Shown piece after piece: positions 1-64,000 of a stretch of 64,000 nucleotides of DNA. The stretch spans positions 24,873-88,872 of the forward strand of contig JASLWR010000004.1 in NCBI GenBank assembly GCA_030740765.1. Reading direction: 5' to 3'. Under the pieces are notes generated by a model, which was not told the origin of the DNA, did no database searches, and saw only the letters and a program-made list of their open reading frames with translations. The DNA comes from Thermoplasmatota archaeon (lineage in GTDB: Archaea; Thermoplasmatota; Penumbrarchaeia; JASLWR01). The number at the start of each line of letters is the position of its first letter. Positions within the stretch are counted from its first letter, which is position 1. Both the position numbers and the translations under genes were made by a program.

Positions 1-3000
1 CTGCCATATCACCCAGTGTAGAAAGATAAGCATCCAGTTCTGAAAGGTCACTGGTCTGTGATGGATCAGGGGGAGGTCCATCTGGCAACTCTAACGGTGG
101 GGTGTCGGGTGATTTAGGAATCGGTTCGGGGGGAAATTGCGGTGTCGATTCCATTGGTATTAAGGGTTCTTCCGGTAGGGGAAAGGGAGTTTCCATAGCA
201 CCAACAATCGGGAATGCGAAGGGCTGGACTGCCAGATCCGGAGTAGTGATCTGGGTCGGGGGTGCTGGATTCATGATTGTTTGATCCGAGGGGGAAGGTC
301 CGGGCGGAAGAGCCATTCTTTCAAGGTATTGCGGCCCCTGCTCAGTTGAAAATGAAGGGAGCGAGTATGCGGTGCTGCCTACAGTACCCATGCCTTGTCC
401 CGCCTGATTATTGGGAGTTTGTTGTGAGGATTGCCCGTACTGAGGTAACTGGGGCTGCCCGAACTGATTGGGCGATCCCCCACCTGATTGTTGAACGTTT
501 AGCCCCGGTCCCGGCGGAAGCATTAGCTGTGAGAATTGCATTCCAGGCATCCCGCCATGTCTTTGTGGCTGTGGGGCTGCCCCGTATCCTTGCTTCCCCG
601 TATACATGTGCTGACCCTGGGGATAAGGATGGGAACTAGGGCCGTAAGGGGATTGTTGGAATGGAGGAGGTGACGATGGCGGAACATCCTTCTTCCCGTT
701 CTTCTTTTTTCTCACTATAATCAAGATGATCAGGACAACGATGATGAGGGCGAGTATCCCCCCCAGGATAATGAATAGCATGGAGGAACCTTCGCCCAGT
801 ATCCCGGCACTTTCCGTGTTGACAATATCGGGCTCGCCTTCCGGTGAATCCTCCCCGTTATTCGGGTCGGTACCGGATTCCCGTTCGAATCCGTCGGAGA
901 AACCGTCCCCGTCGCTGTCCATCTCGTAATCGGCACTGCTGCTCACCGCGATCTTTATCTTTTCACTCTCATTGTAGCCGTGACCGTCTGACACGAATAC
1001 CGTTATGGTATGTTTTCCCGGAGCCAATCGTGCATTCATTACTGCACCTGTCCCTAAAGATCGGTTGGCGCTGACATTGGATGTCCAGTAATAGCTAAGA
1101 TTATCCCCGTCCTCGTCGAAGGAAGCGGATGCGTCGAATAAAATCACGCTGTCGAACCTGAATAACGAACCTTCATCAGGAGCTGATATTACCACATCCG
1201 GCCTGGAATTCACCCATACCCTGTACGGGATCGAAATATTGTAACCGGTACCCATCAGATCGTCGGCACGCCAGCGGATGTAATTATCGGTCCCCCAATC
1301 AAACTCCAGCTCCAATAGTACCTGGGTGGGATTGCCATCCACGACGTTTATTACCTTCTTCCATGGACCGTAATTATTTTCGTCGTCACCCCCGCCATTT
1401 GAGATGGAATATTCAATCGTTACCGGATCGACCCCGGTTCCATCGTCGAATATCTGTATGAAACATTCAACATTGTTGCTGTCAGCATACTCATCCTCAA
1501 GCGGTGTAAAAGAGCCAAAATGTACGGGAGAACGGTCTATTTTCAGGTTGAATTTATCGGATAATGTAAAGGGGTTCCCAACCAGATCAGTCCCTCTGAA
1601 CATTAGAAAATTATCCTTCCCTTCAGCGTAGTCGAAGGTCACCGTTATCTTATAACTGTTTTCAGCATCTTCGATAATATTTTCAGCATCTATGGACATC
1701 CATCCACCGAAATCGCCCGGACCAGAGGTTGATATCCTGGCTTCCAGGCTGCCGGGATCCACCCCGCTTCCTGCATCCCTTACAATTATACTGGACGTTA
1801 TTGTGTTTGTTTTGTACCATTCCGTCTCAGGCGAGATTACGTTTGCGAAATTTACAGGTGTGACGTCCACTTTTATATTTATCGAAGGAGATTCTGTAAA
1901 CCCGTTTCCCGAAATGTCCTTGGCACGCCATTTTATGTAATTGTCCTCACCTTCATGAAATATGTATTTGATATCAGGCATCATTGGTTCGCTCACTTCA
2001 GGTATCCACGCGGGGATCCAGAAATCGAAGCCGTGCTCGCTGCCGCTGGAAATAGAGTATTCGATGCTGCTGCCGTCAACCCCGGATCCTTCTCCATCAT
2101 AGATCTCGATGGAGCATTCCACGTCCGTGTGATTGTGCCATGAGCCGTCTTGTGGGGAAAAGTTCGAAAAGACGGGGGGGGTCAAGTCCACCAGTATGCC
2201 CGAGGTTGCGGCATCGCCAATGTTCCCCACCATGTCGATGCACCATACATAAATTTCTGCAAATCCCTCGTCCAGTTTATCTATCTTGATCTCCGTGTCG
2301 TTGATGAACGATCCGTTGATGGTTCCCGACTTATCGGTTCCGGAAAAATAATATCCAAGTAGACCCGAGGCTGGGTCCTCCACCCTATCCCAGGTAACGT
2401 ACATCTCGGCTAGCTTCGTATTCTCCGTCTCCTTGTCCTTGAAACCACCGGCACGACACTGCAGGTTAACGGGAAACAGCGGAGGGTCCGCATCGATCTT
2501 CACCGCAAATGTCAGATTCGTCATGCATATGCCTGTTCCGGGTATATTCTCGATTGTGATGAGATATTCTTCCTCCTCGTCCGTTATGTTTCCGGAAGTG
2601 AATATTATTTCGACGTTTTCACCCCTGCTTTCGTTATCCCACCAAGTTCTTCCGGAGCTGTCCGAAAGCTTGACATCGTAATAATCGTCATGGGGAAAAA
2701 TGTCGATGCTACCGGCATATTGCACTGTTATATTGCTAAGGTTTATACTTTCTTCACCTTGTATCCAAGCTTCCTCCCTCAAGGCTCCTTGGTATTCACC
2801 TATATAATCAGCCGTACCGAAAAAGTCCAGGTCGTTCTCGATTCGAAAGAGCCATGGGAACCGATCAACGGAATATTCACCTGTTTTTGCCGTTGTAAAA
2901 ACCAGGCAATCGATCAACTCCTCGTGTGGAAAAGTGAAATTGAAGATAAGAATGAAATTCAGGTACCACCTGTCCACACCGTTATTCGTGATGAAACAGT

Positions 3001-4063
3001 CGTTTATCAGTAACTGAACTGTCCCAACCTCGTCCTGCAGTTTGAAGAATTTGCCCTGGGTCCAATTGTAGCACAATGTGGCGTTGGTGGTATTGTAATC
3101 CAGGTGGACCTTCACGTTTGATACCTCATCGAGAGAGTCCATGGTGCTGACATTCAGGGTGAGGTTGTACGGTTGGTACTGGGCGTAGCAAATTTTGTCG
3201 TCGCCGGTGGGATTGACCAATTCAACGTTCTCTGCACTGGGTATGGAAGTCATACCCTCCATGGCCTCCAGGATCTCCTGTTGGGAAAGATACCTGGAGA
3301 AGATGGCGGCATCGTCTATCAACACATCCGCACCGCTGTTAGCGGAGATTGGTTTTCCACCCACACAAGGGTCCGTGGGGCAGTGGGAGCCCTGTGCACG
3401 CCGCGGAGATGTAGGAACGTTCTTTGCACCTGTAACCTTCAGAACACCGTCAACATAAATCTGGAGATTGTTCATATTGCACCGAATGGCGACATGATGC
3501 CACTGGCTGTTAGCCAGGTTCAAACCGTTTGCATACGTATTATAATTCGAATTGTCATTATCACTCCCTCCCCAGAAACGTATCTGTGATGAACTGGCAA
3601 GGTTCATAGTGTAGCCGTTTCGGTTGGTACAACAATCCCCGAACATCATCAGCCCCTTCTGGCTTCCAGAATTGACCTTGAACCAGCACATGAAAGTATA
3701 GGCGTTAGGCATATCGAGGTTTGCAAGAGGCCCGCCAACCTGAACACGATTCTGATCGCCCCCGGGGACCCGTAATGACCACCTTCCGTGTTTAGCGTCG
3801 TTGGAAAACGAGACTCCATGAAGTGTCCCGTCGTTCCCACCAGAAATCGACAGGTCCCTTGCCAGGTTTCCCCTGCCTTCCTCAAAATCATAGTACAGTG
3901 CCTCCGGCTGCAATCCTCTCCGGCGTGCGAAAGCAGGTTGAGCGGCTTCCATCTTCCCGATTTTAACGTCTTTGGACCTGTTTTCCTCAAATGCATGAGA
4001 TGATAAGAATACTGCATATGAAGAGACTAAAAGTAATATGACGATGAGTGATATAAAAAACAT
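1..4063 (-). CDS. Giant single-pass surface protein, paralog A (3' partial, C-terminus beyond window start). Signal peptide MFFISLIVILLLVSS, LamG/ConA-like N-terminal head, conserved ectodomain, DSDGDGFSDGFERE motif, TM helix, P/Q/G-rich cytoplasmic tail.
   Basis: ATG is at 4063-4061 (revcomp translation MFFISLIVILLLVSSYAVFLSSHAFEE). Hand translation of the same frame (codon top position = 1 mod 3) reads NSGADVLIDDAAIFSRYLSQ at about 3281-3340, YEMDSDGDGFSDG at about 890-928 and QTSDLSELDAYLSTLGDMA at 2-58. These match paralogs B-D. The frame is identical at both ends, so the ORF is open-ended and not listed by the ORF track. Internal stops were not exhaustively checked. Confidence 0.7.
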   Translation of the reverse strand, partial: MFFISLIVILLLVSSYAVFLSSHAFEENRSKDVKIGKMEAAQPAFARRRGLQPEALYYDFEEGRGNLARDLSISGGNDGTLHGVSFSNDAKHGRWSLRVPGGDQNRVQVGGPLANLDMPNAYTFMCWFKVNSGSQKGLMMFGDCCTNRNGYTMNLASSSQIRFWGGSDNDNSNYNTYANGLNLANSQWHHVAIRCNMNNLQIYVDGVLKVTGAKNVPTSPRRAQGSHCPTDPCVGGKPISANSGADVLIDDAAIFSRYLSQQEILEAMEGMTSIPSAENVELVNPTGDDKICYAQYQPYNLTLNVSTMDSLDEVSNVKVHLDYNTTNATLCYNWTQGKFFKLQDEVGTVQLLINDCFITNNGVDRWYLNFILIFNFTFPHEELIDCLVFTTAKTGEYSVDRFPWLFRIENDLDFFGTADYIGEYQGALREEAWIQGEESINLSNITVQYAGSIDIFPHDDYYDVKLSDSSGRTWWDNESRGENVEIIFTSGNITDEEEEYLITIENIPGTGICMTNLTFAVKIDADPPLFPVNLQCRAGGFKDKETENTKLAEMYVTWDRVEDPASGLLGYYFSGTDKSGTINGSFINDTEIKIDKLDEGFAEIYVWCIDMVGNIGDAATSGILVDLTPPVFSNFSPQDGSWHNHTDVECSIEIYDGEGSGVDGSSIEYSISSGSEHGFDFWIPAWIPEVSEPMMPDIKYIFHEGEDNYIKWRAKDISGNGFTESPSINIKVDVTPVNFANVISPETEWYKTNTITSSIIVRDAGSGVDPGSLEARISTSGPGDFGGWMSIDAENIIEDAENSYKITVTFDYAEGKDNFLMFRGTDLVGNPFTLSDKFNLKIDRSPVHFGSFTPLEDEYADSNNVECFIQIFDDGTGVDPVTIEYSISNGGGDDENNYGPWKKVINVVDGNPTQVLLELEFDWGTDNYIRWRADDLMGTGYNISIPYRVWVNSRPDVVISAPDEGSLFRFDSVILFDASASFDEDGDNLSYYWTSNVSANRSLGTGAVMNARLAPGKHTITVFVSDGHGYNESEKIKIAVSSSADYEMDSDGDGFSDGFERESGTDPNNGEDSPEGEPDIVNTESAGILGEGSSMLFIILGGILALIIVVLIILIIVRKKKNGKKDVPPSSPPPFQQSPYGPSSHPYPQGQHMYTGKQGYGAAPQPQRHGGMPGMQFSQLMLPPGPGLNVQQSGGGSPNQFGQPQLPQYGQSSQQTPNNQAGQGMGTVGSTAYSLPSFSTEQGPQYLERMALPPGPSPSDQTIMNPAPPTQITTPDLAVQPFAFPIVGAMETPFPLPEEPLIPMESTPQFPPEPIPKSPDTPPLELPDGPPPDPSQTSDLSELDAYLSTLGDMA

Positions 4064-4263
4064 TTTACTACTGGTCACTTGGGCCATTCGATCATTCCAT
4101 AGCTTGTTTATAACGATAAAGAGAGTGAACCATAAGGGCGATAGCTATCCGATTGCTTATCTTAATCATAGTATTAATTCATTAATAACTATTTGGTAAA
4201 ATATCCGGATTTGTCCTTTTCCAGTATTTTTTTAACAATTACCCATCACTAGCGGAATTTTCT

Positions 4264-7200
4264 CTAAATTGAATTGATTACCCCTTGCGTCTGGCATACC
4301 GGGCAGGTGACCAATGCCGGGAACTCGGCGATCTCCGCCATGTAATTATTGCCGCATGAATGACACTGCATCTGCAGGAATCCCCTTCGGTTACCGCCAC
4401 CGTCTGGTGGCGTAGGCCCGTTTACACTGCGCAACACCTTCGGCGTTGCTCCCCCCTCGGGAGCAAGCTCCCTACGGGGGAGAGGGGAAGCAGATTCTGC
4501 TTTTTCCTGAAGGAAGCTAGCTTCCGAAGGATGTAGCGGAGCGGAACGGTCTGCGGTCACCGAAGATGAAACCAACAGACCTGTCTGTTGGTGATTCATA
4601 GTTATCTCATTCGTCAATTGTGATGATGAGCCCTCCGGAGCCGGGGGAGCCATGTTTCCTTCCGGAACTGGCGGTGCGGCAGGCACCGTGGGTTCTTTAT
4701 ACATATCATCCAATGAAGAAAGATATGCATCGAGCTCGGACAGATCACTGGTCGGCGAAATACCTGCCGTGGGTGGACTAAGCCCAGCTGGGGCTTGGCT
4801 GGCAGTAGGGATCGAAGCCCCCTCCGGGGGGAACTGCGAGATTTCTCCCGGGGGAGATGAAGGTGATGGCGGTCCCGAAAAAAGCGTTCCCATGGCACCA
4901 ATGTCCGGTGAAGTGGGAGGGAGGACTGACAGATCGGGGCTTGTCATCGGGCTTGGTACCGCCGTATTAATAGTTGTTTGCTCTTCCATGGAAGCGGGTG
5001 CTGGAGGAAGTGCCATTCGTTCAAGATTTTGTACTCCCTGTTCGGTAGTGAATGAAGGAAGGGCATATGCCTGACCTGCCGTAAGATCGGTTCCTGGCCC
5101 CGTTTGATTGTAGAGAGGCTGTTGTGGTGCTTGAGCTTGACCTAATTGCGAAGAACCATACACGTCGGGTCCATGCGGGAGCAACGGGAGGGAGCCCTGT
5201 CCACCCGCCATCCCAACATATGGTGCCTGGAATTGGGGTGAGCCCCCGTATCCTTGCTGCCCGGGTGACATATACTGGCCCCGGGGATGGGGCAGCATAG
5301 CCTGCCCTTGTACTGAGTGCTGGATGGGTGCTTGGACGGATGGAGAAACCTCTTTTTCTTCTTTTTTCATTCTTTTTCTTACGATAAAAAATATTACCCC
5401 AATAAGTATGATCAGCAATAGAATTCCTCCGAGAATGAATAATAACAGTGAAGAATCTTTACTGAGAATACCCGCGGTTTCGGTTTCCACGATGTCTGGT
5501 TTACCGGGGGGACTATGGGCCCCATTATGGGGGTCGGTGCCTTTTTCACGCTCCAGACCGTCAGAGAAACCGTCCCCGTCGCTGTCGCGTTCATAATCGG
5601 CTGTAGCGCCCACCTCGATTTTAACTTTCTCGCTTACATTGTAACCGTGCCCGTCTGACACGAACAAGGTGATAGTATGTTTTCCTGGGGTCAGGATACC
5701 TCTCATTAGAACCTTTGAGCCGATTGAACGGTTCGCACTGACATTGGAGGACCAGTAATAGCTGAGATTGTCGCCGTCCTCATCACGTGATCCCGAGGCA
5801 TCAAAAAATATTTGACTGTCAAACCTGAAGTACACTCCCTGTTCGGGATCCGTGATTATCGCTTCAGGGCGGGAATTCACCCATACGCGGTACTCCCTAG
5901 ACTCATTGTAACCGGTACCCATCAGGTCGTCGGCGCGCCAGCGGATGAAATTTTCTTTTCCCCACTTGAATTCCACCTCCACCAGAACCTGTGCAGGATT
6001 TCCCGAAACCACGTTTTCCGCCTTTTTCCAGGGCCCAAAACTTTTACGGTCGCCCCCCGCCCCGTTCGCAACTGAATATTCAACCGTTGCCGGATCGACC
6101 CCTGAACCATCGTCCAGTATCTGGATGAAACATTCAACCGTCTCGCTGTCCCCGTACTCATCCCCGCCAGGTGTGAACGTCCCGAAATATACCGGAAAGG
6201 TATCAATTTTCAGATTGAATTTATCGGATAGGGTGAAGGGGTTGCCAACCACGTCCGTCCCACGGAACATAATGTAGTTATCTTTCCCTTCGGCATAACT
6301 GAATGTCACAGTGATTTCGTGTGTGTCTTCTCCAGCTTCAGTAATATTTTCGGGGTCAATCGGCATCCATTGGCCATAACTATTTTGACCCTCGGTGGAT
6401 ATCCTAGCTCCAAGGGTTGTAAGGTCCACTCCGCTTCCTGCGTCACTTACAGTGATAGTTGTGCTTATTTTATTTAGGTCGTACCATTCCTTTTGGGATG
6501 ATATCTCCTTGGCGAAATTGACCGGTGTAACGTCCACCTTCAAATTTACCGGAGAAGATTCAGCAAATCCGTTTCCCGAAATGTCCTTGGCACGCCATTT
6601 TATGTAATTGTCCTCTCCCTCAGGGAAGATGTATTTTACACTCGGAATTATAAGGTTTCCTCCTTCCGCGACCCATGCAGGTATCCATAGATCGGAACCC
6701 AGCCCCAGGCCTACTGAAACCGAGTATTCGATGGTACTGCCGTCGACTCCCGCTCCATCTCCGTCGTAGACCTCCACCGAGCAATCGATATCCGTGTGAT
6801 TGTGCCAAGAACCGTCCATGGGAGTATGGTTTGAAAAGACCGGCGCCGTCAGATCAACCAGTATGCTCGATGTGGCGGCCTCCCCAATGTTTCCCACCTT
6901 GTCCACGCACCACACGTAAATCTCAGCTTCTCCCTCGGTCAGCTTATCGATCTTGACCTCCGTATCATTGGTTAATGTCCCGTTAGTGGTTCCTGAATCG
7001 TCCATCTGGGAATAATAATATCCAAGGAGACCAGAAGCAGGGTCCTCAACGGCATCCCAGGTAACGTACATCTCGGGCTGATCCGTATTCCCCGTCTCCT
7101 TGTCCTTGAAACCTCCGGCGTGGCATATAAGATTGACCGGATACAGGGGTGCCTCAGCATCGATCTTCACGGGGAAGGTCAGATTAGTCATGCATATACC

Positions 7201-8751
7201 AGAGCCGGGGATGTTCTCAATGGTGATGAGATATTCCTCGTCCGGGTCGGTTACGTTTATCGAGGTGAAACCTATGTCGATATTTTCTCCCTTGCTATCA
7301 TTGTCCCACCAGGAATTTCCAACGCTGTCCATTACACGCACGTCGAAATAACCGTCTTCAGGGTATATGTTCGCAGAACCCGCGTATCTCACTTTGAGAT
7401 CCGATAAAGCCAATTTCTCGCTTCCTCTTATCCAGTCCCCTTCATCCAGTTCTCCCTGGAATATGCCTGTTAAACCTGGCGAGCCAAGCAATTCCATATC
7501 ATTTTCGACCCTGAACAGGTATGGGAAACGGTCCCGGGAGTTCTCACCAGTATTTGCTGTGATGTCCACGAAACAGTCCACCTGCCTTTCGTGAGTGAAA
7601 GAGAAGTTTATAATGAAGGTAAAATTGACCCACCACCGGTCCACAGCGTCATTGCTAACGGAACATTGGTTCGGAAGAAATCTCACGTGGCCGTCCGGAT
7701 CCTGAACTTTAAAAAATTGGCCCCGGGTCCAGTTGTAGCCAAGAGTTGCGTTTGTCGTGTTGTAGTCGAGATATACAAGAAGTTCGGAAACCTCATAGAG
7801 ATCTCTCGTGGCCGTGATGTTTACGCTGAGATTGTATGCCCGGTACTCGGCATAACATACCTTTTCCACCCCTCCCTCGCCCCTGAGTGCTACCTCGTCA
7901 ACGTGGGCCGTGATCTCCACGGCAAGCCATTTTATTACATTCAGAAAATAACGCTGGCAGTTGCCATTGGAATCCCAGTTGCCGCCAACCCCCGAATACG
8001 TCCGGCCCCTGCCGTATATGAAGATCATTGGGCTCTGACGGTTGTTGGCGTCCCCGATCCGGGTTGCCTGGGGAGCGATGTTGTTATCCCGCAGCTCGGA
8101 ATCAAATAGACCGTTACTGCCGGTGACGGGAGAATTCACACCGTCCCATATCTCGTGGTTGCCCACCTTGTTAAAAGAGAAACCTCCAGCATTGTCGCCT
8201 CTACCGATCCTGTTGGTATAACCGAACATATCTTCGAGAGCGATGTATCCCCCTTGAATGGGATCCTGCTGGTCTACCATCCCGCAGCTTTCGCTCCATA
8301 TACCGCCTCCAGCCTGAACCCAGTTCCGCACGTCCGCAGCCACCACCCTGCCGCGCCCCCTAGAACGGCCCAGGTACACCACGTCGTAATTTGCCAGAAC
8401 CGCGGCATTGAGGGTACCGCTGCACATCTCGGTTATTTCTATACCATTGTTTGTGAGATAGGTTTTGGGAATCGTCACGTAGCTGTTGCGCCCGCAGGAA
8501 TTTGTCCCGTCCCCCTGGTAGATTAGAAATTTAACGTTACCTCCACCCCGGCTCATTGGTGAAAGTTCCTTATTGACCGTAATATGATTATCCCCATTGG
8601 CGTCATTTACCTCTCCCCGCCATCCATTGAGAGTTGGTCCAATATCAGCAAGCAGTATTATAAACAGTATCGAAAATATCAGGCCGGAGACCACTTTATC
8701 TCTCATTTGCTTCAATTCCTTCCATCTCCAAAAAGACCCTGAACAACCCAC
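4264..8751 (-). CDS. Giant single-pass surface protein, paralog B (1495 aa). ThuA/GATase1-like head, Ig-like/PKD ectodomain, Ca-binding-like DSDGDGFSDGLERE, TM, cytoplasmic tail with C-terminal C4 zinc ribbon. Carries an in-frame 75-aa insertion before the Zn ribbon.
   Basis: Long ORF in the track. PKD motif FDASGSRDEDGDNLSYYW. TM segment LLLFILGGILLLIILIGVIFFIV. C-terminus MQCHSCGNNYMAEIAEFPALVTCPVCQTQG. The true start may be the internal Met MRDKVVSGLIFSILFIILL at about 8706, which gives a signal peptide. Confidence 0.85.
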   Translation of the reverse strand: MGCSGSFWRWKELKQMRDKVVSGLIFSILFIILLADIGPTLNGWRGEVNDANGDNHITVNKELSPMSRGGGNVKFLIYQGDGTNSCGRNSYVTIPKTYLTNNGIEITEMCSGTLNAAVLANYDVVYLGRSRGRGRVVAADVRNWVQAGGGIWSESCGMVDQQDPIQGGYIALEDMFGYTNRIGRGDNAGGFSFNKVGNHEIWDGVNSPVTGSNGLFDSELRDNNIAPQATRIGDANNRQSPMIFIYGRGRTYSGVGGNWDSNGNCQRYFLNVIKWLAVEITAHVDEVALRGEGGVEKVCYAEYRAYNLSVNITATRDLYEVSELLVYLDYNTTNATLGYNWTRGQFFKVQDPDGHVRFLPNQCSVSNDAVDRWWVNFTFIINFSFTHERQVDCFVDITANTGENSRDRFPYLFRVENDMELLGSPGLTGIFQGELDEGDWIRGSEKLALSDLKVRYAGSANIYPEDGYFDVRVMDSVGNSWWDNDSKGENIDIGFTSINVTDPDEEYLITIENIPGSGICMTNLTFPVKIDAEAPLYPVNLICHAGGFKDKETGNTDQPEMYVTWDAVEDPASGLLGYYYSQMDDSGTTNGTLTNDTEVKIDKLTEGEAEIYVWCVDKVGNIGEAATSSILVDLTAPVFSNHTPMDGSWHNHTDIDCSVEVYDGDGAGVDGSTIEYSVSVGLGLGSDLWIPAWVAEGGNLIIPSVKYIFPEGEDNYIKWRAKDISGNGFAESSPVNLKVDVTPVNFAKEISSQKEWYDLNKISTTITVSDAGSGVDLTTLGARISTEGQNSYGQWMPIDPENITEAGEDTHEITVTFSYAEGKDNYIMFRGTDVVGNPFTLSDKFNLKIDTFPVYFGTFTPGGDEYGDSETVECFIQILDDGSGVDPATVEYSVANGAGGDRKSFGPWKKAENVVSGNPAQVLVEVEFKWGKENFIRWRADDLMGTGYNESREYRVWVNSRPEAIITDPEQGVYFRFDSQIFFDASGSRDEDGDNLSYYWSSNVSANRSIGSKVLMRGILTPGKHTITLFVSDGHGYNVSEKVKIEVGATADYERDSDGDGFSDGLEREKGTDPHNGAHSPPGKPDIVETETAGILSKDSSLLLFILGGILLLIILIGVIFFIVRKRMKKEEKEVSPSVQAPIQHSVQGQAMLPHPRGQYMSPGQQGYGGSPQFQAPYVGMAGGQGSLPLLPHGPDVYGSSQLGQAQAPQQPLYNQTGPGTDLTAGQAYALPSFTTEQGVQNLERMALPPAPASMEEQTTINTAVPSPMTSPDLSVLPPTSPDIGAMGTLFSGPPSPSSPPGEISQFPPEGASIPTASQAPAGLSPPTAGISPTSDLSELDAYLSSLDDMYKEPTVPAAPPVPEGNMAPPAPEGSSSQLTNEITMNHQQTGLLVSSSVTADRSAPLHPSEASFLQEKAESASPLPRRELAPEGGATPKVLRSVNGPTPPDGGGNRRGFLQMQCHSCGNNYMAEIAEFPALVTCPVCQTQGVINSI
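4372..4596 (+). repeat. 225-nt hairpin-rich repeat element (MITE-like), inserted in frame within the paralog B coding sequence; second copy at 60781-60895.
   Basis: The stretch 4372-4400 (ctgcaggaatccccttcggttaccgccaccgtctggtgg) aligns with 60781-60820 (cgcaggaatcctcttcggtaacccccaccgtttggtgggg). Both copies end in ...ggaagcagattc(c)tgc...gatgaaacc(a/c)acaga...tctgt(t/g)ggtgattcat. Paralogs C and D read TNEITM-QCHSCGNNY without these 75 codons. Confidence 0.6.
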
Positions 8752-8772
8752 AAGTTGTGGGTATCATCCTCA

Positions 8773-8806
8773 GAAATATCAGTATGCACATGCATTCTGA
8801 TATTTC
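8773..8806 (-). terminator. 10-bp inverted repeat hairpin (gaaatatcag/ctgatatttc) in the spacer downstream of paralog C and upstream of paralog B.
   Basis: Perfect 10-bp stem with a 14-nt loop read directly; lies between the stop of 8879..13234 and the start of 4264..8751. Confidence 0.3.
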
Positions 8807-8878
8807 TACCGGATAAAACAACGTACAACCTGTATTTATATCTTATCCGAAGATGCAGCGGGAAGTCTTAAACCGAAG

Positions 8879-11800
8879 CTAGAGAGATTCGATCATTCCC
8901 TGTGTCTGGCAGACCGGGCAGGCGACCAGAGCCGGTAATTCCACTATCTCCGCTGAATAATTATTGCCGCAGGAATGACATTGCATGGTTATTTCATTCG
9001 TCACTGGAGCCGGGGCCCCCTCCGGAACCGATGGTATCGCTGGTGGAATCGCAGGTGGTGCAGTAGGCGATGCAACAGGTGGCGCAGGCTCTGGCGGTTT
9101 TGTCATGTCCTCGAGATATGCGAGATATGAATCAAGTTCGGACAGATCACCGGAACCCTCGGGTGGTACGGCAGGCACTTCCGGGATCATAGACGGGGTC
9201 GGCAGCGGTAATGGAAATACTGCTTCCACACCTGTAGGCGGCATTAGCGGCGGAGATATTGAAGGTGGTGCCGCTTCCATTGCATTGGGTGGTATTGGCG
9301 GTGCCGGTGATGAAGGTAGTGTATTATCCACTGGGGAAATATTTGTAGTATCAGCAATAGGCATCGGGGACCCAATATCGGGACCAAGTGGTGCCACGGA
9401 TGCCTGTATTGGAAATTCAAGACCTGTGAAAACCACTGGAGCGGGCGAAGGCTCGGGAGCAGGCGGAAGGGCCAATCTACCCAGTTCCTGCATTCCCTGG
9501 TCTGTTGAGAAAGTGGGAAGGAGATAGCTGCTGCCTCCTGCATATCCCGTATTCAAAGCTGCTGCCCCTGTCAGTGCCTGCCCGGGGGCGGCAGCCTGGA
9601 ACTGGACCGGGTTCACAAAACCGGGACCGGGAGCCAGCATCAAAGGCGGGGCTGGGGAACCCGGCATGCCGGCCATCGGCGCCGGCATAACTCCACCATA
9701 CCCTTGCACCAGCGGAGCATACTGCGCAGAATGCGGCCCCTGCCCGTATGGGGGCTGCCGGGGGAATGACGGCACTGGCGCCGCTACCTTCTCCTCTTTG
9801 GATTTCCTTTTTTTCCTGACTATGAAAAAGATGATCAGGATCAGTAATATGAGAAGCAGGATGCAGCCGAGTATAATTAAAAGCAGCGAAGAACTTTCTC
9901 CCAGTATCCCCGCACTTTCGGCAGGTACGATATCCGGCTCGCCCTCAGGGATCACGGCGCCGTTGTACGGATCGGTCCCGGATTCCCTCTCGAAACCGTC
10001 CGAGAAACCATCCCCGTCACTGTCCGTCTCGTAATCGGTCTTACTGCCGACCTCTATCCTTACATCCGTACTCTCGTTATAGCCGTGCCCGTCAAAAACG
10101 AACAACGTGATGATGTGTTTTCCGGGAGTCAATCTGCTGCCAAATAGGGCAAGGTGACTCATGGACTTGTTCGCGCTGACGTTGCTGGACCAGTAATAGC
10201 TAAGATTGTCCCCGTCCTCGTCGTATGAATCCGTAGCATCGAAATATATTTCCCTGTCGAATCTGAAATAGGATGCTTGATCAGGAGACGAAATTACTGC
10301 TTCCGGCCTGGAATTCACCCAAACTCTGTATGGTTTCGATATATTGTGACCTGTACCCACCTTATCGTCTGCACGCCAGCGGATGAAATTGTCCGGTCCC
10401 CAGTCGAACTCCAATTCCAGAAGAACCTGGGTAGGATTCCCGATGACCACGTTTACTACCTTTTTCCATGGTCTAAAACTATCATTGTCGCCTCCCGCCC
10501 CACTCGCCATGGAATACTCCACCGTTCCCGGGTCCACGCCTGAACCGTCATCCAATATCTCAACGAAACATTCAACAGTCTGCTGGTTGGAATATTCGTT
10601 CTCCTCCGGTGTGAAGGTGCCGAAATATACCGGCGAAGTATCTATTTTCAGATTGAATTTATCGGAAAGTGTGAAGGGATTGCCCACTATGTCCGTTCCC
10701 CTGAACATGATGTAGTTTTCGGTCCCTTCAGCATATGTGAATGTGACGCTTATCTCAAAGCCGTCTTCACCGGATTTGATTATATTTTCCGGTTCAATAC
10801 TCATCCACGAACGAAAGTCGGTTGGGCCCGACGTTGATATCCTCATTTCAAGACTCTCAGGGTCCACTCCGCTTCCTGCGTCGTTAACGGTGATCTTCGT
10901 AGTTATCGTTTTTTGGAGGTACCATTCCTCTTGTGGCGATATCGTTTGAGCGAAATTGACCGGAGTGTTGTCAATTTTTATATTTACGGGGGAGGATTCC
11001 ACGAAACCGTTTCCCGAAATGTCCTTGGCACGCCATTTTAGGTAATTGTTCTCCCCTTCGAGAAATACATATTTGACAACAGGTGTCATTGGTTCGGTCT
11101 TTTCGGGCATCCAGACGGGTATCCAGAGATCGAAACCGTGCACTCCGTTTTTGGACACTGAATATTCGATGGTGGCGCCATCGACACCGCCTCCCTTCCC
11201 ATCGTGGATATCAACCGAGCAATCGACATCCGTATGATTGTGCCATGAACCGTCCAAGGGAGTATAATTCGAAAAATAGGGTAATGACAGGTCAACCAGT
11301 ATCTCCGAGGCTGCGGCCCCACCGACATTCCCAACATTATCCACGCACCACACATATACCGGTACGGGTCCCTCGGGTAGCTCATTTATCTCGACCTCGG
11401 TTTCATTGGTAAACGATCCGTTCTCAGTGGTGGAATTATCCATAAGGGAATAATAATATCCTCTGAGACCCGAGGCAGGGTCTTCAACCTCATCCCAGGT
11501 GACGAAGACCTCTTGCTTGTTGGTATGTTCGGCGGACTTGCCTTTGAAGCTGTCGGGACGGCATTGGAGGTTCACCGGCGAAAGTGGCGCAGCCGCATCT
11601 ATTTTGAGGGGGAAATATAGATTCTTTGCACATACTCCTTCTTCCGGTATGTTCACTATGCTTATTTGATATTCCTCTTCCGGATCGGTGGCATTTCCGG
11701 ATATTGCCTCAATGGAAACGCTCTTACCGCTGGATTCGTTGTCCCACCATTCATTAGCCATTCTGTCCCGTACCACCACATCGAAGAAATTATCGTCCGG

Positions 11801-13234
11801 ATGAACATTCCCGGAACCTTCGTAGACCACGGTCATGTTGCTAAAAATCAGTTTTTCCTTCCCCCTTATCCAGTTTCCCCTATCAACAATACCCTGATAT
11901 TCACCCTCCACCACGGTCTCTCCCACGAGCTCAAGGTCATTTTCTACACGGAATAGATAAGGGAATCGATCAAGGTTGAATCTCCCGGAGCTTCCGGTTG
12001 TATTTATAAAACAATCTATAAGCTCCTCGTGAGGGAATGTGAAGTCTAGCACGAAGGAAAAATTTATCCACCATTTCTCCACATTATTGTTGGAAAACGC
12101 CGAATCACCCAGCAGTTCCAGATGATTTCCGAGGTCATGAACCTTGTAAAAGTTCTTTTGTGTTCCATTGAATCCGAGGCTTATGTTGGTGTTGTTGTAA
12201 TCTATGTAGATTCGGAGGTCGGAAAGATCGTCAAGAGATTCGAAGGTGGTGACGTTGATACCCAGTTTATAGGAACGGTACCCGGCATAGCATACTGCGC
12301 TTTTATTATCCGAATCAATCAGGTTGACCGATTCGGGCTCGGGGGGACGGGCCGTGGGGAAATTATCCTTAATCATATCGATATATTTTACCATCTGCAG
12401 AAGTTCGTTGTTTCCGCGGTTGCCCCAGTCGAAGGTCATCATGTTCATCATGACATACCCTTCGTCCAGCACGTATTCTATGAAAGCCGGTTTATTGTTC
12501 GCGTTGGACCAGAGAATGTCATTCCACTTGTTGGTTTCGGGATTTGTTCCGAGGTTCGCTCCACCGGAGTCCGCAAGCATACCCGGCGCGGTAACATAAC
12601 CGTGGCAGGTGGTACCCCAGCCCTGAAAATTATTGGCATTAAGTCCATTTCCGCCGTAGCCCTGACCGGTAATCCATTCGTGATCGTTATCAGCCACCGT
12701 AGGGTTCTCGTCGGTGTTGCCGGATTGCTGGTAACTACCGAAGTTCGAACCACCCGGTCCGGTAACATCCTGTCCGGAATTATGCGCGGCATTTGCAACG
12801 AAGATACCACCTTTCTTCACATATTTCTCGATAATACCCCCGTTCATCATTGTCTTTAATGATCCGTCTGCAATATCACCCTGGCAGCCAGTATAAATAG
12901 CATAATAGCGGTCGAAGAGGTACTCTGAATTGTGCTGGGCCGTTACCCCGGGCTGCTCCACATCAAAAGGGATTCCTCTGTTTGTTAGATGATTTTGTAG
13001 AGTGTTGGTACGATCCCCGCCCGAAGAGCAGACCAGCACCTTGTTCGCGGCTCTACTGGACCACTGTTTTCCGCCAATTGTGCCTGCATTTCGAATTTTC
13101 TCATCAATTGATTCAACGGTACTTATGGAATGGTCGCTCCAATCCGTGAGTAATGGGACACTAATTGCAGGGATTATCAATAGTATACAAAGTAACAGGG
13201 GAAGACTGCGTAAGTGGGAAATCACGCTTTTCAT
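8879..13234 (-). CDS. Giant single-pass surface protein, paralog C (1451 aa); same architecture, ThuA/GATase1-like head, C-terminal Zn ribbon MQCHSCGNNYSAEIVELPALVACPVCQTQG.
   Basis: Long ORF in the track. Signal peptide MKSVISHLRSLPLLLCILLIIPAISVP. Motifs FDATDSYDEDGDNLSYYW (PKD) and DSDGDGFSDGFERE. TM helix, then a P-rich tail. Confidence 0.85.
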   Translation of the reverse strand: MKSVISHLRSLPLLLCILLIIPAISVPLLTDWSDHSISTVESIDEKIRNAGTIGGKQWSSRAANKVLVCSSGGDRTNTLQNHLTNRGIPFDVEQPGVTAQHNSEYLFDRYYAIYTGCQGDIADGSLKTMMNGGIIEKYVKKGGIFVANAAHNSGQDVTGPGGSNFGSYQQSGNTDENPTVADNDHEWITGQGYGGNGLNANNFQGWGTTCHGYVTAPGMLADSGGANLGTNPETNKWNDILWSNANNKPAFIEYVLDEGYVMMNMMTFDWGNRGNNELLQMVKYIDMIKDNFPTARPPEPESVNLIDSDNKSAVCYAGYRSYKLGINVTTFESLDDLSDLRIYIDYNNTNISLGFNGTQKNFYKVHDLGNHLELLGDSAFSNNNVEKWWINFSFVLDFTFPHEELIDCFINTTGSSGRFNLDRFPYLFRVENDLELVGETVVEGEYQGIVDRGNWIRGKEKLIFSNMTVVYEGSGNVHPDDNFFDVVVRDRMANEWWDNESSGKSVSIEAISGNATDPEEEYQISIVNIPEEGVCAKNLYFPLKIDAAAPLSPVNLQCRPDSFKGKSAEHTNKQEVFVTWDEVEDPASGLRGYYYSLMDNSTTENGSFTNETEVEINELPEGPVPVYVWCVDNVGNVGGAAASEILVDLSLPYFSNYTPLDGSWHNHTDVDCSVDIHDGKGGGVDGATIEYSVSKNGVHGFDLWIPVWMPEKTEPMTPVVKYVFLEGENNYLKWRAKDISGNGFVESSPVNIKIDNTPVNFAQTISPQEEWYLQKTITTKITVNDAGSGVDPESLEMRISTSGPTDFRSWMSIEPENIIKSGEDGFEISVTFTYAEGTENYIMFRGTDIVGNPFTLSDKFNLKIDTSPVYFGTFTPEENEYSNQQTVECFVEILDDGSGVDPGTVEYSMASGAGGDNDSFRPWKKVVNVVIGNPTQVLLELEFDWGPDNFIRWRADDKVGTGHNISKPYRVWVNSRPEAVISSPDQASYFRFDREIYFDATDSYDEDGDNLSYYWSSNVSANKSMSHLALFGSRLTPGKHIITLFVFDGHGYNESTDVRIEVGSKTDYETDSDGDGFSDGFERESGTDPYNGAVIPEGEPDIVPAESAGILGESSSLLLIILGCILLLILLILIIFFIVRKKRKSKEEKVAAPVPSFPRQPPYGQGPHSAQYAPLVQGYGGVMPAPMAGMPGSPAPPLMLAPGPGFVNPVQFQAAAPGQALTGAAALNTGYAGGSSYLLPTFSTDQGMQELGRLALPPAPEPSPAPVVFTGLEFPIQASVAPLGPDIGSPMPIADTTNISPVDNTLPSSPAPPIPPNAMEAAPPSISPPLMPPTGVEAVFPLPLPTPSMIPEVPAVPPEGSGDLSELDSYLAYLEDMTKPPEPAPPVASPTAPPAIPPAIPSVPEGAPAPVTNEITMQCHSCGNNYSAEIVELPALVACPVCQTQGMIESL

Positions 13235-13390
13235 TCAATTCAACCTCTTTCCATACTGACCGACAGCCCTTACCGCCCGGCGTTGGTCTGCCTTTGGAGT
13301 CATATGATAACAAATCCATAGTCTTATGAATAAATAATGCTTTCGTTTGAAAAGGATAAAACCAGCACGAATATTCTCATCGATGCCGGA

Positions 13391-16300
13391 TCATATTGAT
13401 TCTATAACTCCTTGCGTCTGGCAAACCGTGCAGGTGACCAGTGCAGGGAACTTAGCAATCTCCGCTATATAGTTATTGCCGCAGGAATGGCACTGCATAG
13501 TAATTTTATTAGTCGGGGGAACCGGACTTTCTTCCGGAACCGGGGGTACGTCGGAAGGTGTTGGCTCCGGTGGCGGGGACAATCCACCCAGGGTAGTTAG
13601 ATATGTGTCGAGTTGGGATAAATCACTATCCGCTGAAGTGTCTATTGGAGGTACGCCAAGCACTAAAGATGAAGTGCTGCTAGGGGAAATAGTGGTGGGT
13701 TCCGGTGGAGCCGGGGGTGCTTCACCACTTAGCGGAATGGGTGCTGGAGGCGATTGGAAAGGGTTTTCCATTGCACTTACCCCAGGTAATAATGCAGGTT
13801 GGGCTGAAAGATCCGGAGCGGTCATCTGGGTTGGAGTGAACGCTCCAATCATTCCTTGATCTTCCGAAGGAGGTGGTCCCGGCGGTAAGGCCATTCTGTC
13901 GAGGTTCTGCGGCCCCTGATCGGTACTGAATAATGGTAATGAATATGCGGTACTGCCTGTCATCCCTGTCCCAGACTGACCGTAAAGAGCCAGCTGCTGT
14001 GGCTGAGTTTGCTGGACTTGATTCGGGCCGGAATATTGAGTGTTTGATATATCAGGTACTATCGACTGTATTAGAGGAGGATTTTGAGCTCCCCGCATCC
14101 CCATAACGGCTGCCTGATATTGCGCCATTTCCCCGTACCCTTTCTGCTCAACAGGAATAAATTGACCCTGGGGATAAGGATGCTGGGCCGGTCCGTACAT
14201 TGATTGCGGCATAGGTGACCGGATCGGAACCGAAACATCTCTCACTTCGTCCTTTTTTCTTCTCCTCACAATAAATATGATGACCAAAACCAGTATGGTC
14301 AAAAATAACACAATACCAAGAATGACGAAGAATAGCGAAGAGCCTCCTCCGAGTATGCCACCGCTTTCGGAGATGACGATATCAGGCTCGCCATCCGGGC
14401 TAATGGCACCGTTGTATGGGTCGGATCCTGATTCCCGTTCCAGTCCGTCTGAGAATCCGTCCCCGTCGCTGTCCCGCTGAAAATCGACCTGGCTGATCAC
14501 CTCTAGCTTAACTTTCGTACTCTCGTTGTAACCGTGTCTGTCCGAAACGAATAATGTGATCGTATGTTTTCCAGGGGCTAATCCGGCGCTGAAATAGGCG
14601 TCGAATCCGATTGAACGATTCACACTGACATTTGAGGACCAGTAATAGCTAAGATTGTCCCCATCCTCGTCACTTGAACCGGAAGCATCAAAAGTAATTT
14701 CGCTATCGAACCTGAAATACGACCCTGGATCGGGTGAGGCGATTGCCGCCTCCGGCCTGGAATTCACCCATACCCGGTATGGCAGCGATATGTTGAGCCC
14801 GGTACCCATCATGTCGTCGGCACGCCACCGGATAAAATTGTCATATCCCCAATCGAATTCCAGCTCTATCAGAACCTGCGTGGGATTTCCCGCAACAACA
14901 TTTACCACCTTTTTCCATGGCCCGAATATCTTTTCGTCGCCCCCCATCCCGGTGCCCCCTGCTCCATTTGCCACGGAATACTCAACCGTCGCTGGATCCA
15001 CCCCCGAACTGGCATCGAGTATCTGGATGAAACATTCCACCTTCTCGTTGTCTGCATATTCGTTCTCATCCGGTGTGAATAAACCAAAATAAATGGGAGA
15101 TGTATCGATTTTCAGATTGAATTTATCGGAGAGAGTGAAGAGATTGCCTACCATATCGGTTCCTCTGAACATAATGTAGTTATCCTTTCCCTCCGCGTAT
15201 TTGAAAGTCACTGTTATCTCAAAGCCGTCTTCACCGGATTCGCTGATGTTTTCGACATCTACGGACTCCCACCGGCCGAAATCGTTGGGGCTAGACGTGG
15301 ATATCCTTGCTCCAAGACTGTCCGGGTTCACACCGCTTCCAATGTCGTTAACCAATATCTTTGTGGTTATTTCTTCATGATCATACCATTCCACCTGAGG
15401 TGATATCAGCTTTGCAAAATTGATAGGAGTGGTGTCCACTTTTATATTGTACGAGGGTGATTCGACAAACCCATTTCCAGTGATGTCCTTTGTGCGCCAT
15501 TTAATATAATTTTCCTCGCCCTCCTGAAATACGTATTTGATATTTGGCACCATGGGTTCATTCAACTCGGGTATCCACGCGGGAATCCAGAAATCGAAAC
15601 CGTGCATCCCATCATTGGACACGGAGTACTCGATAGTGCTGCCGTCCACACCGGATCCAGTGCCATCATAAATCTCAATCGAGCAGTCGATATCAGTATG
15701 ATTGTGCCATGAACCATCCTCCGGGGTGTGATTCGAAAATACTGGCGGTGTCAGGTCCACAAGTATACCGGATGAGGCGGCCGTGCCGATATTTCCGACC
15801 TTGTCCACACACCAAACGTAAATTTCCGCGAATTCCTCGTTCAGTTTCTCGATCTTGACCTCTGTGACATTGGTGAATGTCCCGTTACCAGTTCCCGACT
15901 TATCCACCGGGGAATAATAATAGCCCATCAGACCCGATGAGTGGTCCTCAACCGGATCCCATGTGACGAACATCTCGGCGCGATTGGTATGCTCGGTCTC
16001 CTTGTCCTTGAAATCATTGGCATGGCACTTTAAGTTGACGGGGAAGAGAGGCGGGTCCGCATCTATTCTTAGTGGAAAGGTCAGATTTGTCATGCAAATG
16101 CCTGTTCCGGGTATGTTCTCGATGGTGATGAGATATTCTTCTTCCGGGTCCGTATCGTTTCCGGAAGTGATGTTTATCTCGATATTTTCTCCCATGCTCT
16201 CGTTATCCCACCAGGCGCTCCCGTTATTATCGGCAACCCTGACATCGAAATAGTCATCATCGGGGTAGATGTCCGGAGCACCTGCATATCGTACCTTGAG

Positions 16301-17620
16301 ATTGCTGACCTTAATCCTTTCCCTGCCCCGTATCCAATCGTTCTTTTTCAACTCACCCTGATATTCACCTGTAAGATCGGGAATACCAACCAGCTCCAGG
16401 TCATTCTCGACCTTGAAAAGGTGCGGAAAGCGGTCCGTTCTTACAATTCCCGTGATGGCAGCAGTACTGATATAGCAGTCCACCAGTTCTTCATGTGGGA
16501 ATGTGAAATTGAAAATTACTGAAAAATTCAACCACCACCGCTCGACCCCGTCCGTGGAAACCTTGGAATCGTCAACATTCAATTGAACGTGCCCGTCCAA
16601 GTCCTGATATTTGTAGAAGCGAGATTGTGTCCAGTTGTAGCATAGTGTAGCATTGGTAGTATTATAATCAAGGAAAACCTTGACCTCGGAAACCTCGGTA
16701 AGGTCCCTTGCGGAGGTGACATTCACGCTGAGGGTGTAGTTTCTATGACGGGCATAGCATATATTATTCCCGTCACCCTGTCCCAAAATGGCTGCGTTAT
16801 CGGTATAGGCCGTGAGGTCCACTTCCAGCCAACATGCTACTGGCGTCCCACCCTGGTTCTGACCAACCGTGAGAAGAACTTCGGAGCCGAGCGGAATGGT
16901 GGTTATCTCACCATGGGACGCGGAACTACCGGAGAACGATGGCCGGTTCATGTTTCTAACCATGGGATGATTCACGGATGCCACGAAATTATGGCTATTA
17001 CCATTTCCATTTGTCCTTACACCGAAAGGACCGGGGACACCCCTGGACCACCGGCGTTGGTAATTCGTACCGAACATGTCTATCAATATTCCACCGTCGT
17101 TCACGTATTTCTCCATTGAAGGGACCAGTGACTCCATCTGGTTCAGATGCTGGTTCGGCTGGTACTCGGAAATAATGATCATCCGGTAAATGTTCGGATC
17201 GAAATCGTTTGCATTGATCCCGCCAGCGCTTTTCTGGGTGAATTGTATTCCTCTGTTGTTCATCTCCCGGCGCCAGCCGTCAGACCATCCCTGGTGATCC
17301 CATATGATAAGTATGGCTCCCGAATCCGCATGGGTGGGCCATAACCAATCGAAAGTATTGATGATAAAATAACGGGAATGTTGGCCGTTGCCGTAGCCGT
17401 AACTTGCTATGGTCCCCGTGACAAAATAAATGCCTTTGTCACCAGCGGTACGTTTGTTGGACGAGATGGGCGGAGGCTTTGAGGGGCTCTTTACGTTCAA
17501 CCCCACATCGTGGTTTTCGCTGAGAAGTATTTCAGAGCAAATAGTAAGATATCCCGTTCCTATGAAACACAAAACAACAGCTATCGACACCACCACGGGC
17601 CATGGATTCGTTCTACTCAT
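13391..17620 (-). CDS. Giant single-pass surface protein, paralog D (1409 aa); same architecture, C-terminal Zn ribbon MQCHSCGNNYIAEIAKFPALVTCTVCQTQG.
   Basis: Long ORF in the track. Signal peptide MSRTNPWPVVVSIAVVLCFIGTG. Motifs FDASGSSDEDGDNLSYYW (PKD) and DSDGDGFSDGLERE. TM segment, then a P/Q-rich tail. Confidence 0.85.
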   Translation of the reverse strand: MSRTNPWPVVVSIAVVLCFIGTGYLTICSEILLSENHDVGLNVKSPSKPPPISSNKRTAGDKGIYFVTGTIASYGYGNGQHSRYFIINTFDWLWPTHADSGAILIIWDHQGWSDGWRREMNNRGIQFTQKSAGGINANDFDPNIYRMIIISEYQPNQHLNQMESLVPSMEKYVNDGGILIDMFGTNYQRRWSRGVPGPFGVRTNGNGNSHNFVASVNHPMVRNMNRPSFSGSSASHGEITTIPLGSEVLLTVGQNQGGTPVACWLEVDLTAYTDNAAILGQGDGNNICYARHRNYTLSVNVTSARDLTEVSEVKVFLDYNTTNATLCYNWTQSRFYKYQDLDGHVQLNVDDSKVSTDGVERWWLNFSVIFNFTFPHEELVDCYISTAAITGIVRTDRFPHLFKVENDLELVGIPDLTGEYQGELKKNDWIRGRERIKVSNLKVRYAGAPDIYPDDDYFDVRVADNNGSAWWDNESMGENIEINITSGNDTDPEEEYLITIENIPGTGICMTNLTFPLRIDADPPLFPVNLKCHANDFKDKETEHTNRAEMFVTWDPVEDHSSGLMGYYYSPVDKSGTGNGTFTNVTEVKIEKLNEEFAEIYVWCVDKVGNIGTAASSGILVDLTPPVFSNHTPEDGSWHNHTDIDCSIEIYDGTGSGVDGSTIEYSVSNDGMHGFDFWIPAWIPELNEPMVPNIKYVFQEGEENYIKWRTKDITGNGFVESPSYNIKVDTTPINFAKLISPQVEWYDHEEITTKILVNDIGSGVNPDSLGARISTSSPNDFGRWESVDVENISESGEDGFEITVTFKYAEGKDNYIMFRGTDMVGNLFTLSDKFNLKIDTSPIYFGLFTPDENEYADNEKVECFIQILDASSGVDPATVEYSVANGAGGTGMGGDEKIFGPWKKVVNVVAGNPTQVLIELEFDWGYDNFIRWRADDMMGTGLNISLPYRVWVNSRPEAAIASPDPGSYFRFDSEITFDASGSSDEDGDNLSYYWSSNVSVNRSIGFDAYFSAGLAPGKHTITLFVSDRHGYNESTKVKLEVISQVDFQRDSDGDGFSDGLERESGSDPYNGAISPDGEPDIVISESGGILGGGSSLFFVILGIVLFLTILVLVIIFIVRRRKKDEVRDVSVPIRSPMPQSMYGPAQHPYPQGQFIPVEQKGYGEMAQYQAAVMGMRGAQNPPLIQSIVPDISNTQYSGPNQVQQTQPQQLALYGQSGTGMTGSTAYSLPLFSTDQGPQNLDRMALPPGPPPSEDQGMIGAFTPTQMTAPDLSAQPALLPGVSAMENPFQSPPAPIPLSGEAPPAPPEPTTISPSSTSSLVLGVPPIDTSADSDLSQLDTYLTTLGGLSPPPEPTPSDVPPVPEESPVPPTNKITMQCHSCGNNYIAEIAKFPALVTCTVCQTQGVIESI

Positions 17621-17815
17621 ACATGCATCTCCTTAAATGTATAGCCCGTTCTTTGGGTGAAAAATTCGGAAAATCATTGATTTGGAACTATTTATATCTT
17701 GTCCAAATTTATCATGAAATATTATTGAATGATACTGGTTTGGTTCATTCCATCTTAGAAAAAAATTAACAGAATCTCCGAAACTGTAATATTCCAATTC
17801 AAAGATGTCACGGTC

Positions 17816-18271
17816 ATGTCAGCAGCACCATATGATGTATCCCCCCTCACCATGATACACGAGGTATTCCCCGGTGACACAAACGATTACGGCACCATGT
17901 TCGGCGGCAACGTCATAGCATTGATGGACAAGGCGGCAGGTATCTGTGCTTCCAAGTTCGCCCATGAAAATTTCGTCACCGCAAGTGTCGACAGGTTGAA
18001 ATTTCTTGCTCCCATAAAACAGGGCTATGTGGTTGAAGCAACCGCAAGAGTCGTTTATACCTCGAAACATACTGCCGGTCTGGAGGTCATTGTCACCTCA
18101 AAGGACCGCAAGACATGGGTGGCACAACACTGCTCCAGGGCCTTTTTTTTTATGGTGGCGGTAGGAGAGAACGGCAAGATAAAGGAAATTCCCCAATTGG
18201 TACCCATCACCGGAGAAGAGAGGGAAAAGTTTGAAGAAGTTAGAGCCATCCACAGACGCATTAGGAAATAA
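17816..18271 (+). CDS. Acyl-CoA thioesterase, hotdog fold (YciA/BFIT-like)
   Basis: Motifs PGDTNDYGTMFGGNVIALMDKAAGICA and VTASVDRLKFLAPIKQGYVVEATARVV are typical of hotdog acyl-CoA thioester hydrolases. Divergently transcribed from paralog D. Confidence 0.65.
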   Translation: MSAAPYDVSPLTMIHEVFPGDTNDYGTMFGGNVIALMDKAAGICASKFAHENFVTASVDRLKFLAPIKQGYVVEATARVVYTSKHTAGLEVIVTSKDRKTWVAQHCSRAFFFMVAVGENGKIKEIPQLVPITGEEREKFEEVRAIHRRIRK

Positions 18272-18467
18272 TCGCTCTAATTTTCGTCAAAATGAATTAT
18301 TATTGTTCACACAATTATCATTGTTTGAAAATGTCCCAATATAATAATATCCACCTTAAATTTATTAAATATAATGTCTATATATCACAGAAGGACGGAT
18401 ATAATGACCAAACCCCAGATATAATCCTCCCATAAAATAATATAATAATTGCAGGTGGTAAATTCTC

Positions 18468-21400
18468 ATGAGAAAAATAATGTTATTTACGGTTATTCTG
18501 TTGTTGATGGCGCCTCTCAATGTATTTTTTACAGCCCACCGTTCATCGTTTGTCTCTGACACCGGTTTCGGTTCCAATGACGGGAATAGCAAACTCCATG
18601 TACAAAGTGGAGGTAGAGATGCGACCGCGAATCCTTTTGATTCAGTATTTTTCGATGATTTTGAAAGCGGTTTCACGAATTGGACCCATTCGGGTGTCCA
18701 GATCAATCAGGAAGCCAATAATGAACTGAGCCCAGTGAACGCGGCCAACCTAGACGGCAATGGGGATACTCTTACTTCCAATGCCATTGATCTCCGGGGT
18801 TATGGGTTCGGCCATTTGGAATACGGGGTTCAACCCGGCGGAGGAAGTGATCCGCCAGAGGTGGGGGATGATCTGACAGCCTGGATGAACCTGCAAACCA
18901 TCGGCTGGCATAGGGTAAACATCAGCAAGGGAACCGGTAACCCAAGACCTGATTTCTTGACCGTGAACGTCGCGCTTCCCAAAACCGCTTTCCATGCGGG
19001 TTTTCAGATACGTTTTACCACTCCTGCAATTGAAGCAAATGCCGATGATTGGTATATTGATAACGTGCGTGTAAGCGCATCTGAGGGATCTAATTTATTT
19101 TTTGATGATTTCCCCCCAAATCCTCCCGACAATGCCAAATGGCCAGTATCACTGGGAACACCAGTGGTAAATACAAATGCCCAGGCCATTCCAAGCACGG
19201 GGAACTCTCTGAACCTGGATGGTTCCGGCGATACACTACAATCAGGGACCATCAATTTGGGGAGGGTGAGCGAGGCATATATATTTTATTTCTGGGAGCA
19301 GGGAGATGGAAGTAACGGCAACCGGGACGAACCGGAAAATATGGATAATCTCAAAATCGAATATTATATCGACGATCCGGCCCCTCTATGGTTAGAGGTG
19401 GAGGTTACATCACAGGAAAGAGGAGGCGACCCCGGCAGAGCGTTTTTCATGCTTTCCACTTTTTCGTTACCGTGGGACGCTCTTCATGACAATTTCAAAT
19501 TCAGATTACATACCCCTCAAGGAGATAATAATCTTGATGACTGGTTCATTGATGACATAGGATTGAATGCGGCACCCTCCTATTCCGTCCCTTTCGAGGA
19601 TAATTTTGATGACGGACAACTTGCCGCCGCGAAATGGCCCGGCGGGGACCGAAAAGGGTCACCCCAAGTAAACACCAGGGGCGCGAATGAACCCTCGCTG
19701 ACCTATTCTCTCAATCTGGATGGCAGCGGTGATACGGTTGTGTCAGAAAAAATCGACACGTCCTGGGCACCATGGGCCAGCCTTACGTACTGGTGGCAGC
19801 AAGGGGGAGGGGGGGACGAACCGGAAGCCAATGACGATCTCATCGTGGAGATAAACGTGAGCTCAGGGTGGCGTGTTCTCAAAAAACACCTGGGTGCAAC
19901 CGCAGGAACCAATACATTTACGATGGAGGAATTCGTTCTTCCCCAGGACGCAATTTACGACAAATTCAGGGTTAAGTTCAGCACCACCCAGGGCCAGAAC
20001 AGCAAGGATGACTGGTTTATCGATAACGTTAGCGTGAGAAAGGGGAAAGTAGAAAATCCTTCAGATAAGTTTCAGGATTTTTTCGAATCGGGGAACCTCC
20101 TATCGAACTGGGAAATATTGGAGGGTAATCCACAGATCAACGCGGACGGTCAAAATGAACCCTCGCCATCATCTTCTCTTAATCTCGACGGTGAAGGCGA
20201 CATGATTAGCAGCGGAGGGCTTAATCTAGGACAAGCTGCTACGGCTGTTCTCAGCTTCGATTGGCAGCAGAAAGGCGGGGGTGACGATCCGGAAAACGGG
20301 GACGATCTCTATGCAGACATACTTCTCATGAAGACGGGATGGTTTAACATCTTTCAAGCAAAGGGAGTGGACCAGGCCAATAACTTCTATACCAACTTCT
20401 CATTCGTGCTACCCCAGACTGCTCTCCACGGCAATTTTAAAGTCAGGTTCAGAGTAGGCTCCGCGGAAGGGGTAGGGAAGGACGATTGGTTCATCGACAA
20501 CGTATTGATAAAGGGTAAAGATGGCATGGGATTCAAAAGGGTGGGTATCTACAACGAGTATTCCAACAAGGAGAAGGAAGGAATCAACCCGGCGAAGGCA
20601 CTCAGTTCCCAGTTCACCGATTACAAACTGTACCTTTTCGATGACTACCGTTATGCAGCAGAAAATCTCAGCTCTCTTGATTTCTTCATCATCTGTGAAC
20701 AGGAAAGCCTGGCAGCAGGGAAGGCGGGGGACATTCATAACCACTGGAAGAATTCCATGGCGGATTTACTTAACTATACCGGAAGGGTAGTGGTGCTTGA
20801 CGGCGGGTCCGGAAATTCCAGACTTTTGGTGAGCTCATTTCTAAGCTCCACCGGTCATCAGAATATCCCGGGAAATCCCAACGTGGACAATGACATGCCA
20901 AATCATCCAATTTCCGTTGGAATTCCAAATATCTTCGCTGGCCCTTCGGAAGTGGCTCGTTTTACCGGCGTCAATGGGCGAGAGGTGATGACCGTGAACA
21001 ACAACCCGGTGGTTGTTGAGAAGAGATATGCACGGGGATCGGTGATGTTATTTGGTCTCGATTACTCCGAATGGAATTCGTTCACCGAGAAATTACTTTT
21101 CAATGCTTTAAACTGGTCTGTGATCAATAAGATCCAGGTCAACAAACCCACCATAGCAGAAAATGATGTGTATGCGGGTCTGCCGGTAATGGTCTCTGTG
21201 GATGTGAGCGATACCATCGGACCCGAAGATGTTAGCAAGATCACCTTGGAATTCAACGACACTGGCGTCAGTTTTGAATACGAAGATGGAAATGTAAATA
21301 AATTTGGCAATAATAATGGAACCGTTTCTCTGGATTCATGGCATACCGGAAAAAAAGTGGAGAACCTTACACTCAACCTTAACCTAACATTCGGGTGGGA

Positions 21401-24347
21401 CTTTCCGGTGGGGGTGCCCGTAGATGTCATGGTGAAAGGTTATGCGTCAATGGCCGATAATAATGAACACGAAAACGAAACCTTAGGTCTCTTTACCGTT
21501 AAGAACGAGGTTGCTTTCTTTGGAACGCCGGTGGCAAAAAACAGTACTGGGGACGTGATCCCCTCCGGTGGTTACTGCAAGGGGGGTGACGTGATCACTC
21601 TAACCGGTATAAAGGTTGTTTACAGTGGAACCGAGGACAAATACCCGCCTGACGAGCAATTTGACGTCAACGTCTGGGGTGATGGTGGTGACGACCATTG
21701 GGTGGACATGGTTTCATCTGGAGAGGAGATATCCATCGAAGCCACAATGCCTAATAGTGGTATGAATAATTATTCCTTCAAATTTAACCTGTCAGGTCCT
21801 GCCAGGGCTAATTCGGATCCGGTGGCGTTTTATTACGTGAAAATAGATAATGTCACGCCTCGTCTTTCGAATCCTTTCCCAGAAGAGGGGATGTGGTTTA
21901 ACAGCACCAATGTGAAGTGTAGTATCAATATCAACGACACCGAACAATCCGACGACCTGAGCGTGGTAAAATGCTCATACTCCATTGATGGCAACCAAAC
22001 CTGGTCCAATTGGGTGAATGTGGATTCGATCGTTGATGGTGTGGCGGAAAAGACCCTGACCCTTGCTCAGGGAAAGGTGAATCTCGTGAAGTGGAATGCC
22101 TGGGACCGTTTGGGTAATGGACCCATCGAGTTCGGCCCCACCCCCGTATGGATCGATAGCGAAGGTGTGGAGTTCAGTGATTTTGAACCTTTAGGCAAGA
22201 TCGAGGATCTTATGCCCACATGCACGATCAATGTCTCAGATAGCTTGTCAGGGGTCGGCGATCAGGTATGGGTGCGACAATCAACCAATGGTGGAAATAC
22301 ATGGGATGACTGGACTCAACCGGAAAAAACACCAAACGACGATGGATTCGGACTTTCATACCGAGCCACTTTGCAGGAAGGAAGTGGCAACCGCATCCAG
22401 TGGAAAGTTGAGGATGTCGCGGGAAATGTGAATACCAGCGAATTCAAAATAACCGTGGATACGGAGTTCACCATCCCCGAGGTGGAACTGACCTTTCCGG
22501 GGAACGGGACCAACACGAGTTTGAGGCCCAAGCTGGAGTGGAGCCTGGCCAAAGGGGGTGCAGGAGTGAACTTCAAACTGTTCCTTTCGCTAACGGCTGA
22601 TATAGATACCGATGCCGATACACCGAGAACCGAGACCGAGAACCTATCATATACATTTGACGAGGATATTGCCGATATGACCACCTATTACTGGTCGGTA
22701 ATTCCGGTCAAGGACAACGACGTGGGTATCTGTAAAAGCGGGGTCTGGTCATTTACGGCCATGGAGGGGACTCTACCCGAGCTAAAACTGCAATCACCAG
22801 GGGATTCGGACAAGGCAGAAATCCGTCCCACATTGAGATGGGATTTGACCAGGGCAAAGGAGGGCGTTAAGTATCGTGTCTATGTAAGCAATAACAGTGT
22901 TATCGATACAACAAACGTGTCAGGAGCGAAAAAGATCTTGGATGACAAATCGTATGAATTTGTGGAAGATCTGGTGGATGGCGAGACATATTACTGGATA
23001 GTGATTCCCTTTATTACGGAAGGGGGGATCGACTCTGATGGAAGTTGCCTAAGTGGGGTCTGGTCCTTTATTATAGATGCGAACTTCACCATAAAATGGG
23101 AATTTGATATTGCGGTGGAGCACGAAGCAAAGGATGCCGAGTTCGAGGTCGGGGATCACATGAACTTAACCGTAATAATAACGAATTTGGGTAATTCCCT
23201 CGACATTTACAACCTCTCCATCAGCGAAGATTGGAACTACACCGCTATAGGCTCCCTCGATGTAGCTGACAACGCTACCGGCGACATCAAAATATCAATA
23301 GTACTGCCGCTGGACATCACTCTTGGAAATCACACTTTGGTTATTACCGTTACGTCAACCGGCAATAACACAATAGAGACCGAAATGGTTTCATATGCAA
23401 TAATACAGCCTGGAGGGGTGAATCCTCATGATGACACGAACGAGACGGGAGGAGGTTTCTTTTCGGATATCCCCATGCTCTGGATCATTATCGCCATCGT
23501 GGTGCTCTTCCTGATCATCGTGATAATCGTGATCATCGTTAGAAGACGGAACGATGACTGGGATGACGACGAGGACGACGACGATTACGATGACGAATAC
23601 GACGAGGACGAAGATGAAGAAGAGGAGGATTTCGGTCGTATTCGTAAGGATGGAGCCTCACCCATGCTGGCAACTGGCGCCCAGATGGAACCGTGTACCA
23701 ACACCAACTGCCGTAAACCCATCCCGACAAACACTATGTTCTGCACACATTGCGGAGTGAAACAGGGCCAGCAAGCCGAGACTCCTACAACCGCTTCGAA
23801 GCCGGTTGAAACTGAGATAGAGATCGAGGACCTGGATGTGGAAGAGGATTCGGCCGTTACCCTGGATGAGCTTATGAACCGAGCTTCCCAGTTAATAGAC
23901 ACTCCCAAAAAGGAGGAGCCCGTAACGGAAACTGTTGACGAGCCGGATATAGAGGTCGTTGGCGAGGTAAAGGAAGATAAAGGACTTACTATCGATGATG
24001 TTACCTCCGTGGACCAGCTACTGGACATCATGGTAGTGGAGAGCGAGCCATTCGATGATGACGATGAAGACATTATCGAGGTCGTTGCCACCGCGCCCTT
24101 GGAGGAAGATGACGATGAAGCTTTACCATTACCCACGGTCTCCGCTGCCTCGCTTTACGAGGAGGACGACGACGAGGATCTGGCAGCACCCGAACCCATT
24201 CTTTCCATAGAGGATGTGATGATGGAGATCGCCGGGGAGCCTGACCTTGATGAACCCCCGGAACCGGATCGCGCACCTCCGGGCCTAGCGCCTCCGGCTC
24301 ATGCACCACCGGGTAATGCCCCGCCGCCTCCGCCTCCCCCGGAGTAG
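18468..24347 (+). CDS. Giant surface protein (1959 aa). Signal peptide, four tandem MAM-like ~150-aa repeats, ThuA/GATase1-like region, further beta-rich domains, one TM helix, poly-acidic stretch, Zn ribbon, acidic region, poly-proline C-terminus.
   Basis: Each repeat begins F(D/E)DxFExG and ends DDW(Y/F)IDN(V/I), with LNLDGSGDT in between. TM segment MLWIIIAIVVLFLIIVIIVIIV. Acidic stretch RRRNDDWDDDEDDDDYDDEYDEDEDEEEED. Zn ribbon CTNTNCRKPIPTNTMFCTHCG. C-terminus PPGNAPPPPPPPE. SD-like aggtgg lies 10 nt upstream. Confidence 0.85.
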   Translation: MRKIMLFTVILLLMAPLNVFFTAHRSSFVSDTGFGSNDGNSKLHVQSGGRDATANPFDSVFFDDFESGFTNWTHSGVQINQEANNELSPVNAANLDGNGDTLTSNAIDLRGYGFGHLEYGVQPGGGSDPPEVGDDLTAWMNLQTIGWHRVNISKGTGNPRPDFLTVNVALPKTAFHAGFQIRFTTPAIEANADDWYIDNVRVSASEGSNLFFDDFPPNPPDNAKWPVSLGTPVVNTNAQAIPSTGNSLNLDGSGDTLQSGTINLGRVSEAYIFYFWEQGDGSNGNRDEPENMDNLKIEYYIDDPAPLWLEVEVTSQERGGDPGRAFFMLSTFSLPWDALHDNFKFRLHTPQGDNNLDDWFIDDIGLNAAPSYSVPFEDNFDDGQLAAAKWPGGDRKGSPQVNTRGANEPSLTYSLNLDGSGDTVVSEKIDTSWAPWASLTYWWQQGGGGDEPEANDDLIVEINVSSGWRVLKKHLGATAGTNTFTMEEFVLPQDAIYDKFRVKFSTTQGQNSKDDWFIDNVSVRKGKVENPSDKFQDFFESGNLLSNWEILEGNPQINADGQNEPSPSSSLNLDGEGDMISSGGLNLGQAATAVLSFDWQQKGGGDDPENGDDLYADILLMKTGWFNIFQAKGVDQANNFYTNFSFVLPQTALHGNFKVRFRVGSAEGVGKDDWFIDNVLIKGKDGMGFKRVGIYNEYSNKEKEGINPAKALSSQFTDYKLYLFDDYRYAAENLSSLDFFIICEQESLAAGKAGDIHNHWKNSMADLLNYTGRVVVLDGGSGNSRLLVSSFLSSTGHQNIPGNPNVDNDMPNHPISVGIPNIFAGPSEVARFTGVNGREVMTVNNNPVVVEKRYARGSVMLFGLDYSEWNSFTEKLLFNALNWSVINKIQVNKPTIAENDVYAGLPVMVSVDVSDTIGPEDVSKITLEFNDTGVSFEYEDGNVNKFGNNNGTVSLDSWHTGKKVENLTLNLNLTFGWDFPVGVPVDVMVKGYASMADNNEHENETLGLFTVKNEVAFFGTPVAKNSTGDVIPSGGYCKGGDVITLTGIKVVYSGTEDKYPPDEQFDVNVWGDGGDDHWVDMVSSGEEISIEATMPNSGMNNYSFKFNLSGPARANSDPVAFYYVKIDNVTPRLSNPFPEEGMWFNSTNVKCSININDTEQSDDLSVVKCSYSIDGNQTWSNWVNVDSIVDGVAEKTLTLAQGKVNLVKWNAWDRLGNGPIEFGPTPVWIDSEGVEFSDFEPLGKIEDLMPTCTINVSDSLSGVGDQVWVRQSTNGGNTWDDWTQPEKTPNDDGFGLSYRATLQEGSGNRIQWKVEDVAGNVNTSEFKITVDTEFTIPEVELTFPGNGTNTSLRPKLEWSLAKGGAGVNFKLFLSLTADIDTDADTPRTETENLSYTFDEDIADMTTYYWSVIPVKDNDVGICKSGVWSFTAMEGTLPELKLQSPGDSDKAEIRPTLRWDLTRAKEGVKYRVYVSNNSVIDTTNVSGAKKILDDKSYEFVEDLVDGETYYWIVIPFITEGGIDSDGSCLSGVWSFIIDANFTIKWEFDIAVEHEAKDAEFEVGDHMNLTVIITNLGNSLDIYNLSISEDWNYTAIGSLDVADNATGDIKISIVLPLDITLGNHTLVITVTSTGNNTIETEMVSYAIIQPGGVNPHDDTNETGGGFFSDIPMLWIIIAIVVLFLIIVIIVIIVRRRNDDWDDDEDDDDYDDEYDEDEDEEEEDFGRIRKDGASPMLATGAQMEPCTNTNCRKPIPTNTMFCTHCGVKQGQQAETPTTASKPVETEIEIEDLDVEEDSAVTLDELMNRASQLIDTPKKEEPVTETVDEPDIEVVGEVKEDKGLTIDDVTSVDQLLDIMVVESEPFDDDDEDIIEVVATAPLEEDDDEALPLPTVSAASLYEEDDDEDLAAPEPILSIEDVMMEIAGEPDLDEPPEPDRAPPGLAPPAHAPPGNAPPPPPPPE

Positions 24348-25096
24348 AAAATTATCCGACTTTTTTCCAAGCCGTACGGCTAAGTTGTGTAAAGTAAAAT
24401 AATATTTATTTCGGGTGGATACGGTCTTCGTTTTGGCCCCTGCTCTAATAGTTGTGTAGACACAATTTTAGAAAATCCTTAATATTACAAAATCCTTAAT
24501 TATTATATCCCCCATTTCTCTGGTGTTCCCGCCTGCGTGAATTTGGGAACCCTTCTTTGATATTGTCAATGGTGCAAATCTCGACGACCCTAATGGCTCG
24601 TCTGACTTGCCCGCTCCTGATGTATGGTACATACATCTGTATTTGCGGGGTACTGTGACACCAGTAGGTATCACTGTATTTGCAGGGACGTAACCCTGCA
24701 AACCGTTTCCCCGCAAACGGGGTGCGGTCAAGTTTCGAAAATAATTCGAAGCCTTTCGAGTAACGATTTGACGAGTCACGCCTCGGCAAATCCAGGCGTG
24801 TCGTAAGATAGGCCAGGACTCGAAAGGACCAGATGCATCTCTGATGCATAAGGGTTTGCAGCTTGACAATCCTTGACGACCCTGACGGCTCGTCTGGCAT
24901 GACAGGGCGTTACCTGTCATGTTTCGCGGGATCGCGGGCCAGTAGATCTCCGGAGGAAATCGATGGCTCAGCAATGCCCAAAGGGTATTGCGTAGCCTGA
25001 CCGCACACTTGCGGGCAGGGATAGGAACATCTCTGATGTTTCAAGACGAAGTGGGAGCCCGAAGGGCCGATTCCGCTTCATCTAATAATAATCAAG

Positions 25097-26656
25097 GTGA
25101 ATGTTTTGTCCATGGAAGAGAAGATCGAGGAGCTAAGGAGAAAGAAAGAGGAAATGAAGCTGGGTGGCGGTAAGGAGCGTATTGTTCAACAGCACAAAAA
25201 GGGTAAATTAACGGCAAGGGAAAGGATCGATCTATTGTTGGATAACGGCAGTTTCATAGAGATGGATGCATTCGCGCTTCATCATTGCACGGATTTCGGT
25301 ATGGAAAAGAAACGCGTGCTTGGAGATGGTGTGGTAACAGGTTACGGCAACATCGACGGACGGCTGGTTTATGTATTTTCACAGGACTTCACGGTATTCG
25401 GCGGTTCACTGGGTTGGAAATTTGCCGAAAAGATCTGCAAGGTCATGGATATGGCCATGAAGAACGGCGCACCTGTGATCGGCCTTAATGATTCGGGTGG
25501 TGCCCGGATCCAGGAAGGAGTAATATCGCTGGGCGGTTATGCCGAGATATTTTTCAGAAATGTCATGGCGTCCGGAGTGATCCCTCAGATCTCCGCAGTA
25601 ATGGGACCATGCGCGGGAGGGGCGGTCTATTCACCCGCCATAACGGATTTTATCTTCATGGTGAAGGAAACCAGTCACATGTTCATAACCGGTCCCAACG
25701 TAATAAAGGCTGTTACCGGGGAGAAGGTCAGTTTCGAGCAGCTTGGGGGAGCCATGGCCCACAACGAGAAGAGCGGCGTCGCGCACTTTGCGGCCGAGAA
25801 CGAGGAGAACTGCATCGAATACATAAAGACCCTTTTTTCCTTTCTTCCGTCGAATAACATGGACGATCCACCTCGAGTAATGGTCGGTGACGATCCGAAC
25901 CGGATGGACACGGAACTGCTGAAGATAATTCCGGACGAGTCTGACAAACCCTATGACATGAAAGACATAATCCGCCGAGTGGTGGACAACGATGAATTTC
26001 TTGAGGTACATAAGCATTGGGCAATGAATATAATAGTGGGTTTTGCAAGACTCGACGGCTACTCAGTTGGTATTATCGGTAACCAGCCGAATGTTCTGGC
26101 CGGTACTCTCGATATAAATTCCTCGACGAAGGCTGCGCGATTCGTCAGGTTCTGTGATGCTTTCAACATTCCCCTCTTGACCTTCGAGGACGTTCCGGGT
26201 TTCCTTCCAGGCACTTCCCAGGAATACGGCGGAATAATCCGAAACGGGGCCAAATTATTATATGCATACAGCGAGGCCACTGTTCCAAAGATGACCGTTA
26301 TAACCCGAAAGGCATACGGTGGGGCCTATGACGTTATGTGCTCGAAACACATACGGGCGGATATAAACTTTGCATGGCCATCGGCAGAGCTTGCGGTAAT
26401 GGGCCCGGGCGGTGCGGTAAACATAATATTCAGAAAGGAAATTCAGGCGGCCGAGGACCCAGAAAGAAGGACTGATGAACTAGTCGCCCAGTACCGTGAA
26501 AAATTCGCCAATCCCTATATTGCAGCCGAGATGGGTTACATTGATGACATAATCGAGCCTCAGGAGACCAGACCCCGGATAATAAACGCTTTAAAGACCC
26601 TGTTGAACAAAAGGGAATCCCGCCCGGCAAAGAAACACGGAAATATACCTTTGTGA
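25097..26656 (+). CDS. pccB: Acyl-CoA (propionyl/acetyl-CoA) carboxylase, carboxyltransferase subunit
   Basis: N-terminal [39 protein letters not shown]. Carboxyltransferase domains throughout ([22 protein letters not shown]). 519 aa. Confidence 0.9.
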
Positions 26657-26660
26657 TCAC

Positions 26661-28196
26661 ATGTTCCGGAAAATACTGGTGGCCAATCGAGGGGAGATCG
26701 CTCTCCGGGTCATGAGGACTTGCAGGGAAATGGGTATCTCCACCGTTGGAATTTACTCCGATATCGACGCGTATGCTCTTCATGCGAGGTATGCCGACGA
26801 ATCATACAGGGTCGGTGAAAACCCGTCTAGAAAAAGTTACCTGGATGCCGACAGGATCATCGAAGTTGCAAAAGAGACCGGTTCGGATGCAATTCATCCC
26901 GGTTATGGCTTTCTCGCGGAAAATGCCGATTTTGCCCGGAAATGCGAAACGAATGACATTATTTTCATCGGGCCGTATTCCGATTCAATGGCGAAGGTTG
27001 GAGATAAGATCGCCTCGCGTCGATTGGCTAAGAAGGCAGGGATACCCATAACTTCCGGGAGCGATGGTGCCGTAGACGAGAACAATGCCATGGAAATTGC
27101 CCGTGAAATCGGCTATCCTGTGATACTGAAATCCTCGGCTGGTGGAGGCGGGATAAGCATGGGAGTGGTGGAGGAGCCCGGGGACCTGATAAATAAACTC
27201 GATATCGCCCGTTCATCATCGTTATCGTCCTTTGGTGACCCGAATATATTCATTGAAAAATATCTCCTGAGGCCGAGGCATATCGAATTTCAGATTCTGG
27301 CGGATAAACACGGCAATATCATACACCTGGGTGAGCGGGAATGCTCGATCCAGCGAAGATTCCAGAAGTTGATAGAAGAAGCTCCAAGTGTTGTTGTGGA
27401 TGAAGAGACTCGAAATCTTATTGGGGAACGGTCGGTGGAAATTGCGAGATTGGCGGGCTATGTGAACGCGGGGACCATTGAATTTCTGTACCAGGACGGG
27501 GAATTCTTTTTCAATGAGGTCAATGCCAGGTTGCAGGTTGAGCATCCCATCACGGAGCTTGTGACCGGTGTGGATCTTGTAAAGGAGCAAATTCGTATTG
27601 CCCATGGGGCCGAACTGGGGTTTTCACAGAGCGACATTAAATGTAGGGGATGGGCCATGGAATGCAGGATCAACGCAGAGGATCCGTACAATAACTTCAT
27701 CCCTTCCCCTGGAAAGGTTACAGGCTACGTAGCTCCTGGCTCTATTGGGGTCCGTGTCGATTCGGGTATTGTGTCTGGCTCCCTGATCCCAACGTTTTAC
27801 GATTCTCTCTTCGCCAAGGTCGTGGTTCACGCGGATACCAGGGCCTCAGTGGTGGAAAGAATGGGCAGGGCATTGAGAGAGATGAGGGTAGAGGGGATCG
27901 ATACGAACATTCCGTTCCATTTGCATGTGATGGACGACGTATGCTTCAAGGAGGGAGACTTCGATACGAACTTCATCGTTAAAAGAGAAATAATTAAAGG
28001 CCTTTGCCGGGAAGGGGAAGAGCTTAGGCGCGAAATGAATAGAAGGGCTGCGGCGGTTTCGGTTGCCCTTGCCATGTCAAAGGGGCAAATGTCAAAATTT
28101 CATCGGATCGATAATGAAACGAGGTCGCATGATGCTGTCAGCAAATGGAAAATGGCGGGTAGGCTGGAGCGGCTTGGTAGGGGTTTGTCCTCATGA
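26661..28196 (+). CDS. accC: Biotin carboxylase subunit with ~60-aa C-terminal extension
   Basis: MFRKILVANRGEIALRVMRTCREMGI; ATP-grasp and BC motifs (EMNARLQVEHPITE). Confidence 0.9.
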   Translation: MFRKILVANRGEIALRVMRTCREMGISTVGIYSDIDAYALHARYADESYRVGENPSRKSYLDADRIIEVAKETGSDAIHPGYGFLAENADFARKCETNDIIFIGPYSDSMAKVGDKIASRRLAKKAGIPITSGSDGAVDENNAMEIAREIGYPVILKSSAGGGGISMGVVEEPGDLINKLDIARSSSLSSFGDPNIFIEKYLLRPRHIEFQILADKHGNIIHLGERECSIQRRFQKLIEEAPSVVVDEETRNLIGERSVEIARLAGYVNAGTIEFLYQDGEFFFNEVNARLQVEHPITELVTGVDLVKEQIRIAHGAELGFSQSDIKCRGWAMECRINAEDPYNNFIPSPGKVTGYVAPGSIGVRVDSGIVSGSLIPTFYDSLFAKVVVHADTRASVVERMGRALREMRVEGIDTNIPFHLHVMDDVCFKEGDFDTNFIVKREIIKGLCREGEELRREMNRRAAAVSVALAMSKGQMSKFHRIDNETRSHDAVSKWKMAGRLERLGRGLSS

Positions 28197-28723
28197 AATT
28201 CGACCTGTTATTGGACGGAAAAACTTACGAAGTCGAACTGAATATCGGGAAAACCGTTGTTGTAAAACTTGATGGTGTCACTTATAAAGCGGAATTGGAC
28301 CGTACTGAAAAAGATATTTATATATTACTGAACGGAACTAAATCTCACGTGCGGTTTACCGGATCGCACGTATCGGTGGACGGCCATAGACACATGGTAG
28401 AAGTGAAAAATCTTAGGAGGGGGATGCCCCACTGGTCTAATACCTTGAAAGAAGTTGAAGAAGATGCTACCCACAGCTCTTCATTGGAAGAACCCAGGGG
28501 AGAAGGAGTTGTTTACCCGCCCATGCCCGGTAGAGTAATTGCCATAAACGTCAGTGAAGGCGATCGGGTCAATATCGGCTCGCCAATTCTGATACTCGAA
28601 GCCATGAAGATGCAAAATGAACTTTGCTCGAAATGGAACGGGGAGGTGCGGGAGATAAAGGTCACAGTGGGCGATATGGTAGAATCGGGGGATGTATTGA
28701 TGGTTATAGGGAACAAACATTAA
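28193..28723 (+). CDS. Biotin carboxyl carrier protein (biotinyl-lysine motif EAMKM)
   Basis: C-terminal ILILEAMKMQNEL...GDVLMVI; overlaps accC by 4 nt, which fits operon organisation. Confidence 0.85.
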   Translation: MKFDLLLDGKTYEVELNIGKTVVVKLDGVTYKAELDRTEKDIYILLNGTKSHVRFTGSHVSVDGHRHMVEVKNLRRGMPHWSNTLKEVEEDATHSSSLEEPRGEGVVYPPMPGRVIAINVSEGDRVNIGSPILILEAMKMQNELCSKWNGEVREIKVTVGDMVESGDVLMVIGNKH

Positions 28724-29006
28724 TATGTAAGGCCGATTATCAATCCCAACTATCTATCCATCCCTCTTCACCTTCCTCATATCCTTCTAGTTCTTTCATT
28801 TCGTTCTCCCTTTTCTCCCCGTACATCCTCCGGGCGATCTTCATGATGTCGACGATCTTCTATTCAGCAATAGAGGAGATAAGTTCTCACCGAGGTCTTT
28901 ATTCAGCAAACCAACCTTTACTGAATATCTTTCCATTCAAAATATTTGTTCGAAAAAACTCAAAAATAATACCATTGCTTTTCTGAACAAATAAACACCC
29001 TTACAT

Positions 29007-29648
29007 TTATTCAGGAGGCGGTGGCAGCGGCGGCTCTGCAGCCTCAGGCAAAGCCTGCGCTTCCTCAACCGGTGCTAATGCAGGCCATCCTTGCGCTTCG
29101 CCGCCGGATTCCCCTATCGGAACAGCCGGAGATTGTGCGTTTTGCGTAGGCAAAACTTGCTGTTGCATTCCATAGTCCGGCGCGGATTCCGGTTGATGAA
29201 GCTCAGTCACGGTAGGCGGCCCGGATGGGTATGTTTCGCCACGGTTTGTTTCATCCGGCCCACCATTAACCTTTTTCCTCCTTAACATTAGAACGAAGAG
29301 AACCGCCGTGATGATCACGATGATACCCATTATGATACCGACCACTGCCAATGCGGAGAGCCCTTCCTTTTCCGTGACGTTATCAGGCTCGGTGGTATCG
29401 TCATCTTCGGTATCATCATCCCCCACGAATATCTGTTTCACTGTGATATTGACGATCCCGGTGCCGGAAAGCTCTGCAGCATCCATGACGGTCAGTGTAA
29501 CAGAATAGTTTCCTGGAATTTCGAAGTTGAAATTTACCATCCGACCTTCCAGCATTACGAGGGAACCATTGTGGTCAAAGGACCAGACATAGCTCACTAC
29601 ACCTACATTGTCGCTACTTCCGCTACCGTCGAGGATCGGCACAATCAA
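29007..29648 (-). pseudogene. 3' fragment of a surface-protein gene: partial PKD domain, TM helix, Pro-rich cytoplasmic tail ending PPLPPPPE. Truncated at its 5' side by the IS element.
   Basis: The ORF begins at a TTG inside a PKD domain (IVPILDGSGSSDNVGVVSYVWSFD) that lacks its first strands. An in-frame stop (cta at 29649-29651) sits immediately upstream, at the presumed IS junction. Confidence 0.55.
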
Positions 29649-29651
29649 CTA

Positions 29652-31208
29652 ATCCAGTGATGACAAGATAGAAATACCATCTTTGTTTATCGGTTTTTAC
29701 CAAACAAAAAACAAAGAGGTATTTCCATGTCAATAATAGAGAGCACCCTTAATAATTTTTTCTACTGGTCGATACTACGAGAAATATTTTACTCGTTCCC
29801 CCATGAGTATGAATTCACCAAGAGGGGAACCATCAGAAGGATCGAAAGACCAATTTGTCCTCGTTGTGGGAAACCCATGGTAAAGAATGGATTCAATTCC
29901 TACACAAAGAAAGGATTGGGCATAGTCAAGGTCGGAAAATGGCGTTGCACAAAGTGCAAGGTCTCTCTTGAAGAAGACAAAACATTCTGGGAAAATCTCA
30001 AGGATGAGTTCTTTGAGGTGTTAGTTCACATAACCAAGATTCTCAAAGATCACAAGGTTTCCTTCCAGGGGATCAGCGACGTATTCGCATTGGTCTATCC
30101 AAGGTCCAGAGAAACGGTCCGTCTTCAATTCACGAAGAATATTGATGAGGTCGAAATACCAGTTGATACCAATTTCTTCGTGATACATTACGATGAGCAA
30201 CACCCAAGGAAAGGTAGATGCCAGAAATTCAGATTGACATTACTTGATTCAAGTTCCAAGGAGCCTATCGCGGATGAACTCTTCGATGATAAAAGTACCG
30301 AGACCATTGAAAAGTTCCTGGCAAAATATATCGACCCCGAAAAACCTGTTTATATCGTTACCGATCTTGACCCGCGTTACCCAGGCATGTTCGAACGCTT
30401 CTTTACTAATGTTTATTATCATCAACCTTGCTTGACACACCTGAACAAGCGGATAGTAAACGATTTCCCAAGGAAATGCACCTTCCAGCTGGAGTATCTG
30501 AAATACCGTCTGCTGAACATATTCTACGATAGGACCAAGGAACTCCAGTATCTGAAACGAATGATCGAGAAGGAGGAAAAGAGGAAGGATAAAACGGGTT
30601 ATAAACAGTGGTTGAAACGAGCATGGAAGTGTTTCCGTGACCACATTCACAAGTGGAAAAAACGGAGACGTAGGAATAAGGAAAAATTGAAAATGCGTTC
30701 GTACAACGGCTCGGTTCAGGTCTTCAATAAATTGGTTGACGAGTATGATGATTTTCCCGATTATGTCCAGAAACGAATAGATATGATCTCGAAAAACTGG
30801 GAGAATCTCAACACGTTTCGAATGATAAAGGATGGTCCGGCCACGAACAATGCAATCGAAAATTATTACTCTACATCACTGAAAACCCATCAGAAAAGGC
30901 AGTACACCTCCGACGAGGGGATTGAGAGACAGATGAAACTCTCCTGGATGAAGCGGGCAGGAATGTTGAAATACGAAGGCAAAACCCTGCTTCAGATTAT
31001 GATAAAGTTCATGCCGTTCAGGGATCCGGGATAAAACTTGGATAATTTCCGACTATTCGTCATCATTGGTAGTGGATACTTTATTTGGATTTGGATTGAG
31101 AGATGTTTTCAAGAAGGGTCGGGGTGAGATGAGAGAATTTTCGCGCGGTTTAAAAGAAAATTGATGGGAAAAAAGGACGAAATTGACATGATGAATCTTA
31201 TGAATTTG
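29652..31208 (+). mobile_element. Putative IS element (~1.56 kb) carrying one transposase gene; ends not resolved.
   Basis: A transposase ORF is flanked on both sides by two in-frame fragments of what looks like one surface-protein gene (29007-29648 and 31209-31700). Terminal inverted repeats could not be confidently identified by eye. Confidence 0.45.
29727..31034 (+). CDS. Transposase with N-terminal zinc ribbon (IS1595/ISH6-like signature)
   Basis: Zn ribbon CPRCGKPMVKNG...CTKCK. C-terminal TNNAIENYYSTSLKTHQKRQY resembles the TNxIEsxnsxLKR motif of IS1595-type transposases. Family assignment is tentative. Confidence 0.65.
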   Translation: MSIIESTLNNFFYWSILREIFYSFPHEYEFTKRGTIRRIERPICPRCGKPMVKNGFNSYTKKGLGIVKVGKWRCTKCKVSLEEDKTFWENLKDEFFEVLVHITKILKDHKVSFQGISDVFALVYPRSRETVRLQFTKNIDEVEIPVDTNFFVIHYDEQHPRKGRCQKFRLTLLDSSSKEPIADELFDDKSTETIEKFLAKYIDPEKPVYIVTDLDPRYPGMFERFFTNVYYHQPCLTHLNKRIVNDFPRKCTFQLEYLKYRLLNIFYDRTKELQYLKRMIEKEEKRKDKTGYKQWLKRAWKCFRDHIHKWKKRRRRNKEKLKMRSYNGSVQVFNKLVDEYDDFPDYVQKRIDMISKNWENLNTFRMIKDGPATNNAIENYYSTSLKTHQKRQYTSDEGIERQMKLSWMKRAGMLKYEGKTLLQIMIKFMPFRDPG

Positions 31209-31700
31209 CTAAATAACGAGAAAAAAGGTTTGTGCCATCCGATTATAGTCGTTTTGGACATCTATCCCAGCATCATTTCCGCTGGAACCGCTATTTGTTA
31301 TATTAAAACCCGTTATATTAACCCATGCGGACGTGATCTGTACCACATCCCCGTTTCCGCTTCCGTTGATGGTGGTATTCGCAGTTCCATTGCCGATTAG
31401 AGTGATAGTACGGTTAATGATCACGTTCTCACTATAATTTCCTGCATAAACATATATGGTATCGCCAGGATTGGAGGCATTTATTGCATCCTGAATTGTT
31501 ACATGGTCCTGCCCTCCACTGGCATCAACGATAATGTTCCCGCGTTTTCCGCTGATAATACCTTTCTGATCGTTACCCTTGATTATTCTCGATTCTTGGT
31601 AGTTTGTTTCGTTTCTTAACCACTCTGTATTATTGGCGAGACTGATGAATATTCCATTAACTAAGAACAACACAAATAAGATGCATATAATTTTTTTCAT
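31209..31700 (-). pseudogene. 5' fragment of a secreted right-handed beta-helix (pectin-lyase-fold/NosD-like) protein, truncated after 163 aa at the IS junction.
   Basis: Signal peptide MKKIICILFVLFLVNGIFISLA. Beta-helix repeats NRTITLIGNGTANTTINGSGNGDVVQITSAWVNITGFNITNSGSSGNDAGIDV. Stop (cta) at 31209-31211. Confidence 0.55.
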
Positions 31701-31898
31701 AACCTTCCTCCATATTACTTAACAGTGTTAAGTTTGTGAACATATGTTTTTCTATAAATTTTTTCTTTATCCAATAATTATAATATCGACTCTCGATTTC
31801 AGAGAAGGAAAAAGATTTTACCCTCGTATTGATAAACCTTGCCAGTTGATCAAAGAAAAGTAACGCCAACATTCTCATACAATAAAAAATCGTTTTTC

Positions 31899-33275
31899 CT
31901 AAATTCCCATTGGAGCAGGAGGAATCAACCCTTTTTCCATCAGAGCCTTAGTTTTATTTCGCGATTCTTCGATTATTTCTCGTGCTCTTTCGCGTATCTC
32001 AGATGTCGACAGTTTCCGCCTTGCTATACCCTGCTCGATTGCTTTCCGTCCCACATATTCAGCCTCTTTGATGAAAACTTCCCAGTCATCCATTGTGGGA
32101 ACGATGTAATCCTCGTGTATTCCCTTTTCCACAGCGGTCTCCGCAATAGCATCTGCAGCGGCTATTGCCATTTCATCGGTGATGGTGGTTGCACGCACGT
32201 CCAGCGTACCCCGGAAGATCCCAGGGAAACCTATGGAATTGTTTATCTGATTGGGAAAGTCGCTCCTGCCTGTGCCTACGATCCTCGCCCCCGCTTCCTT
32301 TGCTTCCCAGGGCCAGATCTCCGGAACGGGGTTTGCTACCGGGAACACGATAGCATCATCGTTCATATCCCGAACCCACTCTTTTTTGATTATTCCCGGG
32401 CCTGGTCTGGATGCCGCTACGAGAACATCGGCTCCTTTCATGGCCTCCTTGACCCCGCCTGTTAAACCGTCCGGATTGGTGGTGGACGCGAAATCGTATT
32501 TCCAGGGGTTTATTTCCTTCATCGATTCTAAGTCCTCTCTTCCCCCATGAAGTATTCCCTTGCTGTCTACCAAGGTAATATTTTTTCTGGGAACGCCGTA
32601 TTTCGTAAGTACTCTGAGATAAGCAATATTTGCGGCTCCCACACCATTTATTGCAAAGGTTGCTTCCCCCATTTTTTTCCCCACGACCTTGAGGGCGTTG
32701 ATGGTACCGGCAAGTGTGATACTAGCTGTTCCCTGCTGGTCATCATGCCAGACTGGAATATCCATTTCTTTTCGTAATCTCTCCAGTATGTAGAAGCAAT
32801 CCGGTACCTTGATATCCTCGAGGTTGATACCACCAAACGTGGGCTCCACCAGCTTAACCGTTTCAATGAACTTTTCAGGATCTTCCGTATCTATCATAAG
32901 AGGTTGTGCGTCCACTCCCCCGAGATATTTGAAAAGAAGTCCTTTTCCTTCCATAACGGGTAGACCTGCATAGGGACCGATATTTCCTAGGCCAAGTACC
33001 CGTGTACCATTGCTGGCCACAGCCACTGTATTCCACCGGTTCGTCAATTCATTGACCTCGGAGATATCTTCCTTGATGGCAAGGCAGGGCTGGGCTACGC
33101 CAGGCGTATAATAAACCGCAAAATCATTGAACGAACTTATGGAACACTTGGAAATTATCTCGATCTTACCTTGAAAATGTCTGTGCCAAGGTATGCCCTT
33201 GCGGACCGGTTCTTTTGCTTTTTCCAGTAATTTCGCAACATCCTGATTTGAATTTTTCTCGGGTTGTTCGTTCAT
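31899..33275 (-). CDS. NAD(P)-dependent malic enzyme (malate dehydrogenase, decarboxylating)
   Basis: YTPGVAQPCLAI and GTASITLAGTINALKVVGKKMGEATFAINGVGAANIA, typical of short-form malic enzymes. Confidence 0.9.
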   Translation of the reverse strand: MNEQPEKNSNQDVAKLLEKAKEPVRKGIPWHRHFQGKIEIISKCSISSFNDFAVYYTPGVAQPCLAIKEDISEVNELTNRWNTVAVASNGTRVLGLGNIGPYAGLPVMEGKGLLFKYLGGVDAQPLMIDTEDPEKFIETVKLVEPTFGGINLEDIKVPDCFYILERLRKEMDIPVWHDDQQGTASITLAGTINALKVVGKKMGEATFAINGVGAANIAYLRVLTKYGVPRKNITLVDSKGILHGGREDLESMKEINPWKYDFASTTNPDGLTGGVKEAMKGADVLVAASRPGPGIIKKEWVRDMNDDAIVFPVANPVPEIWPWEAKEAGARIVGTGRSDFPNQINNSIGFPGIFRGTLDVRATTITDEMAIAAADAIAETAVEKGIHEDYIVPTMDDWEVFIKEAEYVGRKAIEQGIARRKLSTSEIRERAREIIEESRNKTKALMEKGLIPPAPMGI

Positions 33276-33474
33276 GTCCTTACCATCCGTGTTTTCTTTT
33301 AAAGACTATCTCATTCGGATATATAAAAGGCACTTTCCAATTTTTCGCCCTTGGAATTCTTACCTCGAAAATTGACAATATTGCAGATTTTTTTCGACCA
33401 TCCCACCAAGGATATTTTAATGAAAACCCTCGATTTACATAGACCCCGGGCGATTTTTATTCCGGGAGAACACT

Positions 33475-34338
33475 TCACGCAAGCTCTTCAGCCAATAACG
33501 CAGGAATTTCACCAGGTGTCGCTGCAACCCTGACATTCGCTTTTGACAGGGCTTCGATCTTTGCGCGGGCAGAACCCGTGCCTCTGGATATTATGGCGCC
33601 GGCATGTCCCATGGTCTTGCCCTTTGGGGCGGCCCGACCGGCAATATAGGCGATAACTGGTTTCGTTATATGTCCTTTTATGAACTCGGCCGCCTCTTCC
33701 TCGGCACTGCCCCCTATCTCGCCGATCAACACTATCCCTCTGGTATCCGGGTCTCTCTCGAAACGCACCAGCAGGTCGATGAAATTCAGTCCTACAATGG
33801 GGTCCCCCCCTAAGCCTATAGCAGTTGATTGACCCATGCCCGCTTTGCTTAGATCATCCACTATTTCATAGGTAAGGGTCCCGCTCCGTGAGATAAGACC
33901 GATGGTTCCCGGACAGAATACATGCGATGGCATTACACCCATCTTGCATTTTCCCGGACTTATGATTCCAGGAGTGTTCGGACCTATCACAACGATATTT
34001 TTTTTACTCGCTCGATGAACTATCTCCAGAGAATCATGTATGGGGATGTGTTCAGTAATAACAACAACCGGGTCCAAACCAAATTCGATGGCCTCGAGGG
34101 CAGCGTCTCTTGCAAAGGGCGCAGGGACGAAGATGATGGACGCCGTGGGTTTTTCCGGAATCTCATCGAATGAATCGTATACATTAATTTCTCCCACCTT
34201 TTCTCCGCCCTTTCCCGGCGTCACCCCTGCCACGACATTTGTTCCGTATTCGATCAATCTTTCGGTGTGAAACCTCCCTTGGCCTCCTGTGATCCCCTGA
34301 ACAACCACTTTCGTAGAATCGTCGATTATTATTGACAT
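33475..34338 (-). CDS. sucD: Succinyl-CoA synthetase alpha subunit
   Basis: VVVQGITGGQGRFHTERLIEYGTNVVAGVTPGKGG; active-site His region GHAGAIISRGTGSA. Confidence 0.9.
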   Translation of the reverse strand: MSIIIDDSTKVVVQGITGGQGRFHTERLIEYGTNVVAGVTPGKGGEKVGEINVYDSFDEIPEKPTASIIFVPAPFARDAALEAIEFGLDPVVVITEHIPIHDSLEIVHRASKKNIVVIGPNTPGIISPGKCKMGVMPSHVFCPGTIGLISRSGTLTYEIVDDLSKAGMGQSTAIGLGGDPIVGLNFIDLLVRFERDPDTRGIVLIGEIGGSAEEEAAEFIKGHITKPVIAYIAGRAAPKGKTMGHAGAIISRGTGSARAKIEALSKANVRVAATPGEIPALLAEELA

Positions 34339-35484
34339 CTATAAACCCTCCCTGTATGCTTTGGCCTGTTCCACCGCGTTTTTCGCTGAGTCTTCCATGT
34401 TTTCGTAAACATGATAACCATTATCGGTCAAAATCTTCTTGCCTTCTTCCTCATTGGTACCCATCATGCGTACCGAAATTGGTATCCCTGGTGCAGTATC
34501 CACGATGCCGCGTGCTATCTCATCGCACTTCGTGATGCCGCCAAAGATATTGATGAAAATGGATCTCACGTCTGGTTTTTTCAATACTATACTTAAGGCC
34601 TTGGCCATATTCCTTGCATTGGCGCCTCCGCCCACATCCAGGAAATTGGCAGGCTCGCCGTTAAACTGTTTAAGGATATCCAAAGAGGCCATGACGAGAC
34701 CCGCGCCGCAGCCGATTATCCCGATATCGCCAGGTAGATCCACGTATGCCAATCCCGCTTCCCGGGCTTCTTTTTCGAGATCGGTGAACTCTTCGCTGGT
34801 TTTTCCTTCTGAGCTGAATTCAGGGTGACGGAAAAGTGCATTATTATCGATATTCAGGACTGCGTCCACTGCAATAACATTACCGTCGTCCGTGAGGATC
34901 AGGGGATTTATTTCGGCCAATTCCCCATCGTAGGCCCTGAATACGTCATAAAGTTTCACAGTAATTGCGGCAACCTTCAACATTTTCTTTCCGGCGAGTC
35001 CGATCTGCTTACTGAGTTTACGGGCGTGATATTGTTGAAAACCGACTTCCGGATCGATGTCGAACCTGGCGATGGCCCCGGGATTTTCTCGCGCTACTTC
35101 TTCGATATCCACACCTCCCCTGGAGGACAGAATACAGGTGAAACTTCTTGACTTGCGGTTTACAGTAAATCCCACGTACAGCTCTCTCGCATGGATCAGG
35201 TCTGCCTTTTCTTCGATCAAAAGTTGTCGGACAGCGTGTCCTTTTAGTTCCATTCCAAGCAATTCGGGGATTATCCTCCTGGCCTCATTCATGGATTCGG
35301 CAAATCTTATCCCGCCTGCCTTGCCCCGGCCGCCAACCAGGACCTGGGCTTTCAGGGCTACCGGAAATTCAAGCTCTTTATGTATGGCTTCGCCTTCGTT
35401 TTCATTATCGATAACGATACTCTTGGGTACCGGTATCCCGAATTGTGAAAATATTTCCTTTGCCCTGTATTCATGTAATTTCAT
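34339..35484 (-). CDS. sucC: Succinyl-CoA synthetase beta subunit
   Basis: MKLHEYRAKEIFSQFGIPVPKS; ATP-grasp plus CoA-ligase domains; abuts sucD with no spacer. Confidence 0.9.
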   Translation of the reverse strand: MKLHEYRAKEIFSQFGIPVPKSIVIDNENEGEAIHKELEFPVALKAQVLVGGRGKAGGIRFAESMNEARRIIPELLGMELKGHAVRQLLIEEKADLIHARELYVGFTVNRKSRSFTCILSSRGGVDIEEVARENPGAIARFDIDPEVGFQQYHARKLSKQIGLAGKKMLKVAAITVKLYDVFRAYDGELAEINPLILTDDGNVIAVDAVLNIDNNALFRHPEFSSEGKTSEEFTDLEKEAREAGLAYVDLPGDIGIIGCGAGLVMASLDILKQFNGEPANFLDVGGGANARNMAKALSIVLKKPDVRSIFINIFGGITKCDEIARGIVDTAPGIPISVRMMGTNEEEGKKILTDNGYHVYENMEDSAKNAVEQAKAYREGL

Positions 35485-36308
35485 ATATAGGTGCTCCTGT
35501 AGAGTATACGAACTAGGTCATGTTTTTTCGTGAGCCCTTTGGTGTCTTTATATAATTCGTTCACCAATCCAAGATATTTTGAATCCCTAAGTTTCTTGAA
35601 GAGTTCTTTGGCCTCTTCCCCAGTTAGTGTTGGAGTGGGTTCTGGCAATGATATTTCAATCAGTGGTAGAAGAAATGGGATAATCGTTATTTATTTTTTT
35701 CTTGGATTTAAATAAAACCGGCCGATTTTCATTGATGGCAACATTGATAGGATGTTGTCAAAATGGTGTTAGCGGTATGGCAGGGGGAAAGAAACTTACC
35801 CTCAAAATTTACATAATCTAATGTCAAAATAATGCAATAGTTTTCATACTTGGAATCAAAACCGCCAATCGATCGGCCAAACAAGGATACTCACTTTCGA
35901 CTGTACGGACCTTTCCTCCTCTGGCCGATCTTTTACGACAATCGTCCAATAGCTTGACGGTATGCCATACTGACCACAATAATTCCTCATATTGTTCCCG
36001 GTATAATGCCTCATAAGCGACCTGCTTGTAATGAAGAAGGAGACTGTTCCTCTCGCCTACCCATCCTTCCTTTTTTATCGACGCACCCCTGGGCGCATTA
36101 GACGAACTGCACAGGGAGAAATTGCTCACCAACCTCGAGTGGTTAGGCTCCCAGGTCATGCTTGCCGTGACCGACGCGGAACTGCCCGATGACCTTGTCA
36201 AGAAATTCTTCAGCGTGAACCTTGCCGCCCATTACCAACTGGATTACGACCAGCGGACCGGACTATCGTCTGCGAAACGCCTTGATAAACCGCTTGGAGG
36301 GTAGAAAT

Positions 36309-36758
36309 ATGAGTAAGGGATCGGATAAGGATGCGTTGGAATCTCTCGGTGGAATGGACTTTTTCCTTAATCCTATGCTTAAAGAGAGATACAAGGAAGC
36401 AAAAGAACGCTTGATGGGAACCGATATGATCACAACTTATAAACTGGGGTGGGCTGTAGGGTTTATAAACCAAGACAATGAAGATGTGTCTGAAATTCCC
36501 TTAACTCATCGGTGGAGAGCATTGGATCGTCCATGCCTCAGAGATAAACACGGTTTGGGAGCACTCCTTTCCCTGGTCCCAGAAATCGAAAAAATTGCCT
36601 GTGGAGGTAAACCCGATGAAGCGCGAGACAGAATGGATGGAATAGCCCAGGCGGGCCTGAGGCGAATCCTTGACTGGCTGGAAGACCCGCGCCATGAGGA
36701 GCGGGATATTTTCGATTTTCTTTATCAGGAGATACAGCGGCAAGAGGAGGGGGTATAA
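36309..36758 (+). CDS. Hypothetical ~150-aa protein, first gene of an uncharacterised three-gene cassette. The track ORF starts earlier at an alternative TTG.
   Basis: ATG at 36309 is preceded by ggaggg. No recognisable domain. Its stop overlaps the next start by 1 nt (taATG). Confidence 0.55.
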   Translation: MSKGSDKDALESLGGMDFFLNPMLKERYKEAKERLMGTDMITTYKLGWAVGFINQDNEDVSEIPLTHRWRALDRPCLRDKHGLGALLSLVPEIEKIACGGKPDEARDRMDGIAQAGLRRILDWLEDPRHEERDIFDFLYQEIQRQEEGV

Positions 36759-37213
36759 TGGTAAATTTTGGGGAAGCAAGAAGCTTCACAATAAGTCCAG
36801 AAGGCCATTTAACCATGAAACGGATCACAGAATTAAGCAATTTTAACGACGGAAAGAAAGTTTTTCAGAGATTAGACATATACTTTGCTGCTGCTGCTTG
36901 GGGCATCGCGAATCGAAGTGATGGAAAAGTGACAAAAATACGGGGCAAAGGATACGACATAAGCCAAATAGACCCCAACGGCCTTTTCCAGCTCGTCCTT
37001 GAGAATTTACACCCAGAGATCCAGGACGACGTAGCGGAACTGAAGAAAGCATTTGAGGAATATGCCGAGGCCGGCCTCAAGCACTTTTCCGAAGTGGTCC
37101 ATAGTGAAGTGGATCTGCTCGACTTAATGATGCCTGAAACGTCGAAAAAAAGCCGGGAGGAACAACTCACGGCAAATCTCAGACGGTCCATTGACGAGCT
37201 TCTTGAGGAGTAA
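36758..37213 (+). CDS. Hypothetical 151-aa protein, second gene of the cassette
   Basis: Translationally coupled to the upstream gene; no recognisable domain. Confidence 0.55.
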   Translation: MVNFGEARSFTISPEGHLTMKRITELSNFNDGKKVFQRLDIYFAAAAWGIANRSDGKVTKIRGKGYDISQIDPNGLFQLVLENLHPEIQDDVAELKKAFEEYAEAGLKHFSEVVHSEVDLLDLMMPETSKKSREEQLTANLRRSIDELLEE

Positions 37214-37215
37214 CT

Positions 37216-38628
37216 ATGAAAACACGAGAGTTGGAACCCTGGGAAAAAAAGTTGATCGAGCACTACCCGGGCGTCATATTCGACAAGAGCCTTGTGGACA
37301 TGGACCTCGACAGCCAGGTCCCGCGCTATGTGAGCGAGTATTTGCTCCAGAGATTCCATAAAAGAACCAGGGCCAAGAAGGCTCATAGGAATTTCCGCCG
37401 CTTTATAGAACGGTTTCTCCCGGAACCGCGGGAGCGCCATGCTGTAATTCACCGCCTAACACAAGAGGGCTCGTTGAGAGCAATAGACCACTATAAGGTC
37501 GAGGTAAATGTGAAAACAGGCGTACATTTGGTTCATATCCCCCGGCTTGGTATACATGACGCCCGTATCGACCCTGATCTCGCAGGCGACTATGAACGGC
37601 TTTTAATAGATGGCATCTGGGGCATGGGCCACCTCGTCTGGGATGGTGAAAATGTCTTCGTAGAGAAATTCGTTCCCATCCAGGTCCAGGGCATCGACCT
37701 TCCGGCCTTCATCGAAGGACGGCGTTACTTCACCACCGAAGAGTGGATAAAGGTGCTGGTGAGCTCGCTCGGTCTCAATCCCGATGCATATACGCCCCGC
37801 CAACGTCTTATATTATTAGCACGTATGATCCCTCTCGTCGAGGACCGCGCGAATATCATGGAGCTGGCGCCTACGCAGACTGGGAAGACACATCTCTACA
37901 TCCATATTTCCTATCACGCCACACTTATCTCGGCGGGTACAGTGACCCCCGCTTACCTTTTCGGGAGCAACGTCGGGTACGGCTGCGAGGGCCTTCTCGC
38001 CCGTACTGACTGTATTGTTTTCGATGAGATCACGAACACGCGGCCCGCCAACCCTCAGGAGTTGATAGGAAAACTGAAGAATTACTTGGAGAGCGGGCAC
38101 TATGACAGGGGCAAGGTTCGAGGTCAATCAACAGCTAGCTTCGTATTCCAGGGGAACTATGACTCCGTTGACCCGAACACGATGCGGCCGTCTTCGCCGT
38201 ATCATCTCTCCTGCCTGCCGGCGGAATTCGAGGATTCGGCTCTGCTTGACCGCTTTCATGGGTATCTTTCGGGTTGGGATATGCCCAAGATCCACCCTGG
38301 AGCAATCAGCCGTTCCTATGGATTTATCTCGGATTACCTCTGCGAGGTACTGCATCAGTTCAAAAGAAGGAGTTACATGGATATCGTTACGAAGCGCCTC
38401 GATATCACGGCAGACGGGGCTAAAATAACGCTGCGGGACGTCAGATCTATCCGGAAACTTACTGCGGGATTCGTGAAACTTCTTTTTCCGAATGGCGAGT
38501 TCACGGACGGGGAACTCATAATGGTTGCGGAACTTGCCGCAGAGTTCAGACTGAACATGCTCGGACAGTTGAATCTGCGCGATCGAGGCAATTTTCCCAG
38601 TAAGGAACTGGTGGTTAGTGTGACATGA
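37216..38628 (+). CDS. AAA+-type P-loop NTPase (470 aa), third gene of the cassette
   Basis: Walker A ELAPTQTGKTH at about residue 210. Walker B CIVFDEITN about 55 aa later. Sensor-1-like FVFQGNYD. Arg-finger candidate LLDRFHG. The ~200-aa N-terminal domain is of unknown function. Confidence 0.7.
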   Translation: MKTRELEPWEKKLIEHYPGVIFDKSLVDMDLDSQVPRYVSEYLLQRFHKRTRAKKAHRNFRRFIERFLPEPRERHAVIHRLTQEGSLRAIDHYKVEVNVKTGVHLVHIPRLGIHDARIDPDLAGDYERLLIDGIWGMGHLVWDGENVFVEKFVPIQVQGIDLPAFIEGRRYFTTEEWIKVLVSSLGLNPDAYTPRQRLILLARMIPLVEDRANIMELAPTQTGKTHLYIHISYHATLISAGTVTPAYLFGSNVGYGCEGLLARTDCIVFDEITNTRPANPQELIGKLKNYLESGHYDRGKVRGQSTASFVFQGNYDSVDPNTMRPSSPYHLSCLPAEFEDSALLDRFHGYLSGWDMPKIHPGAISRSYGFISDYLCEVLHQFKRRSYMDIVTKRLDITADGAKITLRDVRSIRKLTAGFVKLLFPNGEFTDGELIMVAELAAEFRLNMLGQLNLRDRGNFPSKELVVSVT

Positions 38629-38807
38629 GGGAGCGCTGAAGATGGGTCGGTTCAAAGGGAAGTTCCAGCCATCCCGTGAATTAATCAGAGTTACTTGAAG
38701 GATTGTTTGATGCCCTAGAAGAAGTTTATATAGACCGGAAATATTGGAAACAGGTAACCGGATGAAAACTTTTATTGGTTTAAAGTGGTATCACGCGGGC
38801 CGATCAT

Positions 38808-39677
38808 ATGTCCGAGCACATAAAAAAAGCTACTCTTGAGTTGCTAAGAAGAGCTGCGACAACGCTGCCCTCTGACATCATGAACACTCTCGCGCGGGCC
38901 TATGAGAACGAAGAATCCGACGCTGCAAAGATGAACCTGAAAGTGATCCTTGATAACGTCAGGATAGCCGGGGAACAATCTTTACCCATGTGCCAGGATA
39001 CGGGCGCGCCAATCTTTTGGATTCATTATCCCAGGTCATATTCTCAGGCTGAGTTACGCAGAAAGATGAACGAAGCCGTGCGAGTTGCTTCCCAAATTCC
39101 ATATCTCCGGCCCAACGCAGTCGATTCCATCACTGGCAAGAATTCCGGGGATAATATCGGTGCAGGCGTTCCGGTATATCATTTCGAAGAATGGGATGAG
39201 AATTATCTGAAGGTTGAACTGATGCTGAAGGGCGGTGGCTCCGAAAACGTTTCTCCCCAGTACAAGTTACCCGATTCATCCCTAGGAGGGGGTCGGAACC
39301 TTGAAGGAGTAAGAAGATGCGTTATCGATGCGGTATTCAAGGCACAGGGATTGGGCTGTGCTCCGGGAGTGATCGGGGTGGCCATCGGCGGGAACCGGGA
39401 CACCGCGTATGCAGCGGCAAAAAAAGCTCTTATGCGGCCTTTCGATGATCAGAATTCCATGCCTGAATTGAACGAACTGGAGCAACGATTATTGAAAGAA
39501 TTGAACGAGCTGGGCATAGGCCCCATGGGCTTTGGTGGAAAGACAACCGTTCTCGCAGTCAAGGCCGTAGCTTTGCACAGGTTGCCCGCCTGTTTCTTCG
39601 TGTCCATCGCATATAACTGTTGGGCTCTTCGCCGCCAGACCATGATCATCAAGGGAGGTGAGGTAAGTTATGACTGA
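38808..39677 (+). CDS. fumA: Class I (Fe-S) fumarate hydratase, alpha subunit
   Basis: 289-aa N-terminal catalytic domain of the split FumA/TtdA family (QDTGAPIFWIHYP, GGGSENVS). Confidence 0.85.
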   Translation: MSEHIKKATLELLRRAATTLPSDIMNTLARAYENEESDAAKMNLKVILDNVRIAGEQSLPMCQDTGAPIFWIHYPRSYSQAELRRKMNEAVRVASQIPYLRPNAVDSITGKNSGDNIGAGVPVYHFEEWDENYLKVELMLKGGGSENVSPQYKLPDSSLGGGRNLEGVRRCVIDAVFKAQGLGCAPGVIGVAIGGNRDTAYAAAKKALMRPFDDQNSMPELNELEQRLLKELNELGIGPMGFGGKTTVLAVKAVALHRLPACFFVSIAYNCWALRRQTMIIKGGEVSYD

Positions 39678-40248
39678 GCTAAGATTACCCACCGATGAAG
39701 CTACCATTAGAGAGCTGAATGTAGGCGATTTCGTCGAGATAACCGGAGTCATGTTCACTGGTCGGGATTCGGCACACTCATTTTTGATGGAAAAGGAACG
39801 AGAAAAATTCAAAGAATTGCTGGAAGGCAGAATAATATATCATTGCGGACCCGTTGTAAAAAAAGTGGATGGTGAATGGAAATTCATATCCGCCGGACCC
39901 ACCACGAGTATCCGTGAAGAGCCGTTCCAGGCCGACGTTTTCAAACGGTACGGTCTCAGAGGCGCACTGGGAAAGGGCGGAATGGGGAAAAAGACCATTG
40001 CCGGATGCAAGGAGTTCGGTGCAGTCTACCTGCATGCCGTGGGCGGTGCCGGAGCGCTGGCGGCGGCCTCGGTAAAACGAGTTAAGAACGTGTATATGCT
40101 CGAGGAATTCGGCGTGCCCGAGGCTTTTTGGGAGATCGAGGTGGAGCGTTTCCCCGCAGTAGTGACGATAGATTCCAAGGGTCGGAGCCTTCACGAGAAA
40201 GTCAGAGCAGATTCCGAAGTGATCTATAAGAAATTGATCGGGATGTAG
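39670..40248 (+). CDS. fumB: Class I fumarate hydratase, beta subunit
   Basis: 192-aa TtdB/FumB-like protein (GRIIYHCGPV, LGKGGMGKKT); overlaps fumA by 8 nt. Confidence 0.85.
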   Translation: MTELRLPTDEATIRELNVGDFVEITGVMFTGRDSAHSFLMEKEREKFKELLEGRIIYHCGPVVKKVDGEWKFISAGPTTSIREEPFQADVFKRYGLRGALGKGGMGKKTIAGCKEFGAVYLHAVGGAGALAAASVKRVKNVYMLEEFGVPEAFWEIEVERFPAVVTIDSKGRSLHEKVRADSEVIYKKLIGM

Positions 40249-40330
40249 AATAAAGATGAATACAATTCTTCTTCATAGTGATACCGCCCGGTTATTTTGA
40301 ATCGCCCTATCGTCAATTCATTCCTGTCAC

Positions 40331-41206
40331 TCATCCCCACTTCTTCAGAAGTTTCTTCATCTTCACGTTGTTCTTGTTGATCAACAACTCTTTGTTGGGG
40401 TCCATTCCAAAGGCTAAACCGAGCATCTGTGATATAAAGAGTACTGGTATGTTGTATTCTACTGCTGCTTCGCTCCCAATAGATTTCTGGTACTCGTCAT
40501 ACATAACGGCGCAGAAAGGGCAGTCAACTATCATAGCATCCGCACCTGCGGCTTTCATGTGATCCAGCTTTTCTCTAGTCATTGCCGTGGGTGTTTCCTC
40601 TTCCACAGCCAACAAAGCAGCACCACAGCACTGGAGCTTATTTTCGTAATTCACAGGCGTAGCTCCTGTGGCCTCGATAAGCTTTTCCATCCCAACCGGG
40701 TGGGCAGGATCCTCGAAATGCTCGTGTATAATGGAGGGCTTCATGTAATGGCAACTGTAATGGGGTGCTATTTTGAAAGGGGCCAATGACCTACTCACGA
40801 GTTCTTTTATCTTTTCCGGCCCCACCGTGATATAGAGCACTTCGGTGAAATGTCTGACCTTTATAGTGCCTTTGTATTCCAGTCTTTCATCTTTCAGAAG
40901 CTTATTCACATCGGATAATGTTTTCAGATCGTTACAGAGCTGGATGTTTATCTTGGTTAGATTGGAGGAACAACTCGGGCAGAGGGTCATAATATCCAGA
41001 CCTGCTTTCTCGGCCAGTGCAAGGTTTCTCGCCGCCATGGCAAAGTTGGTGATCCGGTCCACCTGCGTTAACGGGTAGCCACAACAGGCAAATTCTGATA
41101 GATCAACAAGCTCGATTCCCAGTTTTTTGGCGATGTTCCTAGCGGAAACCTCGTAGTTAAGACTACGGACGGCAACCGTACATCCAAGAAACAGTGCGTA
41201 TTTCAT
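40331..41206 (-). CDS. sdhC: Succinate dehydrogenase / fumarate reductase subunit C, HdrB-like with two CCG domains (type-E SQR or thiol:fumarate reductase type)
   Basis: CCGYP...CPSCSSN and CCGAALL...CPFCAVMY cysteine-rich CCG motifs; no membrane anchor. Confidence 0.75.
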   Translation of the reverse strand: MKYALFLGCTVAVRSLNYEVSARNIAKKLGIELVDLSEFACCGYPLTQVDRITNFAMAARNLALAEKAGLDIMTLCPSCSSNLTKINIQLCNDLKTLSDVNKLLKDERLEYKGTIKVRHFTEVLYITVGPEKIKELVSRSLAPFKIAPHYSCHYMKPSIIHEHFEDPAHPVGMEKLIEATGATPVNYENKLQCCGAALLAVEEETPTAMTREKLDHMKAAGADAMIVDCPFCAVMYDEYQKSIGSEAAVEYNIPVLFISQMLGLAFGMDPNKELLINKNNVKMKKLLKKWG

Positions 41207-42111
41207 TGGGATTCCTCTATTTTATTTAGAATACGTGTACGTTTTATAAGAGCAATGCTCCCCTGAGACGTTGGGGGGATTGGAGGCAGCTTGTATTTCT
41301 CGCGCATGGCTGTCTCGAATTCGCTTATCTCTAAAAGCCGGCCCCGTTTTACCAATTCCTCGACCTGCGTTTTAAAACCTTGATGGATAAAACCCCGCTC
41401 AGTGGCGATCTGCCGCAAGTGATCTCCGGCCTCTCTGACCTTGACTTTCTTGGGACAGAACTCTTCACAGTTATGGCAGTCCGCGCATAACCAGAGCGAC
41501 TCCCCTGTTAATGCTATGAGGGTATCCACACGTTTCGGGCCAAGGTTATCCCTGGGGTCGGAAACGAACCTGTAGCACTTGGCTATTGCGGTTGGTCCCA
41601 TATACCTTTTGTTGATAAGCATGGTTTCGCAAGCCGAAAAGCAAACCCCGCAGAATATGCAGTTCGATGTCGCATCCAGCTCCTTTATTGCAGCGGGCTC
41701 CATACGGAACTCACTACTGGGCAGTTCTTTCTCATAGCCGGTAGAGAGCCATGGTCTGACACCCTTGATCTTGTCCCAGAATATTTCCATGTCCACAACG
41801 AGGTCCTTTATTACTCTCATATTATCGAGAGGTTCCAGAAGTATTTGGCCATTTATTGAAGCTTCGGATATCTGAGTTTTACAGGCTAGTAAGCTTTGAC
41901 CATTTACTTTAATCGCACAAGAGCCACAGATGTTGGATCTGCAGGATCGCCTGAACGTAAAAGAACCATCCTTTTCCTCCTTTATCCTGTGCATGGCATC
42001 GAGTATGGTGGACCCTTTTTTCATATCAATAGCGAAATCCTTGTAATAAGGTCTTTCATCCCTCTCGGGGTTGTACCTAAAAACTTTGAACTTTATTTCC
42101 ATTTCCCACAC
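41203..42111 (-). CDS. sdhB: Succinate dehydrogenase / fumarate reductase iron-sulfur subunit
   Basis: 2Fe-2S CRSNICGSCAIKVNG; 4Fe-4S CIFCGVCFSAC and CADCHNCEEFCP. Confidence 0.85.
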   Translation of the reverse strand: MWEMEIKFKVFRYNPERDERPYYKDFAIDMKKGSTILDAMHRIKEEKDGSFTFRRSCRSNICGSCAIKVNGQSLLACKTQISEASINGQILLEPLDNMRVIKDLVVDMEIFWDKIKGVRPWLSTGYEKELPSSEFRMEPAAIKELDATSNCIFCGVCFSACETMLINKRYMGPTAIAKCYRFVSDPRDNLGPKRVDTLIALTGESLWLCADCHNCEEFCPKKVKVREAGDHLRQIATERGFIHQGFKTQVEELVKRGRLLEISEFETAMREKYKLPPIPPTSQGSIALIKRTRILNKIEESQ

Positions 42112-42114
42112 CTT

Positions 42115-43824
42115 TTAATATTTTCTCTCTTGGGGCTGGAACTTAGTTATATTCACTTTTTTATACTCAAATCTGAGCCCCTCTGGCGTGAACTTTGCAA
42201 GGGTATGTTTTAGCCACTTATTATCATCCCTATGTGGATAGTCGTTTCGGTAATGGGCCCCTCGGCTTTCTTTCCTCGAATAGGCTCCAACAGCAACTAT
42301 CTCTGCTAAAATGAGAAGATTCTCCAGTTCAAGAGCTCCTATCAAGTCTGTGTTATAGACTCTTCCCTTATCCTGAATATTGATATTATTATATCTTTCC
42401 TTAAGCTCACGAATCTTATCGATGGCTCTTTTCATAATTTCTTCGTCTCTGAAGATACCTACGCCAATAGTCATTGCTTCCTGAAGCTCAGTCCTTATCC
42501 CGCTAACGCTCTCGTTGCCATCGTTCTCTAATAACCTGTTTATGCGGTCTAATTCGTCCTTGAATTCAACTGTAGGGAAGGCTTTTAATGAGTGGGTTTT
42601 TGCGTATTTACTCGCATTCTCCCCGCTCCTCTTTCCAAACACAATGGTTTCAAGCAGAGAATTCCCACCGAGTCTGTTTGCACCATGACAGGAAACACAT
42701 GCACACTCCCCTGCAGCAAACATTCCTTCAATCTCGGGCGAAATCCCATTAACGTCCGTGGAGATGCCGCCCATGGTGAAATGGGCTGTGGGCTGGACGG
42801 GTATAGGGTCCTTAATTGGATCCACGCCAACGTAATTCAAACACAATTCGCGAACCTGGGGCAGTCTCTCCATAATCTTTTTCTCACCGATATGTCTCAG
42901 ATCAAGATATACGAAATCCCGGCCATTTATGCCCCTGCCCTCAATGATCTCCGTCCATATTGAACGGGATACCAGATCCCTGGGGCCGAGTTCCATTTTT
43001 TCGGGGGCGTACTTCTTCATGAAACGGTTCGCTTGAATACTTATTGGGGAGTTCAAGTCTAGCTTATCATCGCTCAACAGATAACCGCCCTCACCCCTGC
43101 ACCCTTCGGAGACCAATATTCCCTGCCTGTAAAGACCCGTAGGATGGAACTGGAGGCACTCCATATCCTTGAGAGCCGCACCAGCTTTGAGGGCCAAAGC
43201 CATTCCATCCCCTGTGCAGACATGGGCATTAGAGGTGACCTTGTACATTCTACCAGCCCCGCCAGTGGTCACAATTACTGATTTCGCCCGAACTCCGATG
43301 AATTCCCCACTAGCCTGTTCGTAAGCCACAACACCGCGTACGATTCCATCTATAACAACTATTTTGGTCACAGTCCATTCGTGATAGATTTTAATATCAT
43401 GTTTCATCAATTGCTCGTTAAGTGTCTGAAGGATGAGATGTCCCGTTTTGTCTGCACCGTAGCATGTTCGAGGGAAGCTTTGGCCACCAAATGGCCTTTG
43501 GGCTATCCTACCGTTTACCGTTCTTGAGAATATTGTACCCCAGTGCTCAATCTGGTAGATATTAAAAGGGGCCTCTCTTACAAGAATCTCAGCTGCGTCC
43601 TGGTCACATAGATAGTCAGACCCCTTAACAGTATCGAACCAGTGGCTCTCAATACTGTCTCTCTCGTCAATCACGGCATTTATTCCGCCTTGAGCTGCTC
43701 CAGAGTGAGACCTCACAGGATGAGTTCGGGTTATGATGGCAATATCTGATTCCTTTGAAGCCCCGATTGCAGCTCTCATTCCTGCGAGACCGCCGCCAAT
43801 AACTATTATATCATGTGTGATCAA
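42115..43824 (-). CDS. sdhA: Succinate dehydrogenase / fumarate reductase flavoprotein subunit
   Basis: DIIVIGGGLAGMRAA FAD fingerprint; RSHSGAAQGGINA (covalent FAD His region). Confidence 0.9.
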   Translation of the reverse strand: MITHDIIVIGGGLAGMRAAIGASKESDIAIITRTHPVRSHSGAAQGGINAVIDERDSIESHWFDTVKGSDYLCDQDAAEILVREAPFNIYQIEHWGTIFSRTVNGRIAQRPFGGQSFPRTCYGADKTGHLILQTLNEQLMKHDIKIYHEWTVTKIVVIDGIVRGVVAYEQASGEFIGVRAKSVIVTTGGAGRMYKVTSNAHVCTGDGMALALKAGAALKDMECLQFHPTGLYRQGILVSEGCRGEGGYLLSDDKLDLNSPISIQANRFMKKYAPEKMELGPRDLVSRSIWTEIIEGRGINGRDFVYLDLRHIGEKKIMERLPQVRELCLNYVGVDPIKDPIPVQPTAHFTMGGISTDVNGISPEIEGMFAAGECACVSCHGANRLGGNSLLETIVFGKRSGENASKYAKTHSLKAFPTVEFKDELDRINRLLENDGNESVSGIRTELQEAMTIGVGIFRDEEIMKRAIDKIRELKERYNNINIQDKGRVYNTDLIGALELENLLILAEIVAVGAYSRKESRGAHYRNDYPHRDDNKWLKHTLAKFTPEGLRFEYKKVNITKFQPQERKY

Positions 43825-43891
43825 CTAGAGCACCTAGTTGCATCAATCATATCATCAAGTATAAATTTTATTCGTTAATATTCCAATTCAT

Positions 43892-45433
43892 GTGTCATGG
43901 ATTAGCGGATATTATGGTGTAATTTTGGAAGAAAATTGGGGAATAAATCTACAAAAGAACGATATCATATCCGGTAAATGGGATTCCTATCTTCACCAGT
44001 GGGGGGAAGATCTGGAATCTATTGGGACCGAATGCATTGTCTCATTTGCCCCCCAAATGAACAACTTTTATATGCCATGGGGCGGACAGCCTGAAAGATT
44101 TAAAGATGCATGGGCCAGGGTAGTGGGAATCGTGGAATCGATTGGGAGTTATGCCGAATGGCTCTGGTTGGTATACCATGAGAATATACCGGAAGATATC
44201 GAAACCGCAGATTATTTCCCTGCGGATGGGTCAGTTGATATCGTCGGTACGTGGGGCCGGAACCTGGGAGACACCAAACCCTGGTACTCCTGGCAGGGAT
44301 TCAAGGAATTATTTTCAGAATCTCTCCTTGAATTGAATTCCACCGGGCTTCCCCAGATGGTTTTTGCCGGCTCTACATGGTTCGGTGGAGACAGAACACA
44401 ATGGTTCGGTGATCTGTTCTCGTGGCTGACCAATGAGCATCCGGAGGTTCAATACCTAATACTAATTGATCGCGAGGTAGATGGCTCGGACCTATATTTG
44501 ACCGAGGAACTCTTCAATACTCGTGAGTTCCAGGAAGGGCTTGGAATGTTTAGTGAAAACGGCCAGTATTATCTAGAAGAGATTATAAATAAGTCTACTT
44601 TTACCTGGCCAATTGGCGAATTTCTTATTTTACTTTCAGTAATCATTCTTGTGATGATATTTCTAGGGTTCACATATTTTCTATCAGGTCGTTCAAAAGG
44701 CAATAATGGAAAAAAGATTTACATTTCCATGAAACGTATTATCGAGGAGAACAAGGCCGAACCCATCCCGGATGTTCCGATTATAGACCGGGGATTCCAA
44801 AGTACAATTGATGGTATCTATCTGGCCGGTGAAATAACCGGAACGAATCTTCTCAGACCCTGTATGAAAGAAGGACTGGATGCCATACGGATAATCGCGA
44901 AAAGGATCAAAAAAGAGAACAAGGCGGGTAAAGAGAAAGTGGATAAGAAACAGAAAAAAAAGTTTGACGTTGCGATAATCGGGGGCGGTCCGGCGGGTCT
45001 GGTGGCGGGGATAGAGGCCAAGAAATTGGGACTTGATTATATTGTTCTAGAGAAGGAACATTGGGCCCAAAAAGTACGTCAATATGCTAAAGAAAAGGCA
45101 GTCACAGGAGAGCCCTACGCACTGGAACTGGATTCTCTTTTGGATTTCCCGGATACTGATAGGGAAGCTCTCTTGGAAATGTGGAACAGAGTCCTCAAAG
45201 TTAAAAATATAAATTTATGGGAAAGAGAAGAGACATTGATAGTAAAACGGGGTTTTAAGCTCATCACTGAAAAGGCGACGTATTCTGCAAAATATATTTT
45301 GATAACTGTGGGTGTATCGGGCCCTTTGAACCGTTTGGATGTAGTGGGTGAAGACCTCCCTCACGTACATAGATATCTACCAGAACCGGATAATTATGAG
45401 AATAAAAATATCCTGGTGGTAGGGGGGGGATAA
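43892..45433 (+). CDS. Multidomain membrane protein, upstream part of a frameshifted gene. Glycoside-hydrolase-like N-terminal domain, TM helix, then a pyridine-nucleotide-disulfide (TrxR-like) oxidoreductase domain interrupted at a G8 homopolymer.
   Basis: FAD fingerprint FDVAIIGGGPAGLVAG. The ORF ends ...NILVVGGG* inside the second dinucleotide motif, at a run of 8 G (45422-45429). Confidence 0.6.
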   Translation: MSWISGYYGVILEENWGINLQKNDIISGKWDSYLHQWGEDLESIGTECIVSFAPQMNNFYMPWGGQPERFKDAWARVVGIVESIGSYAEWLWLVYHENIPEDIETADYFPADGSVDIVGTWGRNLGDTKPWYSWQGFKELFSESLLELNSTGLPQMVFAGSTWFGGDRTQWFGDLFSWLTNEHPEVQYLILIDREVDGSDLYLTEELFNTREFQEGLGMFSENGQYYLEEIINKSTFTWPIGEFLILLSVIILVMIFLGFTYFLSGRSKGNNGKKIYISMKRIIEENKAEPIPDVPIIDRGFQSTIDGIYLAGEITGTNLLRPCMKEGLDAIRIIAKRIKKENKAGKEKVDKKQKKKFDVAIIGGGPAGLVAGIEAKKLGLDYIVLEKEHWAQKVRQYAKEKAVTGEPYALELDSLLDFPDTDREALLEMWNRVLKVKNINLWEREETLIVKRGFKLITEKATYSAKYILITVGVSGPLNRLDVVGEDLPHVHRYLPEPDNYENKNILVVGGG

Positions 45434-45452
45434 TGCGATAGAGACCGCAATA

Positions 45453-46877
45453 ATGTTCTCCAAGAAAAATAAGGTCACCATATCCTATAGAAGACCCTAT
45501 TTTACCAGATTGACAAGCATCAATCAGCGTAATATAGAAGAGCTTATAAAGAAGGGAAAAGTACGGGTAATATATGATTCGGTGATAAAAAAAATCGGAA
45601 GGGACAAGGTCATCCTTGAAATCAGGAACATCGGCAACAGAAAAATGAGGTACCACGATGTATTCCTGGAACTGGGTAGACGCCCGAATAAGGAGTTTCT
45701 CACGTCCATTGGTGTAAAGTTCGGGAGCGATCTTACGATAAAAGATAGGATGAGGACTGCATGGAAAAATAAAGTTATTAAGCGAGATGTTATTGGCGGG
45801 ATATTGTTATTTGTTTTCGCATTTTTATTTTACTTTTACATGAAGCGTAGCTCTTATACAAGCCTCCCGGCACCATCGATCGGAGGATATGAACTTTCAT
45901 TTTATTATATTACGATATATACGTTCGGTGTAATGGCGTTGGGTCTCTGGTTCGTTTATAGATTCAGAAAGGCAAGAAACAGGAAATTGATGTTTGTTAG
46001 GATGATATTCATAATGTTGATCCAGCTATCGGTGGGTTATGTTTTTGCGAATCCGTCAGCAAATCCCATTATGAGGCAGTGGACAGGTAATGATTTCTTT
46101 ACCTGGGAGGCTTATCAACTTTCAATTGTCTGGCCATTGGAACTGCAGCCTCTTGTATGGAACTGGTTGGAAATGTCATGGGTAAACTGGGAGTTCTATC
46201 TCGGTTGGGTTGTAATATTTTCTTTTATAGGTGTGCCTGTTGGAGCTTTTTTACTTGGCAAGGGGTTCTACTGTTCGGGAGTGTGCGGCTGCGGAGCCCT
46301 TGCGGAGACTGTTGGAGACCCTTTCAGGAGTAAATCACTTAAGAATAAATTCGCATACAGACTGGAATATTCAAAATATGTGATACTGGGAATCTCCGTG
46401 GTGCTCACCTTCATTATGATCGAGAACGAGATATTTGAGACGAATCCTCAAAGTCCATACTATCATGTTTCGTACCTCGTCTATTGGATATTTATTCTCG
46501 TGTTCTTATCATCGATCATTGGTGTAGGAACGTATCCGTTCCTGTCCGGAAGGACCTGGTGCAGATACTTCTGTCCCATGGCAGCGTTGTTGTCGATATT
46601 TTCCATGATAAGCCCAAACCGTATAGAAACCTATAAAGAGAGATGCATCGGGTGTAACAAGTGTAATGAGAACTGTCAATATGGGATTAACATCAAGGGC
46701 AAGGCACTGCTTGGTAAACCAGTTAGGACGCGGGAATGCGTTCAGTGCGGTGTATGTGAAGCAGTATGCCCGACAGATGCGTTAAGAGCCCAATTTACAA
46801 TATACAGGCGGAAAAAGGGGGTGGTTCCAAGTGAAAGTTCCTACAAACCGTACAGACATTTCGGGGGTTTGAGGTGA
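45453..46877 (+). CDS. Downstream part of the same gene: rest of the TrxR-like domain fused to a NapH/MauN-like polytopic membrane polyferredoxin
   Basis: In the +1 frame the sequence reads DNAIETAIMFSKKNKVTISYRR, continuing the NAD motif. About 6 TM helices. CSGVCGCG. Two 4Fe-4S motifs, CIGCNKCNENCQ and CVQCGVCEAVCP. Confidence 0.6.
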   Translation: MFSKKNKVTISYRRPYFTRLTSINQRNIEELIKKGKVRVIYDSVIKKIGRDKVILEIRNIGNRKMRYHDVFLELGRRPNKEFLTSIGVKFGSDLTIKDRMRTAWKNKVIKRDVIGGILLFVFAFLFYFYMKRSSYTSLPAPSIGGYELSFYYITIYTFGVMALGLWFVYRFRKARNRKLMFVRMIFIMLIQLSVGYVFANPSANPIMRQWTGNDFFTWEAYQLSIVWPLELQPLVWNWLEMSWVNWEFYLGWVVIFSFIGVPVGAFLLGKGFYCSGVCGCGALAETVGDPFRSKSLKNKFAYRLEYSKYVILGISVVLTFIMIENEIFETNPQSPYYHVSYLVYWIFILVFLSSIIGVGTYPFLSGRTWCRYFCPMAALLSIFSMISPNRIETYKERCIGCNKCNENCQYGINIKGKALLGKPVRTRECVQCGVCEAVCPTDALRAQFTIYRRKKGVVPSESSYKPYRHFGGLR

Positions 46878-47022
46878 GTTTTAATGTACGAGAAAATCTC
46901 GATTGGTGATATTCCAATGATAGACTACTTGATATGATGAAACGTATTGGTAAAGGTGGTATCGTATTAATATAATCGAAGAGAAGCTCAGAACCTCTCC
47001 AAGAGAATCGGAAAATGCTGGG

Positions 47023-47337
47023 GTGAAAGAATGTCAAGGTGTGGAGGGATCGGATGATGAAAGATTGAAGAAAATCTGCGGCCTATCTGAAAAGAGATCA
47101 TCCCATAATATGTGGAGACCGATTATCCTGTTCGGCGTGATAATTCTTTTATTTGTTGTCTCGAGATCATTGAACTTTGAGGGAAAAATCCTCGAAATGC
47201 GAGATTGGATCCATTCTCTTGGGATACTCGGCCCCTTTCTATTCACAGTGGTCTACATAACAGCCACCATAACTGCAGTACCTGGAACGATCATGACCAT
47301 TGCCGCAGGATCCGTTTTCGGGTCTCTAGTGTCTTGA
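47023..47337 (+). pseudogene. DedA/TVP38 (SNARE-associated) family membrane protein, truncated after ~104 aa
   Basis: DedA-type N-terminal region ends ...IAAGSVFGSLVS* well short of full length; the IS630 remnant follows immediately. Confidence 0.5.
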
Positions 47338-47387
47338 CAACTTAATTAATAGACATCCTTTATAAACCAACAATCTATTATGTTGTC

Positions 47388-47930
47388 ATGGACAGAATTT
47401 CATTTACTGAAGAAGAAATAAAGTACCTCACCGATTTTGTAAAAAGAGGTCGGAAAAGCGCAAGAGAATTGACCAGAGCCCGTATTTTGTTACTAATACA
47501 CGATGGCAAAACAGAGATGGAGATAAAAGAAATATTGCGTATCTGTAGGGCAACCGTTTCCAACACCAAGAAGAGATATCGTGAAGGAGGTCTTGAAATT
47601 GCTCTTTCGGAGAAGCCAAGATCTGGTCAGCCAAGAAAATACACCAATGTACATGAAGCCGAGATTATTGCGATGGCGTGTACAGACTCACCAAAAGGCC
47701 GTAAGAGATGGACCATTCGACTCTTGACTGAGCGAATGAAACGGCGGAAGTGCTTTAAGACACTCAACCGAGAAAGCGTTCGTCTAATTTTAAAAAAAGC
47801 AAAACTCGACCTTGGTCGAAAAGAATGTGGTGCATTTCAGAAATAAACCAGGAGTATCGAGAACGGATGTATGATATTCTTGAGTTGTATGAAAAAACTA
47901 GGTTTTTATGAGAATTCAAACACCCCACCA
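47388..47930 (+). mobile_element. IS630-family transposase remnant: N-terminal HTH region, frameshift, short continuation, then truncation (no DDE domain)
   Basis: Typical IS630 N-terminus ARILLLIHDGKTEMEIKEILRICRATVSNTKKRYREGGLEIALSEKPRSGQPRKYT...RKRWTIRLL. After the stop at 47846, another frame reads EYRERMYDILELYEKTRFL*, which matches the IS630 MEDVLxxYE region. Confidence 0.65.
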
Positions 47931-48033
47931 TCTGCCGGAAAGTTCCCCAAGACGAAAAAAGATTTTAAAAATGTAATAAAATTTTCTTATGATTCCACCC
48001 TAAATTTTTACGCTTATTTTTAAATAATATAGA

Positions 48034-49062
48034 GTGTTTTTATATAAAAATATGATATTTGAAAAAATGACAGGTCTTACTCATAGGGTAAGGGAAATAT
48101 TCGTGGAACGTAGATATTGTCAATGGTGTGAAGCTCGACAGAAAGTCGAGGTTCGGAGCTTGACGATGTTCGCGGAATCGCAGCCCAGAGGGACCGATTC
48201 CGCTGAATTCTATAAATGGAGCTTTTTTTTTCTTTCTGCAGTTATCCTCGTTACGATCTGTTTAATATTAGTTACGAGTGATATCGAAAATAATACTGAT
48301 GAATTTGAGATCGAGAATTCTATCCTTTCTACCGACGAGCCTGTTATCATAGGTACCCGGGCCGATGAGAGCTGTCCGGCCGGCGGTTCCGTGAATGGTG
48401 ACCAGGAATACTCTTGCGGGAGTTCCTGCCACGATGTACAAAGCGCTTCGAAAGTGATTTTGAGTACATCCTACCAGGCCATGTCACCAGGAGAGACCAT
48501 TACTGTTACAGTAAGAATAACTGGTGCGGAAGCCCAGAGTTCCTCTGTGGGAGTGTTTCTGGTAACAAGCCTGTCGTCCGAAGAGAGCCACCCTGGGGAA
48601 GGCGGATGGGAAATTTTATCGGACCCCAGCGGTTCGACGAATTTTAATTACTATCTGAAAGATGCAGTTTATGGCGGGGGGGCCTGGACATGGACCCTCA
48701 AGGCTCCAGCGAATCCGGGGACGTATTACCTTTATGCAAGGGAACACCATGGAAACGGGCAGAAATATTGGCAGGAAAACACAAATGGGCTGAAATTCGA
48801 TGTTATCGAGACGGAAGGTTCCGGCTCAGGATGGTTGCCTTTGATCTATGTGTTCACGGGTCTCATCATAAGTTTCTTCGTTATCTTGATAATTAAAACA
48901 ATACGGAAACGCGACTCATCAAAAAAGGGTGGGACAAAAGATTTCCAGGATGTTTACGAAGACGGCGAAACGATGATCGAATGTCCCAAATGCGCCTGCT
49001 CGTTAAAGGCAAAGAACCGGAATCGACATAAGAGAAGGTGCACAATTCGCGGGCGGATTTGA
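48034..49062 (+). CDS. Membrane protein: N-terminal TM anchor, ~170-aa extracytoplasmic domain, second TM helix, basic cytoplasmic tail with C-terminal zinc ribbon
   Basis: TM1 FFFLSAVILVTICLILV. TM2 WLPLIYVFTGLIISFFVILII. C-terminus IECPKCACSLKAKNRNRHKRRC. The track start is an alternative GTG; a likely ATG is at 48052. Confidence 0.6.
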   Translation: MFLYKNMIFEKMTGLTHRVREIFVERRYCQWCEARQKVEVRSLTMFAESQPRGTDSAEFYKWSFFFLSAVILVTICLILVTSDIENNTDEFEIENSILSTDEPVIIGTRADESCPAGGSVNGDQEYSCGSSCHDVQSASKVILSTSYQAMSPGETITVTVRITGAEAQSSSVGVFLVTSLSSEESHPGEGGWEILSDPSGSTNFNYYLKDAVYGGGAWTWTLKAPANPGTYYLYAREHHGNGQKYWQENTNGLKFDVIETEGSGSGWLPLIYVFTGLIISFFVILIIKTIRKRDSSKKGGTKDFQDVYEDGETMIECPKCACSLKAKNRNRHKRRCTIRGRI

Positions 49063-49203
49063 TCTTATACTTTCCATAACACCTTTAAAGGCGGTATAAC
49101 AAACGTTAAGCAAGTGATCTCTTTTGGTCTGAATTCTATTGATTGTATGACTTCCACAACAAATTCAATGATTTGATTTCGATGTTATCTTTTCTTAAAA
49201 GTT

Positions 49204-49677
49204 TTATTCTACATTGTTCAATATCTTTTCCATTTTCACAAGAAAATCATCAACTGTCCCCTCCAACAGTTCCACCATTTTCTTGTAGTGCCTGTGACCC
49301 ATGCCGTAGGGGTCCTCCACTTCCTTTCCACTGGTCCCGTATATCCAATCAAGATATGTTTTTGTATTTCCATGCCTGTGAATGGATAGAATACCGTTCA
49401 TCTCGTATATTCCCATTGGCAGAATCAGATCGTTCTCTTTCATCATCCCCGGGGTGGCTACCCTTGATCTATGTTCTCGGATGGAGGCAATCCCCATTTC
49501 CCGACCAACAATATTCCGGACCGCCTCGGCGGCCCGGTTGCCGGGATTTATGAGGCCCGCCGAACTTATTCTTACCCTTTTTTCCAACGGGTGACCATGC
49601 AGTCGGTGCAGTATCAGATGCTCGGCAGCAGGCGACCGACAAATGTTACCCAGACAGGTGATTAAAATTTTGTACAT
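49204..49677 (-). CDS. Low-molecular-weight protein tyrosine phosphatase / arsenate-reductase-like (CX5R P-loop)
   Basis: MYKILITCLGNICRSPAAEHL contains the CxGNxCRS signature. Confidence 0.8.
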   Translation of the reverse strand: MYKILITCLGNICRSPAAEHLILHRLHGHPLEKRVRISSAGLINPGNRAAEAVRNIVGREMGIASIREHRSRVATPGMMKENDLILPMGIYEMNGILSIHRHGNTKTYLDWIYGTSGKEVEDPYGMGHRHYKKMVELLEGTVDDFLVKMEKILNNVE

Positions 49678-49885
49678 AATGACAACTCCGAGTCCGAGGT
49701 ATTGCTTATTATAGTATATAAGGAATGATGATTTTCAATGAATATTCACTTTAATACCCTGTGATAATTGCCACCATAAAGGTAATAAAGGGGTAGTCGA
49801 TAAAGGGAAAGCACAAATTTCTCCTTGATACTCCCCCAAACCAGTTGGATTCAAACTTTTCTAGCGATCCCGAAAGGAAGGTGAC

Positions 49886-50494
49886 GTGTTGGCCTGGTTA
49901 GAAACGATAATGCAATGGTTCTCCGAGGAAGATGTCGGTGGCGACCGAATCATTGATGAAAAATGGCAAATGCTTGAATTGAACGGAGATCCCTCCCGTT
50001 TTGCGGTTTCCAACGAGAATCTTCCCTTTGAGATTGGAATCTATATCAATGAGGAGTTTGCCCATCTGATGGTGTTCACCAATCTCGAGACAGCGGATTG
50101 GTATGTGAAGGACCAGCGCAATATATATTACGATCTCCTGGTCCAGAACAACAAGAACCTTTTCGTCAAGTATTATCTTTCCGGAGAGAATGATACGGTG
50201 GCACTCCGGACAGAACTCGATCTTGCCTATCTCAACAAGAGAGAGTTCAACGATGCCCTCCAGGCCGTTATTGTAGGCACCATGTGGCTTATGAAGAAAA
50301 TGGGGCTTTTGGATGAGAAATCCTGTGAGGTTGGATCCGACAACGAAACCTCGGACAAGATAATGAAGATGCTCGATAAGGGTATTTCCAAGCACGAGAT
50401 CATAAATTCTCTGATAAAAGACTGTGGCATGAATCCCGAAGAAGCAACCGAGAAGGTATTCGCCCTTGCCAAGAACGGGAATAATTCAAGCTAG
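49886..50494 (+). CDS. Hypothetical cytoplasmic protein (202 aa)
   Basis: Clean ORF with no recognisable motif; possibly YbjN-like, but this is not supported by any specific motif. Confidence 0.45.
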   Translation: MLAWLETIMQWFSEEDVGGDRIIDEKWQMLELNGDPSRFAVSNENLPFEIGIYINEEFAHLMVFTNLETADWYVKDQRNIYYDLLVQNNKNLFVKYYLSGENDTVALRTELDLAYLNKREFNDALQAVIVGTMWLMKKMGLLDEKSCEVGSDNETSDKIMKMLDKGISKHEIINSLIKDCGMNPEEATEKVFALAKNGNNSS

Positions 50495-50577
50495 ATCTCT
50501 GATTTTTGGGGATGAACTTTAAATAACATGGCAAAATGGTTCCAAATCCTTAATATAATTATGAAAACCATATTCAT

Positions 50578-52434
50578 ATGGATAATATGGGATCATTTCG
50601 CACACCCATCTCGGTAACGATATTTATCATTATTATAATGGGCCCCCTGGTCATTTTATTGGCCCCGGGGGCAAGTGCTGCGGTTGCAAAGGTCACCATC
50701 TCGATGAATTCACCCACGTCCAAAGTAGCGGAGATGGGATACGGGGAGAAGACCGAAGTGGATTTCACAGGCAAGCTCACGACAGCAGTTGGAAACAACG
50801 GGATAGTAATCACGCTGGAAACCGTCGCAACTGTTCCGGAATATGTCTCAGTGGAATTTCGTCCGTCAGTTATAACCGTTTCAGAGCCCGGTACTCAGAC
50901 TTCGGTATTTTCCGTTCTTGTAACTGTGGGGCACGAGATCGAAGGCGGAACTCCTTTCGCAATTGGCATCCGAGGGAAATGGCATAGTGAAGGTAGTACT
51001 ACCCTATTCAACACGAATACCGAGCACGTTGAACTCAATCCAACAATATATTACGGGATCGAGGTTACCCCTCGAACGCTTATAAAATCGGGACCCAGGG
51101 GCGATTCTCTCATTTTTCCAGTTGCCGTTGAGAGTCTATCCAATACCGATTTCGATTATTCGGTGGGTTTGGACCACTTGACCTATGATGCATATGGCGC
51201 CATGCATTTGCTTGAACATGCGTCCCATCCTGATGGCTTGATCTCCATCTTGCAGCAGAGATCGACACTGCCGAGGCTATCCACAGACACAGTGGAACTT
51301 ACGGTGGATGGGGACAAATATCGGGATGAATGGAGTGTCCTCGAAATAGTTCTTAACCTCTCCATAATGGGAACTGATATTATCGAACATTTCTCCCTCC
51401 ATTCCCAGTCTGTCGGTAGTAATTTTGTATTATTTGTTCCCGGGACTAGCTTCCTGGTGGCCCAGGTTGCTTCATTTGGGATAATGGATCTTGAAGATAT
51501 GACTCTCCCTGAAAGCTGGAACCCGGGAAGCAATTGGGTGATTGAACACAGCATGGGATCTCCTGGTGACGGAAGAAGTTATTCTCTAACGTTGGGAGTA
51601 TTGCTAATAGGTGCGGAGAAAGAGCTTACACTGGAGAGCGAAATTCCTAACGGTTTCGTATTTACACTCGAGCCAAACTCACTTGAGCTGGGCCACCTCG
51701 AACTTGGATTCTTCAATATCACAATTACAAGAGATGCTACGAGCGGAGGGGGTATGTCCGGATCCAATGAGCTTGTCACCATTATCCCCACCGCTCCCGA
51801 TTCCCATTCAACCAAGGTCTTCGTGGTGGTCCCACCCCTCGCTAAAGTTGAACCAGACGGCTTGTCAAACCTTGAGCTTGGGGCTATAGCAGGCGGGATA
51901 TTCATTCTTACCATTCTGGGATTAGGGAAGATGGAGTTATCGAGATATCATCTCTATTGGCTGTTCTTTATTCCCCTTTACACGTATATCCATGAGGAGA
52001 ACGCGTTGGATCATTTCACCCGCGGCAGGATCTACCAGTATATCAAGGACAATCCCGGTGCATATTACTCGAAAATAAAGAAAGAATTGGGGCTGAACAA
52101 CGGCGTGGTGTCTTACCATCTTCAAACATTGAAACGAGTTGAACTGATAAAGTCTAGGAGATCGGGGATACGAAAGATGTTCTTCATCACTGGGTCTCCT
52201 TTGCCGAAAGAAATTAGTGCGAAACTCAACTTTATGGAAACCTCCATAAGGTCGCTGGTCTCGGAGAATCCGGGTATCACACACAAGGAGATCGGGGCGA
52301 ACTTTCCCGACAAGAGCAGCAGGACCATCTCCCATTACGTAAAAAAACTTTCGAGAAAGGATTATATCTATCTTGTTAAGGAAGGGAAATACTCCCGGTG
52401 TTATCCGAAGGAAAAACCGATTCCATCTGGATAA
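50578..52434 (+). CDS. Membrane-anchored transcription regulator: signal peptide, ~430-aa ectodomain, TM helix, two cytoplasmic winged-HTH (ArsR/MarR-like) domains
   Basis: TM segment LGAIAGGIFILTILGL. wHTH 1 RGRIYQYIKDNPGAYYSKIKKELGLNNGVVSYHLQTLKRVELIKSRR. wHTH 2 IRSLVSENPGITHKEIGANFPDKSSRTISHYVKKLSRKDYIY. Confidence 0.7.
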   Translation: MDNMGSFRTPISVTIFIIIIMGPLVILLAPGASAAVAKVTISMNSPTSKVAEMGYGEKTEVDFTGKLTTAVGNNGIVITLETVATVPEYVSVEFRPSVITVSEPGTQTSVFSVLVTVGHEIEGGTPFAIGIRGKWHSEGSTTLFNTNTEHVELNPTIYYGIEVTPRTLIKSGPRGDSLIFPVAVESLSNTDFDYSVGLDHLTYDAYGAMHLLEHASHPDGLISILQQRSTLPRLSTDTVELTVDGDKYRDEWSVLEIVLNLSIMGTDIIEHFSLHSQSVGSNFVLFVPGTSFLVAQVASFGIMDLEDMTLPESWNPGSNWVIEHSMGSPGDGRSYSLTLGVLLIGAEKELTLESEIPNGFVFTLEPNSLELGHLELGFFNITITRDATSGGGMSGSNELVTIIPTAPDSHSTKVFVVVPPLAKVEPDGLSNLELGAIAGGIFILTILGLGKMELSRYHLYWLFFIPLYTYIHEENALDHFTRGRIYQYIKDNPGAYYSKIKKELGLNNGVVSYHLQTLKRVELIKSRRSGIRKMFFITGSPLPKEISAKLNFMETSIRSLVSENPGITHKEIGANFPDKSSRTISHYVKKLSRKDYIYLVKEGKYSRCYPKEKPIPSG

Positions 52435-52446
52435 AACACTGCAAGA

Positions 52447-55400
52447 TCAATCGAGAATTATGTGCCCATCCCCTTGAGGTACCATCTCAGTTGCCCGGAA
52501 ACCTACCTCCTCTGCCAAACTCTCCAGTTCCAGGTCTCCCAGGATCACTGGTTCTACCTGATCCAGTGCTTCAGGGGTGCCGATGGATATTAGAGCCTTC
52601 AGCGCAGCCCTACGATCTTCCATCTCCACCGAACTTTTCAACATCTTAACAAGAGAGGGAACAACCCGTTCGTCTTTCATTTCTCCGAGTACTTTCAATA
52701 CTATCGGCCGCGTTCCCTTTGGTACCGTGAAAAGAACGTTCGCCAGGGCCGGAGCCGTGTAGCTGTTTGCGATATGCTTCAACCTGCTAAGCGTGACCTC
52801 TGCCTCCCCCCTAGACTGGTACATTAGATTGTCAAGGTTGGGTTTAGTAATGTGCTCGAACACACATTCCTTTAAGGGAGAGCGGGCAATACGCTGTAAC
52901 AGGAACCATTTTATGTCATGGTCGTAAAGATCGCTCAATAGCACTTTTGATCTCGTAGATATGCAGGCACTGGATATTACTTTCCCGGGAATAGTATTAT
53001 CAAAGAACGAATCCAAATCCGTATCCGATACAAATTTTTTAACATATTTCGGTTCCATCTCCACCAACATCATGACCAACCCCTTGAAGGTGTTGACAGA
53101 CCTTTTTCCAGGGAGGATGATCTCACTTTTTTTCTCTGCAAACTGCCTGAGAATTTCTTTAACTGAAATGGTGGAACTTACTGCCAGTCTCCATTGCTGC
53201 TCCATGTGATCAGTTCTATTGTCGTTTGAGCCGGTACTGGCTTTTCCCGCCGGCGATCTTTCAGGTATGACTACCCGTTTTTCAGAATTGGACTTTTTCA
53301 CTCCTGGCATTTCCAGAAGTAGCTTCATATAAACTGACAAGACCCTTGCAGCGGTGACAGGATGATTGCTCGCTTCGGCCAAAAGCCCCAGGGGTCGCTC
53401 CATCAATATCTCGTGTATTTCGCGAGATGTTGTGAAGCGTATGTTGTGGGAGACAACGTTTCTCATCTTTAGAAAACCACCCTTCACCGCCACCTCGGAC
53501 AGCCTATAAACGTCGGAATCCTTTAAAATGTCGTAGAGTTTCCTCTTATGCATGCCTAAGTCCTTGGCAATATCCTCAAGAAGCAGTTCCTTTTCCACCT
53601 TTTTTCCCATTGACTCCTTATAAAGGTCCGCATAACGTCCGGGCCTTATCATTGCGTCGGTGATATGTTTGATTATCGTCCTGTCAGGGAGATTCCTTCG
53701 AACATCCTTTGAGGGGTATTTTTTGATCTTGATATCTGAAATTATCTCGTCTTTCTCTCCTGGGCTCTTCATTGTCCCCTTCTTGACTTTCCCCCCCGGC
53801 GATCCGAAGGCTGCCGTATTCTCCCGGGTGATGAGGTTCCCACTTTTCGGATGTGCGAGAATGGTGATCTCAGGTAACTGCTCAGGTAAGGATGAAGGGA
53901 GCTCGATCCTTATGGGGATATCATTTTTGCCCGGCTCCAGCCGAAATCCCTCTATGATGTTAATTTCCCCATATGCCTTTGAAGAGGGCCAGTGAACCCT
54001 GTACTCTTTTCCGGGCAGAATTACGGTAAAATCCACTAATACGTCCTTTTTCGCATCACAGTTGGCCGTGACGGGTATCTCAAGGAGCGTCCCTTCTGCT
54101 CCCTCAGCTTGATCATAATCAAGATCTAACTGAATGTTTTTTCGAAATTCTGCAACTGTCTTCCGGACCTTCATATTCTTTTTGTAATCCCCCAGAAATC
54201 TCAGGGTCTCATTAAGTATCCTGGTGTGGTTATTGATGTTGTTACGAAACCCGTCTCGCAACCATTTGCATGCCTTTTCCAACCTGTTCTCTTGTGACCT
54301 CATCACACGACCAAGTGTGGAAAAGAACAGATATAGATGAAGATAAGCCATATTGAAATTGTATATGTGGGCCGCCAATCCCTCTGGCTTCATCTTGCCC
54401 GGCAAGGAAAAATCACGAATACCCCGTGATACCTTATTCATAAAATACACTGACATGAGACCGAATACCATTGGATAGATTTTCTTGTAATCAGGAACAT
54501 ACTCAGGGCCGCCTGATTCCATTTTTTCTAAAATTTTATCTTTCAATATCCCCGAATCTAGCTGCCTAATGAAAAAATCCATGTCTTTATTGAAGAATGA
54601 AGTGTAATCCAGGTCCAGTTGTTTGATCCTCTCTGTTGCCATCTCAGTATTTTTCACAGACCTGTTGCTTTTTTTTATTCTATCATCGTAAGGGGCAAAG
54701 TGTTCGATCAGGTTTGACGAATCACCATCGCCTATCTTACAGTTTTTCATTATTCTTTTCACAAGATTGTCCATTACAAAGGCATCGGACTTTGCCTTTT
54801 TCGCAAACACCAGCCTTTTCTTGCCCTTGGGCATGCTTTCGACCCTTTTCTTTAATGCTCTTGTGTAACCTTTAATTAAATTCGATGTATAACGGCCGGG
54901 TGTTTCCAATTCTGGTCCGTTTTTACCCAGAGCTTGCAAGGAAGAAGTGTCCTCCATATATGAGCTTATAATGCTTTCAACGAGGAACGTCACTCGGCTG
55001 ATATTCTTTGCATGCTCCTCAAGATAATTTCTGTCGAATCCCATGTTCGCCGCCGTTCTAGCGAGGACAGTAGAATTTAATTTATTCATTTCGTCCGGTT
55101 CAATCAGCACCTTTCCAAGGTGCAAGTTCAAATAAGTACCATTATTCAGCTTGAGAGTAGTAAAATCCTTCTCATTTACGGCTTCAGCCACCTTTTCTCC
55201 ATAGAACAGGTAATTTCCGATTTCCCTTTTAAGGTCCGCCGATAGTCCACTAGCAATCTTCTTGGGAATAATTTCCTTTTCAAGTTTTACCGAAAACTGC
55301 CGGGCCCCCTTTATCAAGAACATGTACGGAAGCCTGAAAACGCTTAGGGGAGTCTTTTCCAGATCGATGTATATTTCAAAGCTTACGTTGACATACCCCG

Positions 55401-56703
55401 AAGGCATTTTATCATCAAGGCGTATCACCCACTCCACTTCTCCCCTTTCTTGAGCTTCCTCCCGGTTTACGTCCAAAACTTCCACCGAAGTGCCCACCCC
55501 CTTTCCTTTTATCGTTTCTGCGGTGATTCTCGCAGTAAATTTCTCATCAATCAACCGGCCTCCGGTCTTGTAAAGGGCGATAAGGTGTACGGATTCTCCG
55601 GGACAATAAGAATATTTATCCGTTGTGGCACCGAAAAATTCGATATCCATGCCGCCTGTTACCTCGATAGCGCCTTTCTCCGTTGCCTCAACATCACCAG
55701 ATATCTCAAAAAATAGCTCATAACTACCTTGGAGTAATTCTTGTGTATCCTCAACGAGAAATTGGTATTCTTTCGGAACAATTTCTCTAGCAGAGTTTGG
55801 CTCCAATGTTATTTTACCCAATGGGATCGAACATATGTCGTTATCGTTTTTTCGAAAGTGAAGTCTTGTTGAAAGATCGAGTATTTCGATGCCTGTGTTA
55901 CTGATCCCCGCCGTGACCGTCAACATGCCACCCGGGAGAATCGAACGGGGACTGATATCAAGCATTGAGAGTGAAATATCATATTTACTCGCAATGAAAA
56001 AAACATTTTCAAAACATTTTGAAGTTTTAACGCTGTAATGACATAGAAATATCTCAACCCCCATTTCACCCTTTTCTTCGATATCTGAGATATTCGCCAG
56101 AAATGTTTCCGTATGCTCTCCCGAAAAAGTTACTCTTTTTTTATCGAAATGATGTAACTTCTTGCCGTTTACATCGAAAATATTACCCCAAATATCGACC
56201 GAACTCTCTTTTCCGGAAGCCTCGAGGATGATATTCATCTCTGCAGGCTTACCCGGTATTACTCTGTAATTGTTAGCCTCAACCCCTTTGATAGAGATAT
56301 CTGGCGGAGTGTATGAGAAAGTTTTTAACATTTCGGGAAGGATCGATGTGTAGTAAACGCCATGTTTCAGAATAACCTTCAACTCGTGCTCATCGGTATC
56401 GGAGAACGTTGGCTCCAGACTCATCCTATGTTTGAATTCCTTCGTTTCTGGTACTACGATATATTTTTCGATCGATTTTACCGGGCCAACACAACTGATC
56501 TCAATTTTTTGTGTAACTTCGTTTTCAGGAAGAGACAATAAAATATCGATGGTGATGGGTTCTCCCGGAGATCCCGTTGAAAGTTTCACATCCCCCGTAA
56601 TTTCAGGTTTTGCGCTCTTCGTGAAAATATCCAGGTTGATTACAATTTCTTCGGCCCCTTTTCCCTTTCGCATGACCTCATTCCCTTTTACCCTAAATAT
56701 CAC
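52447..56703 (-). CDS. Giant cytoplasmic protein (1418 aa) with C-terminal HEAT / PBS-lyase-like repeats and an internal HTH-like segment; function unknown
   Basis: HEAT-like repeats LGEMKDERVVPSLVKMLKSSVEMEDRRAALKALISIGTPEAL. No TM segment or signal peptide. Convergent with the upstream wHTH regulator gene. Confidence 0.7.
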   Translation of the reverse strand: MIFRVKGNEVMRKGKGAEEIVINLDIFTKSAKPEITGDVKLSTGSPGEPITIDILLSLPENEVTQKIEISCVGPVKSIEKYIVVPETKEFKHRMSLEPTFSDTDEHELKVILKHGVYYTSILPEMLKTFSYTPPDISIKGVEANNYRVIPGKPAEMNIILEASGKESSVDIWGNIFDVNGKKLHHFDKKRVTFSGEHTETFLANISDIEEKGEMGVEIFLCHYSVKTSKCFENVFFIASKYDISLSMLDISPRSILPGGMLTVTAGISNTGIEILDLSTRLHFRKNDNDICSIPLGKITLEPNSAREIVPKEYQFLVEDTQELLQGSYELFFEISGDVEATEKGAIEVTGGMDIEFFGATTDKYSYCPGESVHLIALYKTGGRLIDEKFTARITAETIKGKGVGTSVEVLDVNREEAQERGEVEWVIRLDDKMPSGYVNVSFEIYIDLEKTPLSVFRLPYMFLIKGARQFSVKLEKEIIPKKIASGLSADLKREIGNYLFYGEKVAEAVNEKDFTTLKLNNGTYLNLHLGKVLIEPDEMNKLNSTVLARTAANMGFDRNYLEEHAKNISRVTFLVESIISSYMEDTSSLQALGKNGPELETPGRYTSNLIKGYTRALKKRVESMPKGKKRLVFAKKAKSDAFVMDNLVKRIMKNCKIGDGDSSNLIEHFAPYDDRIKKSNRSVKNTEMATERIKQLDLDYTSFFNKDMDFFIRQLDSGILKDKILEKMESGGPEYVPDYKKIYPMVFGLMSVYFMNKVSRGIRDFSLPGKMKPEGLAAHIYNFNMAYLHLYLFFSTLGRVMRSQENRLEKACKWLRDGFRNNINNHTRILNETLRFLGDYKKNMKVRKTVAEFRKNIQLDLDYDQAEGAEGTLLEIPVTANCDAKKDVLVDFTVILPGKEYRVHWPSSKAYGEINIIEGFRLEPGKNDIPIRIELPSSLPEQLPEITILAHPKSGNLITRENTAAFGSPGGKVKKGTMKSPGEKDEIISDIKIKKYPSKDVRRNLPDRTIIKHITDAMIRPGRYADLYKESMGKKVEKELLLEDIAKDLGMHKRKLYDILKDSDVYRLSEVAVKGGFLKMRNVVSHNIRFTTSREIHEILMERPLGLLAEASNHPVTAARVLSVYMKLLLEMPGVKKSNSEKRVVIPERSPAGKASTGSNDNRTDHMEQQWRLAVSSTISVKEILRQFAEKKSEIILPGKRSVNTFKGLVMMLVEMEPKYVKKFVSDTDLDSFFDNTIPGKVISSACISTRSKVLLSDLYDHDIKWFLLQRIARSPLKECVFEHITKPNLDNLMYQSRGEAEVTLSRLKHIANSYTAPALANVLFTVPKGTRPIVLKVLGEMKDERVVPSLVKMLKSSVEMEDRRAALKALISIGTPEALDQVEPVILGDLELESLAEEVGFRATEMVPQGDGHIILD

Positions 56704-56719
56704 AGGGCCCTTAAGTTGT

Positions 56720-57529
56720 TTACGTTCCGATCCATACCCCCGATACGATGTTTCGAAGCGTGGCTATACCCGAGAGTCCGGCGAGGTAACTGGTCTTTGG
56801 ATTGCTTATTGCGGGGAAATTCTTCAGTTTGATACTGAAACTACCGAATCTCCCTGATACTGTGAGATAATGTTTGCTCCTTGTAGCCCCAGGGTCGGCA
56901 ATGATTTTCACGCTTGTTTTATCGAACCCGATCCCTGCAAGCGAAACTGCCGCAGCCACATTGACATTCTTTGGGAACTGTTTCACCGCATCTCGTGCGC
57001 TTCCCTCATAGATCACTTCTGCGTCCTTAAGTTCATACAAGTTTATTCCCTTTCTGTGAATGTATTCTGCGCCTTCGAGGCTTGCTATGGATTTGATCGT
57101 TTTCAGTTCGACCTTATCTAGATTTGCCACATTGGCGGATTTCAGCCCGTCGATACCGGCGATAGCTCCGGAAGGAAGGTAGAGATGACTGGAATGCACT
57201 TTTGTAAGTTCCTTCAGTTTGTCGAACAAGGCATCATCGTTGAAGGCACCGATGCTTAAAACCATAAGGTCTTTACCCTTGCCAAGAACGATAGGACCAA
57301 AATGCTCAACCGCTTCATGGGATGCTGCTTCAATAACTAGGTCCGACTGCTCGATCAATTCCATACAGTCATCCCTGGTGTGCGCTTTAGGAATTCGGGA
57401 AGCCAGTTGTCTACACTTGGACTGGATCGTATCAAACAGGAGAACTTTTGGAATTTCGTTGATATCGTCGCATGCCTTTGCTAGCATGGACCCAATGAAT
57501 CCACAGCCGATTATCCCGATATTCATCAT
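56720..57529 (-). CDS. nadX: L-aspartate dehydrogenase (NAD biosynthesis)
   Basis: MMNIGIIGCGFIGSMLAKA Rossmann motif; Asp-DH C-terminal domain (LPSGAIAGIDGLKSA). Confidence 0.7.
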   Translation of the reverse strand: MMNIGIIGCGFIGSMLAKACDDINEIPKVLLFDTIQSKCRQLASRIPKAHTRDDCMELIEQSDLVIEAASHEAVEHFGPIVLGKGKDLMVLSIGAFNDDALFDKLKELTKVHSSHLYLPSGAIAGIDGLKSANVANLDKVELKTIKSIASLEGAEYIHRKGINLYELKDAEVIYEGSARDAVKQFPKNVNVAAAVSLAGIGFDKTSVKIIADPGATRSKHYLTVSGRFGSFSIKLKNFPAISNPKTSYLAGLSGIATLRNIVSGVWIGT

Positions 57530-57748
57530 ACCACTTTTTCGAAATCTATTATCATTTTTCAGGTTTGAAACGGTTCCGGGCGTGGTAAATTATCTGTTTG
57601 ATTATATACTTTCCTGTCTGTTTGGTGGATGGGAGTGGGGTTAATTGGCGGTATTGGTGAACATTTGTCGTGTTGTCTTTTTATAACGCGGTTCAATGCG
57701 AAAAGTTGAATAGCCTTCGGGTCGTTACAGAATTGTCCCCTTCTCTGA

Positions 57749-58417
57749 ATGCGGATCGAAGTGACAACAATGCCATCCCAAACGAAATTAAAAGCAGGAA
57801 CAATTTTGGATATACTCCAGAAACTCTACCCCGACGTAAAGGTGGGATTTCACTACAGAGATCCGTTTAAGATTCTAATTGTCACAATGCTATCGGCCCA
57901 ATCCACAGATCGACAGACGGGACCCGCGGCAGAGTTTCTTTTCCAGGCATATGATACCCCCGAGAAGCTCTCCGAAGCCTCTTTAAATGATATCGAAACG
58001 AGAATAAAGTCCGTGGGAATTTACAAAAACAAGGCGAAGCACGTCCGAAAAACTTCGGCTATACTTCTTGATCAATTCGCAGGCAAGGTCCCGGATACAA
58101 TGGAGGGACTGCTTACGCTGCCCGGGGTTGGGCGTAAGACAGCAAACATAGTGTTATCCAAAGCCTTTAATCTGAACGTGGGGATCGCGGTGGATACACA
58201 CGTATATCGCCTAGCGCACCGACTGGGCCTTGCAAGCAAAAAGGCGCGGGACCGCGTTGAGGAAGAATTAGTTTCTCTCTTTCCATCATCACGGTATATG
58301 GACATCAATAGTCTTTTGATACACCACGGGAGGGTCGTTTGTAAGGCAAGGAAACCGCTATGTTTGGAATGTGTGTTATCTGGTTTGTGCAAGTATTTTA
58401 TTAAGACGTCCTTATAA
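57749..58417 (+). CDS. nth: Endonuclease III (DNA glycosylase/AP lyase, HhH-GPD with 4Fe-4S)
   Basis: LSAQSTDRQT; HhH motif LPGVGRKTANIVL; C-terminal C-X6-C-X2-C-X5-C cluster (CKARKPLCLECVLSGLC). Confidence 0.85.
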   Translation: MRIEVTTMPSQTKLKAGTILDILQKLYPDVKVGFHYRDPFKILIVTMLSAQSTDRQTGPAAEFLFQAYDTPEKLSEASLNDIETRIKSVGIYKNKAKHVRKTSAILLDQFAGKVPDTMEGLLTLPGVGRKTANIVLSKAFNLNVGIAVDTHVYRLAHRLGLASKKARDRVEEELVSLFPSSRYMDINSLLIHHGRVVCKARKPLCLECVLSGLCKYFIKTSL

Positions 58418-58737
58418 AATTAATTTTTAGCTTAATGTTTTTTATATCGGGCCGACGTTCGCCTTAGGAGCCGCCCGTAGGCATTGCCGAGGGCGGCCAC
58501 TTCGTTCCGCACAATTAAAATTGTGCTCCGCCTTCGATTTCCGAGGGAAATCTACAGGCTCAGGGGTATCCGTAGGCAAACTTGCCGAGGATACAAATGA
58601 ATCTTTGATTCATTGAGTATCTTTGATACCCCGCAGTGAACGGGAGTCGGCCCTCTTTAGTAATATAATTTCGATCGTTCTCCAGCAACCCCCCAGTACT
58701 GAATACACACGAATCGAATGATAAGTGGGATATCACC

Positions 58738-60774
58738 ATGGACGAAGCCCAAAACGATACTGAATCCGATGACGGGTATGAAGAAGACATCCCAGCACCG
58801 AGACGAAGAGATTATATTCCATCCATCGCGATGGCGCTGATATTCTGTGTTGCTATCATCCTGGGATTGGCTCTTTCTCCCATATATACCTCCCAGGGAA
58901 TGAAGGCTTTCAAAAACGAGGATGCGGTTGTCAATCCCCTGCTCTATATTATTTTTATCATTGTGTTTACTATAATAGTCCTCTTCGTGGTCAAGAAGGG
59001 TAAACGGAGCTGGATCAAGTATTTTTTTCTGGGAGCTATCTTTTTTACCATCATAAACGTCGTCTCTCCGGTACTGGACGGAGCGGTTTATGGTGTGGGC
59101 GAGGATTGGGAAAAGAAGACCTATGGGGATGAATTGGCTGCCTGGGATAAATCGGTTTTTGGCGGAAACGAATACGATTTCGCCATTCATGCGGACGGAC
59201 GTTTTGCAGTTTACGAGGATGAAAGTGAAATATTCTCGTATCAAGTGGGTAACCCGGTGGATGACCACGCCGATATCACTGTTTTTTCGTTATCATCCAA
59301 TAATCGTGATGATGCCGTCGCGGTAGCTGTCAAAGGGGCCGGTATCCACCTGTTCACCATTGAAAATTCGGATAAGATCCTACATCGTTTTTCGGCTCCC
59401 GGAAACGTTTCAACTTACCTTTTCGATACCTTGAATAACGATAATTTCGAGTTTACTTCTTGTGTAATTGATAATTCGGGGAACAATCCAACAATAAACT
59501 TGACGTCAATGAACCTGGGATACGATCCCAACGGTACCGTCGTAATTGGCCCGCATTATTATTACGAATATTCACTGGAGAACATAACGAACTCTGACGG
59601 AAAACAGATCCGGATCGGTGGAGAAAACCTCACCACGGCCGTATTGATCCCTGGGAAGAACCATGGGTTGAGGATCTGTCTCTCGGTTAATACCTTGAGT
59701 TACTTATTTAGCCTCCCGGGCCTTGACAATTGCTCCACCGTGAAATTTCCCTCACCCCTTGGATCAACGTACATTCTTGGCGATGGAGGACAAAATGAGC
59801 TGGTTCTATACAATCGTGATAAGTTCGAGGTCTTTTCATTAAGCGATAACGCCGTTGTTTCCATAGCAAAGAAGGTGATGGATGAAAAAATTGATGATCT
59901 GGTAGTTGCAAAAGGGATAAAGGGAGACGACACGGAAGCCGTTTACGTGCTGTCCAATGGTAGGATTCATCTGTTCGGTCCTGATGATTGGAAGGAGGGA
60001 TATGGTTATACCGAAGAAAAGCAGAAAGGGGCAAGCAGACTTTCGGTAAGCGACGCGGATGGTGACGGTCACATAGAGCTGAACCTGCTGTCTGGTAATG
60101 TTGTTCGACAATATGAGATATCCCCGGTGGAAAGGCACATCTGGGTTTGGGCCGTCGGTACTGTGGCAGCTTTGGCCCTGGTGGGAGCCATCCGCTTTCA
60201 CCCCGAGTGGTACGTGGTGGACGGGGTTGGAATCCTGGTGGCAGTTGGAGCCATAGCTCTGATCGGGATATCCCTGGCAATTCTCCCCTCTCTGGTTCTC
60301 CTGGTGATACTCGCCGTGTATGACGCCATATCCGTTTACAAAACAAAACACATGATCGATCTTGCTGACGGCGTTATGGAAATGAGGCTTCCCGTATTAC
60401 TTGTGATACCAAAGGACGGCAATTATTCATTCAGGAAACAAAAAAAATTGACCGAAGAGCTGGATAGCGGCGAGCCCCGGGGCGCCATGTTCATGGGACT
60501 TGGAGATATAATAATTCCCGGTATTCTTATTGTTTCTGCTTTCACCTATCTTCCCGAAGGCGTCCTTTTCGGGATCAGCAAGGCCTTGGTGGTTGCGTTG
60601 GGAGCTTTGATAGGTGGCTTGGTGGGTTTTGTTGCATTGATGAGATTCGTGTTGAAGGGAAATCCCCAGGCAGGACTGCCACTCTTGAACGGCGGAACGA
60701 TACTCGGTTATCTGATATCTTATATGATCCTTTACGGTGATTTTGGTTTTGGTCTAACTTTCAGCCTTTTCTGA
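58738..60774 (+). CDS. Presenilin / signal-peptide-peptidase family intramembrane aspartyl protease with ~450-aa N-terminal extracytoplasmic domain
   Basis: Catalytic motifs LAVYDAISVY (YD) and MGLGDIIIPGILIV (GxGD) lie in polytopic C-terminal half. N-terminal TM segments, then a large domain with Ca-binding-like DADGDGH. Confidence 0.7.
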   Translation: MDEAQNDTESDDGYEEDIPAPRRRDYIPSIAMALIFCVAIILGLALSPIYTSQGMKAFKNEDAVVNPLLYIIFIIVFTIIVLFVVKKGKRSWIKYFFLGAIFFTIINVVSPVLDGAVYGVGEDWEKKTYGDELAAWDKSVFGGNEYDFAIHADGRFAVYEDESEIFSYQVGNPVDDHADITVFSLSSNNRDDAVAVAVKGAGIHLFTIENSDKILHRFSAPGNVSTYLFDTLNNDNFEFTSCVIDNSGNNPTINLTSMNLGYDPNGTVVIGPHYYYEYSLENITNSDGKQIRIGGENLTTAVLIPGKNHGLRICLSVNTLSYLFSLPGLDNCSTVKFPSPLGSTYILGDGGQNELVLYNRDKFEVFSLSDNAVVSIAKKVMDEKIDDLVVAKGIKGDDTEAVYVLSNGRIHLFGPDDWKEGYGYTEEKQKGASRLSVSDADGDGHIELNLLSGNVVRQYEISPVERHIWVWAVGTVAALALVGAIRFHPEWYVVDGVGILVAVGAIALIGISLAILPSLVLLVILAVYDAISVYKTKHMIDLADGVMEMRLPVLLVIPKDGNYSFRKQKKLTEELDSGEPRGAMFMGLGDIIIPGILIVSAFTYLPEGVLFGISKALVVALGALIGGLVGFVALMRFVLKGNPQAGLPLLNGGTILGYLISYMILYGDFGFGLTFSLF

Positions 60775-60780
60775 TACATC

Positions 60781-60895
60781 CGCAGGAATCCTCTTCGGTA
60801 ACCCCCACCGTTTGGTGGGGGCGGAGAAGAGGAAGCAGATTCCTGCGTTTCCGAGGATGAAACCCACAGATTCATCTGTGGGTGATTCATTTATT
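60781..60895 (+). repeat. Intergenic copy (~115 nt) of the hairpin-rich repeat also found inserted at 4372-4596
   Basis: Its first 22 nt (cgcaggaatcctcttcggtaac) pair as an imperfect long inverted repeat with 60827-60848 (gaagaggaagcagattcctgcg); perfectly paired arms are cgcaggaatc/gattcctgcg and ctcttc/gaagag. Inner hairpins cccccaccgtttggtggggg and cccacagattcatctgtggg. Ends in gtgattcat, like the copy at 4596. Confidence 0.55.
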
Positions 60896-60953
60896 TCGGT
60901 TTTCGACCCACGAACTAACTAGTTGACAATACTTTCGGATCGTATACATTAAC

Positions 60954-61190
60954 TCACCCGCATTTCGGGCAAAAATATAATCCTTGGGAGGAGTCTACCA
61001 GGAGCGGGTCACCACATCTGGGACAGATGTTTTCCTGGGGAGTCGCTATTGGCGCCGGTGGGGCTCGGGGCGCAAATTGTGGTGAAACGGGCTCTGCCAT
61101 ACCTTGGAAAGTGTAGTCGTGAATGAAATAATTGTTATCGTCGATATATCCCTTTACATATTCTTTCTTGATGCATGTATTGATGAGCAT
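60954..61190 (-). CDS. Small zinc-ribbon protein (Pro-rich linker plus C-terminal CPRCG...CPKCG)
   Basis: C-terminus ICPRCGDPLLVDSSQGLYFCPKCG. The start may be the internal MAEPV, which would remove the overlap with the upstream gene. Confidence 0.45.
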   Translation of the reverse strand: MLINTCIKKEYVKGYIDDNNYFIHDYTFQGMAEPVSPQFAPRAPPAPIATPQENICPRCGDPLLVDSSQGLYFCPKCG

Positions 61191-61513
61191 TTCGGTCTTG
61201 GGTATAGGTTTGCCGATTTTTTTGCCACTTCCACTATCTTTATCTTTGGATAAGACCGCAGTATTGCGCTGATATCTTGAATCGGTTTGTCCTGCCGATA
61301 TTTATAATAACCGAATATGAAAAAACCAAGCCCGATCATAAAGAAAGGGAAGCCGCAAACAACGGTGAGCATTGTTCCATTAGACTTGTTTTTGGCCTCC
61401 GTATTGTCCTCCAGCCCATCGAAGTAATACGACATCCCCATTATGAGGAAACCTATACCAATAAGTAAGACTATGATTCCGATTGCTCTGTATACGAAGC
61501 CGGGTTTTGCCAT
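61154..61513 (-). CDS. Small membrane protein (two TM helices)
   Basis: Hydrophobic segments AIGIIVLLIGIGFLIMGM and VVCGFPFFMIGLGFFIFGYY. Confidence 0.45.
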   Translation of the reverse strand: MAKPGFVYRAIGIIVLLIGIGFLIMGMSYYFDGLEDNTEAKNKSNGTMLTVVCGFPFFMIGLGFFIFGYYKYRQDKPIQDISAILRSYPKIKIVEVAKKSANLYPRPKCSSIHASRKNM

Positions 61514-61606
61514 AGATAATTACCTGATCCCTATCTAGTACCTCAAGATGTTTTATGAGATCTTACAGGTTTGGCCCGATGTTGGATCGGGGAGTTTATG
61601 ATCGGA

Positions 61607-62242
61607 TTACAGTGGTTTCCCGCAGCCTTTGCAGAATTTATTCCCAGGTGGGGATTGTGAGCCGCAGGCCCCGCAAAATACACCGCCACCACCAGAAGCT
61701 CCTGCTCCCTGTCCCATGACTGAGCCCATCTGCTGGGCCATCATCTTGTATTCCTCCATTTTCTGGGATTTCTTTTGCTGTTCGATAAGCTCGCTCATGC
61801 GGGATTTCACCTGGACCGGATTAGCGACATTTAACCAGGCGACCTCGTATGCTAGAACTCCCATTCCCCTAACTCCTCCTCCACCTGCGGTGTTAAAGCC
61901 TATCATTCCAGCGCCAAATATCCTTGCAAGGAATGGCCGTAGAACCACCGTATCGGTGATCCTGTCATAGGGAGCTTCTTTGAAAGTTTTGCTTAGAATT
62001 CCTGTTTGTGAAATGACCCTTTTATTGGTTGCCGCATATGTCGTGTGTTTCAACATTGCCATTATGACAAAAACAAAAACACCAATGAAGATTGCGTAAC
62101 TTACCAAGCAAATCGCACCGACACCAATATCACCAGCCATAAGATAAATTGAGTATATCAATGCAAATATCGTTACCACAAATAGTGCCGCGAGTCTCGT
62201 CATAATGGATATAAATATGTGGGGCCCCGTTCCCAACCCCAC
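61607..62242 (-). CDS. Membrane protein with bacterial-type PH (bPH_2/YdbS-like) domain and C-terminal zinc ribbon
   Basis: Two N-terminal TM helices. YATNKRVISQTGILSKTFKEAPYDRITDTVV is typical of bPH_2. Gly-rich linker, then CGACGSQSPPGNKFCKGCGKPL. Confidence 0.6.
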   Translation of the reverse strand: MGLGTGPHIFISIMTRLAALFVVTIFALIYSIYLMAGDIGVGAICLVSYAIFIGVFVFVIMAMLKHTTYAATNKRVISQTGILSKTFKEAPYDRITDTVVLRPFLARIFGAGMIGFNTAGGGGVRGMGVLAYEVAWLNVANPVQVKSRMSELIEQQKKSQKMEEYKMMAQQMGSVMGQGAGASGGGGVFCGACGSQSPPGNKFCKGCGKPL

Positions 62243-62603
62243 AGGTCGGCTTATACCGACCCATTGCTATCGTCTTCATTTTAATAAACTCTGGCGAGGG
62301 CGTGCGTTTCTTACGTCGCACGCCCATGTTTGGTTACTATGTACTCAATCATGTTCGCTTTCTCCACCCACGAAAACTCAAAACGTCTGTTTATATTACA
62401 CAAACGAATAAATGTACAATTTGGAATCTCCATATGCAGGGCTCAATAGATCTGGAACACATTTGTCTCAAGGGAAGATTTGTCAAAAATTGCGAAATAA
62501 TCAGACCACCGTGAATTAAATCAACATATTGGGCTTTCCTCAAAGGTAAAGACAAATAATTAAAAGGAAACAATAAAAAAGGGTAAGCAATGTAATTAGG
62601 TAT

Positions 62604-62942
62604 ATGCCATCCCCGGGGAACGCAGCTTCGGATCAGATATTGGGCCTGGAACCCAATGTCTTCTGGGCAGCACTCTTATTTCTACTTGTGCTGGTGGCAG
62701 TATCCTGCTTTTTCATCTACAGGTATCTTTCACGTCGAAAAAGAGGCCTGGCAGAGAATCCGGAAGAGGATCCATTTGAACGGGAAATGGGGCCGTATGG
62801 GGTCTATGACGACAGGGCTCTTATCTCCCGGAAAGTGGATCGTACGACGAAAAAGATGCAGAGGCTGCTGAGTTCCGGCTCAGCTAAGGACGCTAGATTT
62901 CTGAAAATGGACACACGGAAGAGGAAATTACGACGAAAATGA
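62604..62942 (+). CDS. Small single-TM protein with basic C-terminus
   Basis: TM segment FWAALLFLLVLVAVSCFFIY followed by a K/R-rich tail. Confidence 0.4.
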   Translation: MPSPGNAASDQILGLEPNVFWAALLFLLVLVAVSCFFIYRYLSRRKRGLAENPEEDPFEREMGPYGVYDDRALISRKVDRTTKKMQRLLSSGSAKDARFLKMDTRKRKLRRK

Positions 62943-63006
62943 ACTGACGATCCAACGATAACACACACTAAACCATCGAAATACACATCATCAACGAGGA
63001 ATACGC

Positions 63007-63879
63007 ATGGCGCTGATACCCCTTTTCTTCCCGGACTGCGTCGTTGCCATCGGAGTGGGCGACGAGGCGAGCAAGCGAGAATGGAAAGCCTCCGGTTTCC
63101 TTTACGGGCATCTGTCCGATGTAAATGGCTCGGGAGAAAAAAAATACCGGATCTATCTGGTCACGAACCGCCACGTCATAGACGATATAAGGGAATCCCA
63201 CATTTATCTAAGGTTCAATCCGCAGGAGATGGACGAGCCGGTGCACGATTACAATCTCCCATTCTATGACAAGGAGGGGAAAAGCGTATGGGTAGCACAC
63301 CCGGACCCGGATATCGACGTCGCCGTTACCAATATAAACTACATGATGCTGCGTGAACACGCAATGCAGGTGAATTTCTTCAGGAGCGATGTGCACGCGG
63401 CGGGGACAGGGAAACTCGTTGAATTGGGTACCATGGAGGGGGACTTCTGTTACGTGCTCGGTTTCCCAATGGGTCTCGTGAGCAATCGAAGGAATACTGT
63501 AATAGTCCGGAACGGGACAATCGCCCGGATCCGGGGCACCTTGCTCAATAAAAACCCGAATCCGGAATATCTCATCGATTCCTTCGTCTTTCCCGGAAAC
63601 AGTGGGGGTCCTCTCGTTTCCAAGCCAGAATCCATTGCTATCAAGGGAACGAAAGCTCAGAGTTCGGCCTATCTTATAGGAATTATCACGTCTTCTGTCA
63701 GGTACAGGGATGCCGCTGTAAGCACGCAAACCAAAAGGGTCAGAATAATTTTCGAAGAGAATTCGGGACTTGCAGGGGTTCACCCGGTGGATTATATCGA
63801 CGAAGCCATCGACGAACACCTAAGCCGCTTCGGTGATCGTGGCCGGAAGACAGAGGTCTACCACGACCGGCACTCGTAG
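63007..63879 (+). CDS. Trypsin/chymotrypsin-fold (S1-like) serine protease, apparently cytoplasmic (no signal peptide)
   Basis: Catalytic-triad context: TNRHV (His), DIDVAV (Asp), GNSGGPL (Ser). Confidence 0.65.
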   Translation: MALIPLFFPDCVVAIGVGDEASKREWKASGFLYGHLSDVNGSGEKKYRIYLVTNRHVIDDIRESHIYLRFNPQEMDEPVHDYNLPFYDKEGKSVWVAHPDPDIDVAVTNINYMMLREHAMQVNFFRSDVHAAGTGKLVELGTMEGDFCYVLGFPMGLVSNRRNTVIVRNGTIARIRGTLLNKNPNPEYLIDSFVFPGNSGGPLVSKPESIAIKGTKAQSSAYLIGIITSSVRYRDAAVSTQTKRVRIIFEENSGLAGVHPVDYIDEAIDEHLSRFGDRGRKTEVYHDRHS

Positions 63880-64000
63880 GTCAAAGGTGTTTTTCTCCCA
63901 CCATTACTCTTTCTTCCATCCCTTTGTCCTAGCTTCGGACCCCGTGGGTAAATCATCAAGCTGCATCAATACCCCGTCTATCACCCTTAGTTGAAGGGTA

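Follow-up and report, generated by a model that had tools for sequence, protein, structure and literature searches.

A giant archaeal surface protein with reelin-type jelly-roll repeats and a conserved acidic, zinc-ribbon-containing tail

A gene of an uncultured, marine-type Candidatus Thermoplasmatota archaeon, at positions 18468..24347 (+ strand) of the 64-kb stretch of DNA that we analysed (the window), is an open reading frame with an ATG start encoding 1959 amino acids. We lean towards the view that its product is a type I membrane-anchored surface protein combining an ectodomain of binding modules with a disordered, acidic tail that recruits partners in the cytoplasm. From N to C terminus, the domain order is a signal peptide, four jelly-rolls of the reelin-sub-repeat/CBM type, a ThuA/GATase1-like domain, a β-rich stalk of ~770 residues, a transmembrane helix and a 268-residue tail (Table 1). 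The ectodomain is built of ordinary parts, and hence is unsurprising; the tail is more unusual.

Table 1 Positions in the window of the features of the 1959-residue protein and of the gene upstream
Feature	Residues	Positions	Strand	Evidence
Upstream 4HBT thioesterase gene		17816..18271	+	PF03061, E=1.7e-16
N-terminal signal peptide or signal anchor, MRKIMLFTVILLLMAPLNVFF...	1-24	18468..18539	+	Hydropathy peak at residues 1-24
Repeat 1, reelin-sub-repeat-like jelly-roll	57-203	18636..19076	+	
Repeat 2, reelin-sub-repeat-like jelly-roll	209-367	19092..19568	+	
Repeat 3, reelin-sub-repeat-like jelly-roll	373-524	19584..20039	+	Best Pfam stretch, residues 425-523 against PF21471
Repeat 4, reelin-sub-repeat-like jelly-roll	532-682	20061..20513	+	
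ThuA/GATase1-like alpha/beta domain	688-885	20529..21122	+	
Stalk, beta-rich, weakly Ig-like modules	893-1660	21144..23447	+	Weak family matches
Single transmembrane helix	1668-1691	23469..23540	+	Hydropathy up to 4.1; AF2 helix, pLDDT >90
Basic stop-transfer cluster RRRN	1692-1695	23541..23552	+	R/K cluster in 8/8 orthologs
Poly-acidic run containing W and Y	1696-1721	23553..23630	+	23/26 D/E
Conserved basic motif F[GS]RI[RK]K	1722-1727	23631..23648	+	R, I and K invariant
C4 zinc ribbon	Cys1743, 1748, 1759, 1762	23694..23756	+	Four invariant Cys; PF13240 and DZR matches
Conserved amphipathic helix 1, TLDELMNRASQLI	1796-1812	23853..23903	+	AF2 helix, residues 1799-1810
Conserved block 2, IDDVTSVDQLLDIMVVESEP-DDDDEDIIEVV-...-EALPLPTV	1841-1890	23988..24137	+	AF2 helix, residues 1848-1857
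Conserved helix 3, LSIEDVMMEIAG	1908-1926	24189..24245	+	AF2 helix, residues 1914-1922
Proline-rich C-terminus ending PPPPPPPE, then stop codon	1936-1959	24273..24344	+	

Ectodomain repeats, ThuA-like domain and stalk

All four repeats, which are 33–38% identical to one another, carry an (N)LDG(x)GD motif and an N-terminal F-acid-acid-x-F motif, and they end in DDWYIDNV (residue 193), DDWFIDDI (residue 357), DDWFIDNV (residue 514) and DDWFIDNV (residue 672). A prior sequence-only reading had described four tandem repeats with these motifs; the motifs are indeed present in all four, but are slightly more degenerate than described, as repeat 2 begins FFDDFPPN and repeat 1 carries NELSPVNAANLDGNGDT. 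The same reading had likened the repeats to cysteine-less MAM domains. They do have a jelly-roll β-sandwich fold, and the first Cys of the protein is at residue 743, with none in residues 1–742, but MAM membership does not hold. The MAM family (PF00629) matched none of the 24 repeat copies at E≤1, nor the full-length sequence at E≤0.1; its four disulfide cysteines are missing, and reelin scores clearly higher. Reelin sub-repeat B (PF21471) matches the whole protein with 52.7 bits, against a gathering cut-off of 27, and matches all 24 repeat copies scanned (best E=5e-6), with at least repeat 1 falling below the cut-off when taken alone (19.4 bits). Reelin sub-repeats are also the closest solved structures, with reelin found at E=1.8e-8 over the whole domain in a profile search of PDB sequences and at 6e-30 by Foldseek, and secreted S8 and C25 peptidases of bacteria contain the same module. 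The repeats do not form the complete reelin repeat, a horseshoe of sub-repeat A, EGF and sub-repeat B: they are joined by linkers of 5–8 residues, with no EGF-like module and no Cys between them.

Bound Ca2+ is common to reelin sub-repeats and CBMs (PMC4882317). Five acidic positions of the repeat alignment (D44, D78, D137, D138 and D142) are invariant, compatible with a putative Ca2+ site, and by analogy with reelin and CBMs the invariant acidic residues of the F-D-x-F-E, LDGxGD and DDWxID motifs probably hold structural Ca2+. At the position of the Asp-box, defined as S/T-x-D/N-x-G-x-x-W (PMC4882317), a shortened S/T-x-G-W alone remains.

The domain that follows the repeats has a class I glutamine amidotransferase-like/ThuA fold, in which E744, Q745 and H813 are invariant. 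No ThuA or GATase1 family HMM reaches threshold: ThuA (families PF06283 and PF07090 tested) and GATase1_like each matched in one of eight orthologs (E=0.011 and E=0.093, respectively), and the copy in the window matched neither. A conserved nucleophile Cys, as in catalytic GATase1, is lacking: C743 is the sole Cys of the domain and is Ser in four of the eight orthologs. A search over the whole protein detected no hydrolase or peptidase domain. Weak Pfam matches in the stalk are to Big_13, Ig_Rha78A_N, DUF11 and choice-of-anchor-T, and phmmer found no match between the stalk and PDB sequences.

Topology and conservation of the tail

Hydropathy identifies only two hydrophobic segments in the 1959 residues, the N-terminal signal and the transmembrane helix. 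The N-terminal start is conserved among orthologs, and AF2 places a helix at residues 2–13 and a disordered linker at residues 14–55. The RRRN cluster past the transmembrane helix is as the positive-inside rule expects, and an R/K cluster (RRR, KKR, KRR or KRKK) occupies this position in all eight orthologs. N-x-S/T sequons number 35 in the ectodomain, compared with 19.6 ± 3.9 in shuffled sequences (35 was reached in 1 of 2000 shuffles), and zero in the tail; judging from sequence, the surface protein is probably N-glycosylated. The two hydrophobic segments, the R/K cluster and the confinement of sequons to the ectodomain bear out the proposal of a surface protein that crosses the membrane once, by a transmembrane helix, and extends a tail into the cytoplasm, and they place that tail inside rather than outside the cell. 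No PGF precedes the transmembrane helix (GGGFFSDIPMLW...), as a PGF-CTERM/archaeosortase signal would have it, and 268 residues follow the helix where such a signal would have a short basic C-terminus.

Beyond the membrane, the chain reads RRRN, DDWDDDEDDDDYDDEYDEDEDEEEED (23 of 26 residues acidic), FGRIRK, CTNTNCRKPIPTNTMFCTHCG, a D/E-rich stretch, APPGLAPPAHAPPGNAPPPPPPPE and the stop codon, exactly as first quoted. Asp and Glu make up 30% of the tail, which has a net charge of −64 over 255 residues, or −25 per 100 residues compared with about −5 to +2 for cytoplasmic proteins in the window. At the protein's own composition, the chance expectation is 3e-12 for 26-residue stretches with at least 23 acidic residues and 4e-6 for runs of at least seven prolines. 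AF2, run with alignments of only eight sequences, modelled the transmembrane helix, the ribbon (pLDDT ~80) and three short helices, with the rest at pLDDT <50 and a pTM of 0.17; helix 1 has the highest hydrophobic moment of the tail (0.63). As modelled, the tail is an intrinsically disordered acidic chain that bears a C4 zinc ribbon and three short amphipathic helices and finishes in polyproline-Glu.

Every element of the tail recurs in eight full-length orthologs, in which conserved blocks are 51–94% identical compared with 23–27% for linkers, and the blocks stay conserved at overall identities down to 37%. The mean identity of the whole tail is 44%, not above that of the ectodomain (47%). 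The poly-acidic run is present in every ortholog (18–27 residues, of which 13–23 are acidic); its codons are mixed and do not form a clean microsatellite, with a weak imperfect (GACGAC)n signal. The F[GS]RI[RK]K motif has a mean pairwise identity of 71%, and the protein ends in four to seven prolines and a final Glu in eight of eight orthologs, the last eight residues averaging 94% identity and the proline run using a mixture of CCG, CCT and CCC. Between the window protein and its L001 ortholog, pN is 0.098 for the tail, 0.15 for the repeats, 0.19 for the stalk and ~0.03 for the three best-conserved blocks, values that, with dS saturated, are meaningful only relative to each other; the near-identical cluster members P0020 and P0026-28 were too similar to be of use for the selection analysis. 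In the same comparison, helix 1 is 93% identical (pN 0.03), block 2 is 94% identical (pN 0.03), with D, S, V, D and L invariant, and helix 3 is 93% identical.

The ribbon cysteines form two knuckles ~10 residues apart and are invariant in all eight orthologs; the first knuckle is CX4C in the window protein only and CX2C in the other seven. PF13240 and DZR (PF12773) match in eight of eight orthologs (best E 3.3e-6 and 1.3e-6), and the window protein itself reaches 20.7 bits where the cut-off is 25. The gene lies in a conserved cluster with two to three similar giant type I proteins, represented in the window by three paralogs on the minus strand (4264..8751, 8879..13234 and 13391..17620) that are 23–29% identical to residues 843–1362. 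The suggestion that the ribbon might group with those of this paralog array was not borne out: the ribbon HMM scores about −1 on the paralogs and the spacing differs (C-x10-C versus C-x18-C), which rules out a common origin. A likeness by eye between the tail motifs DVTSVDQLL and EALPMPTV and the paralog sequences DLSELDSYL and LALPPAP was unsupported by motif HMMs, among whose listed top matches the paralogs appear only through one non-significant ALP-motif match (i-E 25).

A whole-tail profile was searched against 1.84e9 representative proteins. Among the matches listed, full-length ones are confined to four 50%-identity clusters, all belonging to the family itself, and the remaining matches listed (the best 150 of about 1200) cover the ribbon element alone. 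The tail is thus as unusual as had been supposed, full-length matches among those listed being confined to its own orthologs, and there is one copy per genome. Likewise, no known family with a described function accounts for the protein, in keeping with the earlier view: its homology is to domain families only (reelin sub-repeat and zinc ribbon), and neither assigns a function to the whole.

Candidate short motifs were compared with known ones, using regular expressions for MIM1 and MIM2 from PMC8970359. The ESCRT-III MIM1 consensus [DE]xxLxxRLxxL[KR] has no strict match in the eight orthologs, in which a relaxed LxxR[A]xxL alone is conserved, and the MIM2 core (phi-P-x-phi-P, with charged x) occurs in one of the eight at a non-conserved site. 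We therefore rejected the tail as a binder of the Vps4/CdvC MIT domain through such motifs. The tail has neither a PPxY nor a P[TS]AP motif, and SUMO-interaction-like hydrophobic and acidic strands, which occur in some orthologs and are missing at every site in two of eight, were taken as uninformative. A Pfam scan of the 25 other flanking ORFs in the window found no SH3, WW, profilin, MIT or TPR domain as a polyproline-binding or otherwise obvious partner. Neighbouring genes are metabolic (thioesterase, acyl-CoA carboxylase and TCA-cycle enzymes), and a 4HBT thioesterase gene is a conserved neighbour, directly upstream of the ortholog at loci L001, L002, L081 and L083. Elsewhere in the window, a giant ORF with HEAT repeats (52447..56703) has no link to the gene, and Rfam and tRNA scans found nothing.

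Proposed function and alternatives

By analogy, we propose that the jelly-rolls, which lie farthest from the membrane, would bind a glycan or protein ligand outside the cell, on particles or on other cells: the same module occurs in S8 and C25 peptidases, and in structure it comes close to CBMs and to the cleaved-adhesin domains of gingipains. The conservation patterns of the tail sequences favour partner binding through short motifs, and the tail could be a string of such linear motifs by which at least one partner in the cytoplasm is recruited. Recruitment would allow the surface protein to be tethered or clustered, or to signal across the membrane, as the tails of eukaryotic adhesion receptors do. 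The acidic run probably holds the chain extended, clear of the anionic membrane, and may also be where a basic partner binds. More speculatively, the tail could do in a prokaryote what receptor tails do in eukaryotes, coupling a giant archaeal adhesin, physically or informationally, to an intracellular machine; this might come about through scaffold or cytoskeletal binding, through release of the tail by intramembrane proteolysis or through pausing, dependent on aIF5A, at the polyproline end. We regard this extension as distinctly unlikely, but if it were true, this small family of Thermoplasmatota would represent a transmembrane coupling module that is new and has no relatives elsewhere.

Several other explanations bear on the same observations. 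The protein could be a structural envelope component, S-layer-like or part of a glycocalyx, that forms a cell coat with the three giant paralogs and uses its tail as a bulky anchor or plug without specific partners. Like archaeal S-layer glycoproteins it is large, acidic, sequon-rich and membrane-anchored, and it resides in a conserved cluster with similar giants. We nevertheless consider this role unlikely, as the retention of specific blocks, ribbon cysteines and the terminal PPPP-E while linkers drift is unexpected of a mere anchor, the PGF motif is missing and the tails of the paralogs are unrelated. The S-layer anchors described so far end in a very short tail or carry a PGF-CTERM signal. 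In line with the metal binding suggested by the prior reading, the tail could serve as a cytoplasmic device for binding or buffering cations, in which acidic regions would take up Ca2+, Mg2+ or other metals with low affinity but in large amounts and the ribbon would take up Zn2+; we consider this quite improbable. The abundance of Asp and Glu and the four invariant cysteines would suit such a device, but bulk charge would not need conserved hydrophobic helix positions, the FxRIxK motif or a terminal polyproline, and one copy per genome fits capacity buffering poorly. That the tail is non-functional low-complexity sequence, generated by repeat expansion and drift, is scarcely credible: the (GACGAC)n trace and the mostly disordered prediction are what it would leave, but it is already contradicted by blocks conserved down to 37% overall identity, a lower pN in the tail than in the ectodomain, mixed proline codons and the invariance of the cysteines and terminal residue.

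Two further models invoke catalysis. By analogy with receptors subject to regulated intramembrane proteolysis, ligand binding or shedding could lead to cleavage of the transmembrane helix, so that the acidic tail with its zinc ribbon would be set free to act as an effector in solution. A type I protein whose tail is long, conserved and modular is of the appropriate kind, and the window contains a gene for an archaeal presenilin/SPP-family protease (58738..60774; PF06550, E=1e-68). The two genes are, however, 34 kb apart with unrelated genes between them, show no genetic linkage or shared regulation, and the tail revealed no effector domain, DNA-binding or otherwise, making this model very improbable. 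We see an equally slim chance that the protein is an extracellular enzyme with a catalytic ThuA/GATase1-like domain and jelly-rolls as substrate-binding modules; the sub-threshold family HMMs, the Ser in place of C743 in half of the orthologs and the lack of a detected hydrolase or peptidase domain argue against it.

Relation to known systems

Reelin sub-repeats (PF21471; PDB 2e26, 3a7q, 2ddu and 7lyu) are the best match to the archaeal repeats in both sequence and structure, sharing an 11-strand jelly-roll of ~150 residues, a C-terminal D-W-x-I-D-N-V strand and a tandem arrangement. The archaeal protein differs in having no EGF between sub-repeats, no cysteines, a degenerate Asp-box (SxGW), an archaeal host and a membrane anchor rather than secretion, and no receptor-binding function of reelin is transferable to it. 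Bacterial CBMs and gingipain ‘cleaved adhesin’ domains (PDB 4itc, 8xmz, 2zew and 4xup) are structurally close at only 9–20% identity, but the archaeal repeats have no enzyme domain attached. By contrast, the MAM domains of meprin, RPTPmu/kappa and neuropilin are set apart by their four conserved cysteines as well as by the lack of a Pfam match. Uncultured marine Thermoplasmatota are abundant heterotrophs whose attachment to surfaces has been inferred mostly from gene content (PMC6461757), and in this family a putative binding module of the reelin/CBM type caps a giant membrane protein of an archaeon.

The tail has partial parallels nearer to hand. The neighbouring paralogs are also type I giants that have part of the stalk in common and long tails with a zinc ribbon, but they lack reelin-like repeats, and their tails are P/Q-rich rather than acidic, with a C-terminal ribbon of C-x18-C spacing. 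PF13240 (Zn_Ribbon_1) and PF12773 (DZR) are generic prokaryotic families without a defined function that share the pattern CxxC-x10-(F)CxxCG, whereas here a single ribbon sits inside a family-specific acidic tail, in the cytoplasm and C-terminal to the membrane span of a type I giant. The cytoplasmic tails of cadherins and integrins likewise are disordered, with short conserved motifs, variable linkers and a multi-domain adhesive ectodomain; the analogy is functional only, there is no homology and, on the evidence of the window, the archaeal host has no eukaryotic set of adaptors. In prokaryotes, the tails of single-pass surface proteins are usually very short. Set against these, a conserved, selectively maintained tail of 268 residues implies that a partner binds it inside the cell and that there is some kind of coupling across the membrane in an archaeon; identifying the partner would provide a concrete, testable entry point.

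Domain architecture and topology

The open reading frame is genuine, and each element quoted for it in the sequence-only reading (four repeats, poly-acidic run, ribbon, acidic region and poly-proline end) was recovered by script; the interpretation offered there holds in part. The analysis shows how its product is built from domains, which features indicate its topology, where it is disordered and how it is conserved. There are only two hydrophobic segments, at aa 1–24 and 1668–1691, and cysteines are absent upstream of aa 743. The second segment is followed by RRRN, a 26-residue run containing 23 D/E, FGRIRK, CTNTNCRKPIPTNTMFCTHCG, a D/E-rich stretch, APPGLAPPAHAPPGNAPPPPPPPE and the stop codon; in every ortholog, an R/K cluster follows the single TM helix. 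We place the tail (aa 1692–1959) in the cytoplasm on the strength of this cluster, the signal sequence at the N terminus, an Ig/CBM-type ectodomain rich in sequons and a zinc site of four cysteines.

The four repeats end in DDW[FY]ID[ND] at aa 193, 357, 514 and 672 and share 33–38% pairwise identity over ~150 aligned residues, but their consensus is somewhat more degenerate than first proposed. Pfam places them in Reelin_subrepeat-B (PF21471), the whole protein scoring 52.7 bits where 27 is the cut-off; all 24 copies from six orthologs match this model, and none matches MAM at E≤1. In the PDB, the repeat profile reaches reelin (E=1.8e-8), covering the domain whole. An AlphaFold2 model of aa 1–899 (pLDDT 70.9) contains four beta-sandwiches, for which reelin is the top Foldseek match (6e-30), ahead of CBM22 (1e-11) and meprin (7e-8). 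The original description, ‘MAM-like jelly-roll’, is thus correct for the fold and wrong for the family, and MAM membership is ruled out; the repeats are reelin-sub-repeat/CBM-type modules without EGF domains or cysteines. Structural Ca2+ is common to reelin sub-repeats and CBMs (PMC4882317), and invariant acidic positions are compatible with a putative Ca2+ site in the repeats. By itself, the module occurs in hundreds of bacterial loci (Ignavibacteria, Zixibacteria, Planctomycetota), often inside S8 or C25 peptidases.

Among 5.8 billion protein clusters, the protein has eight full-length relatives (1910–1991 aa, 37–74% identity to the window protein in alignment), none with a functional name. 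A deposited member of its 90%-identity cluster, MDP6154849.1, is a hypothetical protein from a Candidatus Thermoplasmatota archaeon MAG. One-genome-per-species GTDB contigs hold a full-length ortholog in two species only, at loci L001 (72%) and L002 (45%).

Composition, conservation and structure of the tail

The tail was originally singled out as unusual, and it is: its acidic and proline runs far exceed chance (binomial expectations of 3e-12 and 4e-6), its net charge per 100 aa is −25 versus about −5 to +2 for cytoplasmic ORFs in the window, and its full-length matches are confined to its own family. In the ortholog alignment, variable linkers (23–27% identity) separate conserved blocks: the acidic run with embedded W/Y (mean identity 58%), F[GS]RI[RK]K (71%), the ribbon (55%, all four cysteines invariant), helix 1 LDELMNRASxLI (51%), block 2 IDDVTSVDQLLDIVVVESEP...DDDDEDIIEV (58%), EALPMPTV (48%), helix 3 LSLEDVMMEI (45%) and the terminal PPPP(P)E (94%). 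When the window protein is compared with L001, where dS is saturated, non-synonymous divergence (pN) is 0.15 for the repeats and 0.19 for the stalk against a lower 0.098 for the tail; helix 1, block 2 and helix 3 each lie near 0.03. Mixed codons in the proline run, and no more than a weak, imperfect DNA repeat in the acidic one, show that neither is a fresh microsatellite. The tail-coding region is also crossed by an antisense Ser-rich ORF of 183 aa, which mirrors the D/E codon runs and shows no sign of being a gene.

AlphaFold2 predicts the TM helix, the ribbon (pLDDT about 80) and three short helices (aa 1799–1810, 1848–1857 and 1914–1922), the first with the tail's highest hydrophobic moment; the remainder is disordered without globular packing (overall pLDDT 54, pTM 0.17). 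ESCRT MIM1/MIM2, PPxY and PTAP motifs failed explicit pattern tests in the tail.

When an HMM running from FGRIRK to the end was searched against 1.84 billion representative proteins, full-length matches came from only four 50%-identity clusters, all of the protein's own family. Among the best 150 of about 1200, the other matches covered only the ribbon, at profile positions ~3–130 and mostly 10–80, and the top ribbon-only matches inspected were generic proteins with several CxxCG...FCxxCG ribbons. PF13240 and DZR also match all eight tails. The ribbon thus appears to be a common prokaryotic module without defined function, and the remaining tail sequence is family-specific. A suggested grouping with the ribbons of the paralog array (three neighbouring giant type I proteins) did not hold, as those have C-x18-C spacing and escape the HMM. 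The first knuckle, CTNTNC (aa 1743–1748), is CX4C in the window species versus CX2C in the seven other orthologs, a two-residue insertion within the metal-binding knuckle; in P0008, the most divergent ortholog, an entire second ribbon is inserted after helix 1 instead. A second membrane protein with a zinc_ribbon tail in the window, a bPH_2-domain protein, ends in CGACGSQSPPGNKFCKGCG, with the same spacing as here.

Genomic neighbourhood

A 4HBT thioesterase lies directly upstream, on the same strand as the giant gene, in all five loci with upstream sequence (62–88% identity), and is kept even in L002, where the paralog array is absent. Intergenic gaps of 195–570 bp would accommodate separate promoters. 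Acyl-CoA carboxylase subunits follow downstream, their functions split over three genes; at L082, the locus of P0008, one fused protein holds biotin carboxylase, BCCP, ACC_central and carboxyltransferase. TCA-cycle and housekeeping functions fill the rest of the window, where GC content drops to 0.42–0.44 over 44–50 kb and again at 54–58 kb. The paralogs (51–60% mutual identity) carry TSP3 and PKD modules, a TM helix and P/Q-rich tails of 290–370 aa ending in a CHSCG-x18-CxVC ribbon; these tails are unrelated to the one described here, with none of its other motifs detectable.

Features of the window and of ortholog loci
Feature	Location	Strand	Remarks
Surface protein	18468..24347	+	1959 aa
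First ribbon knuckle	23694..23711		
Antisense ORF	23585..24136	-	
4HBT thioesterase	17816..18271	+	151 aa
4HBT thioesterase, L001	9350..9805		
4HBT thioesterase, L002	9188..9667		
4HBT thioesterase, L081	8965..9432		
4HBT thioesterase, L083	9210..9665		
Paralogs	4264..8751, 8879..13234, 13391..17620	-	1409–1495 aa
Carboxylase genes	25097..28723		
Fused carboxylase, L082	9811..15846		at least 2114 aa
HTH_32/HTH_23 (transposase-type) ORF, then ORF without family match	47388..49062	+	152 and 342 aa; may be a mobile-element remnant
Cytoplasmic protein	52447..56703	-	1418 aa; C-terminal HEAT repeats, weak ABC1-kinase-like stretch, no other family match
PF06550 protein	58738..60774	+	678 aa; E=1e-68, best stretch aa 471–663
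bPH_2 membrane protein	61607..62242	-	211 aa

Proposed ligand binding and partner docking, and alternatives

We lean, with slightly better than even confidence, towards a joint explanation in which the repeats bind an external ligand and the tail docks an internal partner. Outside the cell, the membrane-distal reelin/CBM-type modules would bind a glycan or protein, by analogy with the presumed role of the same module in bacterial secreted peptidases and gingipain adhesins. On the cytoplasmic side, one or more partners could dock on short motifs displayed by the disordered acidic tail, namely the ribbon, three amphipathic helices and the C-terminal polyproline-Glu, so that the cell could tether, cluster or read out the surface protein from the inside. 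All statements on ligands, on a need for Ca2+, on recruited partners and on any signalling are inferred. The 64-kb window contains no candidate partner domain for the polyproline or acidic motifs. A reading of the conservation pattern as the mark of an archaeal module dedicated to transmembrane coupling seems unlikely.

A purely structural coat protein is unlikely, though worth keeping in mind, and a tail that serves as a cation-binding device is improbable. Proteolytic release of the tail has a potential agent in the window's PF06550 gene, whose product joins a long N-terminal extension without family match to a C-terminal part of the archaeal presenilin/signal-peptide-peptidase family and might in principle process proteins with a single membrane pass; this gene is unlinked to that of the surface protein, however, and we regard release as very improbable, much as we do an enzyme with the ThuA-like domain at its core. 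That the tail is meaningless low complexity is contradicted by its conservation and scarcely credible.

In the libraries and collections searched, no counterpart of the tail has been described; it is restricted to this family and is under selection. The ectodomain combines known modules in a new way, and we class the whole as a single-pass prokaryotic surface binding protein.

Follow-up and report, generated by a model that had tools for sequence, protein, structure and literature searches.

The question raised by this locus is what kind of sequence occupies 24348-25096 of the window, i.e. the whole 64-kb stretch of DNA analysed here, which comes from an uncultivated marine Thermoplasmatota archaeon. 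An earlier note, made from the letters alone, had described this region as non-coding and highly structured, and had proposed it as a candidate ncRNA or leader of the downstream gene pccB. The first two properties hold: the local open reading frames, at 24468-24974 and 24496-24900 on the minus strand and at 24624-24806 on the plus strand, have no Pfam match, and the minimum free energy (MFE) of -291.2 kcal/mol, compared with -218.3 +/- 8.8 for dinucleotide shuffles, gives z = -8.3 on the plus strand, the minus strand reaching z = -8.9 against the same kind of shuffles. In a GC-corrected 200-nt scan of the 64 kb, no other series of strongly over-folded windows was as long as that at 24500-25100. 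All the hairpins that had been named are present in the MFE fold, the pair ctgtatttgcgggg / ctgtatttgcaggg is found at 24637-24650 and 24674-24687, and CATCTCTGATG occurs twice, at 24836 and 25028. The two direct repeats that had been reported also exist, as 35-nt segments of 80% identity (24575-24609 and 24867-24901); the second had been placed exactly, at 24875-24897, and the first 2 nt off, gacgaccctaatggctcgtctga truly lying at 24583-24605. The Rfam scan that the earlier note had suggested returned 0 matches at the gathering score over the whole 64-kb window, and for 24200-25250 at E <= 10 it returned noise only, with best scores of 12-19 bits against thresholds of 45-110, the families covered including riboswitches, leaders, RNase P, SRP, OLE, GOLLD, ROOL, HEARO, ribozymes and group I and II introns. 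Since nothing matched even at E <= 10, the partial resemblances to an RNase P 5' box and to an SRP helix-8-like segment are not real; a tRNA/tmRNA scan likewise found none. An AT-rich stretch, 24360-24510, adjoins the repeats.

The gene 3' of the region encodes the carboxyltransferase of an acyl-CoA carboxylase (pccB; Carboxyl_trans, E = 1e-207 in Pfam) and is followed by genes for biotin carboxylase and then biotin carrier protein (Pfam), forming the operon pccB-accC-accB. The 514-aa product read from ATG 25112 is on record in exactly this form in 11 contigs, and because public assemblies record only the 514-aa product, we take ATG 25112, and not GTG 25097, as the true start. A search of a genome collection with pccB found the nearest loci in Thermoplasmatales and Thermoplasmata MAGs. 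The four nearest relatives, L010 and L011 (pccB protein 86-87% identical to that of the window in aa sequence) and L283 and L285 (89%), were aligned with the window. On the plus strand at 24464..24510 lies an AT-rich promoter-like box, AAAATCCTTAATTATTATATCC, which is kept upstream of pccB in these relatives and stands outside the repeat described below; it contains the conserved ACAAAAyCCTTAA..TTAT and, from a repeat search, a 17-nt tandem duplication (24464-24480 and 24481-24497, +), and from its sequence it is a putative archaeal promoter of the TATA/BRE type. Also conserved is a Shine-Dalgarno-like AAGGTGA (25094-25100, +), located after CTAATAATA and before the pccB ATG at 25112. In the four relatives the box and the GGTGA are about 45-75 nt apart with no family copy between them, whereas in the window an insertion of ~560 nt, consisting of the element W1 and short flanks, separates the box from the GGTGA ribosome-binding site. 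The 5' flank GCCTGCGTGAATTTGGGAACCCTTCTTTG (24531..24559, +) corresponds to a gap in L285 and L283, is not in the family consensus either, and pairs with the bases before it as a hairpin GUUCCC...GGGAAC; from the 3' flank (25082..25111, +), CTAATAATA is missing from the relatives. The insertion is thus absent from the orthologous site in all four nearest relatives, and a search with the W1 sequence against 89 pccB loci from genomes gave chance matches only. The relatives without W1 are only 86-89% identical in pccB protein, so that an exact empty site is not definable.

W1 (24560..25081, +) is a 522-nt composite copy of an interspersed repeat family, which we call A-type. It spans the family consensus from the first base (ATATTGTCAATGGTG) to the last (CGATTCCGCTTCAT), and its ends and internal landmarks are common to a second copy in the window, W2, and to ~25 metagenomic copies. 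W2 (48114..48208, +) is a minimal, 95-nt, two-hairpin copy that has the exact 16-mer GATATTGTCAATGGTG and CCGATTCCGCT in common with W1, folds with z = -4.5 and is scored by the covariance model R1 at 106 bits (E = 4.5e-22); it ends 8 nt upstream of ATG 48217 of a 281-aa ORF that has no Pfam match and whose protein gave no record in a look-up. A metagenome search with ATTGTCAATGGTGNNAANCTC gave 73 matches, 25 of them family members with unrelated flanks, and 18 of these 25 came from one sample (Ga0187827), spread over 16 contigs. Four further copies, in which the exact pattern of that search is missing, were recovered by model R1, for a total of at least 27 copies with different flanks and sizes from 95 to 522 nt, as counted on contig fragments of marine metagenomes and not per genome. 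The genes beside the copies are ordinary archaeal housekeeping genes. Several metagenome contigs end inside copies, and the repeats therefore break metagenome assemblies. The 64-kb window itself has five repeat-built regions with all five elements on the plus strand; an orientation linked to replication was considered and dropped because copies that share a metagenome contig do not all point the same way (L247, L252; L250 vs L279).

Because the relatives lack the insertion at the orthologous site, and the family recurs at more than 20 unrelated loci with both orientations towards the adjoining genes, the sequence is not a locus-specific ncRNA or leader. The region is neither a dedicated regulatory RNA nor a catalogued RNA family, and W1 is the largest and most nested known copy of an interspersed non-coding hairpin repeat. 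We think it probable that the structured region as a whole is a lineage-specific insertion of ~560 nt, the core of which is a non-autonomous hairpin repeat, a mosaic of the REP/BIME or MITE kind. Degenerate remnants of a mobile element, which the earlier note had named as the contrary finding, come close as far as mobile-element material is concerned, but the copies are intact and not degenerate.

The internal organization of W1 hints at how such a mosaic could have been built. The minimal unit of the family is 95 nt with two hairpins, SL1 and SL2, and the larger copies carry extra hairpin modules nested at fixed points, of which one lies within SL1, one separates SL1 from SL2, and one is the loop of SL2. 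Certain modules, the small CCY-GTAG-hairpin-GARGG units among them, can also be found on their own or in inverted form. Enforcing the family helices on W1 (all of whose features are on the plus strand) gives -237.7 against an MFE of -239.8, a cost of 2.1 kcal/mol. Domain 1 (24562..24870), equivalent to SL1, is closed by helix P1, where ATTGTCAA (24562-24569) pairs with TTGACAAT (24863-24870), as seen in the unconstrained MFE, and which is extended by the pairing of 24571-24581 with 24852-24862; in the core alignment, pairing in P1 reaches 96.6%, and the pairs 16:42 and 17:41 have changed in a compensatory way. Within domain 1, the fold shows module C (24583..24602), a hairpin GACGA-CC-CUAA-GG-C-UCGUC that is the first of the two direct repeats and has homologous hairpins at the same position in copies L211, L247, L252, L266 and L267, and the module D helix (24604..24733), in which GACUUGCCCGC (24604-24614) pairs with GCGGUCAAGU (24724-24733), enclosing the four hairpins of module E (24615-24721). 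The D helix is present without module E in L211, L247 and L252, and the stretch 24595-24738 is 87% identical to 550-694 of L267, with 24559-24650 being 90% identical to L266. The apical hairpin UUCGAA-AAUAA-UUCGAA (24734..24750) is, by position and fold, the counterpart of the core CUCGAC-AAAAA-GUCGAG. Module F (24751..24849; repeat search and fold) consists of a 10-bp helix between CCUUUCGAGU (24752-24761) and ACUCGAAAGG (24818-24827), inner hairpins, one of them CACGCC...GGCGUG, and, at 24833-24849, a further hairpin AUGCAUC-UCU-GAUGCAU; the module is common to L216 (24746-24802, 97-100%), L279 (24819-24927, 93%) and L273.

Between the two domains lies module G (24871..24923), recognized from sequence and fold, with the hairpin GACGA...UCGUC at 24875-24894 that is the second direct repeat, and a hairpin CAUGACAGG-GCGUUA-CCUGUCAUG at 24898-24921; it is found at the same position in L252, L266, L276 and L279. 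Domain 2 (24926..25076), equivalent to SL2, is formed by GCGGGAUCG (24926-24934) pairing with CGAUUCCGC (25068-25076), a helix that across the copies is 97.3% paired and shows the compensatory replacement of GCGG/CCGC by GCAG/CUGC. The fillings of SL2 make up a graded series, W2/L276, L252, L273/L275 and W1/L247, and in W1 the helix contains a nested B-type module (24935-25067) composed of CCA-GUAG-hairpin-GAUGG, GGCUCAG, further hairpins, ..GAAGUGGGAGCC and CCC-GAA-GGG. Here L216 matches 24954-25059 at 99% identity; L211 172-200 matches 24996-25024 at 100%, but in inverted orientation, and 24949-24994 is likewise inverted relative to its L267 counterpart. Taken along its length, W1 therefore matches different copies in different segments, at 87-99% identity, and it can be envisioned that successive insertions of such elements into one another's loops would generate mosaics of this kind.

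Of the 21 matches to the CCY-GTAG-hairpin-GARGG pattern, ~18 are hairpins, and their stems are of no fewer than 7 kinds; control tags gave 2-12 matches. A looser count of GTAG tags plus hairpin showed no enrichment, and the 95-nt core lacks the GTAG (or CGTC) tetranucleotide that flanks the stem in REPs. In these units the internal loop 5'-GUA/GA-3' may resemble sarcin-ricin or loop E motifs; a K-turn reading of the GUAG module was ruled out on base-pairing grounds by inspection of the sequence. Even where copies differ in their stems, unpaired motifs such as GUAG, GGCUCAG and GUGAAACGGGAGCC are kept.

Covariation across related genomes had been named in the earlier note as a test of its proposal, and it is present across paralogous copies and not across orthologues. 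In the core alignment 96.4% of cells are paired and 7 pairs show compensatory changes, a level that 0 of 500 shuffles reached, slid controls being only 31-43% paired; the significance from the shuffle control is overstated because the copies are related by descent. The population contigs L001-L009, being 99.9% identical, are useless for this purpose. The core helices contain 39 G.U pairs (23 without a near-invariant pair) against 7 A.C, and the plus strand of W1, W2, W3 and W5 folds better than the minus strand by 5-13 kcal/mol. That G.U is tolerated far more than A.C points to selection on a single strand. Within the population, variant sites are ~10x denser in W1 than around it (5 in 522 nt vs 14 in ~14 kb of flanks); two of them, G25057A and C25060A, break pairs, and C24819T in module F turns a G-C pair into G.U. 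W1 is present, at 99.9% identity, in each of the five population contigs reaching across the site, with no presence/absence polymorphism, and the SPP protein look-up assigned all contigs to the same population, again with no polymorphism.

It can be tentatively suggested that the family is non-autonomous selfish DNA copied via a single-stranded intermediate, whose hairpins on one strand would be recognized by a structure-specific enzyme encoded elsewhere in the genome, by analogy with REP/REPIN-RAYT and IS200/IS605-type elements. However, the strand asymmetry and the conserved unpaired motifs would fit a function in RNA equally well. According to that alternative, each copy, or each module such as the CCY-GUAG-hairpin-GARGG unit, is a functional RNA structure that might bind a protein, stabilise a transcript or mark it for processing, or be a small RNA; a need for this function at many transcripts would account for the multiple copies. 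In its favour, the compensatory changes and the better folding of the element strand are joined by the location of many copies, among them W1, W2, L219, L247, L275 and L276, at 2-57 nt upstream of a co-oriented start codon. Nevertheless, about a third of the copies are antisense to both neighbouring genes (~5/17 loci, e.g. L281, L252, L230 and L216), similarity among the copies begins exactly at the first helix with no conserved promoter upstream, modules are found inverted inside other copies, no Rfam family matches, and the variation within W1 is raised and includes the two pair-breaking changes. Considering both sides, we regard a role at the RNA level as unlikely.

A narrower version, in which the sequence is a dedicated cis-regulatory leader of the pccB-accC-accB operon, riboswitch-like or an attenuator, is very improbable and largely ruled out already. 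It would account for the extreme structure and for the position of W1, on the strand of pccB and between the promoter-like box and the ribosome-binding site, but not for its absence from that site in 4/4 nearest relatives, the presence of the family beside unrelated genes at more than 20 unrelated loci, the lack of an Rfam match or the high polymorphism. One part of the earlier proposal does survive: with the pccB promoter-like box on one side of the region and the ribosome-binding site on the other, the region is probably transcribed as a leader. Transcription from the old promoter would then produce a pccB mRNA with a very stable leader of ~575 nt, and translation of pccB would rely on the retained GGTGA site downstream of the element. 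Such a long structured leader is probably an incidental effect of the repeat.

The ends of the element bear on how it may have moved. Terminal inverted repeats are lacking: the ends ATATTGTCAATGG... and ...CGATTCCGCTGAAT are not complementary, with a match at ~5/12 positions, and inverted repeats exist only as the internal arms of each hairpin. Apart from an AT that is conserved at both ends and belongs to the helices, the flanks of 18 copies show no target duplication; position -3 is T in 10/18 copies and -2 is G in 11/18, a weak preference for TGN-AT, and the 3' end of the element is TGAAT or TTCAT. No ORF with an HUH-Y1 motif (HUH...Y) was found by a regex search over 733 kb, so there is no RAYT-like gene in it; RAYT genes, which the repeats flank in REP systems, are usually single-copy. 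The top 25 families listed for 104 ORFs beside copies and for 30 ORFs of the window included no recurrent transposase. Neither tnpA nor tnpB is found near the copies, and what lies between the two copies of L273 is a pair of other gene types, for a toxin-antitoxin-like protein and for an AAA ATPase, with no transposase. Phage and plasmid records gave no match by BLAST; in viral contigs a 15-mer gave 120 random matches, none extending into the family, and two specific patterns gave 0.

The only transposase fragment in the window, and the only candidate for a parent element with the same ends, is the truncated N-terminus of an IS630-like transposase (HTH_32, HTH_29, HTH_23, HTH_28). It occupies 47388-47846 and, after a frameshift, continues to 47908; W2 follows 210 nt downstream. 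The left end of this IS630-like sequence, TA|GTGTCTTGACAAC, has the 8-mer CTTGACAA in common with the 3' arm of P1, and SL1 alone resembles two short inverted repeats, so that a classical MITE derived from an IS630-like element and mobilised as double-stranded DNA by a DDE transposase might be considered. We hold this to be highly unlikely, and set the fragment aside as the parent element: the 8-mer is all that is in common and is no more than chance would give, the surroundings of the other copies contain nothing IS630-like, the element as a whole has neither terminal inverted repeats nor a TA duplication, and an asymmetry between G.U and A.C is unexpected for a double-stranded substrate. Chance or neutral intergenic sequence, a replication origin or another unique DNA site, for which the AT-rich stretch beside the repeats could be cited, has next to no probability given the z of -8.3, the compensatory changes, the lack of an orc1/cdc6 gene nearby and a cumulative GC skew without a turn, and is refuted by the very existence of the family.

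A non-autonomous hairpin repeat, the reading that we prefer, has several counterparts among known systems. With REP/BIME (REPIN-RAYT) it has in common short palindromic units that are intergenic and in high copy, mosaics with both orientations, stems varying by complementary changes and tolerance of G.T on one strand, and one sub-module class with a 5' GTAG beside the stem recalls the GTAG-REPs (PMC3733652). However, REP/RAYT systems have been described only from Bacteria, with only IS200-type Y1 transposases reported in Archaea (PMC3733652, PMC6006769), and the host here is an archaeon. Moreover, the dominant unit is 95 nt with two hairpins and defined ends, unlike the 20-40-nt palindrome of REP, the modules are nested inside loops and not strung side by side, no RAYT-like gene was found in the 733 kb, and most copies lie in regions with gene starts whereas REPs are mostly downstream of genes. 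The PATEs known in haloarchaea, derived from IS200/IS605, a family that does occur in Archaea (PMC6006769), are similar in having no terminal inverted repeats or target-site duplication, strand-specific hairpins near both ends, and a weak 5' preference (here TGN-AT). The left and right ends of IS200/IS605 are alike, however, and SL1 (apex CUCGAC-AAAAA-GUCGAG) and SL2 (GCGGAAUCG...CGAUUCCGC) are unrelated; the GACGA...TCGTC hairpins of W1 (24583, 24875) are direct repeats and internal rather than subterminal; and the target motif is weak, where PATEs insert 3' of a fixed tetra- or pentanucleotide. Neither tnpA nor tnpB is found nearby, and Rfam gave no omega-RNA-type match.

In the pneumococcal BOX elements, boxA-boxB(n)-boxC, the end modules are likewise conserved while the internal ones vary in number, and these elements too have a stable predicted fold, an intergenic location and no assigned mobilising enzyme (PMC3049150), but no sequence similarity to the present family, in which the modules are hierarchically nested and invertible and the host is archaeal. 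Classical MITEs of prokaryotes, archaeal ones included (Sulfolobus SM1-4, Halobacterium, Haloquadratum), are likewise small, non-coding, multicopy and intergenic and can alter the expression context of a neighbouring gene (PMC10969869), but both of the features that define MITEs, terminal inverted repeats and target-site duplication, were not found here. Finally, OLE, GOLLD, ROOL, HEARO and raiA resemble W1 in their ~500 nt, many hairpins and optional expansion segments, but they gave no match and are single-copy genes with orthologous conservation, whereas the W1 family is multicopy, independent of orientation and missing from orthologous sites.

For annotation, these findings mean that repeat mosaics, with a z of ~ -8 and covariation, score as excellent candidates for novel structured RNAs, and that searches for new ncRNAs in metagenomes can therefore be misled by them if no check is made for multiple copies. 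In this population, the element may alter expression of the carboxylase operon, since promoter and start codon have been set apart. To our knowledge, interspersed palindromic repeats have received much study in Bacteria, but there are hardly any descriptions of them from Archaea and none from marine Thermoplasmatota. With its clear minimal unit, graded elaborations and compensatory changes, the family offers material on how such repeats spread and on how complex folds arise by nested insertion. More speculatively, and we think it rather doubtful, there could be a whole REP/BIME-like archaeal world of co-existing strand-specific hairpin families (A-, B- and C-type and GTAG mini-hairpins) which would insert into one another's loops, spread by an enzyme acting on single-stranded hairpins and make up ~2% of the local sequence, or else the modules could be RNA building blocks, acting as protein-binding internal loops over many transcripts. 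If true, either would be the first such system described in Archaea, and a tractable case of structured repeats assembling a 500-nt RNA-like architecture step by step.

The stretch at 24348-25096 lies between a 1959-aa ORF (18468-24347, + strand) and the acyl-CoA carboxylase operon pccB-accC-accB, and we place the start of pccB at ATG 25112, with an AAGGTGA ribosome-binding site just before it, since the sole pccB product recorded in public assemblies is the 514-aa protein beginning there. An earlier note had described this stretch as highly structured, without a credible ORF, and as a candidate non-coding RNA or leader. The description holds: every listed repeat and hairpin is found in the sequence, although the first direct-repeat copy sits at 24583-24605, 2 nt from where it had been placed; Pfam matches none of the local ORFs; and the minimum free energy is -291 kcal/mol vs -218 +/- 9 in shuffles (z = -8.3; complement strand, z = -8.9). 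In a GC-corrected scan the region is the longest over-folded stretch in the window. The Rfam scan suggested in the note gave no hit at gathering score across the whole window, and relaxing the cutoff to E = 10 for the region brought up nothing but noise. An interspersed, non-autonomous repeat family accounts for the data better than a dedicated leader or an RNA gene family does.

A weak BLAST self-match at 48113-48204 pointed to a second copy, here termed W2, which shares with W1, the composite copy upstream of pccB (24560-25081), an exact 16-mer at the 5' end (GATATTGTCAATGGTG), the motifs AGCTTGACRAT and GTT(T)CGCGGRATCGC, and CCGATTCCGCT at the 3' end. W2 folds into two hairpins (z = -4.5). 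Of the 73 loci recovered by a metagenome scan with ATTGTCAATGGTGNNAANCTC, 25 extend into the family with unrelated flanks, and 18 of these 25 copies come from one sample, Ga0187827, on 16 contigs. The minimal unit of 95 nt consists of hairpins SL1 (ATATTGTCAA...CUCGAC-AAAAA-GUCGAG...TTGACAATGT) and SL2 (GCGGAATCG-..CCC-GAA-GGG..-CGATTCCGC) and a 5-nt tail, TGAAT or TTCAT, that covaries with the GTT or GTG preceding SL2. R1, a covariance model trained on 11 distinct minimal copies, retrieved four more copies lacking the scan pattern; ~130 kb of sequence from other Thermoplasmata and the loci of the relatives with 89% pccB identity yielded none. Searches of Rfam, of phage and plasmid records and of viral contigs gave no match to the family.

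W1 can be partitioned by comparison with other copies. Domain 1, closed by helix P1 (24562-24569 pairing with 24863-24870), holds module C (hairpin 24583-24602), the D helix (24604-24614 with 24724-24733) enclosing the four hairpins of module E, an apical hairpin (24734-24750) and module F (24751-24849); module G (24871-24923) follows, and in domain 2 the SL2 helix (24926-24934 with 25068-25076) encloses a 'B-type' module. Every module reappears at a matching position in some other copies, with identities of 93% to metagenome locus L279 (24819-24927), 99% to L216 (24954-25059) and 87% to L267 (24595-24738), and two segments run opposite to the host element: 24949-24994 in L267 and 24996-25024 in L211 (100% identity). 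The contents of the SL2 loop increase stepwise across copies: the loop is empty in W2 and L276, gains a GTAG-tagged mini-hairpin in L252 and GGCUCAG-hairpin-GUGAAACGGGAGCC in L273 and L275, and holds further hairpins in W1 and L247. With both family helices enforced, the W1 fold is just 2.1 kcal/mol above the minimum.

In 17 copies aligned to R1, pairing reaches 96.4% of cells and two-sided changes occur in 7 of 34 pairs, values attained by 0 of 500 shuffles; sliding the partners lowers pairing to 31-43%. These figures are to be read with caution, as the copies share descent and their alignment was fitted to R1. G.U pairs outnumber A.C pairs by 39 vs 7 (23 vs 7 excluding the near-invariant U2.G), and in W1, W2 and two other repeat regions of the window, W3 and W5, the fold of the element strand is more stable than that of the complement by 5-13 kcal/mol; thus, selection acts on one single strand, RNA or ssDNA. 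Variant sites in the population number 5 in the 522 nt of W1 vs 14 in ~14 kb of flanks. Across nine same-population contigs these are 24811 G/C, 24819 C/T, an AG insertion at 24944, 25057 G/A and 25060 C/A; C24819T turns a G-C pair into G.U, and two others disrupt pairs. In four contigs there is linkage between 24811 and 24819 for the minority and majority alleles; gene conversion from another copy is one possible cause.

In a species-level genome collection, the closest pccB genes are those of Thermoplasmatales and Thermoplasmata MAGs (86-87% aa identity), which makes the host an archaeon; identity rises to 89% in metagenomic relatives. L010, L011, L283 and L285, the four nearest relatives, all have an AT-rich box, ACAAAAyCCTTAAnTTAT..., with GGTGA and ATG only 45-75 nt further on, and the window without W1 aligns to them except for ~37 extra bases flanking W1 on both sides. 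This spacing and alignment indicate a ~560-nt insertion between the conserved promoter-like box and the ribosome-binding site of pccB. An identical pccB protein occurs in 11 contigs from various samples (DNA 99.9% identical), and all five that span the site contain the insertion; such same-population contigs carry no comparative information. The box itself contains a 17-nt tandem duplication (24464-24497, AATTTTAGAAAATCCTT / AATATTACAAAATCCTT), single-copy in L283 and L285.

Similarity between copies starts exactly at the first paired base. The copy ends have neither terminal inverted repeat nor target duplication, and the copies share no upstream promoter, the sole upstream signal being a weak T-G-N ahead of a conserved AT. 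Orientation relative to neighbouring ORFs is mixed (tandem-sense ~6, tandem-antisense ~5, divergent ~4, convergent ~1), with L281, L252, L230 and L216 among the copies robustly antisense to both long neighbours. The adjacent genes are housekeeping ones, e.g. TFIIB, proteasome, RIO1 and ribosomal protein S8e, and no transposase family recurs among them. Close pairs occur in L247 (8877-9021, -, and 9083-9173, +; head-to-head, 62 nt apart) and L223 (2105-2261 and 2517-2593, both -; tandem, ~250 nt apart). In L273 an SL1-only partial copy (6508-6612) precedes a full composite copy (9092-9252) 2.5 kb downstream in the same orientation, with a small ORF, a DUF5615/PIN-like gene and an AAA_14/DUF4143 ATPase, and no transposase, between them. 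The L255 contig (PVBE010474160.1) ends within a copy, as does the analysed stretch of Ga0187827_10000664 at L266, which points to these repeats as likely break points in short-read metagenome assembly.

Other repeats accompany the family in the window. Between an endonuclease III-like and a signal-peptide-peptidase gene, W3 (58449-58656, +) stands alone as a structured element of 'B-type', ~205 nt long (z = -6.9), which GGGCCGAC/GUCGGCCC closes. Within it are two mini-hairpins tagged with GTAG, the GTAG-GAUUUCC hairpin in inverted form and GGCUCAG...GCAGUGAACGGGAG, a motif also present inside W1, and it has modules in common with L216, L247, L252 and L267. A third, 'C-type' repeat, CAUCYGCAGGAAUCC...GAUGAAACC-hairpin-GGUGAUUCAU, is represented by W4 (60771-60890, +), starting where the gene at 58738-60774 has its stop codon, and W5 (~4365-4600, +), within the predicted 3' end of an opposite-strand 1495-aa ORF (4264-8751); the two are 88% identical over 42 nt and match L215, L216, L266 and L273. 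Five very large ORFs (1409-1959 aa) lie at 4264-17620 (-), 18468-24347 (+) and 52447-56703 (-). The trio at 4264-17620 consists of paralogues (alignment identity 51-57%) with weak Pfam matches only (TSP3_bac, Reelin_subrepeat-B, Big_13), and giant ORFs of similar kind (a cluster of 8) adjoin family copies in metagenome loci. A truncated IS630-like transposase (47331-47908, +) lies 210 nt upstream of W2, with N-terminal HTH_32, HTH_29, HTH_23 and HTH_28 domains at 47388-47846 and a frameshifted continuation, QEYRERMYDILELYEK, up to 47908, the remainder being absent. Its left end is TA|GTGTCTTGACAAC, and from the sequence it appears to interrupt a membrane-protein ORF ending ~47336. The fragment and the family element have just an 8-mer in common, and no homologue of the fragment lies near other copies.

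Like the elements of REP/REPIN-RAYT and IS200/IS605 systems, which are handled as single-stranded hairpins, the family lacks terminal inverted repeats and target duplications, has strand-specific hairpins tolerating G.T, and is oriented independently of neighbouring genes. The sub-module CCY-GTAG-hairpin-GARGG (21 matches with at least 7 different stems; control tags, 2-12 matches) recalls GTAG-tagged REPs (PMC3733652). Membership in either group is nevertheless not established, because SL1 does not resemble SL2, the target motif is weak, a search of 733 kb for a HUH-Y1 ORF was negative, and REP/RAYT systems are reported so far from Bacteria only (PMC3733652, PMC6006769). Archaeal MITEs are known in Sulfolobus, Halobacterium and Haloquadratum (PMC10969869), and Thermoplasmatota go unmentioned in a large MITE census (PMC11602168). 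The element is best placed with the interspersed palindromic mosaic repeats, an already known kind. If the old promoter is still in use, pccB mRNA would begin with ~575 nt of very stable leader; another possibility is that A/T-rich 25082-25092 provides a new TATA-like box ~25 nt before the ATG. A repeat mosaic such as W1 is a clear warning for ncRNA discovery.

Follow-up and report, generated by a model that had tools for sequence, protein, structure and literature searches.

The window, a 64,000-nucleotide stretch of a contig from a Thermoplasmatota archaeon (JASLWR010000004.1), carries at positions 29007 to 31700 a complete insertion sequence (IS) on the plus strand, with remnants of surface-protein coding sequence on the minus strand at either side of it. 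The features of the locus are as follows.

29007..29637, minus strand: 3' remnant, 209 codons; PKD domain, only its last ~65 residues, at 29439-29633; acidic stalk at 29379-29423; transmembrane (TM) helix at 29283-29360; Pro/Gln-rich cytoplasmic tail
29007-29648, minus strand: annotated C-fragment ORF, 213 aa, with its start at TTG 29648 or GTG 29642, both in the IS
29630..29637, no strand: left flanking 8-mer CGAGGATC, putative orphan half of a target duplication, unmatched by the right flank
29638..31236, plus strand: complete IS, 1599 bp, an ISMac19-like ("ISNCY") single-ORF DDE element, its ends taken from other copies
29638..29650, plus strand: left terminal inverted repeat (TIR) GGCACAATCAACT; relatives have a 13-14-bp TIR, GGCACAATCAAAT
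29727..31034, plus strand: transposase gene, 1308 bp, 435 aa, with an N-terminal zinc ribbon, a DDE domain (D156, D213, E378), and an alpha-helical insertion domain, as judged from the ORF, homologues, alignment, and predicted fold
31224..31236, plus strand: right TIR AAAGGTTTGTGCC, degenerate in the window copy; the relatives' end reads ...TTTGATTGTGCC
31209-31700, minus strand: annotated N-fragment ORF, 163 aa, extending into the IS, with its stop at 31209-31211
31237..31244, no strand: right flanking 8-mer ATCCGATT, putatively a deletion endpoint, or else half of a second target duplication whose partner is missing, unmatched by the left flank
31237..31700, minus strand: 5' remnant, 154 codons; signal peptide at 31635-31700; NosD-type right-handed beta-helix, only its first ~3-4 coils, at 31239-31538

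As an earlier note on this DNA had described, the N-fragment combines a signal peptide with the start of a beta-helix and then stops abruptly. It has a hydrophobic signal-like N-terminal segment, read from the sequence (MKKIICILFVLFLVNGIFISLA), and matches the first positions of two profiles, Pectinesterase (1-80 of 298; E, 6e-6) and NosD_copper_fam (1-82 of 377; E, 7e-18). Unlike the homologues P0005, P0020, and P0021, neither this fragment nor the protein obtained by joining the flanks matched PF05048 or PF13229, and neither holds a complete beta-helix. The C-fragment indeed begins in the middle of a PKD domain, its match to PKD_4 starting at profile position 22 of 85 with the first ~20 PKD residues missing, and an in-frame stop (TAG, 29649-29651) lies upstream of it. 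The IS contributes the last 9 codons and the stop of the N-fragment (31209-31238), as well as the first 3 codons and the upstream stop of the C-fragment (29638-29651). The deposited NCBI names are "pectinesterase family protein" and "PKD domain-containing protein," respectively. Both fragments lie in one frame, 1563 nt apart, as the note had it, yet this shared phase is uninformative, the length of the IS being exactly 1599 (3 x 533) bp. A genuine insertion would amount to 1599 + 8 = 1607 bp and would put the halves out of phase.

Between the fragments lies the plus-strand zinc-ribbon transposase gene that the same note had reported. Cys44, Cys47, and Cys77 are invariant, and D156, D213, and E378 are invariant across 17 aligned sequences. 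The transposase has at least 935 homologous proteins and is 47% identical over 100% coverage to P0134, labeled "ISNCY family transposase ISMac19" by NCBI and close to it in size (435-437 aa); the NCBI name for the window protein is "ISNCY family transposase." A Pfam search of the window transposase gave no match, and its profile found no sequence match in the PDB. Twelve of the 17 relatives matched PF03050 (DDE_Tnp_IS66; best E, 3.6e-8), and the window protein matched the NCBIfam IS66 model (NF033517) weakly (E, 0.011; 14.8 bits, where the cut-off is 180). AlphaFold predicted a beta-beta-beta-alpha-beta-alpha-beta-alpha topology followed by an alpha insertion and an E helix (pLDDT, 70), for which the top fold matches, at low TM-scores, were the ISCth4 and Hermes transposases, integrase cores, and MuA. 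The predicted fold and the invariant residues point to a DDE (RNase-H-fold) transposase with D156, D213, and E378 as its likely catalytic triad, and the profile matches suggest an affinity of the IS group to IS66/ISBst12.

The ends of the IS were not revealed by an inverted- and direct-repeat search of the locus alone, and a BLAST comparison of the window with itself turned up no second IS copy, partner junction, alternative flank, or paralogue. The earlier proposals to use this locus for defining the IS ends and to align its junctions with other copies of the element succeeded once such copies were found, although the regions suggested for the alignment lay too far inside. A copy in a different context (L002) showed 0 differences from the window IS over 1599 positions and is bordered by a perfect 8-bp target-site duplication (TSD), with GTCTTGTC on both sides, and in diverged copies (L094-L110) conservation is bounded by the same two ends. 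The window IS runs from GGCACAA to TTGTGCC, and GGCAC(A/T)ATC... forms the ends of all copies; perfect pairing between the two TIRs of the window copy is limited to the outer 7 nt (GGCACAA). The 1599-bp element holds a single ORF of meaningful length, without accessory tnpA/tnpB genes. Rfam gave no match in the window, and a metagenome scan with the transposase returned only four short contigs, which were informative on the ends and held no TSD partners. Given the identical copy with its intact duplication at a second site, the IS was recently active and is still active. Over identical IS copies, flanks are shuffled in public assemblies (L005, L008, L101-L107).

An 8-bp TSD was found at seven of seven independent sites of the IS relatives. 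It was seen in cis at four loci (L002, L098, L099, and L100), and cross-contig partners were found for AATTCCAT, GTCACAAC, and CCTACATC. When the IS and one TSD copy were excised in silico, open frames of at least 597 aa (L099), 308 aa (L098), and 340 aa (L100) resulted, and ORFs were likewise re-opened in all three cross-contig pairs. At the window copy, where the earlier note had proposed looking for inverted repeats and a target duplication, no 8-bp duplication is present: CGAGGATC stands on the left and ATCCGATT on the right. The two flanking 8-mers differ and are therefore from two different cut sites. Neither has a partner among the fetched loci or in the rest of the window, nor were the partner junctions (AAGGTTTGTGCC+CGAGGATC and ATCCGATT+GGCACAATCAAC) seen in the fetched loci, for which 12 of at least 22 short transposase-bearing contigs were read.

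These flanks bear directly on the possibility of a simple, recent insertion of the IS into a gene that was intact, in which case the protein would be recovered by precise excision. In its favor, the two fragments share a phase, the joined flanks form an open frame over 363 codons, the IS copies do not differ from each other, ATC is common to both flanks (three bases, 1 in 64 by chance), and joining raises the K319L-like_PKD score by 2 bits. However, the duplication present at every other mapped site is absent here and would have shifted the halves out of phase, whereas the phase that is observed follows from an IS length, 1599 bp, divisible by 3. The protein made by joining covers only 82 of 377 beta-helix profile positions and continues into a PKD domain without its first ~20 residues, and DAGIDVQNDYNR, the sequence that meets the break on the N-terminal side, is beta-helix rather than PKD sequence (compare P0010, DSGINIDSDYNRI). 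Joining left the PKD_4 match unchanged (35.0 versus 35.3 bits, still from profile position 21). The motif "DAGIDVQ...ILDGSGSSD," considered as a restored PKD N-terminus, was rejected, as it is beta-helix in all homologues and PKD_4 did not improve with it. The flanks thus do not join into the continuous beta-helix/PKD protein expected by the note, as the product has no NosD/Beta_helix core and intact relatives have one. We consider a simple insertion highly improbable, all the more as the junction is fixed across samples. The view that the IS splits a surface-protein gene therefore holds in one respect, an active IS sitting exactly between truncated pieces of the same polarity, and fails in another, there being neither a TSD nor an intact gene on joining. 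The locus is a rearrangement scar, probably left by a deletion, and does not represent a clean insertion of recent date.

An exhaustive phmmer search with the joined protein, among ~15 billion proteins, found no uninterrupted allele, and only two full-length relatives matched both remnants, P0241 (1668 aa) and P0330 (1263 aa). The N-remnant aligned with them from residue 1-8, signal peptide included, at 48-52% identity, and the C-remnant aligned at their last PKD at 33-43% identity, the P0330 alignment running through the stalk into the TM segment. Between the two matched regions, these proteins have 957-1117 residues. More generally, 200 to more than 1000 residues follow the equivalent of ...DAGIDVQNDYNR in the homologues, in which the beta-helix goes on past the break point, and their PKD repeats start ~20 residues earlier than the C-remnant does. 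No ancestral allele, undeleted or IS-free (with a continuous ...CGAGGATCCGATT...), was found, and no syntenic orthologous locus either: the contexts of P0003, P0005, P0002, P0330, and P0241 are not syntenic with the window locus, and in a malic-enzyme scan of GTDB representatives the best among the matches listed (L014, 78% identity) has different neighbors.

From these sequence comparisons, it is plausible that both fragments come from one gene. They lie on the same strand in the correct 5'-to-3' order, head to tail, and are complementary parts without a remnant of any third gene between them, and P0241 and P0330 carry both ends in one protein. Alternatively, the remnants could come from two genes, either neighboring paralogues or distant loci, brought together by a multi-gene IS-mediated deletion or by an inversion between opposite IS copies. 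The unmatched flanks would fit such an origin, beta-helix/PKD surface-protein genes do stand in tandem clusters at relatives' loci (L012, L130), other joins exist in which one of the two flanks is met by a different partner (a1-IS-n, L005; c-IS-y, L008), and the identity of the C-remnant to P0330 and P0241 is low. Against this, besides the order and complementarity of the pieces and the two relatives that unite them, the fetched loci show no reciprocal junction, and we regard a two-gene origin as unlikely.

The junction of CGAGGATC and ATCCGATT with the IS was the same in seven independent assemblies and the window, each crossing the whole IS. Samples with the locus include those behind ERZ27245248, ERZ27245212, ERZ27245201, SRR10556728, and JGI 3300005596. 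Within this marine Thermoplasmatota population, the deletion allele is thus fixed among the sampled members (seven assemblies plus the window). Since the junction is common to every sampled genome, it did not arise recently in a single strain, even though the IS copies show no differences, and the recent date proposed earlier for the insertion is not supported. This recurrence also weighs on the possibility of an assembly artefact, in which at least two identical IS copies led to misjoined flanks, or to the collapse of a c-IS-middle-IS-n arrangement to c-IS-n, with nothing deleted. Such errors have precedent here, as metagenome contigs often show shuffled flanks around this IS group, many contigs end exactly at IS edges (L003, L007, L114, L115, L123-L128), and the window is probably from a short-read metagenome-assembled genome (MAG; NCBI MAG proteins MDP6154853-55). 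However, each alternative join occurred once, against seven independent assemblies and the window for the present one, and none of the contigs seen has the predicted partner junctions. Three of the seven assemblies are MEGAHIT (k141) contigs, and to our knowledge MEGAHIT performs no repeat resolution and cannot skip a middle segment of equal coverage. In addition, random chimeras would rarely unite complementary halves of one protein architecture on one strand. We therefore judge an artefact to be quite improbable.

Taken together, we favor with fair confidence a reading in which an IS-associated deletion within one large membrane-anchored cell-surface protein gene left the scar seen at this locus. 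The ancestral gene would have encoded a signal peptide, one or more beta-helix domains, Ig/PKD repeats, an acidic stalk, a TM helix, and a cytoplasmic tail. Two copies of the IS in the same orientation may have inserted into it, one in the early beta-helix (duplicating ATCCGATT) and the other in the last PKD (duplicating CGAGGATC), after which homologous recombination between them would have deleted the intervening DNA. Alternatively, intramolecular transposition of a single IS copy may have deleted the adjacent DNA; from the product, these two routes are indistinguishable. By comparison with P0330 and P0241, the loss would amount to ~1000 codons, or roughly 3 kb, where both this size and the one-gene origin rest on the architecture of paralogues of 33-52% identity because no ancestral allele or syntenic locus was found. 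What is left would be pseudogene pieces, to which the IS supplies the stop codon of the 5' piece and the apparent start codon of the 3' piece.

For annotation, the two ORFs are best treated as pseudogene remnants, derived from one large surface-protein gene or possibly from two, and left out of any count of functional proteins. As IS copies are identical and flanks are often shuffled in public contigs, caution is also needed with synteny and gene-content calls near this element in Thermoplasmatota MAGs. The analysis adds, for an unclassified archaeal IS group, GGCACAATCAAAT-type TIR ends, an 8-bp target duplication, and a likely catalytic triad. Otherwise this is ordinary genome decay: IS-associated deletion is textbook biology, and the IS is already annotated in NCBI Thermoplasmatota MAGs. 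Four of ~8 mapped IS sites lie in giant surface-protein genes (the window, L099, L101/L107, and L104/L102). A preference of the IS group to end up in such genes of marine Thermoplasmatota, with selection for the loss or remodelling of such proteins as the driver, is conceivable, and we hold it to be rather improbable. If true, selection, for example, for escape from viruses or grazers to which these proteins serve as receptors, would make IS disruption and deletion a source of recurrent surface variation in these uncultured archaea and not neutral decay.

Among known proteins, the remnants resemble archaeal NosD-type beta-helix/PKD/TM surface proteins. The N-remnant shares the signal peptide and first beta-helix coils with P0241, P0330, P0020, P0021, and P0046 at 41-59% identity, and the C-remnant matches a late PKD repeat of P0241 and P0020 (40-47%); in P0330, its match (33%) takes in the last PKD, acidic stalk, "EGLS" motif, and TM start. 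Compared with these proteins, none of which is syntenic with it, the window gene is interrupted and keeps 363 of an expected 500-1700 residues.

ISNCY, the name used by ISfinder and NCBI, means "not classified yet" and is a holding category, not a defined family. Within it, the window element resembles ISMac19-like archaeal elements in its transposase, which matches P0134 over the full length and is of similar size; it represents a distinct lineage from marine Thermoplasmatota. Members of the ISBst12 group of the IS66 family, such as ISDge4, have a single ORF of ~440-450 aa, an 8-bp direct repeat, short imperfect TIRs of 13-14 bp, and an IS66-type DDE domain, the TIRs of ISDge4 beginning with GTAA or GT(G/A)AC (PMC12898284). 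ISBst12 itself was discovered because it had inactivated an S-layer gene. Like that group, the window IS has one 435-aa ORF in 1599 bp, 8-bp TSDs at seven sites, and short imperfect TIRs. It differs in that its TIR starts with GGCAC, not GT(G/A)AC, its zinc ribbon is of another type, and its protein falls below significance against IS66 models. Unlike canonical IS66 elements, it has no accessory tnpA/tnpB upstream of the DDE transposase.

Deletions mediated by ISs, through recombination between direct copies or adjacent deletion by intramolecular transposition, are established for IS1, IS26, IS6110, and others. Compared with those cases, the mechanism at this locus is read from the product, no two-copy intermediate or intact allele having been seen; that product shares with them a single IS between non-identical flanking targets, a loss of coding sequence, and remnants cut exactly at the IS ends.

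The locus carries a real insertion sequence (IS), and the junction that it occupies is probably the scar of a deletion within a gene for a surface protein. An earlier note had read it as a recent insertion splitting a gene for a beta-helix/PKD/TM surface protein; the element was borne out, but a clean recent insertion was not. The three ORFs lie where the note had placed them, and the two fragments share a frame at a separation of 1563 nt, as it stated:

29007-29648, minus strand: C-fragment, 213 aa
29630-29637: left flanking 8-mer, CGAGGATC, unlike the right flank
between the fragments, plus strand: transposase ORF, 1308 bp, 435 aa
31209-31700, minus strand: N-fragment, 163 aa
31237-31244: right flanking 8-mer, ATCCGATT, unlike the left flank

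The N-fragment has a hydrophobic signal-like segment at its N-terminus and, in a domain profile search, matched right-handed beta-helix families at their beginning only (Pectinesterase, profile 1-80 of 298; NosD_copper_fam, 1-82 of 377, E 7e-18). The C-fragment, with an in-frame TAG stop at 29649-29651, begins inside a PKD domain (PKD_4, from profile position 22 of 85 onward), followed by an acidic stalk, then a TM helix, and finally a tail rich in Pro and Gln.

Repeat searches restricted to the locus gave nothing informative on the IS ends, and self-comparison found no second copy in the window. Looking up the exact transposase protein gave ten loci, with which the window was compared by BLAST. 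One of them, L002, belongs to an NCBI Thermoplasmatota MAG and has nothing but the IS in common with the window, in a wholly different gene context; its alignment spans 29636-31239 because a few flank bases happen to match too. At base level it reads GTCTTGTC|GGCACAA...TTGTGCC|GTCTTGTC, and the identical 8-mers on both sides therefore place the IS at 29638-31236, a length of 1599 bp, and mark a target-site duplication (TSD) of 8 bp. Aligning other copies, as the earlier note had proposed, thus gave the ends, and similarity to the diverged copies L094-L110 (75-90% protein identity) stops exactly at both. Their terminal inverted repeats (TIRs) are 13-14 bp, GGCACAATCAAAT. The right TIR of the window IS (31224-31236) has decayed to a 7-nt perfect match with the left one (29638-29650), 7 of 13 nt pairing; in its relatives, 12-13 of 13 nt pair. 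The window-type IS has transposed recently despite this degenerate TIR, as shown by the identical L002 copy with its intact TSD.

When all copies were considered, perfect 8-bp TSDs were found at seven independent sites, four in cis (L002, L098, L099, and L100) and three rebuilt from orphan flanks paired between contigs (AATTCCAT, GTCACAAC, and CCTACATC). As a positive control, the IS and one TSD copy were excised in silico and the frame was read across the junction. Frames reopened in L099 (at least 597 aa), L098 (308 aa), and L100 (340 aa, including a histidine-kinase H-box), as well as in all three cross-contig pairs. The L099 copy (ENA ERZ24794647, NODE_74621, 1411-3009; transposase 90% identical, clean TTCCCAGA TSD) interrupts a very large minus-strand ORF, called as 1230 aa plus 169 aa, which a NosD/beta-helix gene adjoins. 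Of the nine flanking 8-mers, four have (A/G)TC as their last three bases, directly before the left end, GGCAC (L002, GTCTTGTC; L100, GTCGGATC; L104/L102, CCTACATC; the window left flank, CGAGGATC), a hint at a possible weak target preference.

The window IS has no 8-bp TSD (CGAGGATC versus ATCCGATT). All that the two flanks have in common is ATC, a 1-in-64 coincidence. IS sequence makes up the final nine codons of the N-fragment together with its stop, and likewise the C-fragment's first three codons and the stop upstream of them; the shared phase arises because the IS is 3 x 533 bp long, and the usual 8-bp TSD would put the halves out of phase. Joined in silico, the flanks give an open frame of 363 codons, which we rejected as a sensible protein: PKD_4 still scores 35 bits from profile position 21, and no NosD or Beta_helix core was detected, although one is present in the intact relatives P0005, P0020, and P0021. 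Homologues have hundreds of residues of further coils after the equivalent of '...VNITGFNITNSG..DAGI...', and their PKD repeats start about 20 residues ahead of 'LDGSGSSDN'. Because the joined flanks keep a truncated PKD_4 and gain no beta-helix core, unlike homologues, they do not form a continuous beta-helix/PKD protein, an outcome that the earlier note had itself named as speaking against its reading.

The window junction might instead have been created by the assembler around IS copies, which we considered because mismatched flanks are frequent on contigs around this IS group (L005, L008, and L101-L107) and IS edges are the break point of many contigs. However, the window-type junction is fully crossed in seven independent assemblies besides the window, and every alternative join occurs once. 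Three of the seven are MEGAHIT k141 contigs; to our knowledge, MEGAHIT performs no repeat resolution and is unable to skip a middle segment of equal coverage. Among the contigs inspected, which included part of the short ones, none showed the predicted partner junctions. Among the single joins, L008/L125 (GCA_002998485.1, PVBE011208673.1) carries the window left flank, the IS, and a different right flank (GACTCGGC...) encoding a Y1 (IS200/IS605-type) transposase, and L005/L113 (ERZ27245211) carries the L002 left flank, the IS, and the window right flank; these are either real recombinants or chimeras. In L101-L107 (JGI samples 3300009105-3300013120), the contigs carry identical copies of one IS (transposase 85% identical), mostly with mismatched flanks. 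Paired between contigs, these flanks yield 8-bp duplications and reopened ORFs, of which two encode surface proteins. Whether assembly chimeras or real IS-mediated rearrangements, these mismatches call for caution in synteny calls in these MAGs.

The window and L002 copies show 0 differences in 1599 bp, and among assemblies only two SNPs segregate, with flank divergence of at most 0.2%. Because of this identity and near-zero variation, the IS is recently active. Across the sampled population, however, the deletion junction shows fixation; the locus cannot serve to date a recent insertion, a use that the earlier note had proposed. An IS at a deletion scar is an ordinary phenomenon.

No uninterrupted allele was found for comparison, the 90% clusters of both fragments holding truncated forms only. 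An exhaustive phmmer search covering 1.84 billion cluster representatives left the N-remnant as the sole member of its 50% cluster but brought up relatives, P0241 (1668 aa), P0242 (1535 aa), and P0330 (1263 aa), aligning from residue 1-8, signal peptide covered, at 48-52% identity. The C-remnant matches P0241 at PKD repeats (1179-1241 and 1267-1335) and P0330 at 1112-1204, across the acidic stalk and 'EGLS' motif into the TM helix; about 960-1120 residues separate the two matched regions in proteins matching both remnants. A beta-helix and PKD repeats are also combined with a TM helix at the C-terminus in shorter relatives, including P0021 and P0046, complete with signal peptide, and P0020, whose N-terminus is cut by a contig end. 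None of the surface-protein relatives examined is syntenic with the window locus, and no neighbourhood conservation was found in species-level relatives. Most economically, both remnants would derive from a single ancestral gene, because relatives match both and they lie on the same strand in the correct head-to-tail order; on that reading, about 3 kb would have been lost.

The IS locus sits between two metabolic blocks, and the window also encodes five giant ORFs of 1409-1959 aa each:

4264-8751, minus strand: giant ORF
8879-13234, minus strand: giant ORF
13391-17620, minus strand: giant ORF
18468-24347, plus strand: giant ORF
25097-28723, plus strand: biotin-dependent carboxylase operon (carboxyltransferase, biotin carboxylase, biotinyl carrier)
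31899-35484, minus strand: malic enzyme / succinyl-CoA synthetase beta and alpha block
52447-56703, minus strand: giant ORF

L014, the closest among the species listed (malic enzyme 78%), does not conserve the carboxylase/malic-enzyme neighbourhood. A 73-aa ORF at 31657-31878 (minus strand), called as a gene in several public assemblies (L003, L007, and L010), overlaps the N-fragment start in another frame; it is probably spurious, because it has no family match and its region is promoter-like at 32-35% GC. Three giant ORFs are in tandem on the same strand, with one bacterial TSP3 repeat each (around residue 1050-1075) as their only Pfam match; of the others, one matched Reelin subrepeat-B and one, marginally, HEAT. 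All five probably represent large proteins of the surface or with a structural role, of a poorly characterised kind.

The window transposase has no significant Pfam or NCBIfam match and 935 homologues; NCBI names it ISNCY and applies the label 'ISNCY family transposase ISMac19' to a protein with which it shares 47% identity. In a 17-sequence alignment, the zinc-ribbon residues C44, C47, and C77 and the residues D156, D213, and E378 (the last inside NNxxE) are invariant, and 12 of the 17 members matched the IS66 DDE domain (best E 3.6e-8). An AlphaFold model (pLDDT 70) has an RNase-H-like strand/helix order with an all-alpha insertion ahead of the E helix; its best fold matches, at low TM-scores, were the ISCth4 and Hermes transposases, integrase cores, and MuA. 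The element adds a member to an IS group that is known but poorly classified. On the description given for ISDge4 (PMC12898284), elements of the ISBst12 group of IS66 have one ORF of about 440 aa, TIRs that are short and imperfect, and an 8-bp repeat; the window IS is alike in all these features, but its TIR begins with GGCAC and theirs with GT(G/A)AC.

What the first reader, a model, noticed from the sequence alone, without database searches (positions are those of the whole stretch)
36122..38628. Uncharacterised three-gene cassette (two ~150-aa proteins plus an AAA+ ATPase) inserted between sucCD and fumAB
The otherwise contiguous TCA and carboxylase gene block is interrupted by a co-directional, translationally coupled operon (1-nt stop/start overlap, then a 2-nt gap).
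- Two small proteins have no recognisable motifs.
- The third is a 470-aa P-loop NTPase with Walker A ELAPTQTGKTH, Walker B CIVFDEITN, a sensor-1-like FQGNYD and an Arg-finger-like LLDRFHG, behind a ~200-aa N-terminal domain.
- The cassette is preceded by an ~800-nt mostly non-coding spacer.

The combination of small accessory proteins plus a divergent AAA+ ATPase, and its island-like placement, is typical of defence or stress modules. I cannot match it to a named system such as BREX BrxL, Septu or Gabija.
Basis: partly seen in the sequence, partly recalled or inferred. Interest (0 to 1): 0.7.

Follow-up and report, generated by a model that had tools for sequence, protein, structure and literature searches.

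The report
Decapitated DndD–BrxL defence-like operon remnant
The three genes are real, but they are what a recent 2.2-kb deletion left of a five-gene operon that pairs a phosphorothioation-type DNA-scanning ATPase with a short BREX-type BrxL ring ATPase, a pairing I did not find described.

Summary
The interpretation needs three corrections.

1. The 470-aa ATPase is not unmatchable. It is a short BrxL: TIGR02688 scores 412 bits against a cutoff of 329. It has Pfam BrxL_N plus BrxL_ATPase, matches residues 10-455 of solved BrxL 8EMC, and lacks the Lon-like C-terminal domain.

2. The cassette is not a self-contained triad. Three related Thermoplasmatota contigs carry, at the same sucCD/fumAB site, a five-gene operon:
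- a small protein of 65-82 aa;
- a 659-aa DndD/PbeC-family ABC ATPase;
- g1, g2 and BrxL.

The window lost about 2.2 kb at a TTTTTA microhomology. That removed the promoter, the small gene and the first ~581 codons of the ATPase. The "~800-nt spacer" is the scar. An independent 99.9 % identical contig spans the junction.

3. g2 is a divergent PbeD/TIGR04062-type partner of such ATPases. g1 is an orphan.

None of 85 other short-BrxL loci carries a DndD-like gene, and two recent surveys do not describe the pairing.

Most likely this is a new variant of the DndD/PbeC–DndE-type conflict systems that uses BrxL as its motor, and it is probably disabled in this genome. No function was tested.

The parts
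35824..36080 (-). C-terminal ~85 codons of a divergently transcribed 156-aa gene ('m156', possibly the operon's regulator). Its 5' half is deleted.
   Evidence: blastn aligns window 35708-36080 to L007 4582-4953 at 85 %. The translated fragment aligns with the C-terminal half of L007's 156-aa protein. The intact gene is called in L001, L002 and L007.
36072..36077 (.). Deletion junction: TTTTTA microhomology shared by the two breakpoints. About 2.2 kb (L007 4954-7159) is missing here.
   Evidence: The window sequence follows L007 up to 4953, then resumes at 7160. Both L007 and L001 carry TTTTTA at both breakpoints. The independent contig L093 is 99.9 % identical across 35901-37805 and so spans the junction.
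36074..36304 (+). 3' tail of a dndD/pbeC-like ABC ATPase gene (last ~77 codons plus the stop at 36302-36304). It holds the Walker B/D-loop region FFIDAPLGALDELHRE.
   Evidence: tblastn places L007's 659-aa ATPase residues 584-659 at 36074-36301, 97 % identical. Against L007, pS is 0.44 and pN 0.025, the same as between the intact genes, so the truncation is recent.
36309..36758 (+). g1: 149-aa clade-specific protein with an all-helical prediction and no detectable family.
36758..37213 (+). g2: 151-aa divergent member of the PbeD / TIGR04062 family. Members of that family are the small DndE-type partners of DndD/PbeC ABC ATPases.
   Evidence: TIGR04062 is the top hit in all three orthologues (E 1.5e-4, 0.01, 0.037) on the same segment. 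hhalign against four PbeD-position proteins gives E 2.4e-5, score 35.9, versus shuffles of 12.1 +/- 2.5, with 0 of 100 shuffles reaching it. An exhaustive profile search of 1.84 billion representatives found only its own clade.
37216..38628 (+). Short BrxL: N-terminal DNA-binding region plus MCM-like AAA+ ATPase, with no Lon-like or HKD C-terminal domain.
   Evidence: TIGR02688 scores 411.7 bits against a cutoff of 329.3. Pfam BrxL_N (15-141) and BrxL_ATPase (148-463) both match. PADLOC BrxL scores E 4e-98. 8EMC BrxL residues 10-455 of 679 align at E 1.4e-66. The catalytic columns are invariant. dN/dS is 0.06-0.09.

Best explanation
The locus is the 3' remnant of a five-gene operon that is intact in related Thermoplasmatota: a small protein, a DndD/PbeC-family coiled-coil ABC ATPase, g1, g2 and a short BrxL.

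Shown:
- The gene identities.
- The deletion, which removed the TATA-box promoter, the small gene and ~88 % of the ABC ATPase gene.
- The recency of the deletion.
- The intactness of g1, g2 and brxL.

Inferred mechanism for the intact operon, by analogy with Pbe/Dnd and BREX. The ABC ATPase and the g2 DNA-binding partner scan or loop DNA and recognise a target. g1 would act as a clade-specific adaptor. They then load or license the BrxL ring, a DNA-encircling, DNA-stimulated ATPase related to the MCM helicase. BrxL blocks or unwinds replicating foreign DNA. No nuclease or modification enzyme is encoded in the operon.

In this genome the sensor ATPase and the native promoter are gone. The three surviving genes are therefore most likely a recently disabled remnant rather than a working three-gene system.
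For: - BrxL identity.
- The full operon sits at the same sucCD/fumAB site in L001, L002 and L007, with SMC_N/AAA_23 on the 659-aa protein.
- That protein matches PADLOC DndD (197 bits) and PbeC (196 bits) end to end, and TIGR03185 DndD at 171 bits.
- Deletion boundaries and microhomology. An independent assembly spans the junction.
- The tail is still under the same pN/pS as the intact genes.
- A conserved TATA box (AAATTATATATAAATCC) and a palindrome upstream of the small gene lie inside the deleted segment. No TATA-like motif lies within 600 nt upstream of g1 in the window.
- g2 belongs with PbeD-type proteins.
- Canonical Pbe-like loci have the same order, small protein / ABC ATPase / ~125-160-aa partner.
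- BrxL biochemistry (DNA-bound hexamer rings, DNA-dependent ATPase, MCM homology, ATPase needed for restriction): PMC10164562.
- The role proposed for the DndD/CxC-DndE pair in DNA scanning: PMC10853773.
Against: - No experiment or expression data exist for any member.
- The defence role rests on family associations only. The locus is not in a defence island and has no neighbouring mobile-element genes.
- No modification enzyme or nuclease is encoded in the operon, so how self and non-self would be told apart is unknown.
- g1, g2 and brxL show no relaxed selection in the window lineage. That fits a very recent deletion, but it also fits retained function.
- The PbeD assignment of g2 rests on weak similarity. 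The AF2 model of g2 was unusable (pLDDT 41), so the expected double ribbon-helix-helix fold was not verified.
- The operon is known only from a narrow clade of uncultured archaea.
Confidence: 0.62

Rival explanations
1. The triad g1-g2-BrxL is a functional stand-alone module. It would continue to work in this genome without the ABC ATPase, for instance with g2 targeting BrxL to DNA.
For: - All three ORFs are intact, each with a ribosome-binding site.
- Window-lineage substitutions in brxL are 33 synonymous to 7 non-synonymous. dN/dS in pairs that include the window is no higher than in the L007-L001 pair.
- At least one independent contig carries the same deleted form (L093). Three further 99.6-99.9 % identical contigs (L094-L096) cover the genes but not the junction.
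Against: - Every more distant relative has the full five-gene operon.
- The deletion is recent: the orphaned ATPase tail still shows pN/pS 0.025/0.44. There has been no time for decay to show.
- The native promoter is deleted.
- No triad without the ABC ATPase was found elsewhere.
- In Pbe, deleting pbeC abolishes protection (PMC6459918).
Confidence: 0.2
2. The intact operon is a housekeeping or chromosome-maintenance device rather than defence: an SMC-like ATPase with two small accessory subunits plus an MCM-like ring. Its site among TCA genes would reflect vertical inheritance.
For: - It occupies the same chromosomal site in genomes whose SucC proteins are only ~73 % identical.
- The locus encodes no nuclease, methylase, integrase or tRNA gene.
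- The ATPase also gives weak hits to archaeal SMC-related protein and Rad50 models.
Against: - Distribution is extremely narrow. g1 and g2 are absent outside one clade in exhaustive searches.
- The ATPase is dispensable, since it is deleted here.
- The best matches are the defence-associated DndD, PbeC and BrxL models.
- The operon's large genes are far less diverged than the flanking housekeeping genes (dS 0.4-0.55 against >=1.0). That indicates recent lateral exchange.
Confidence: 0.1
3. It is a decayed type-4 (or type-1) BREX locus from which brxC, pglZ and brxP were lost.
For: TIGR02688-type short BrxL is the form found in type-4 BREX (PMC12839542).
Against: - No PglZ, BrxC, BrxP or PglX similarity exists in the window or in the intact relatives, whose operon is bounded by sucC and fumA.
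- The gene directly upstream in relatives is an ABC ATPase of the DndD/PbeC family, not an ORC/Cdc6-type BrxC.
Confidence: 0.03

Closest known systems
Short BrxL of type-4 BREX (NCBIfam TIGR02688; Pfam BrxL_N + BrxL_ATPase)
   Same: Same domain architecture and length (~470 aa), with no C-terminal Lon-like or HKD domain. It scores above the curated family cutoff, all catalytic columns are conserved, and it sits last in its operon.
   Different: Identity to any other short BrxL is only 31-40 %. Its partners are a DndD/PbeC-type ABC ATPase and two small proteins, not BrxP, DUF4007, BrxC and PglZ.
Acinetobacter type-1 BrxL (PDB 8EMC/8EMH; Shen et al. 2023, PMC10164562)
   Same: The proteins align over residues 10-452 versus 10-455 at E 1.4e-66. 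By homology, g3 is expected to form DNA-encircling rings with DNA-stimulated ATPase activity.
   Different: g3 lacks the ~220-residue C-terminal Lon-like domain of the 679-aa protein. Oligomeric state and DNA binding have not been tested for the short form.
PbeABCD / CxC-ABC-ATPase-DndE systems (Xiong et al. 2019, PMC6459918; re-annotated in PMC10853773)
   Same: The core order is the same: small protein, then a ~650-aa coiled-coil ABC ATPase with overlapping stop/start, then a ~125-160-aa partner. The ATPase matches PbeC models end to end. g2 matches the PbeD family.
   Different: - There is no PbeA helicase/HKD nuclease; a short BrxL stands at the other end of the operon instead.
- An extra orphan gene, g1, lies between the ATPase and g2.
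- The ATPase has no CxC zinc hook and only one cysteine, at position 571.
- The small protein is not detectably similar to PbeB-position proteins.
- No dnd or methylase genes are nearby.
DndD-DndE dyad of DndABCDE phosphorothioation systems
   Same: The ATPase matches DndD models over its full length and, like DndD, has no zinc hook. The 65-82-aa protein upstream resembles the C-terminal ~45 residues of DndC and overlaps the ATPase start by 4 nt, as dndC does.
   Different: - It scores below the DndD equivalog cutoff (171 against 246 bits).
- No DndC catalytic domain, DndA or DndB is present.
- g2 does not match the DndE model TIGR03184: it was absent from the hit lists at E <= 1, and thin-profile hhalign against one DndE gave E 0.055.
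- There is therefore no basis for predicting phosphorothioation.

Membership tests
BrxL (short form, TIGR02688) | Whole-protein score above the curated NCBIfam cutoff | tested here: met
   411.7 bits against a cutoff of 329.3, covering residues 14-452 and profile positions 2-444 of 449.
BrxL (short form, TIGR02688) | BrxL_N domain followed by the BrxL AAA+ ATPase domain, with intact Walker A, Walker B, sensor-1 and Arg finger and no C-terminal Lon/HKD domain | tested here: met
   PF20442 spans 15-141 and PF13337 spans 148-463. The invariant columns are K224, D270/E271, N314 and R346. The protein ends at residue 470, whereas 8EMC has 679 residues.
BREX system (type 4 or type 1) | Co-located PglZ and BrxC, plus BrxP or PglX | tested here: not met
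   tblastn with type-4 BrxP, DUF4007, BrxC and PglZ and with a PglX-like methylase finds nothing in the window. The intact relatives show none between sucC and fumA.
PbeABCD / CxC-ABC-ATPase system | PbeC: coiled-coil ABC ATPase with a CxC zinc hook at the coiled-coil apex | tested here: not met
   In the window only the last ~77 codons survive. In relatives the ATPase matches PbeC models (196 bits) but has a single Cys at 571 and no CxC. Three of the four PbeC-position comparators have CxC at ~336-341, and the fourth has CxxC at 336/339.
PbeABCD / CxC-ABC-ATPase system | PbeD: small DndE-type partner encoded next to the ATPase (TIGR04062) | tested here: inconclusive
   g2 hits TIGR04062 only below the cutoff (22 bits against 74.25). 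hhalign to four PbeD-position proteins gives E 2.4e-5, with 0 of 100 shuffles reaching the score. The fold was not verified. g1, not g2, is the gene adjacent to the ATPase.
PbeABCD / CxC-ABC-ATPase system | PbeA: SF2 helicase fused to an HKD nuclease | tested here: not met
   Absent from the window and from the intact operons.
PbeABCD / CxC-ABC-ATPase system | PbeB: small, rapidly evolving protein immediately upstream of the ATPase | tested here: inconclusive
   Relatives have a 65-82-aa gene in that position with a 4-nt overlap. It shows no similarity to PbeB-position proteins (hhalign E 0.16). It is deleted in the window.
DndABCDE phosphorothioation module | DndC PAPS-reductase-type sulfurtransferase and DndA/IscS cysteine desulfurase present | tested here: not met
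   tblastn finds no DndC or DndA in the window. None is called in the relatives' loci. The only trace is a 45-residue resemblance of the small protein to the DndC C-terminus.
DndABCDE phosphorothioation module | DndD equivalog (TIGR03185) score above the cutoff | tested here: not met
   170.8 bits against a cutoff of 245.85 for L007's ATPase.
Anti-virus/plasmid defence system (generic) | Demonstrated protection against a mobile element | not testable with these tools
   The organisms are uncultured and no experimental data were found.

The most novel reading that the evidence does not exclude
The intact five-gene operon of the relatives is a previously undescribed defence system. A DndD-type ABC ATPase and its PbeD-like DNA-binding partner would recruit a short BrxL MCM-like ring, with no nuclease, PglZ or dedicated modification enzyme in the operon. 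BrxL would then be a portable 'replication-blocking' effector usable outside BREX. The hypervariable g1-g2 pair would act as the specificity module.
Probability: 0.3. Interest if true: 0.65.

Novelty: new variant of a known kind. Interest (0 to 1): 0.42.

Why it matters
BrxL is one of the least understood BREX components. [quoted passage not shown]

Here a short BrxL is wired to a different sensor, a DndD/PbeC-family ABC ATPase with a PbeD-like partner. In other archaea it sits behind at least three further kinds of partner: PglX-like methylases, a DUF1156 methylase operon, and a ~540-570-aa downstream gene.

That argues that BrxL is an interchangeable motor or effector module rather than a BREX-specific part. 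It also offers a minimal operon, with no PglZ, nuclease or methylase, in which BrxL's contribution could be isolated experimentally.

For this particular genome the result is more ordinary: the locus is a freshly truncated remnant. Its practical lesson for annotation is that the 'spacer' and the 'three-gene cassette' are products of a deletion.

Tried and rejected
- **g1 and g2 as paralogues.** This was my impression from reading the sequences. BLASTP gave E 2.7 and hhalign E 0.27, and 63 of 150 shuffles reached the score. Not supported.
- **g1 as a PbeD/DndE-like protein.** hhalign against one PbeD-position protein gave E 0.033, with 7 of 150 shuffles reaching it. Against four such proteins it gave E 0.34, with 39 of 100 shuffles. 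Not supported.
- **Structure route.**
  - The AF2 model of g2 has pLDDT 41 and is unusable.
  - The afdb50 library was unavailable.
  - PDB sequence searches with the g1 and g2 profiles found only chance-level hits.
- **Wider distribution.**
  - The exhaustive profile search for g2 found only its own clade.
  - None of 79 GTDB loci with short BrxL has a DndD-like gene, g1 or g2, by tblastn and phmmer.
  - Six further metagenome contexts gave the same result.
  - The metagenome scan with the DndD-like ATPase returned one ordinary Pbe-type locus without BrxL.
  - The viral contig scan returned none.
  - Plasmid tblastn returned canonical Dnd and Pbe loci only.
- **Viral families.** PHROGs gave nothing for g1 and g2, and nothing better than E 0.009 for the other three proteins tested.
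- **Type-4 BREX remnant.** Rejected.
- **Assembly artefact as the cause of the deletion.** Rejected, because an independent contig spans the junction.
Full report
**1. What is in the sequence**

Three co-directional ORFs occupy 36309-38628:
- g1, 36309-36758, 149 aa;
- g2, 36758-37213, 151 aa;
- g3, 37216-38628, 470 aa.

Each start is preceded by a GGAGG-like ribosome-binding site.

The stated start, 36122, is not gene 1. It opens a 60-codon ORF in a different frame that ends at 36304.

The flanks are as described. Upstream lie carboxyltransferase, biotin carboxylase, BCCP, malic enzyme and sucDC. Downstream lie fumAB and succinate-dehydrogenase-like genes.

The window matches a Candidatus Thermoplasmatota MAG at 100 % for g1 and g2.

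**2. The ATPase is a short BrxL**

- g3 scores 411.7 bits on NCBIfam TIGR02688, 'BREX system Lon protease-like protein BrxL', whose curated cutoff is 329.3.
- It carries Pfam BrxL_N (15-141) and BrxL_ATPase (148-463).
- It matches five PADLOC BrxL models, the best at E 4e-98.
- It aligns with solved Acinetobacter BrxL (8EMC) over residues 10-452 versus 10-455 of 679, at E 1.4e-66.
- It therefore lacks the C-terminal Lon-like domain. That is the form reported for type-4 BREX (PMC12839542).

**3. The cassette is a truncated operon**

g1 and g2 have only a handful of homologues, 3 and 5 respectively, in a database of 5.8 billion proteins.

The contigs that carry them (L001, L002, L007) show a five-gene operon. 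In L001 and L007, the contigs long enough to show the flanks, it sits downstream of sucCD, and in L007 it is followed by fumAB:
- a 65-82-aa gene;
- a 659-aa SMC_N/AAA_23 protein, whose start overlaps the small gene by 4 nt;
- g1, g2 and BrxL;
- in addition, a divergent 156-aa gene upstream.

blastn of the window against L007 aligns window ≤36080 with L007 ≤4953, and window ≥36069 with L007 ≥7160. Both breakpoints carry TTTTTA in L007 and in L001. About 2.2 kb was therefore lost through a microhomology.

The deleted segment contained:
- the 5' half of the 156-aa gene;
- the intergenic region;
- the small gene;
- the first ~581 codons of the ATPase gene.

The 36122 ORF is the ATPase tail, FFIDAPLGALDELHRE…, 97 % identical to L007 residues 584-659.

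An independently assembled contig from another dataset (L093) is 99.9 % identical across 35901-37805 and so spans the junction. The deletion is therefore not an assembly error.

The orphaned tail still shows pS 0.44 and pN 0.025 against L007. The two intact genes show the same values against each other (0.39 and 0.023). The deletion is therefore recent relative to the divergence of these lineages.

In relatives, a conserved TATA box (AAATTATATATAAATCC) and a palindrome (ACAACATTGTTGT) lie ~30 nt upstream of the small gene. Both are inside the deleted segment. The window has no TATA-like motif within 600 nt upstream of g1.

**4. What the lost and surviving parts are**

*The 659-aa ATPase.*
- It matches PADLOC DndD (197 bits) and PbeC (196 bits) models end to end.
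- It matches TIGR03185 DndD at 171 bits, below the 246-bit equivalog cutoff.
- It has a single cysteine and no CxC zinc hook. Three of the four PbeC-position comparators have CxC near residue 337-341, and the fourth has CxxC at 336/339.
- It is thus a DndD/PbeC-family coiled-coil ABC ATPase of the hook-less type.

*Canonical Pbe-like loci.* Loci fetched for comparison were Aurantiacibacter, Halorhabdus and Natrinema plasmids and one metagenome contig. They have the order helicase / small protein / ABC ATPase / 124-160-aa protein. Two of those partner proteins hit TIGR04062 at 5e-14 and 2e-10. That model therefore represents the PbeD position, which PMC10853773 equates with a DndE cognate.

*g2.*
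- In all three orthologues the top NCBIfam hit is TIGR04062, on the same segment, at E 1.5e-4, 0.01 and 0.037.
- Profile-profile comparison with four PbeD-position proteins gives E 2.4e-5 and score 35.9. Column-shuffled controls give 12.1 ± 2.5, and 0 of 100 reach the observed score.
- I accept g2 as a divergent PbeD-type partner. Its fold could not be checked, because the AF2 model has pLDDT 41.

*g1.*
- It has no detectable relative in Pfam, NCBIfam, PADLOC or PHROGs, or in PDB by sequence.
- My impression that g1 and g2 are paralogues failed the shuffle test.

*The small upstream protein.* It resembles the last ~45 residues of DndC in three orthologues. HMM E-values are 0.004-0.04, and 0 of 150 shuffles reach the hhalign score. 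This is a weak but consistent hint that the operon descends from a dndC-dndD-type arrangement.

**5. Is the combination known?**

I looked at 79 GTDB loci and six metagenome loci with short BrxL (31-40 % identical to g3). None contains a DndD-like gene, g1 or g2.

Their partners are instead:
- type-4 BREX genes;
- a PglX/Eco57I-like methylase;
- a DUF1156 methylase with a ~1090-aa protein;
- a ~540-570-aa downstream gene.

A metagenome scan with the ABC ATPase found one ordinary Pbe-type locus without BrxL. A viral scan found nothing.

Two comprehensive surveys were checked. The Dnd/Pbe reappraisal (PMC10853773) lists partner genes that do not include BrxL. The BREX landscape paper (PMC12839542) has no occurrence of DndD or DndE and calls BrxL specific to types 1 and 4. 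I did not check their supplementary tables.

**6. Evolutionary signals**

- All three surviving genes are under purifying selection. dN/dS is 0.06-0.09 for brxL and 0.13-0.24 for g1 and g2. There is no excess in the window lineage.
- The two large ATPase genes are much less diverged between lineages than the flanking housekeeping genes:
  - brxL dS is 0.39-0.55, against ≥1.0 or saturation for sucC, sucD, malic enzyme and fumAB;
  - DNA identity between L007 and L001 is 83-93 % for the operon's large genes, against 66-77 % for sucDC.
- The g1-g2 pair in the middle is as diverged as the flanks, at 69-81 %.
- This mosaic suggests recent lateral exchange of the operon between related genomes, with a hypervariable small-gene pair. 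That fits a conflict system better than a housekeeping one.

**7. Mechanism**

*Shown:* the gene identities, the operon structure, the deletion and the loss of the promoter.

*Taken from the literature on homologues:*
- BrxL forms DNA-encircling rings with DNA-dependent ATPase activity. It is structurally related to MCM, and its ATPase site is needed for phage restriction (PMC10164562).
- DndD/CxC-ABC ATPases with their DndE-type partners are proposed to scan or loop DNA and recognise sites (PMC10853773).
- Pbe blocks viral DNA replication without visible DNA degradation, and it needs pbeB, pbeC and pbeD (PMC6459918).

*My inference:* in the intact operon, the ABC ATPase and g2, with g1 as a clade-specific adaptor, recognise target DNA and load or license BrxL, which blocks or unwinds it. 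In the window the sensor and the promoter are missing, so the triad is most likely a recently disabled remnant.

*Unexplained:* how self DNA would be spared, since no modification enzyme is encoded in the operon.

**8. Verdict**

It misses the BrxL identity and the truncation.

The window's locus itself is a pseudo-operon of modest interest. The intact ancestor is a new variant of known kinds, a DndD/PbeC-DndE-type core combined with BREX-type BrxL. It is narrowly distributed and untested.

Noticed in passing
window 33475-40248; L007 2361-9731 versus L001: Divergence is mosaic. brxL and the dndD-like gene are far less diverged between lineages (dS 0.39-0.55; 83-93 % DNA identity) than the flanking sucDC, malic and fumAB genes (dS >=1 or saturated; 66-77 %). 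The g1-g2 pair between them is as diverged as the flanks (69-81 %). This suggests recent lateral exchange of the operon, with a hypervariable small-gene pair.
   Followed up: partly
L011-L013, L014-L092, L102-L104: Short BrxL (TIGR02688 type) sits beside at least four different partner sets.
- Last gene of type-4 BREX.
- Last gene after a PglX/Eco57I-like methylase, as a two-gene unit (for example Saccharolobus shibatae B12).
- In an operon of a DUF1156 methylase and a ~1090-aa protein, followed by ~272-aa and ~170-aa genes.
- Followed by a ~540-570-aa gene; one example gave a PepSY hit.

[quoted passage not shown]
   Followed up: partly
L007 5160-5212; L001 6250-6324 (deleted in the window): A conserved palindrome, ACAACATTGTTGT, lies next to a TATA box between the divergent 156-aa gene and the small gene. 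It is a candidate operator for the 156-aa protein, which has no family match.
   Followed up: no
L007 5213-5419; L001 6325-6522; L002 916-1164: The 65-82-aa protein that precedes the ABC ATPase resembles the C-terminal ~45 residues of DndC (positions ~410-460). Like dndC, it overlaps the ATPase start by 4 nt. It may be a vestige or a mimic of the DndC tail.
   Followed up: partly
window 35481-35648 (-): A 55-aa ORF overlaps the sucC start codon by 4 nt. Much of this stretch (35516-35635) has no DNA match in L007, so the ORF is probably spurious.
   Followed up: no
window 4264-24347 and 52447-56703: Five very large ORFs of 1409-1959 aa were not examined.
   Followed up: no
L008-L010 versus L007: In these contigs g1 is called as a 114-aa protein (P0003) starting at Met36 of the 149-aa form, with a 110-nt gap after the ATPase gene. 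P0003 matches the L007 g1 sequence from Met36 onward in the alignment, which suggests a gene-calling difference rather than a real truncation. I did not compare the upstream DNA.
   Followed up: no
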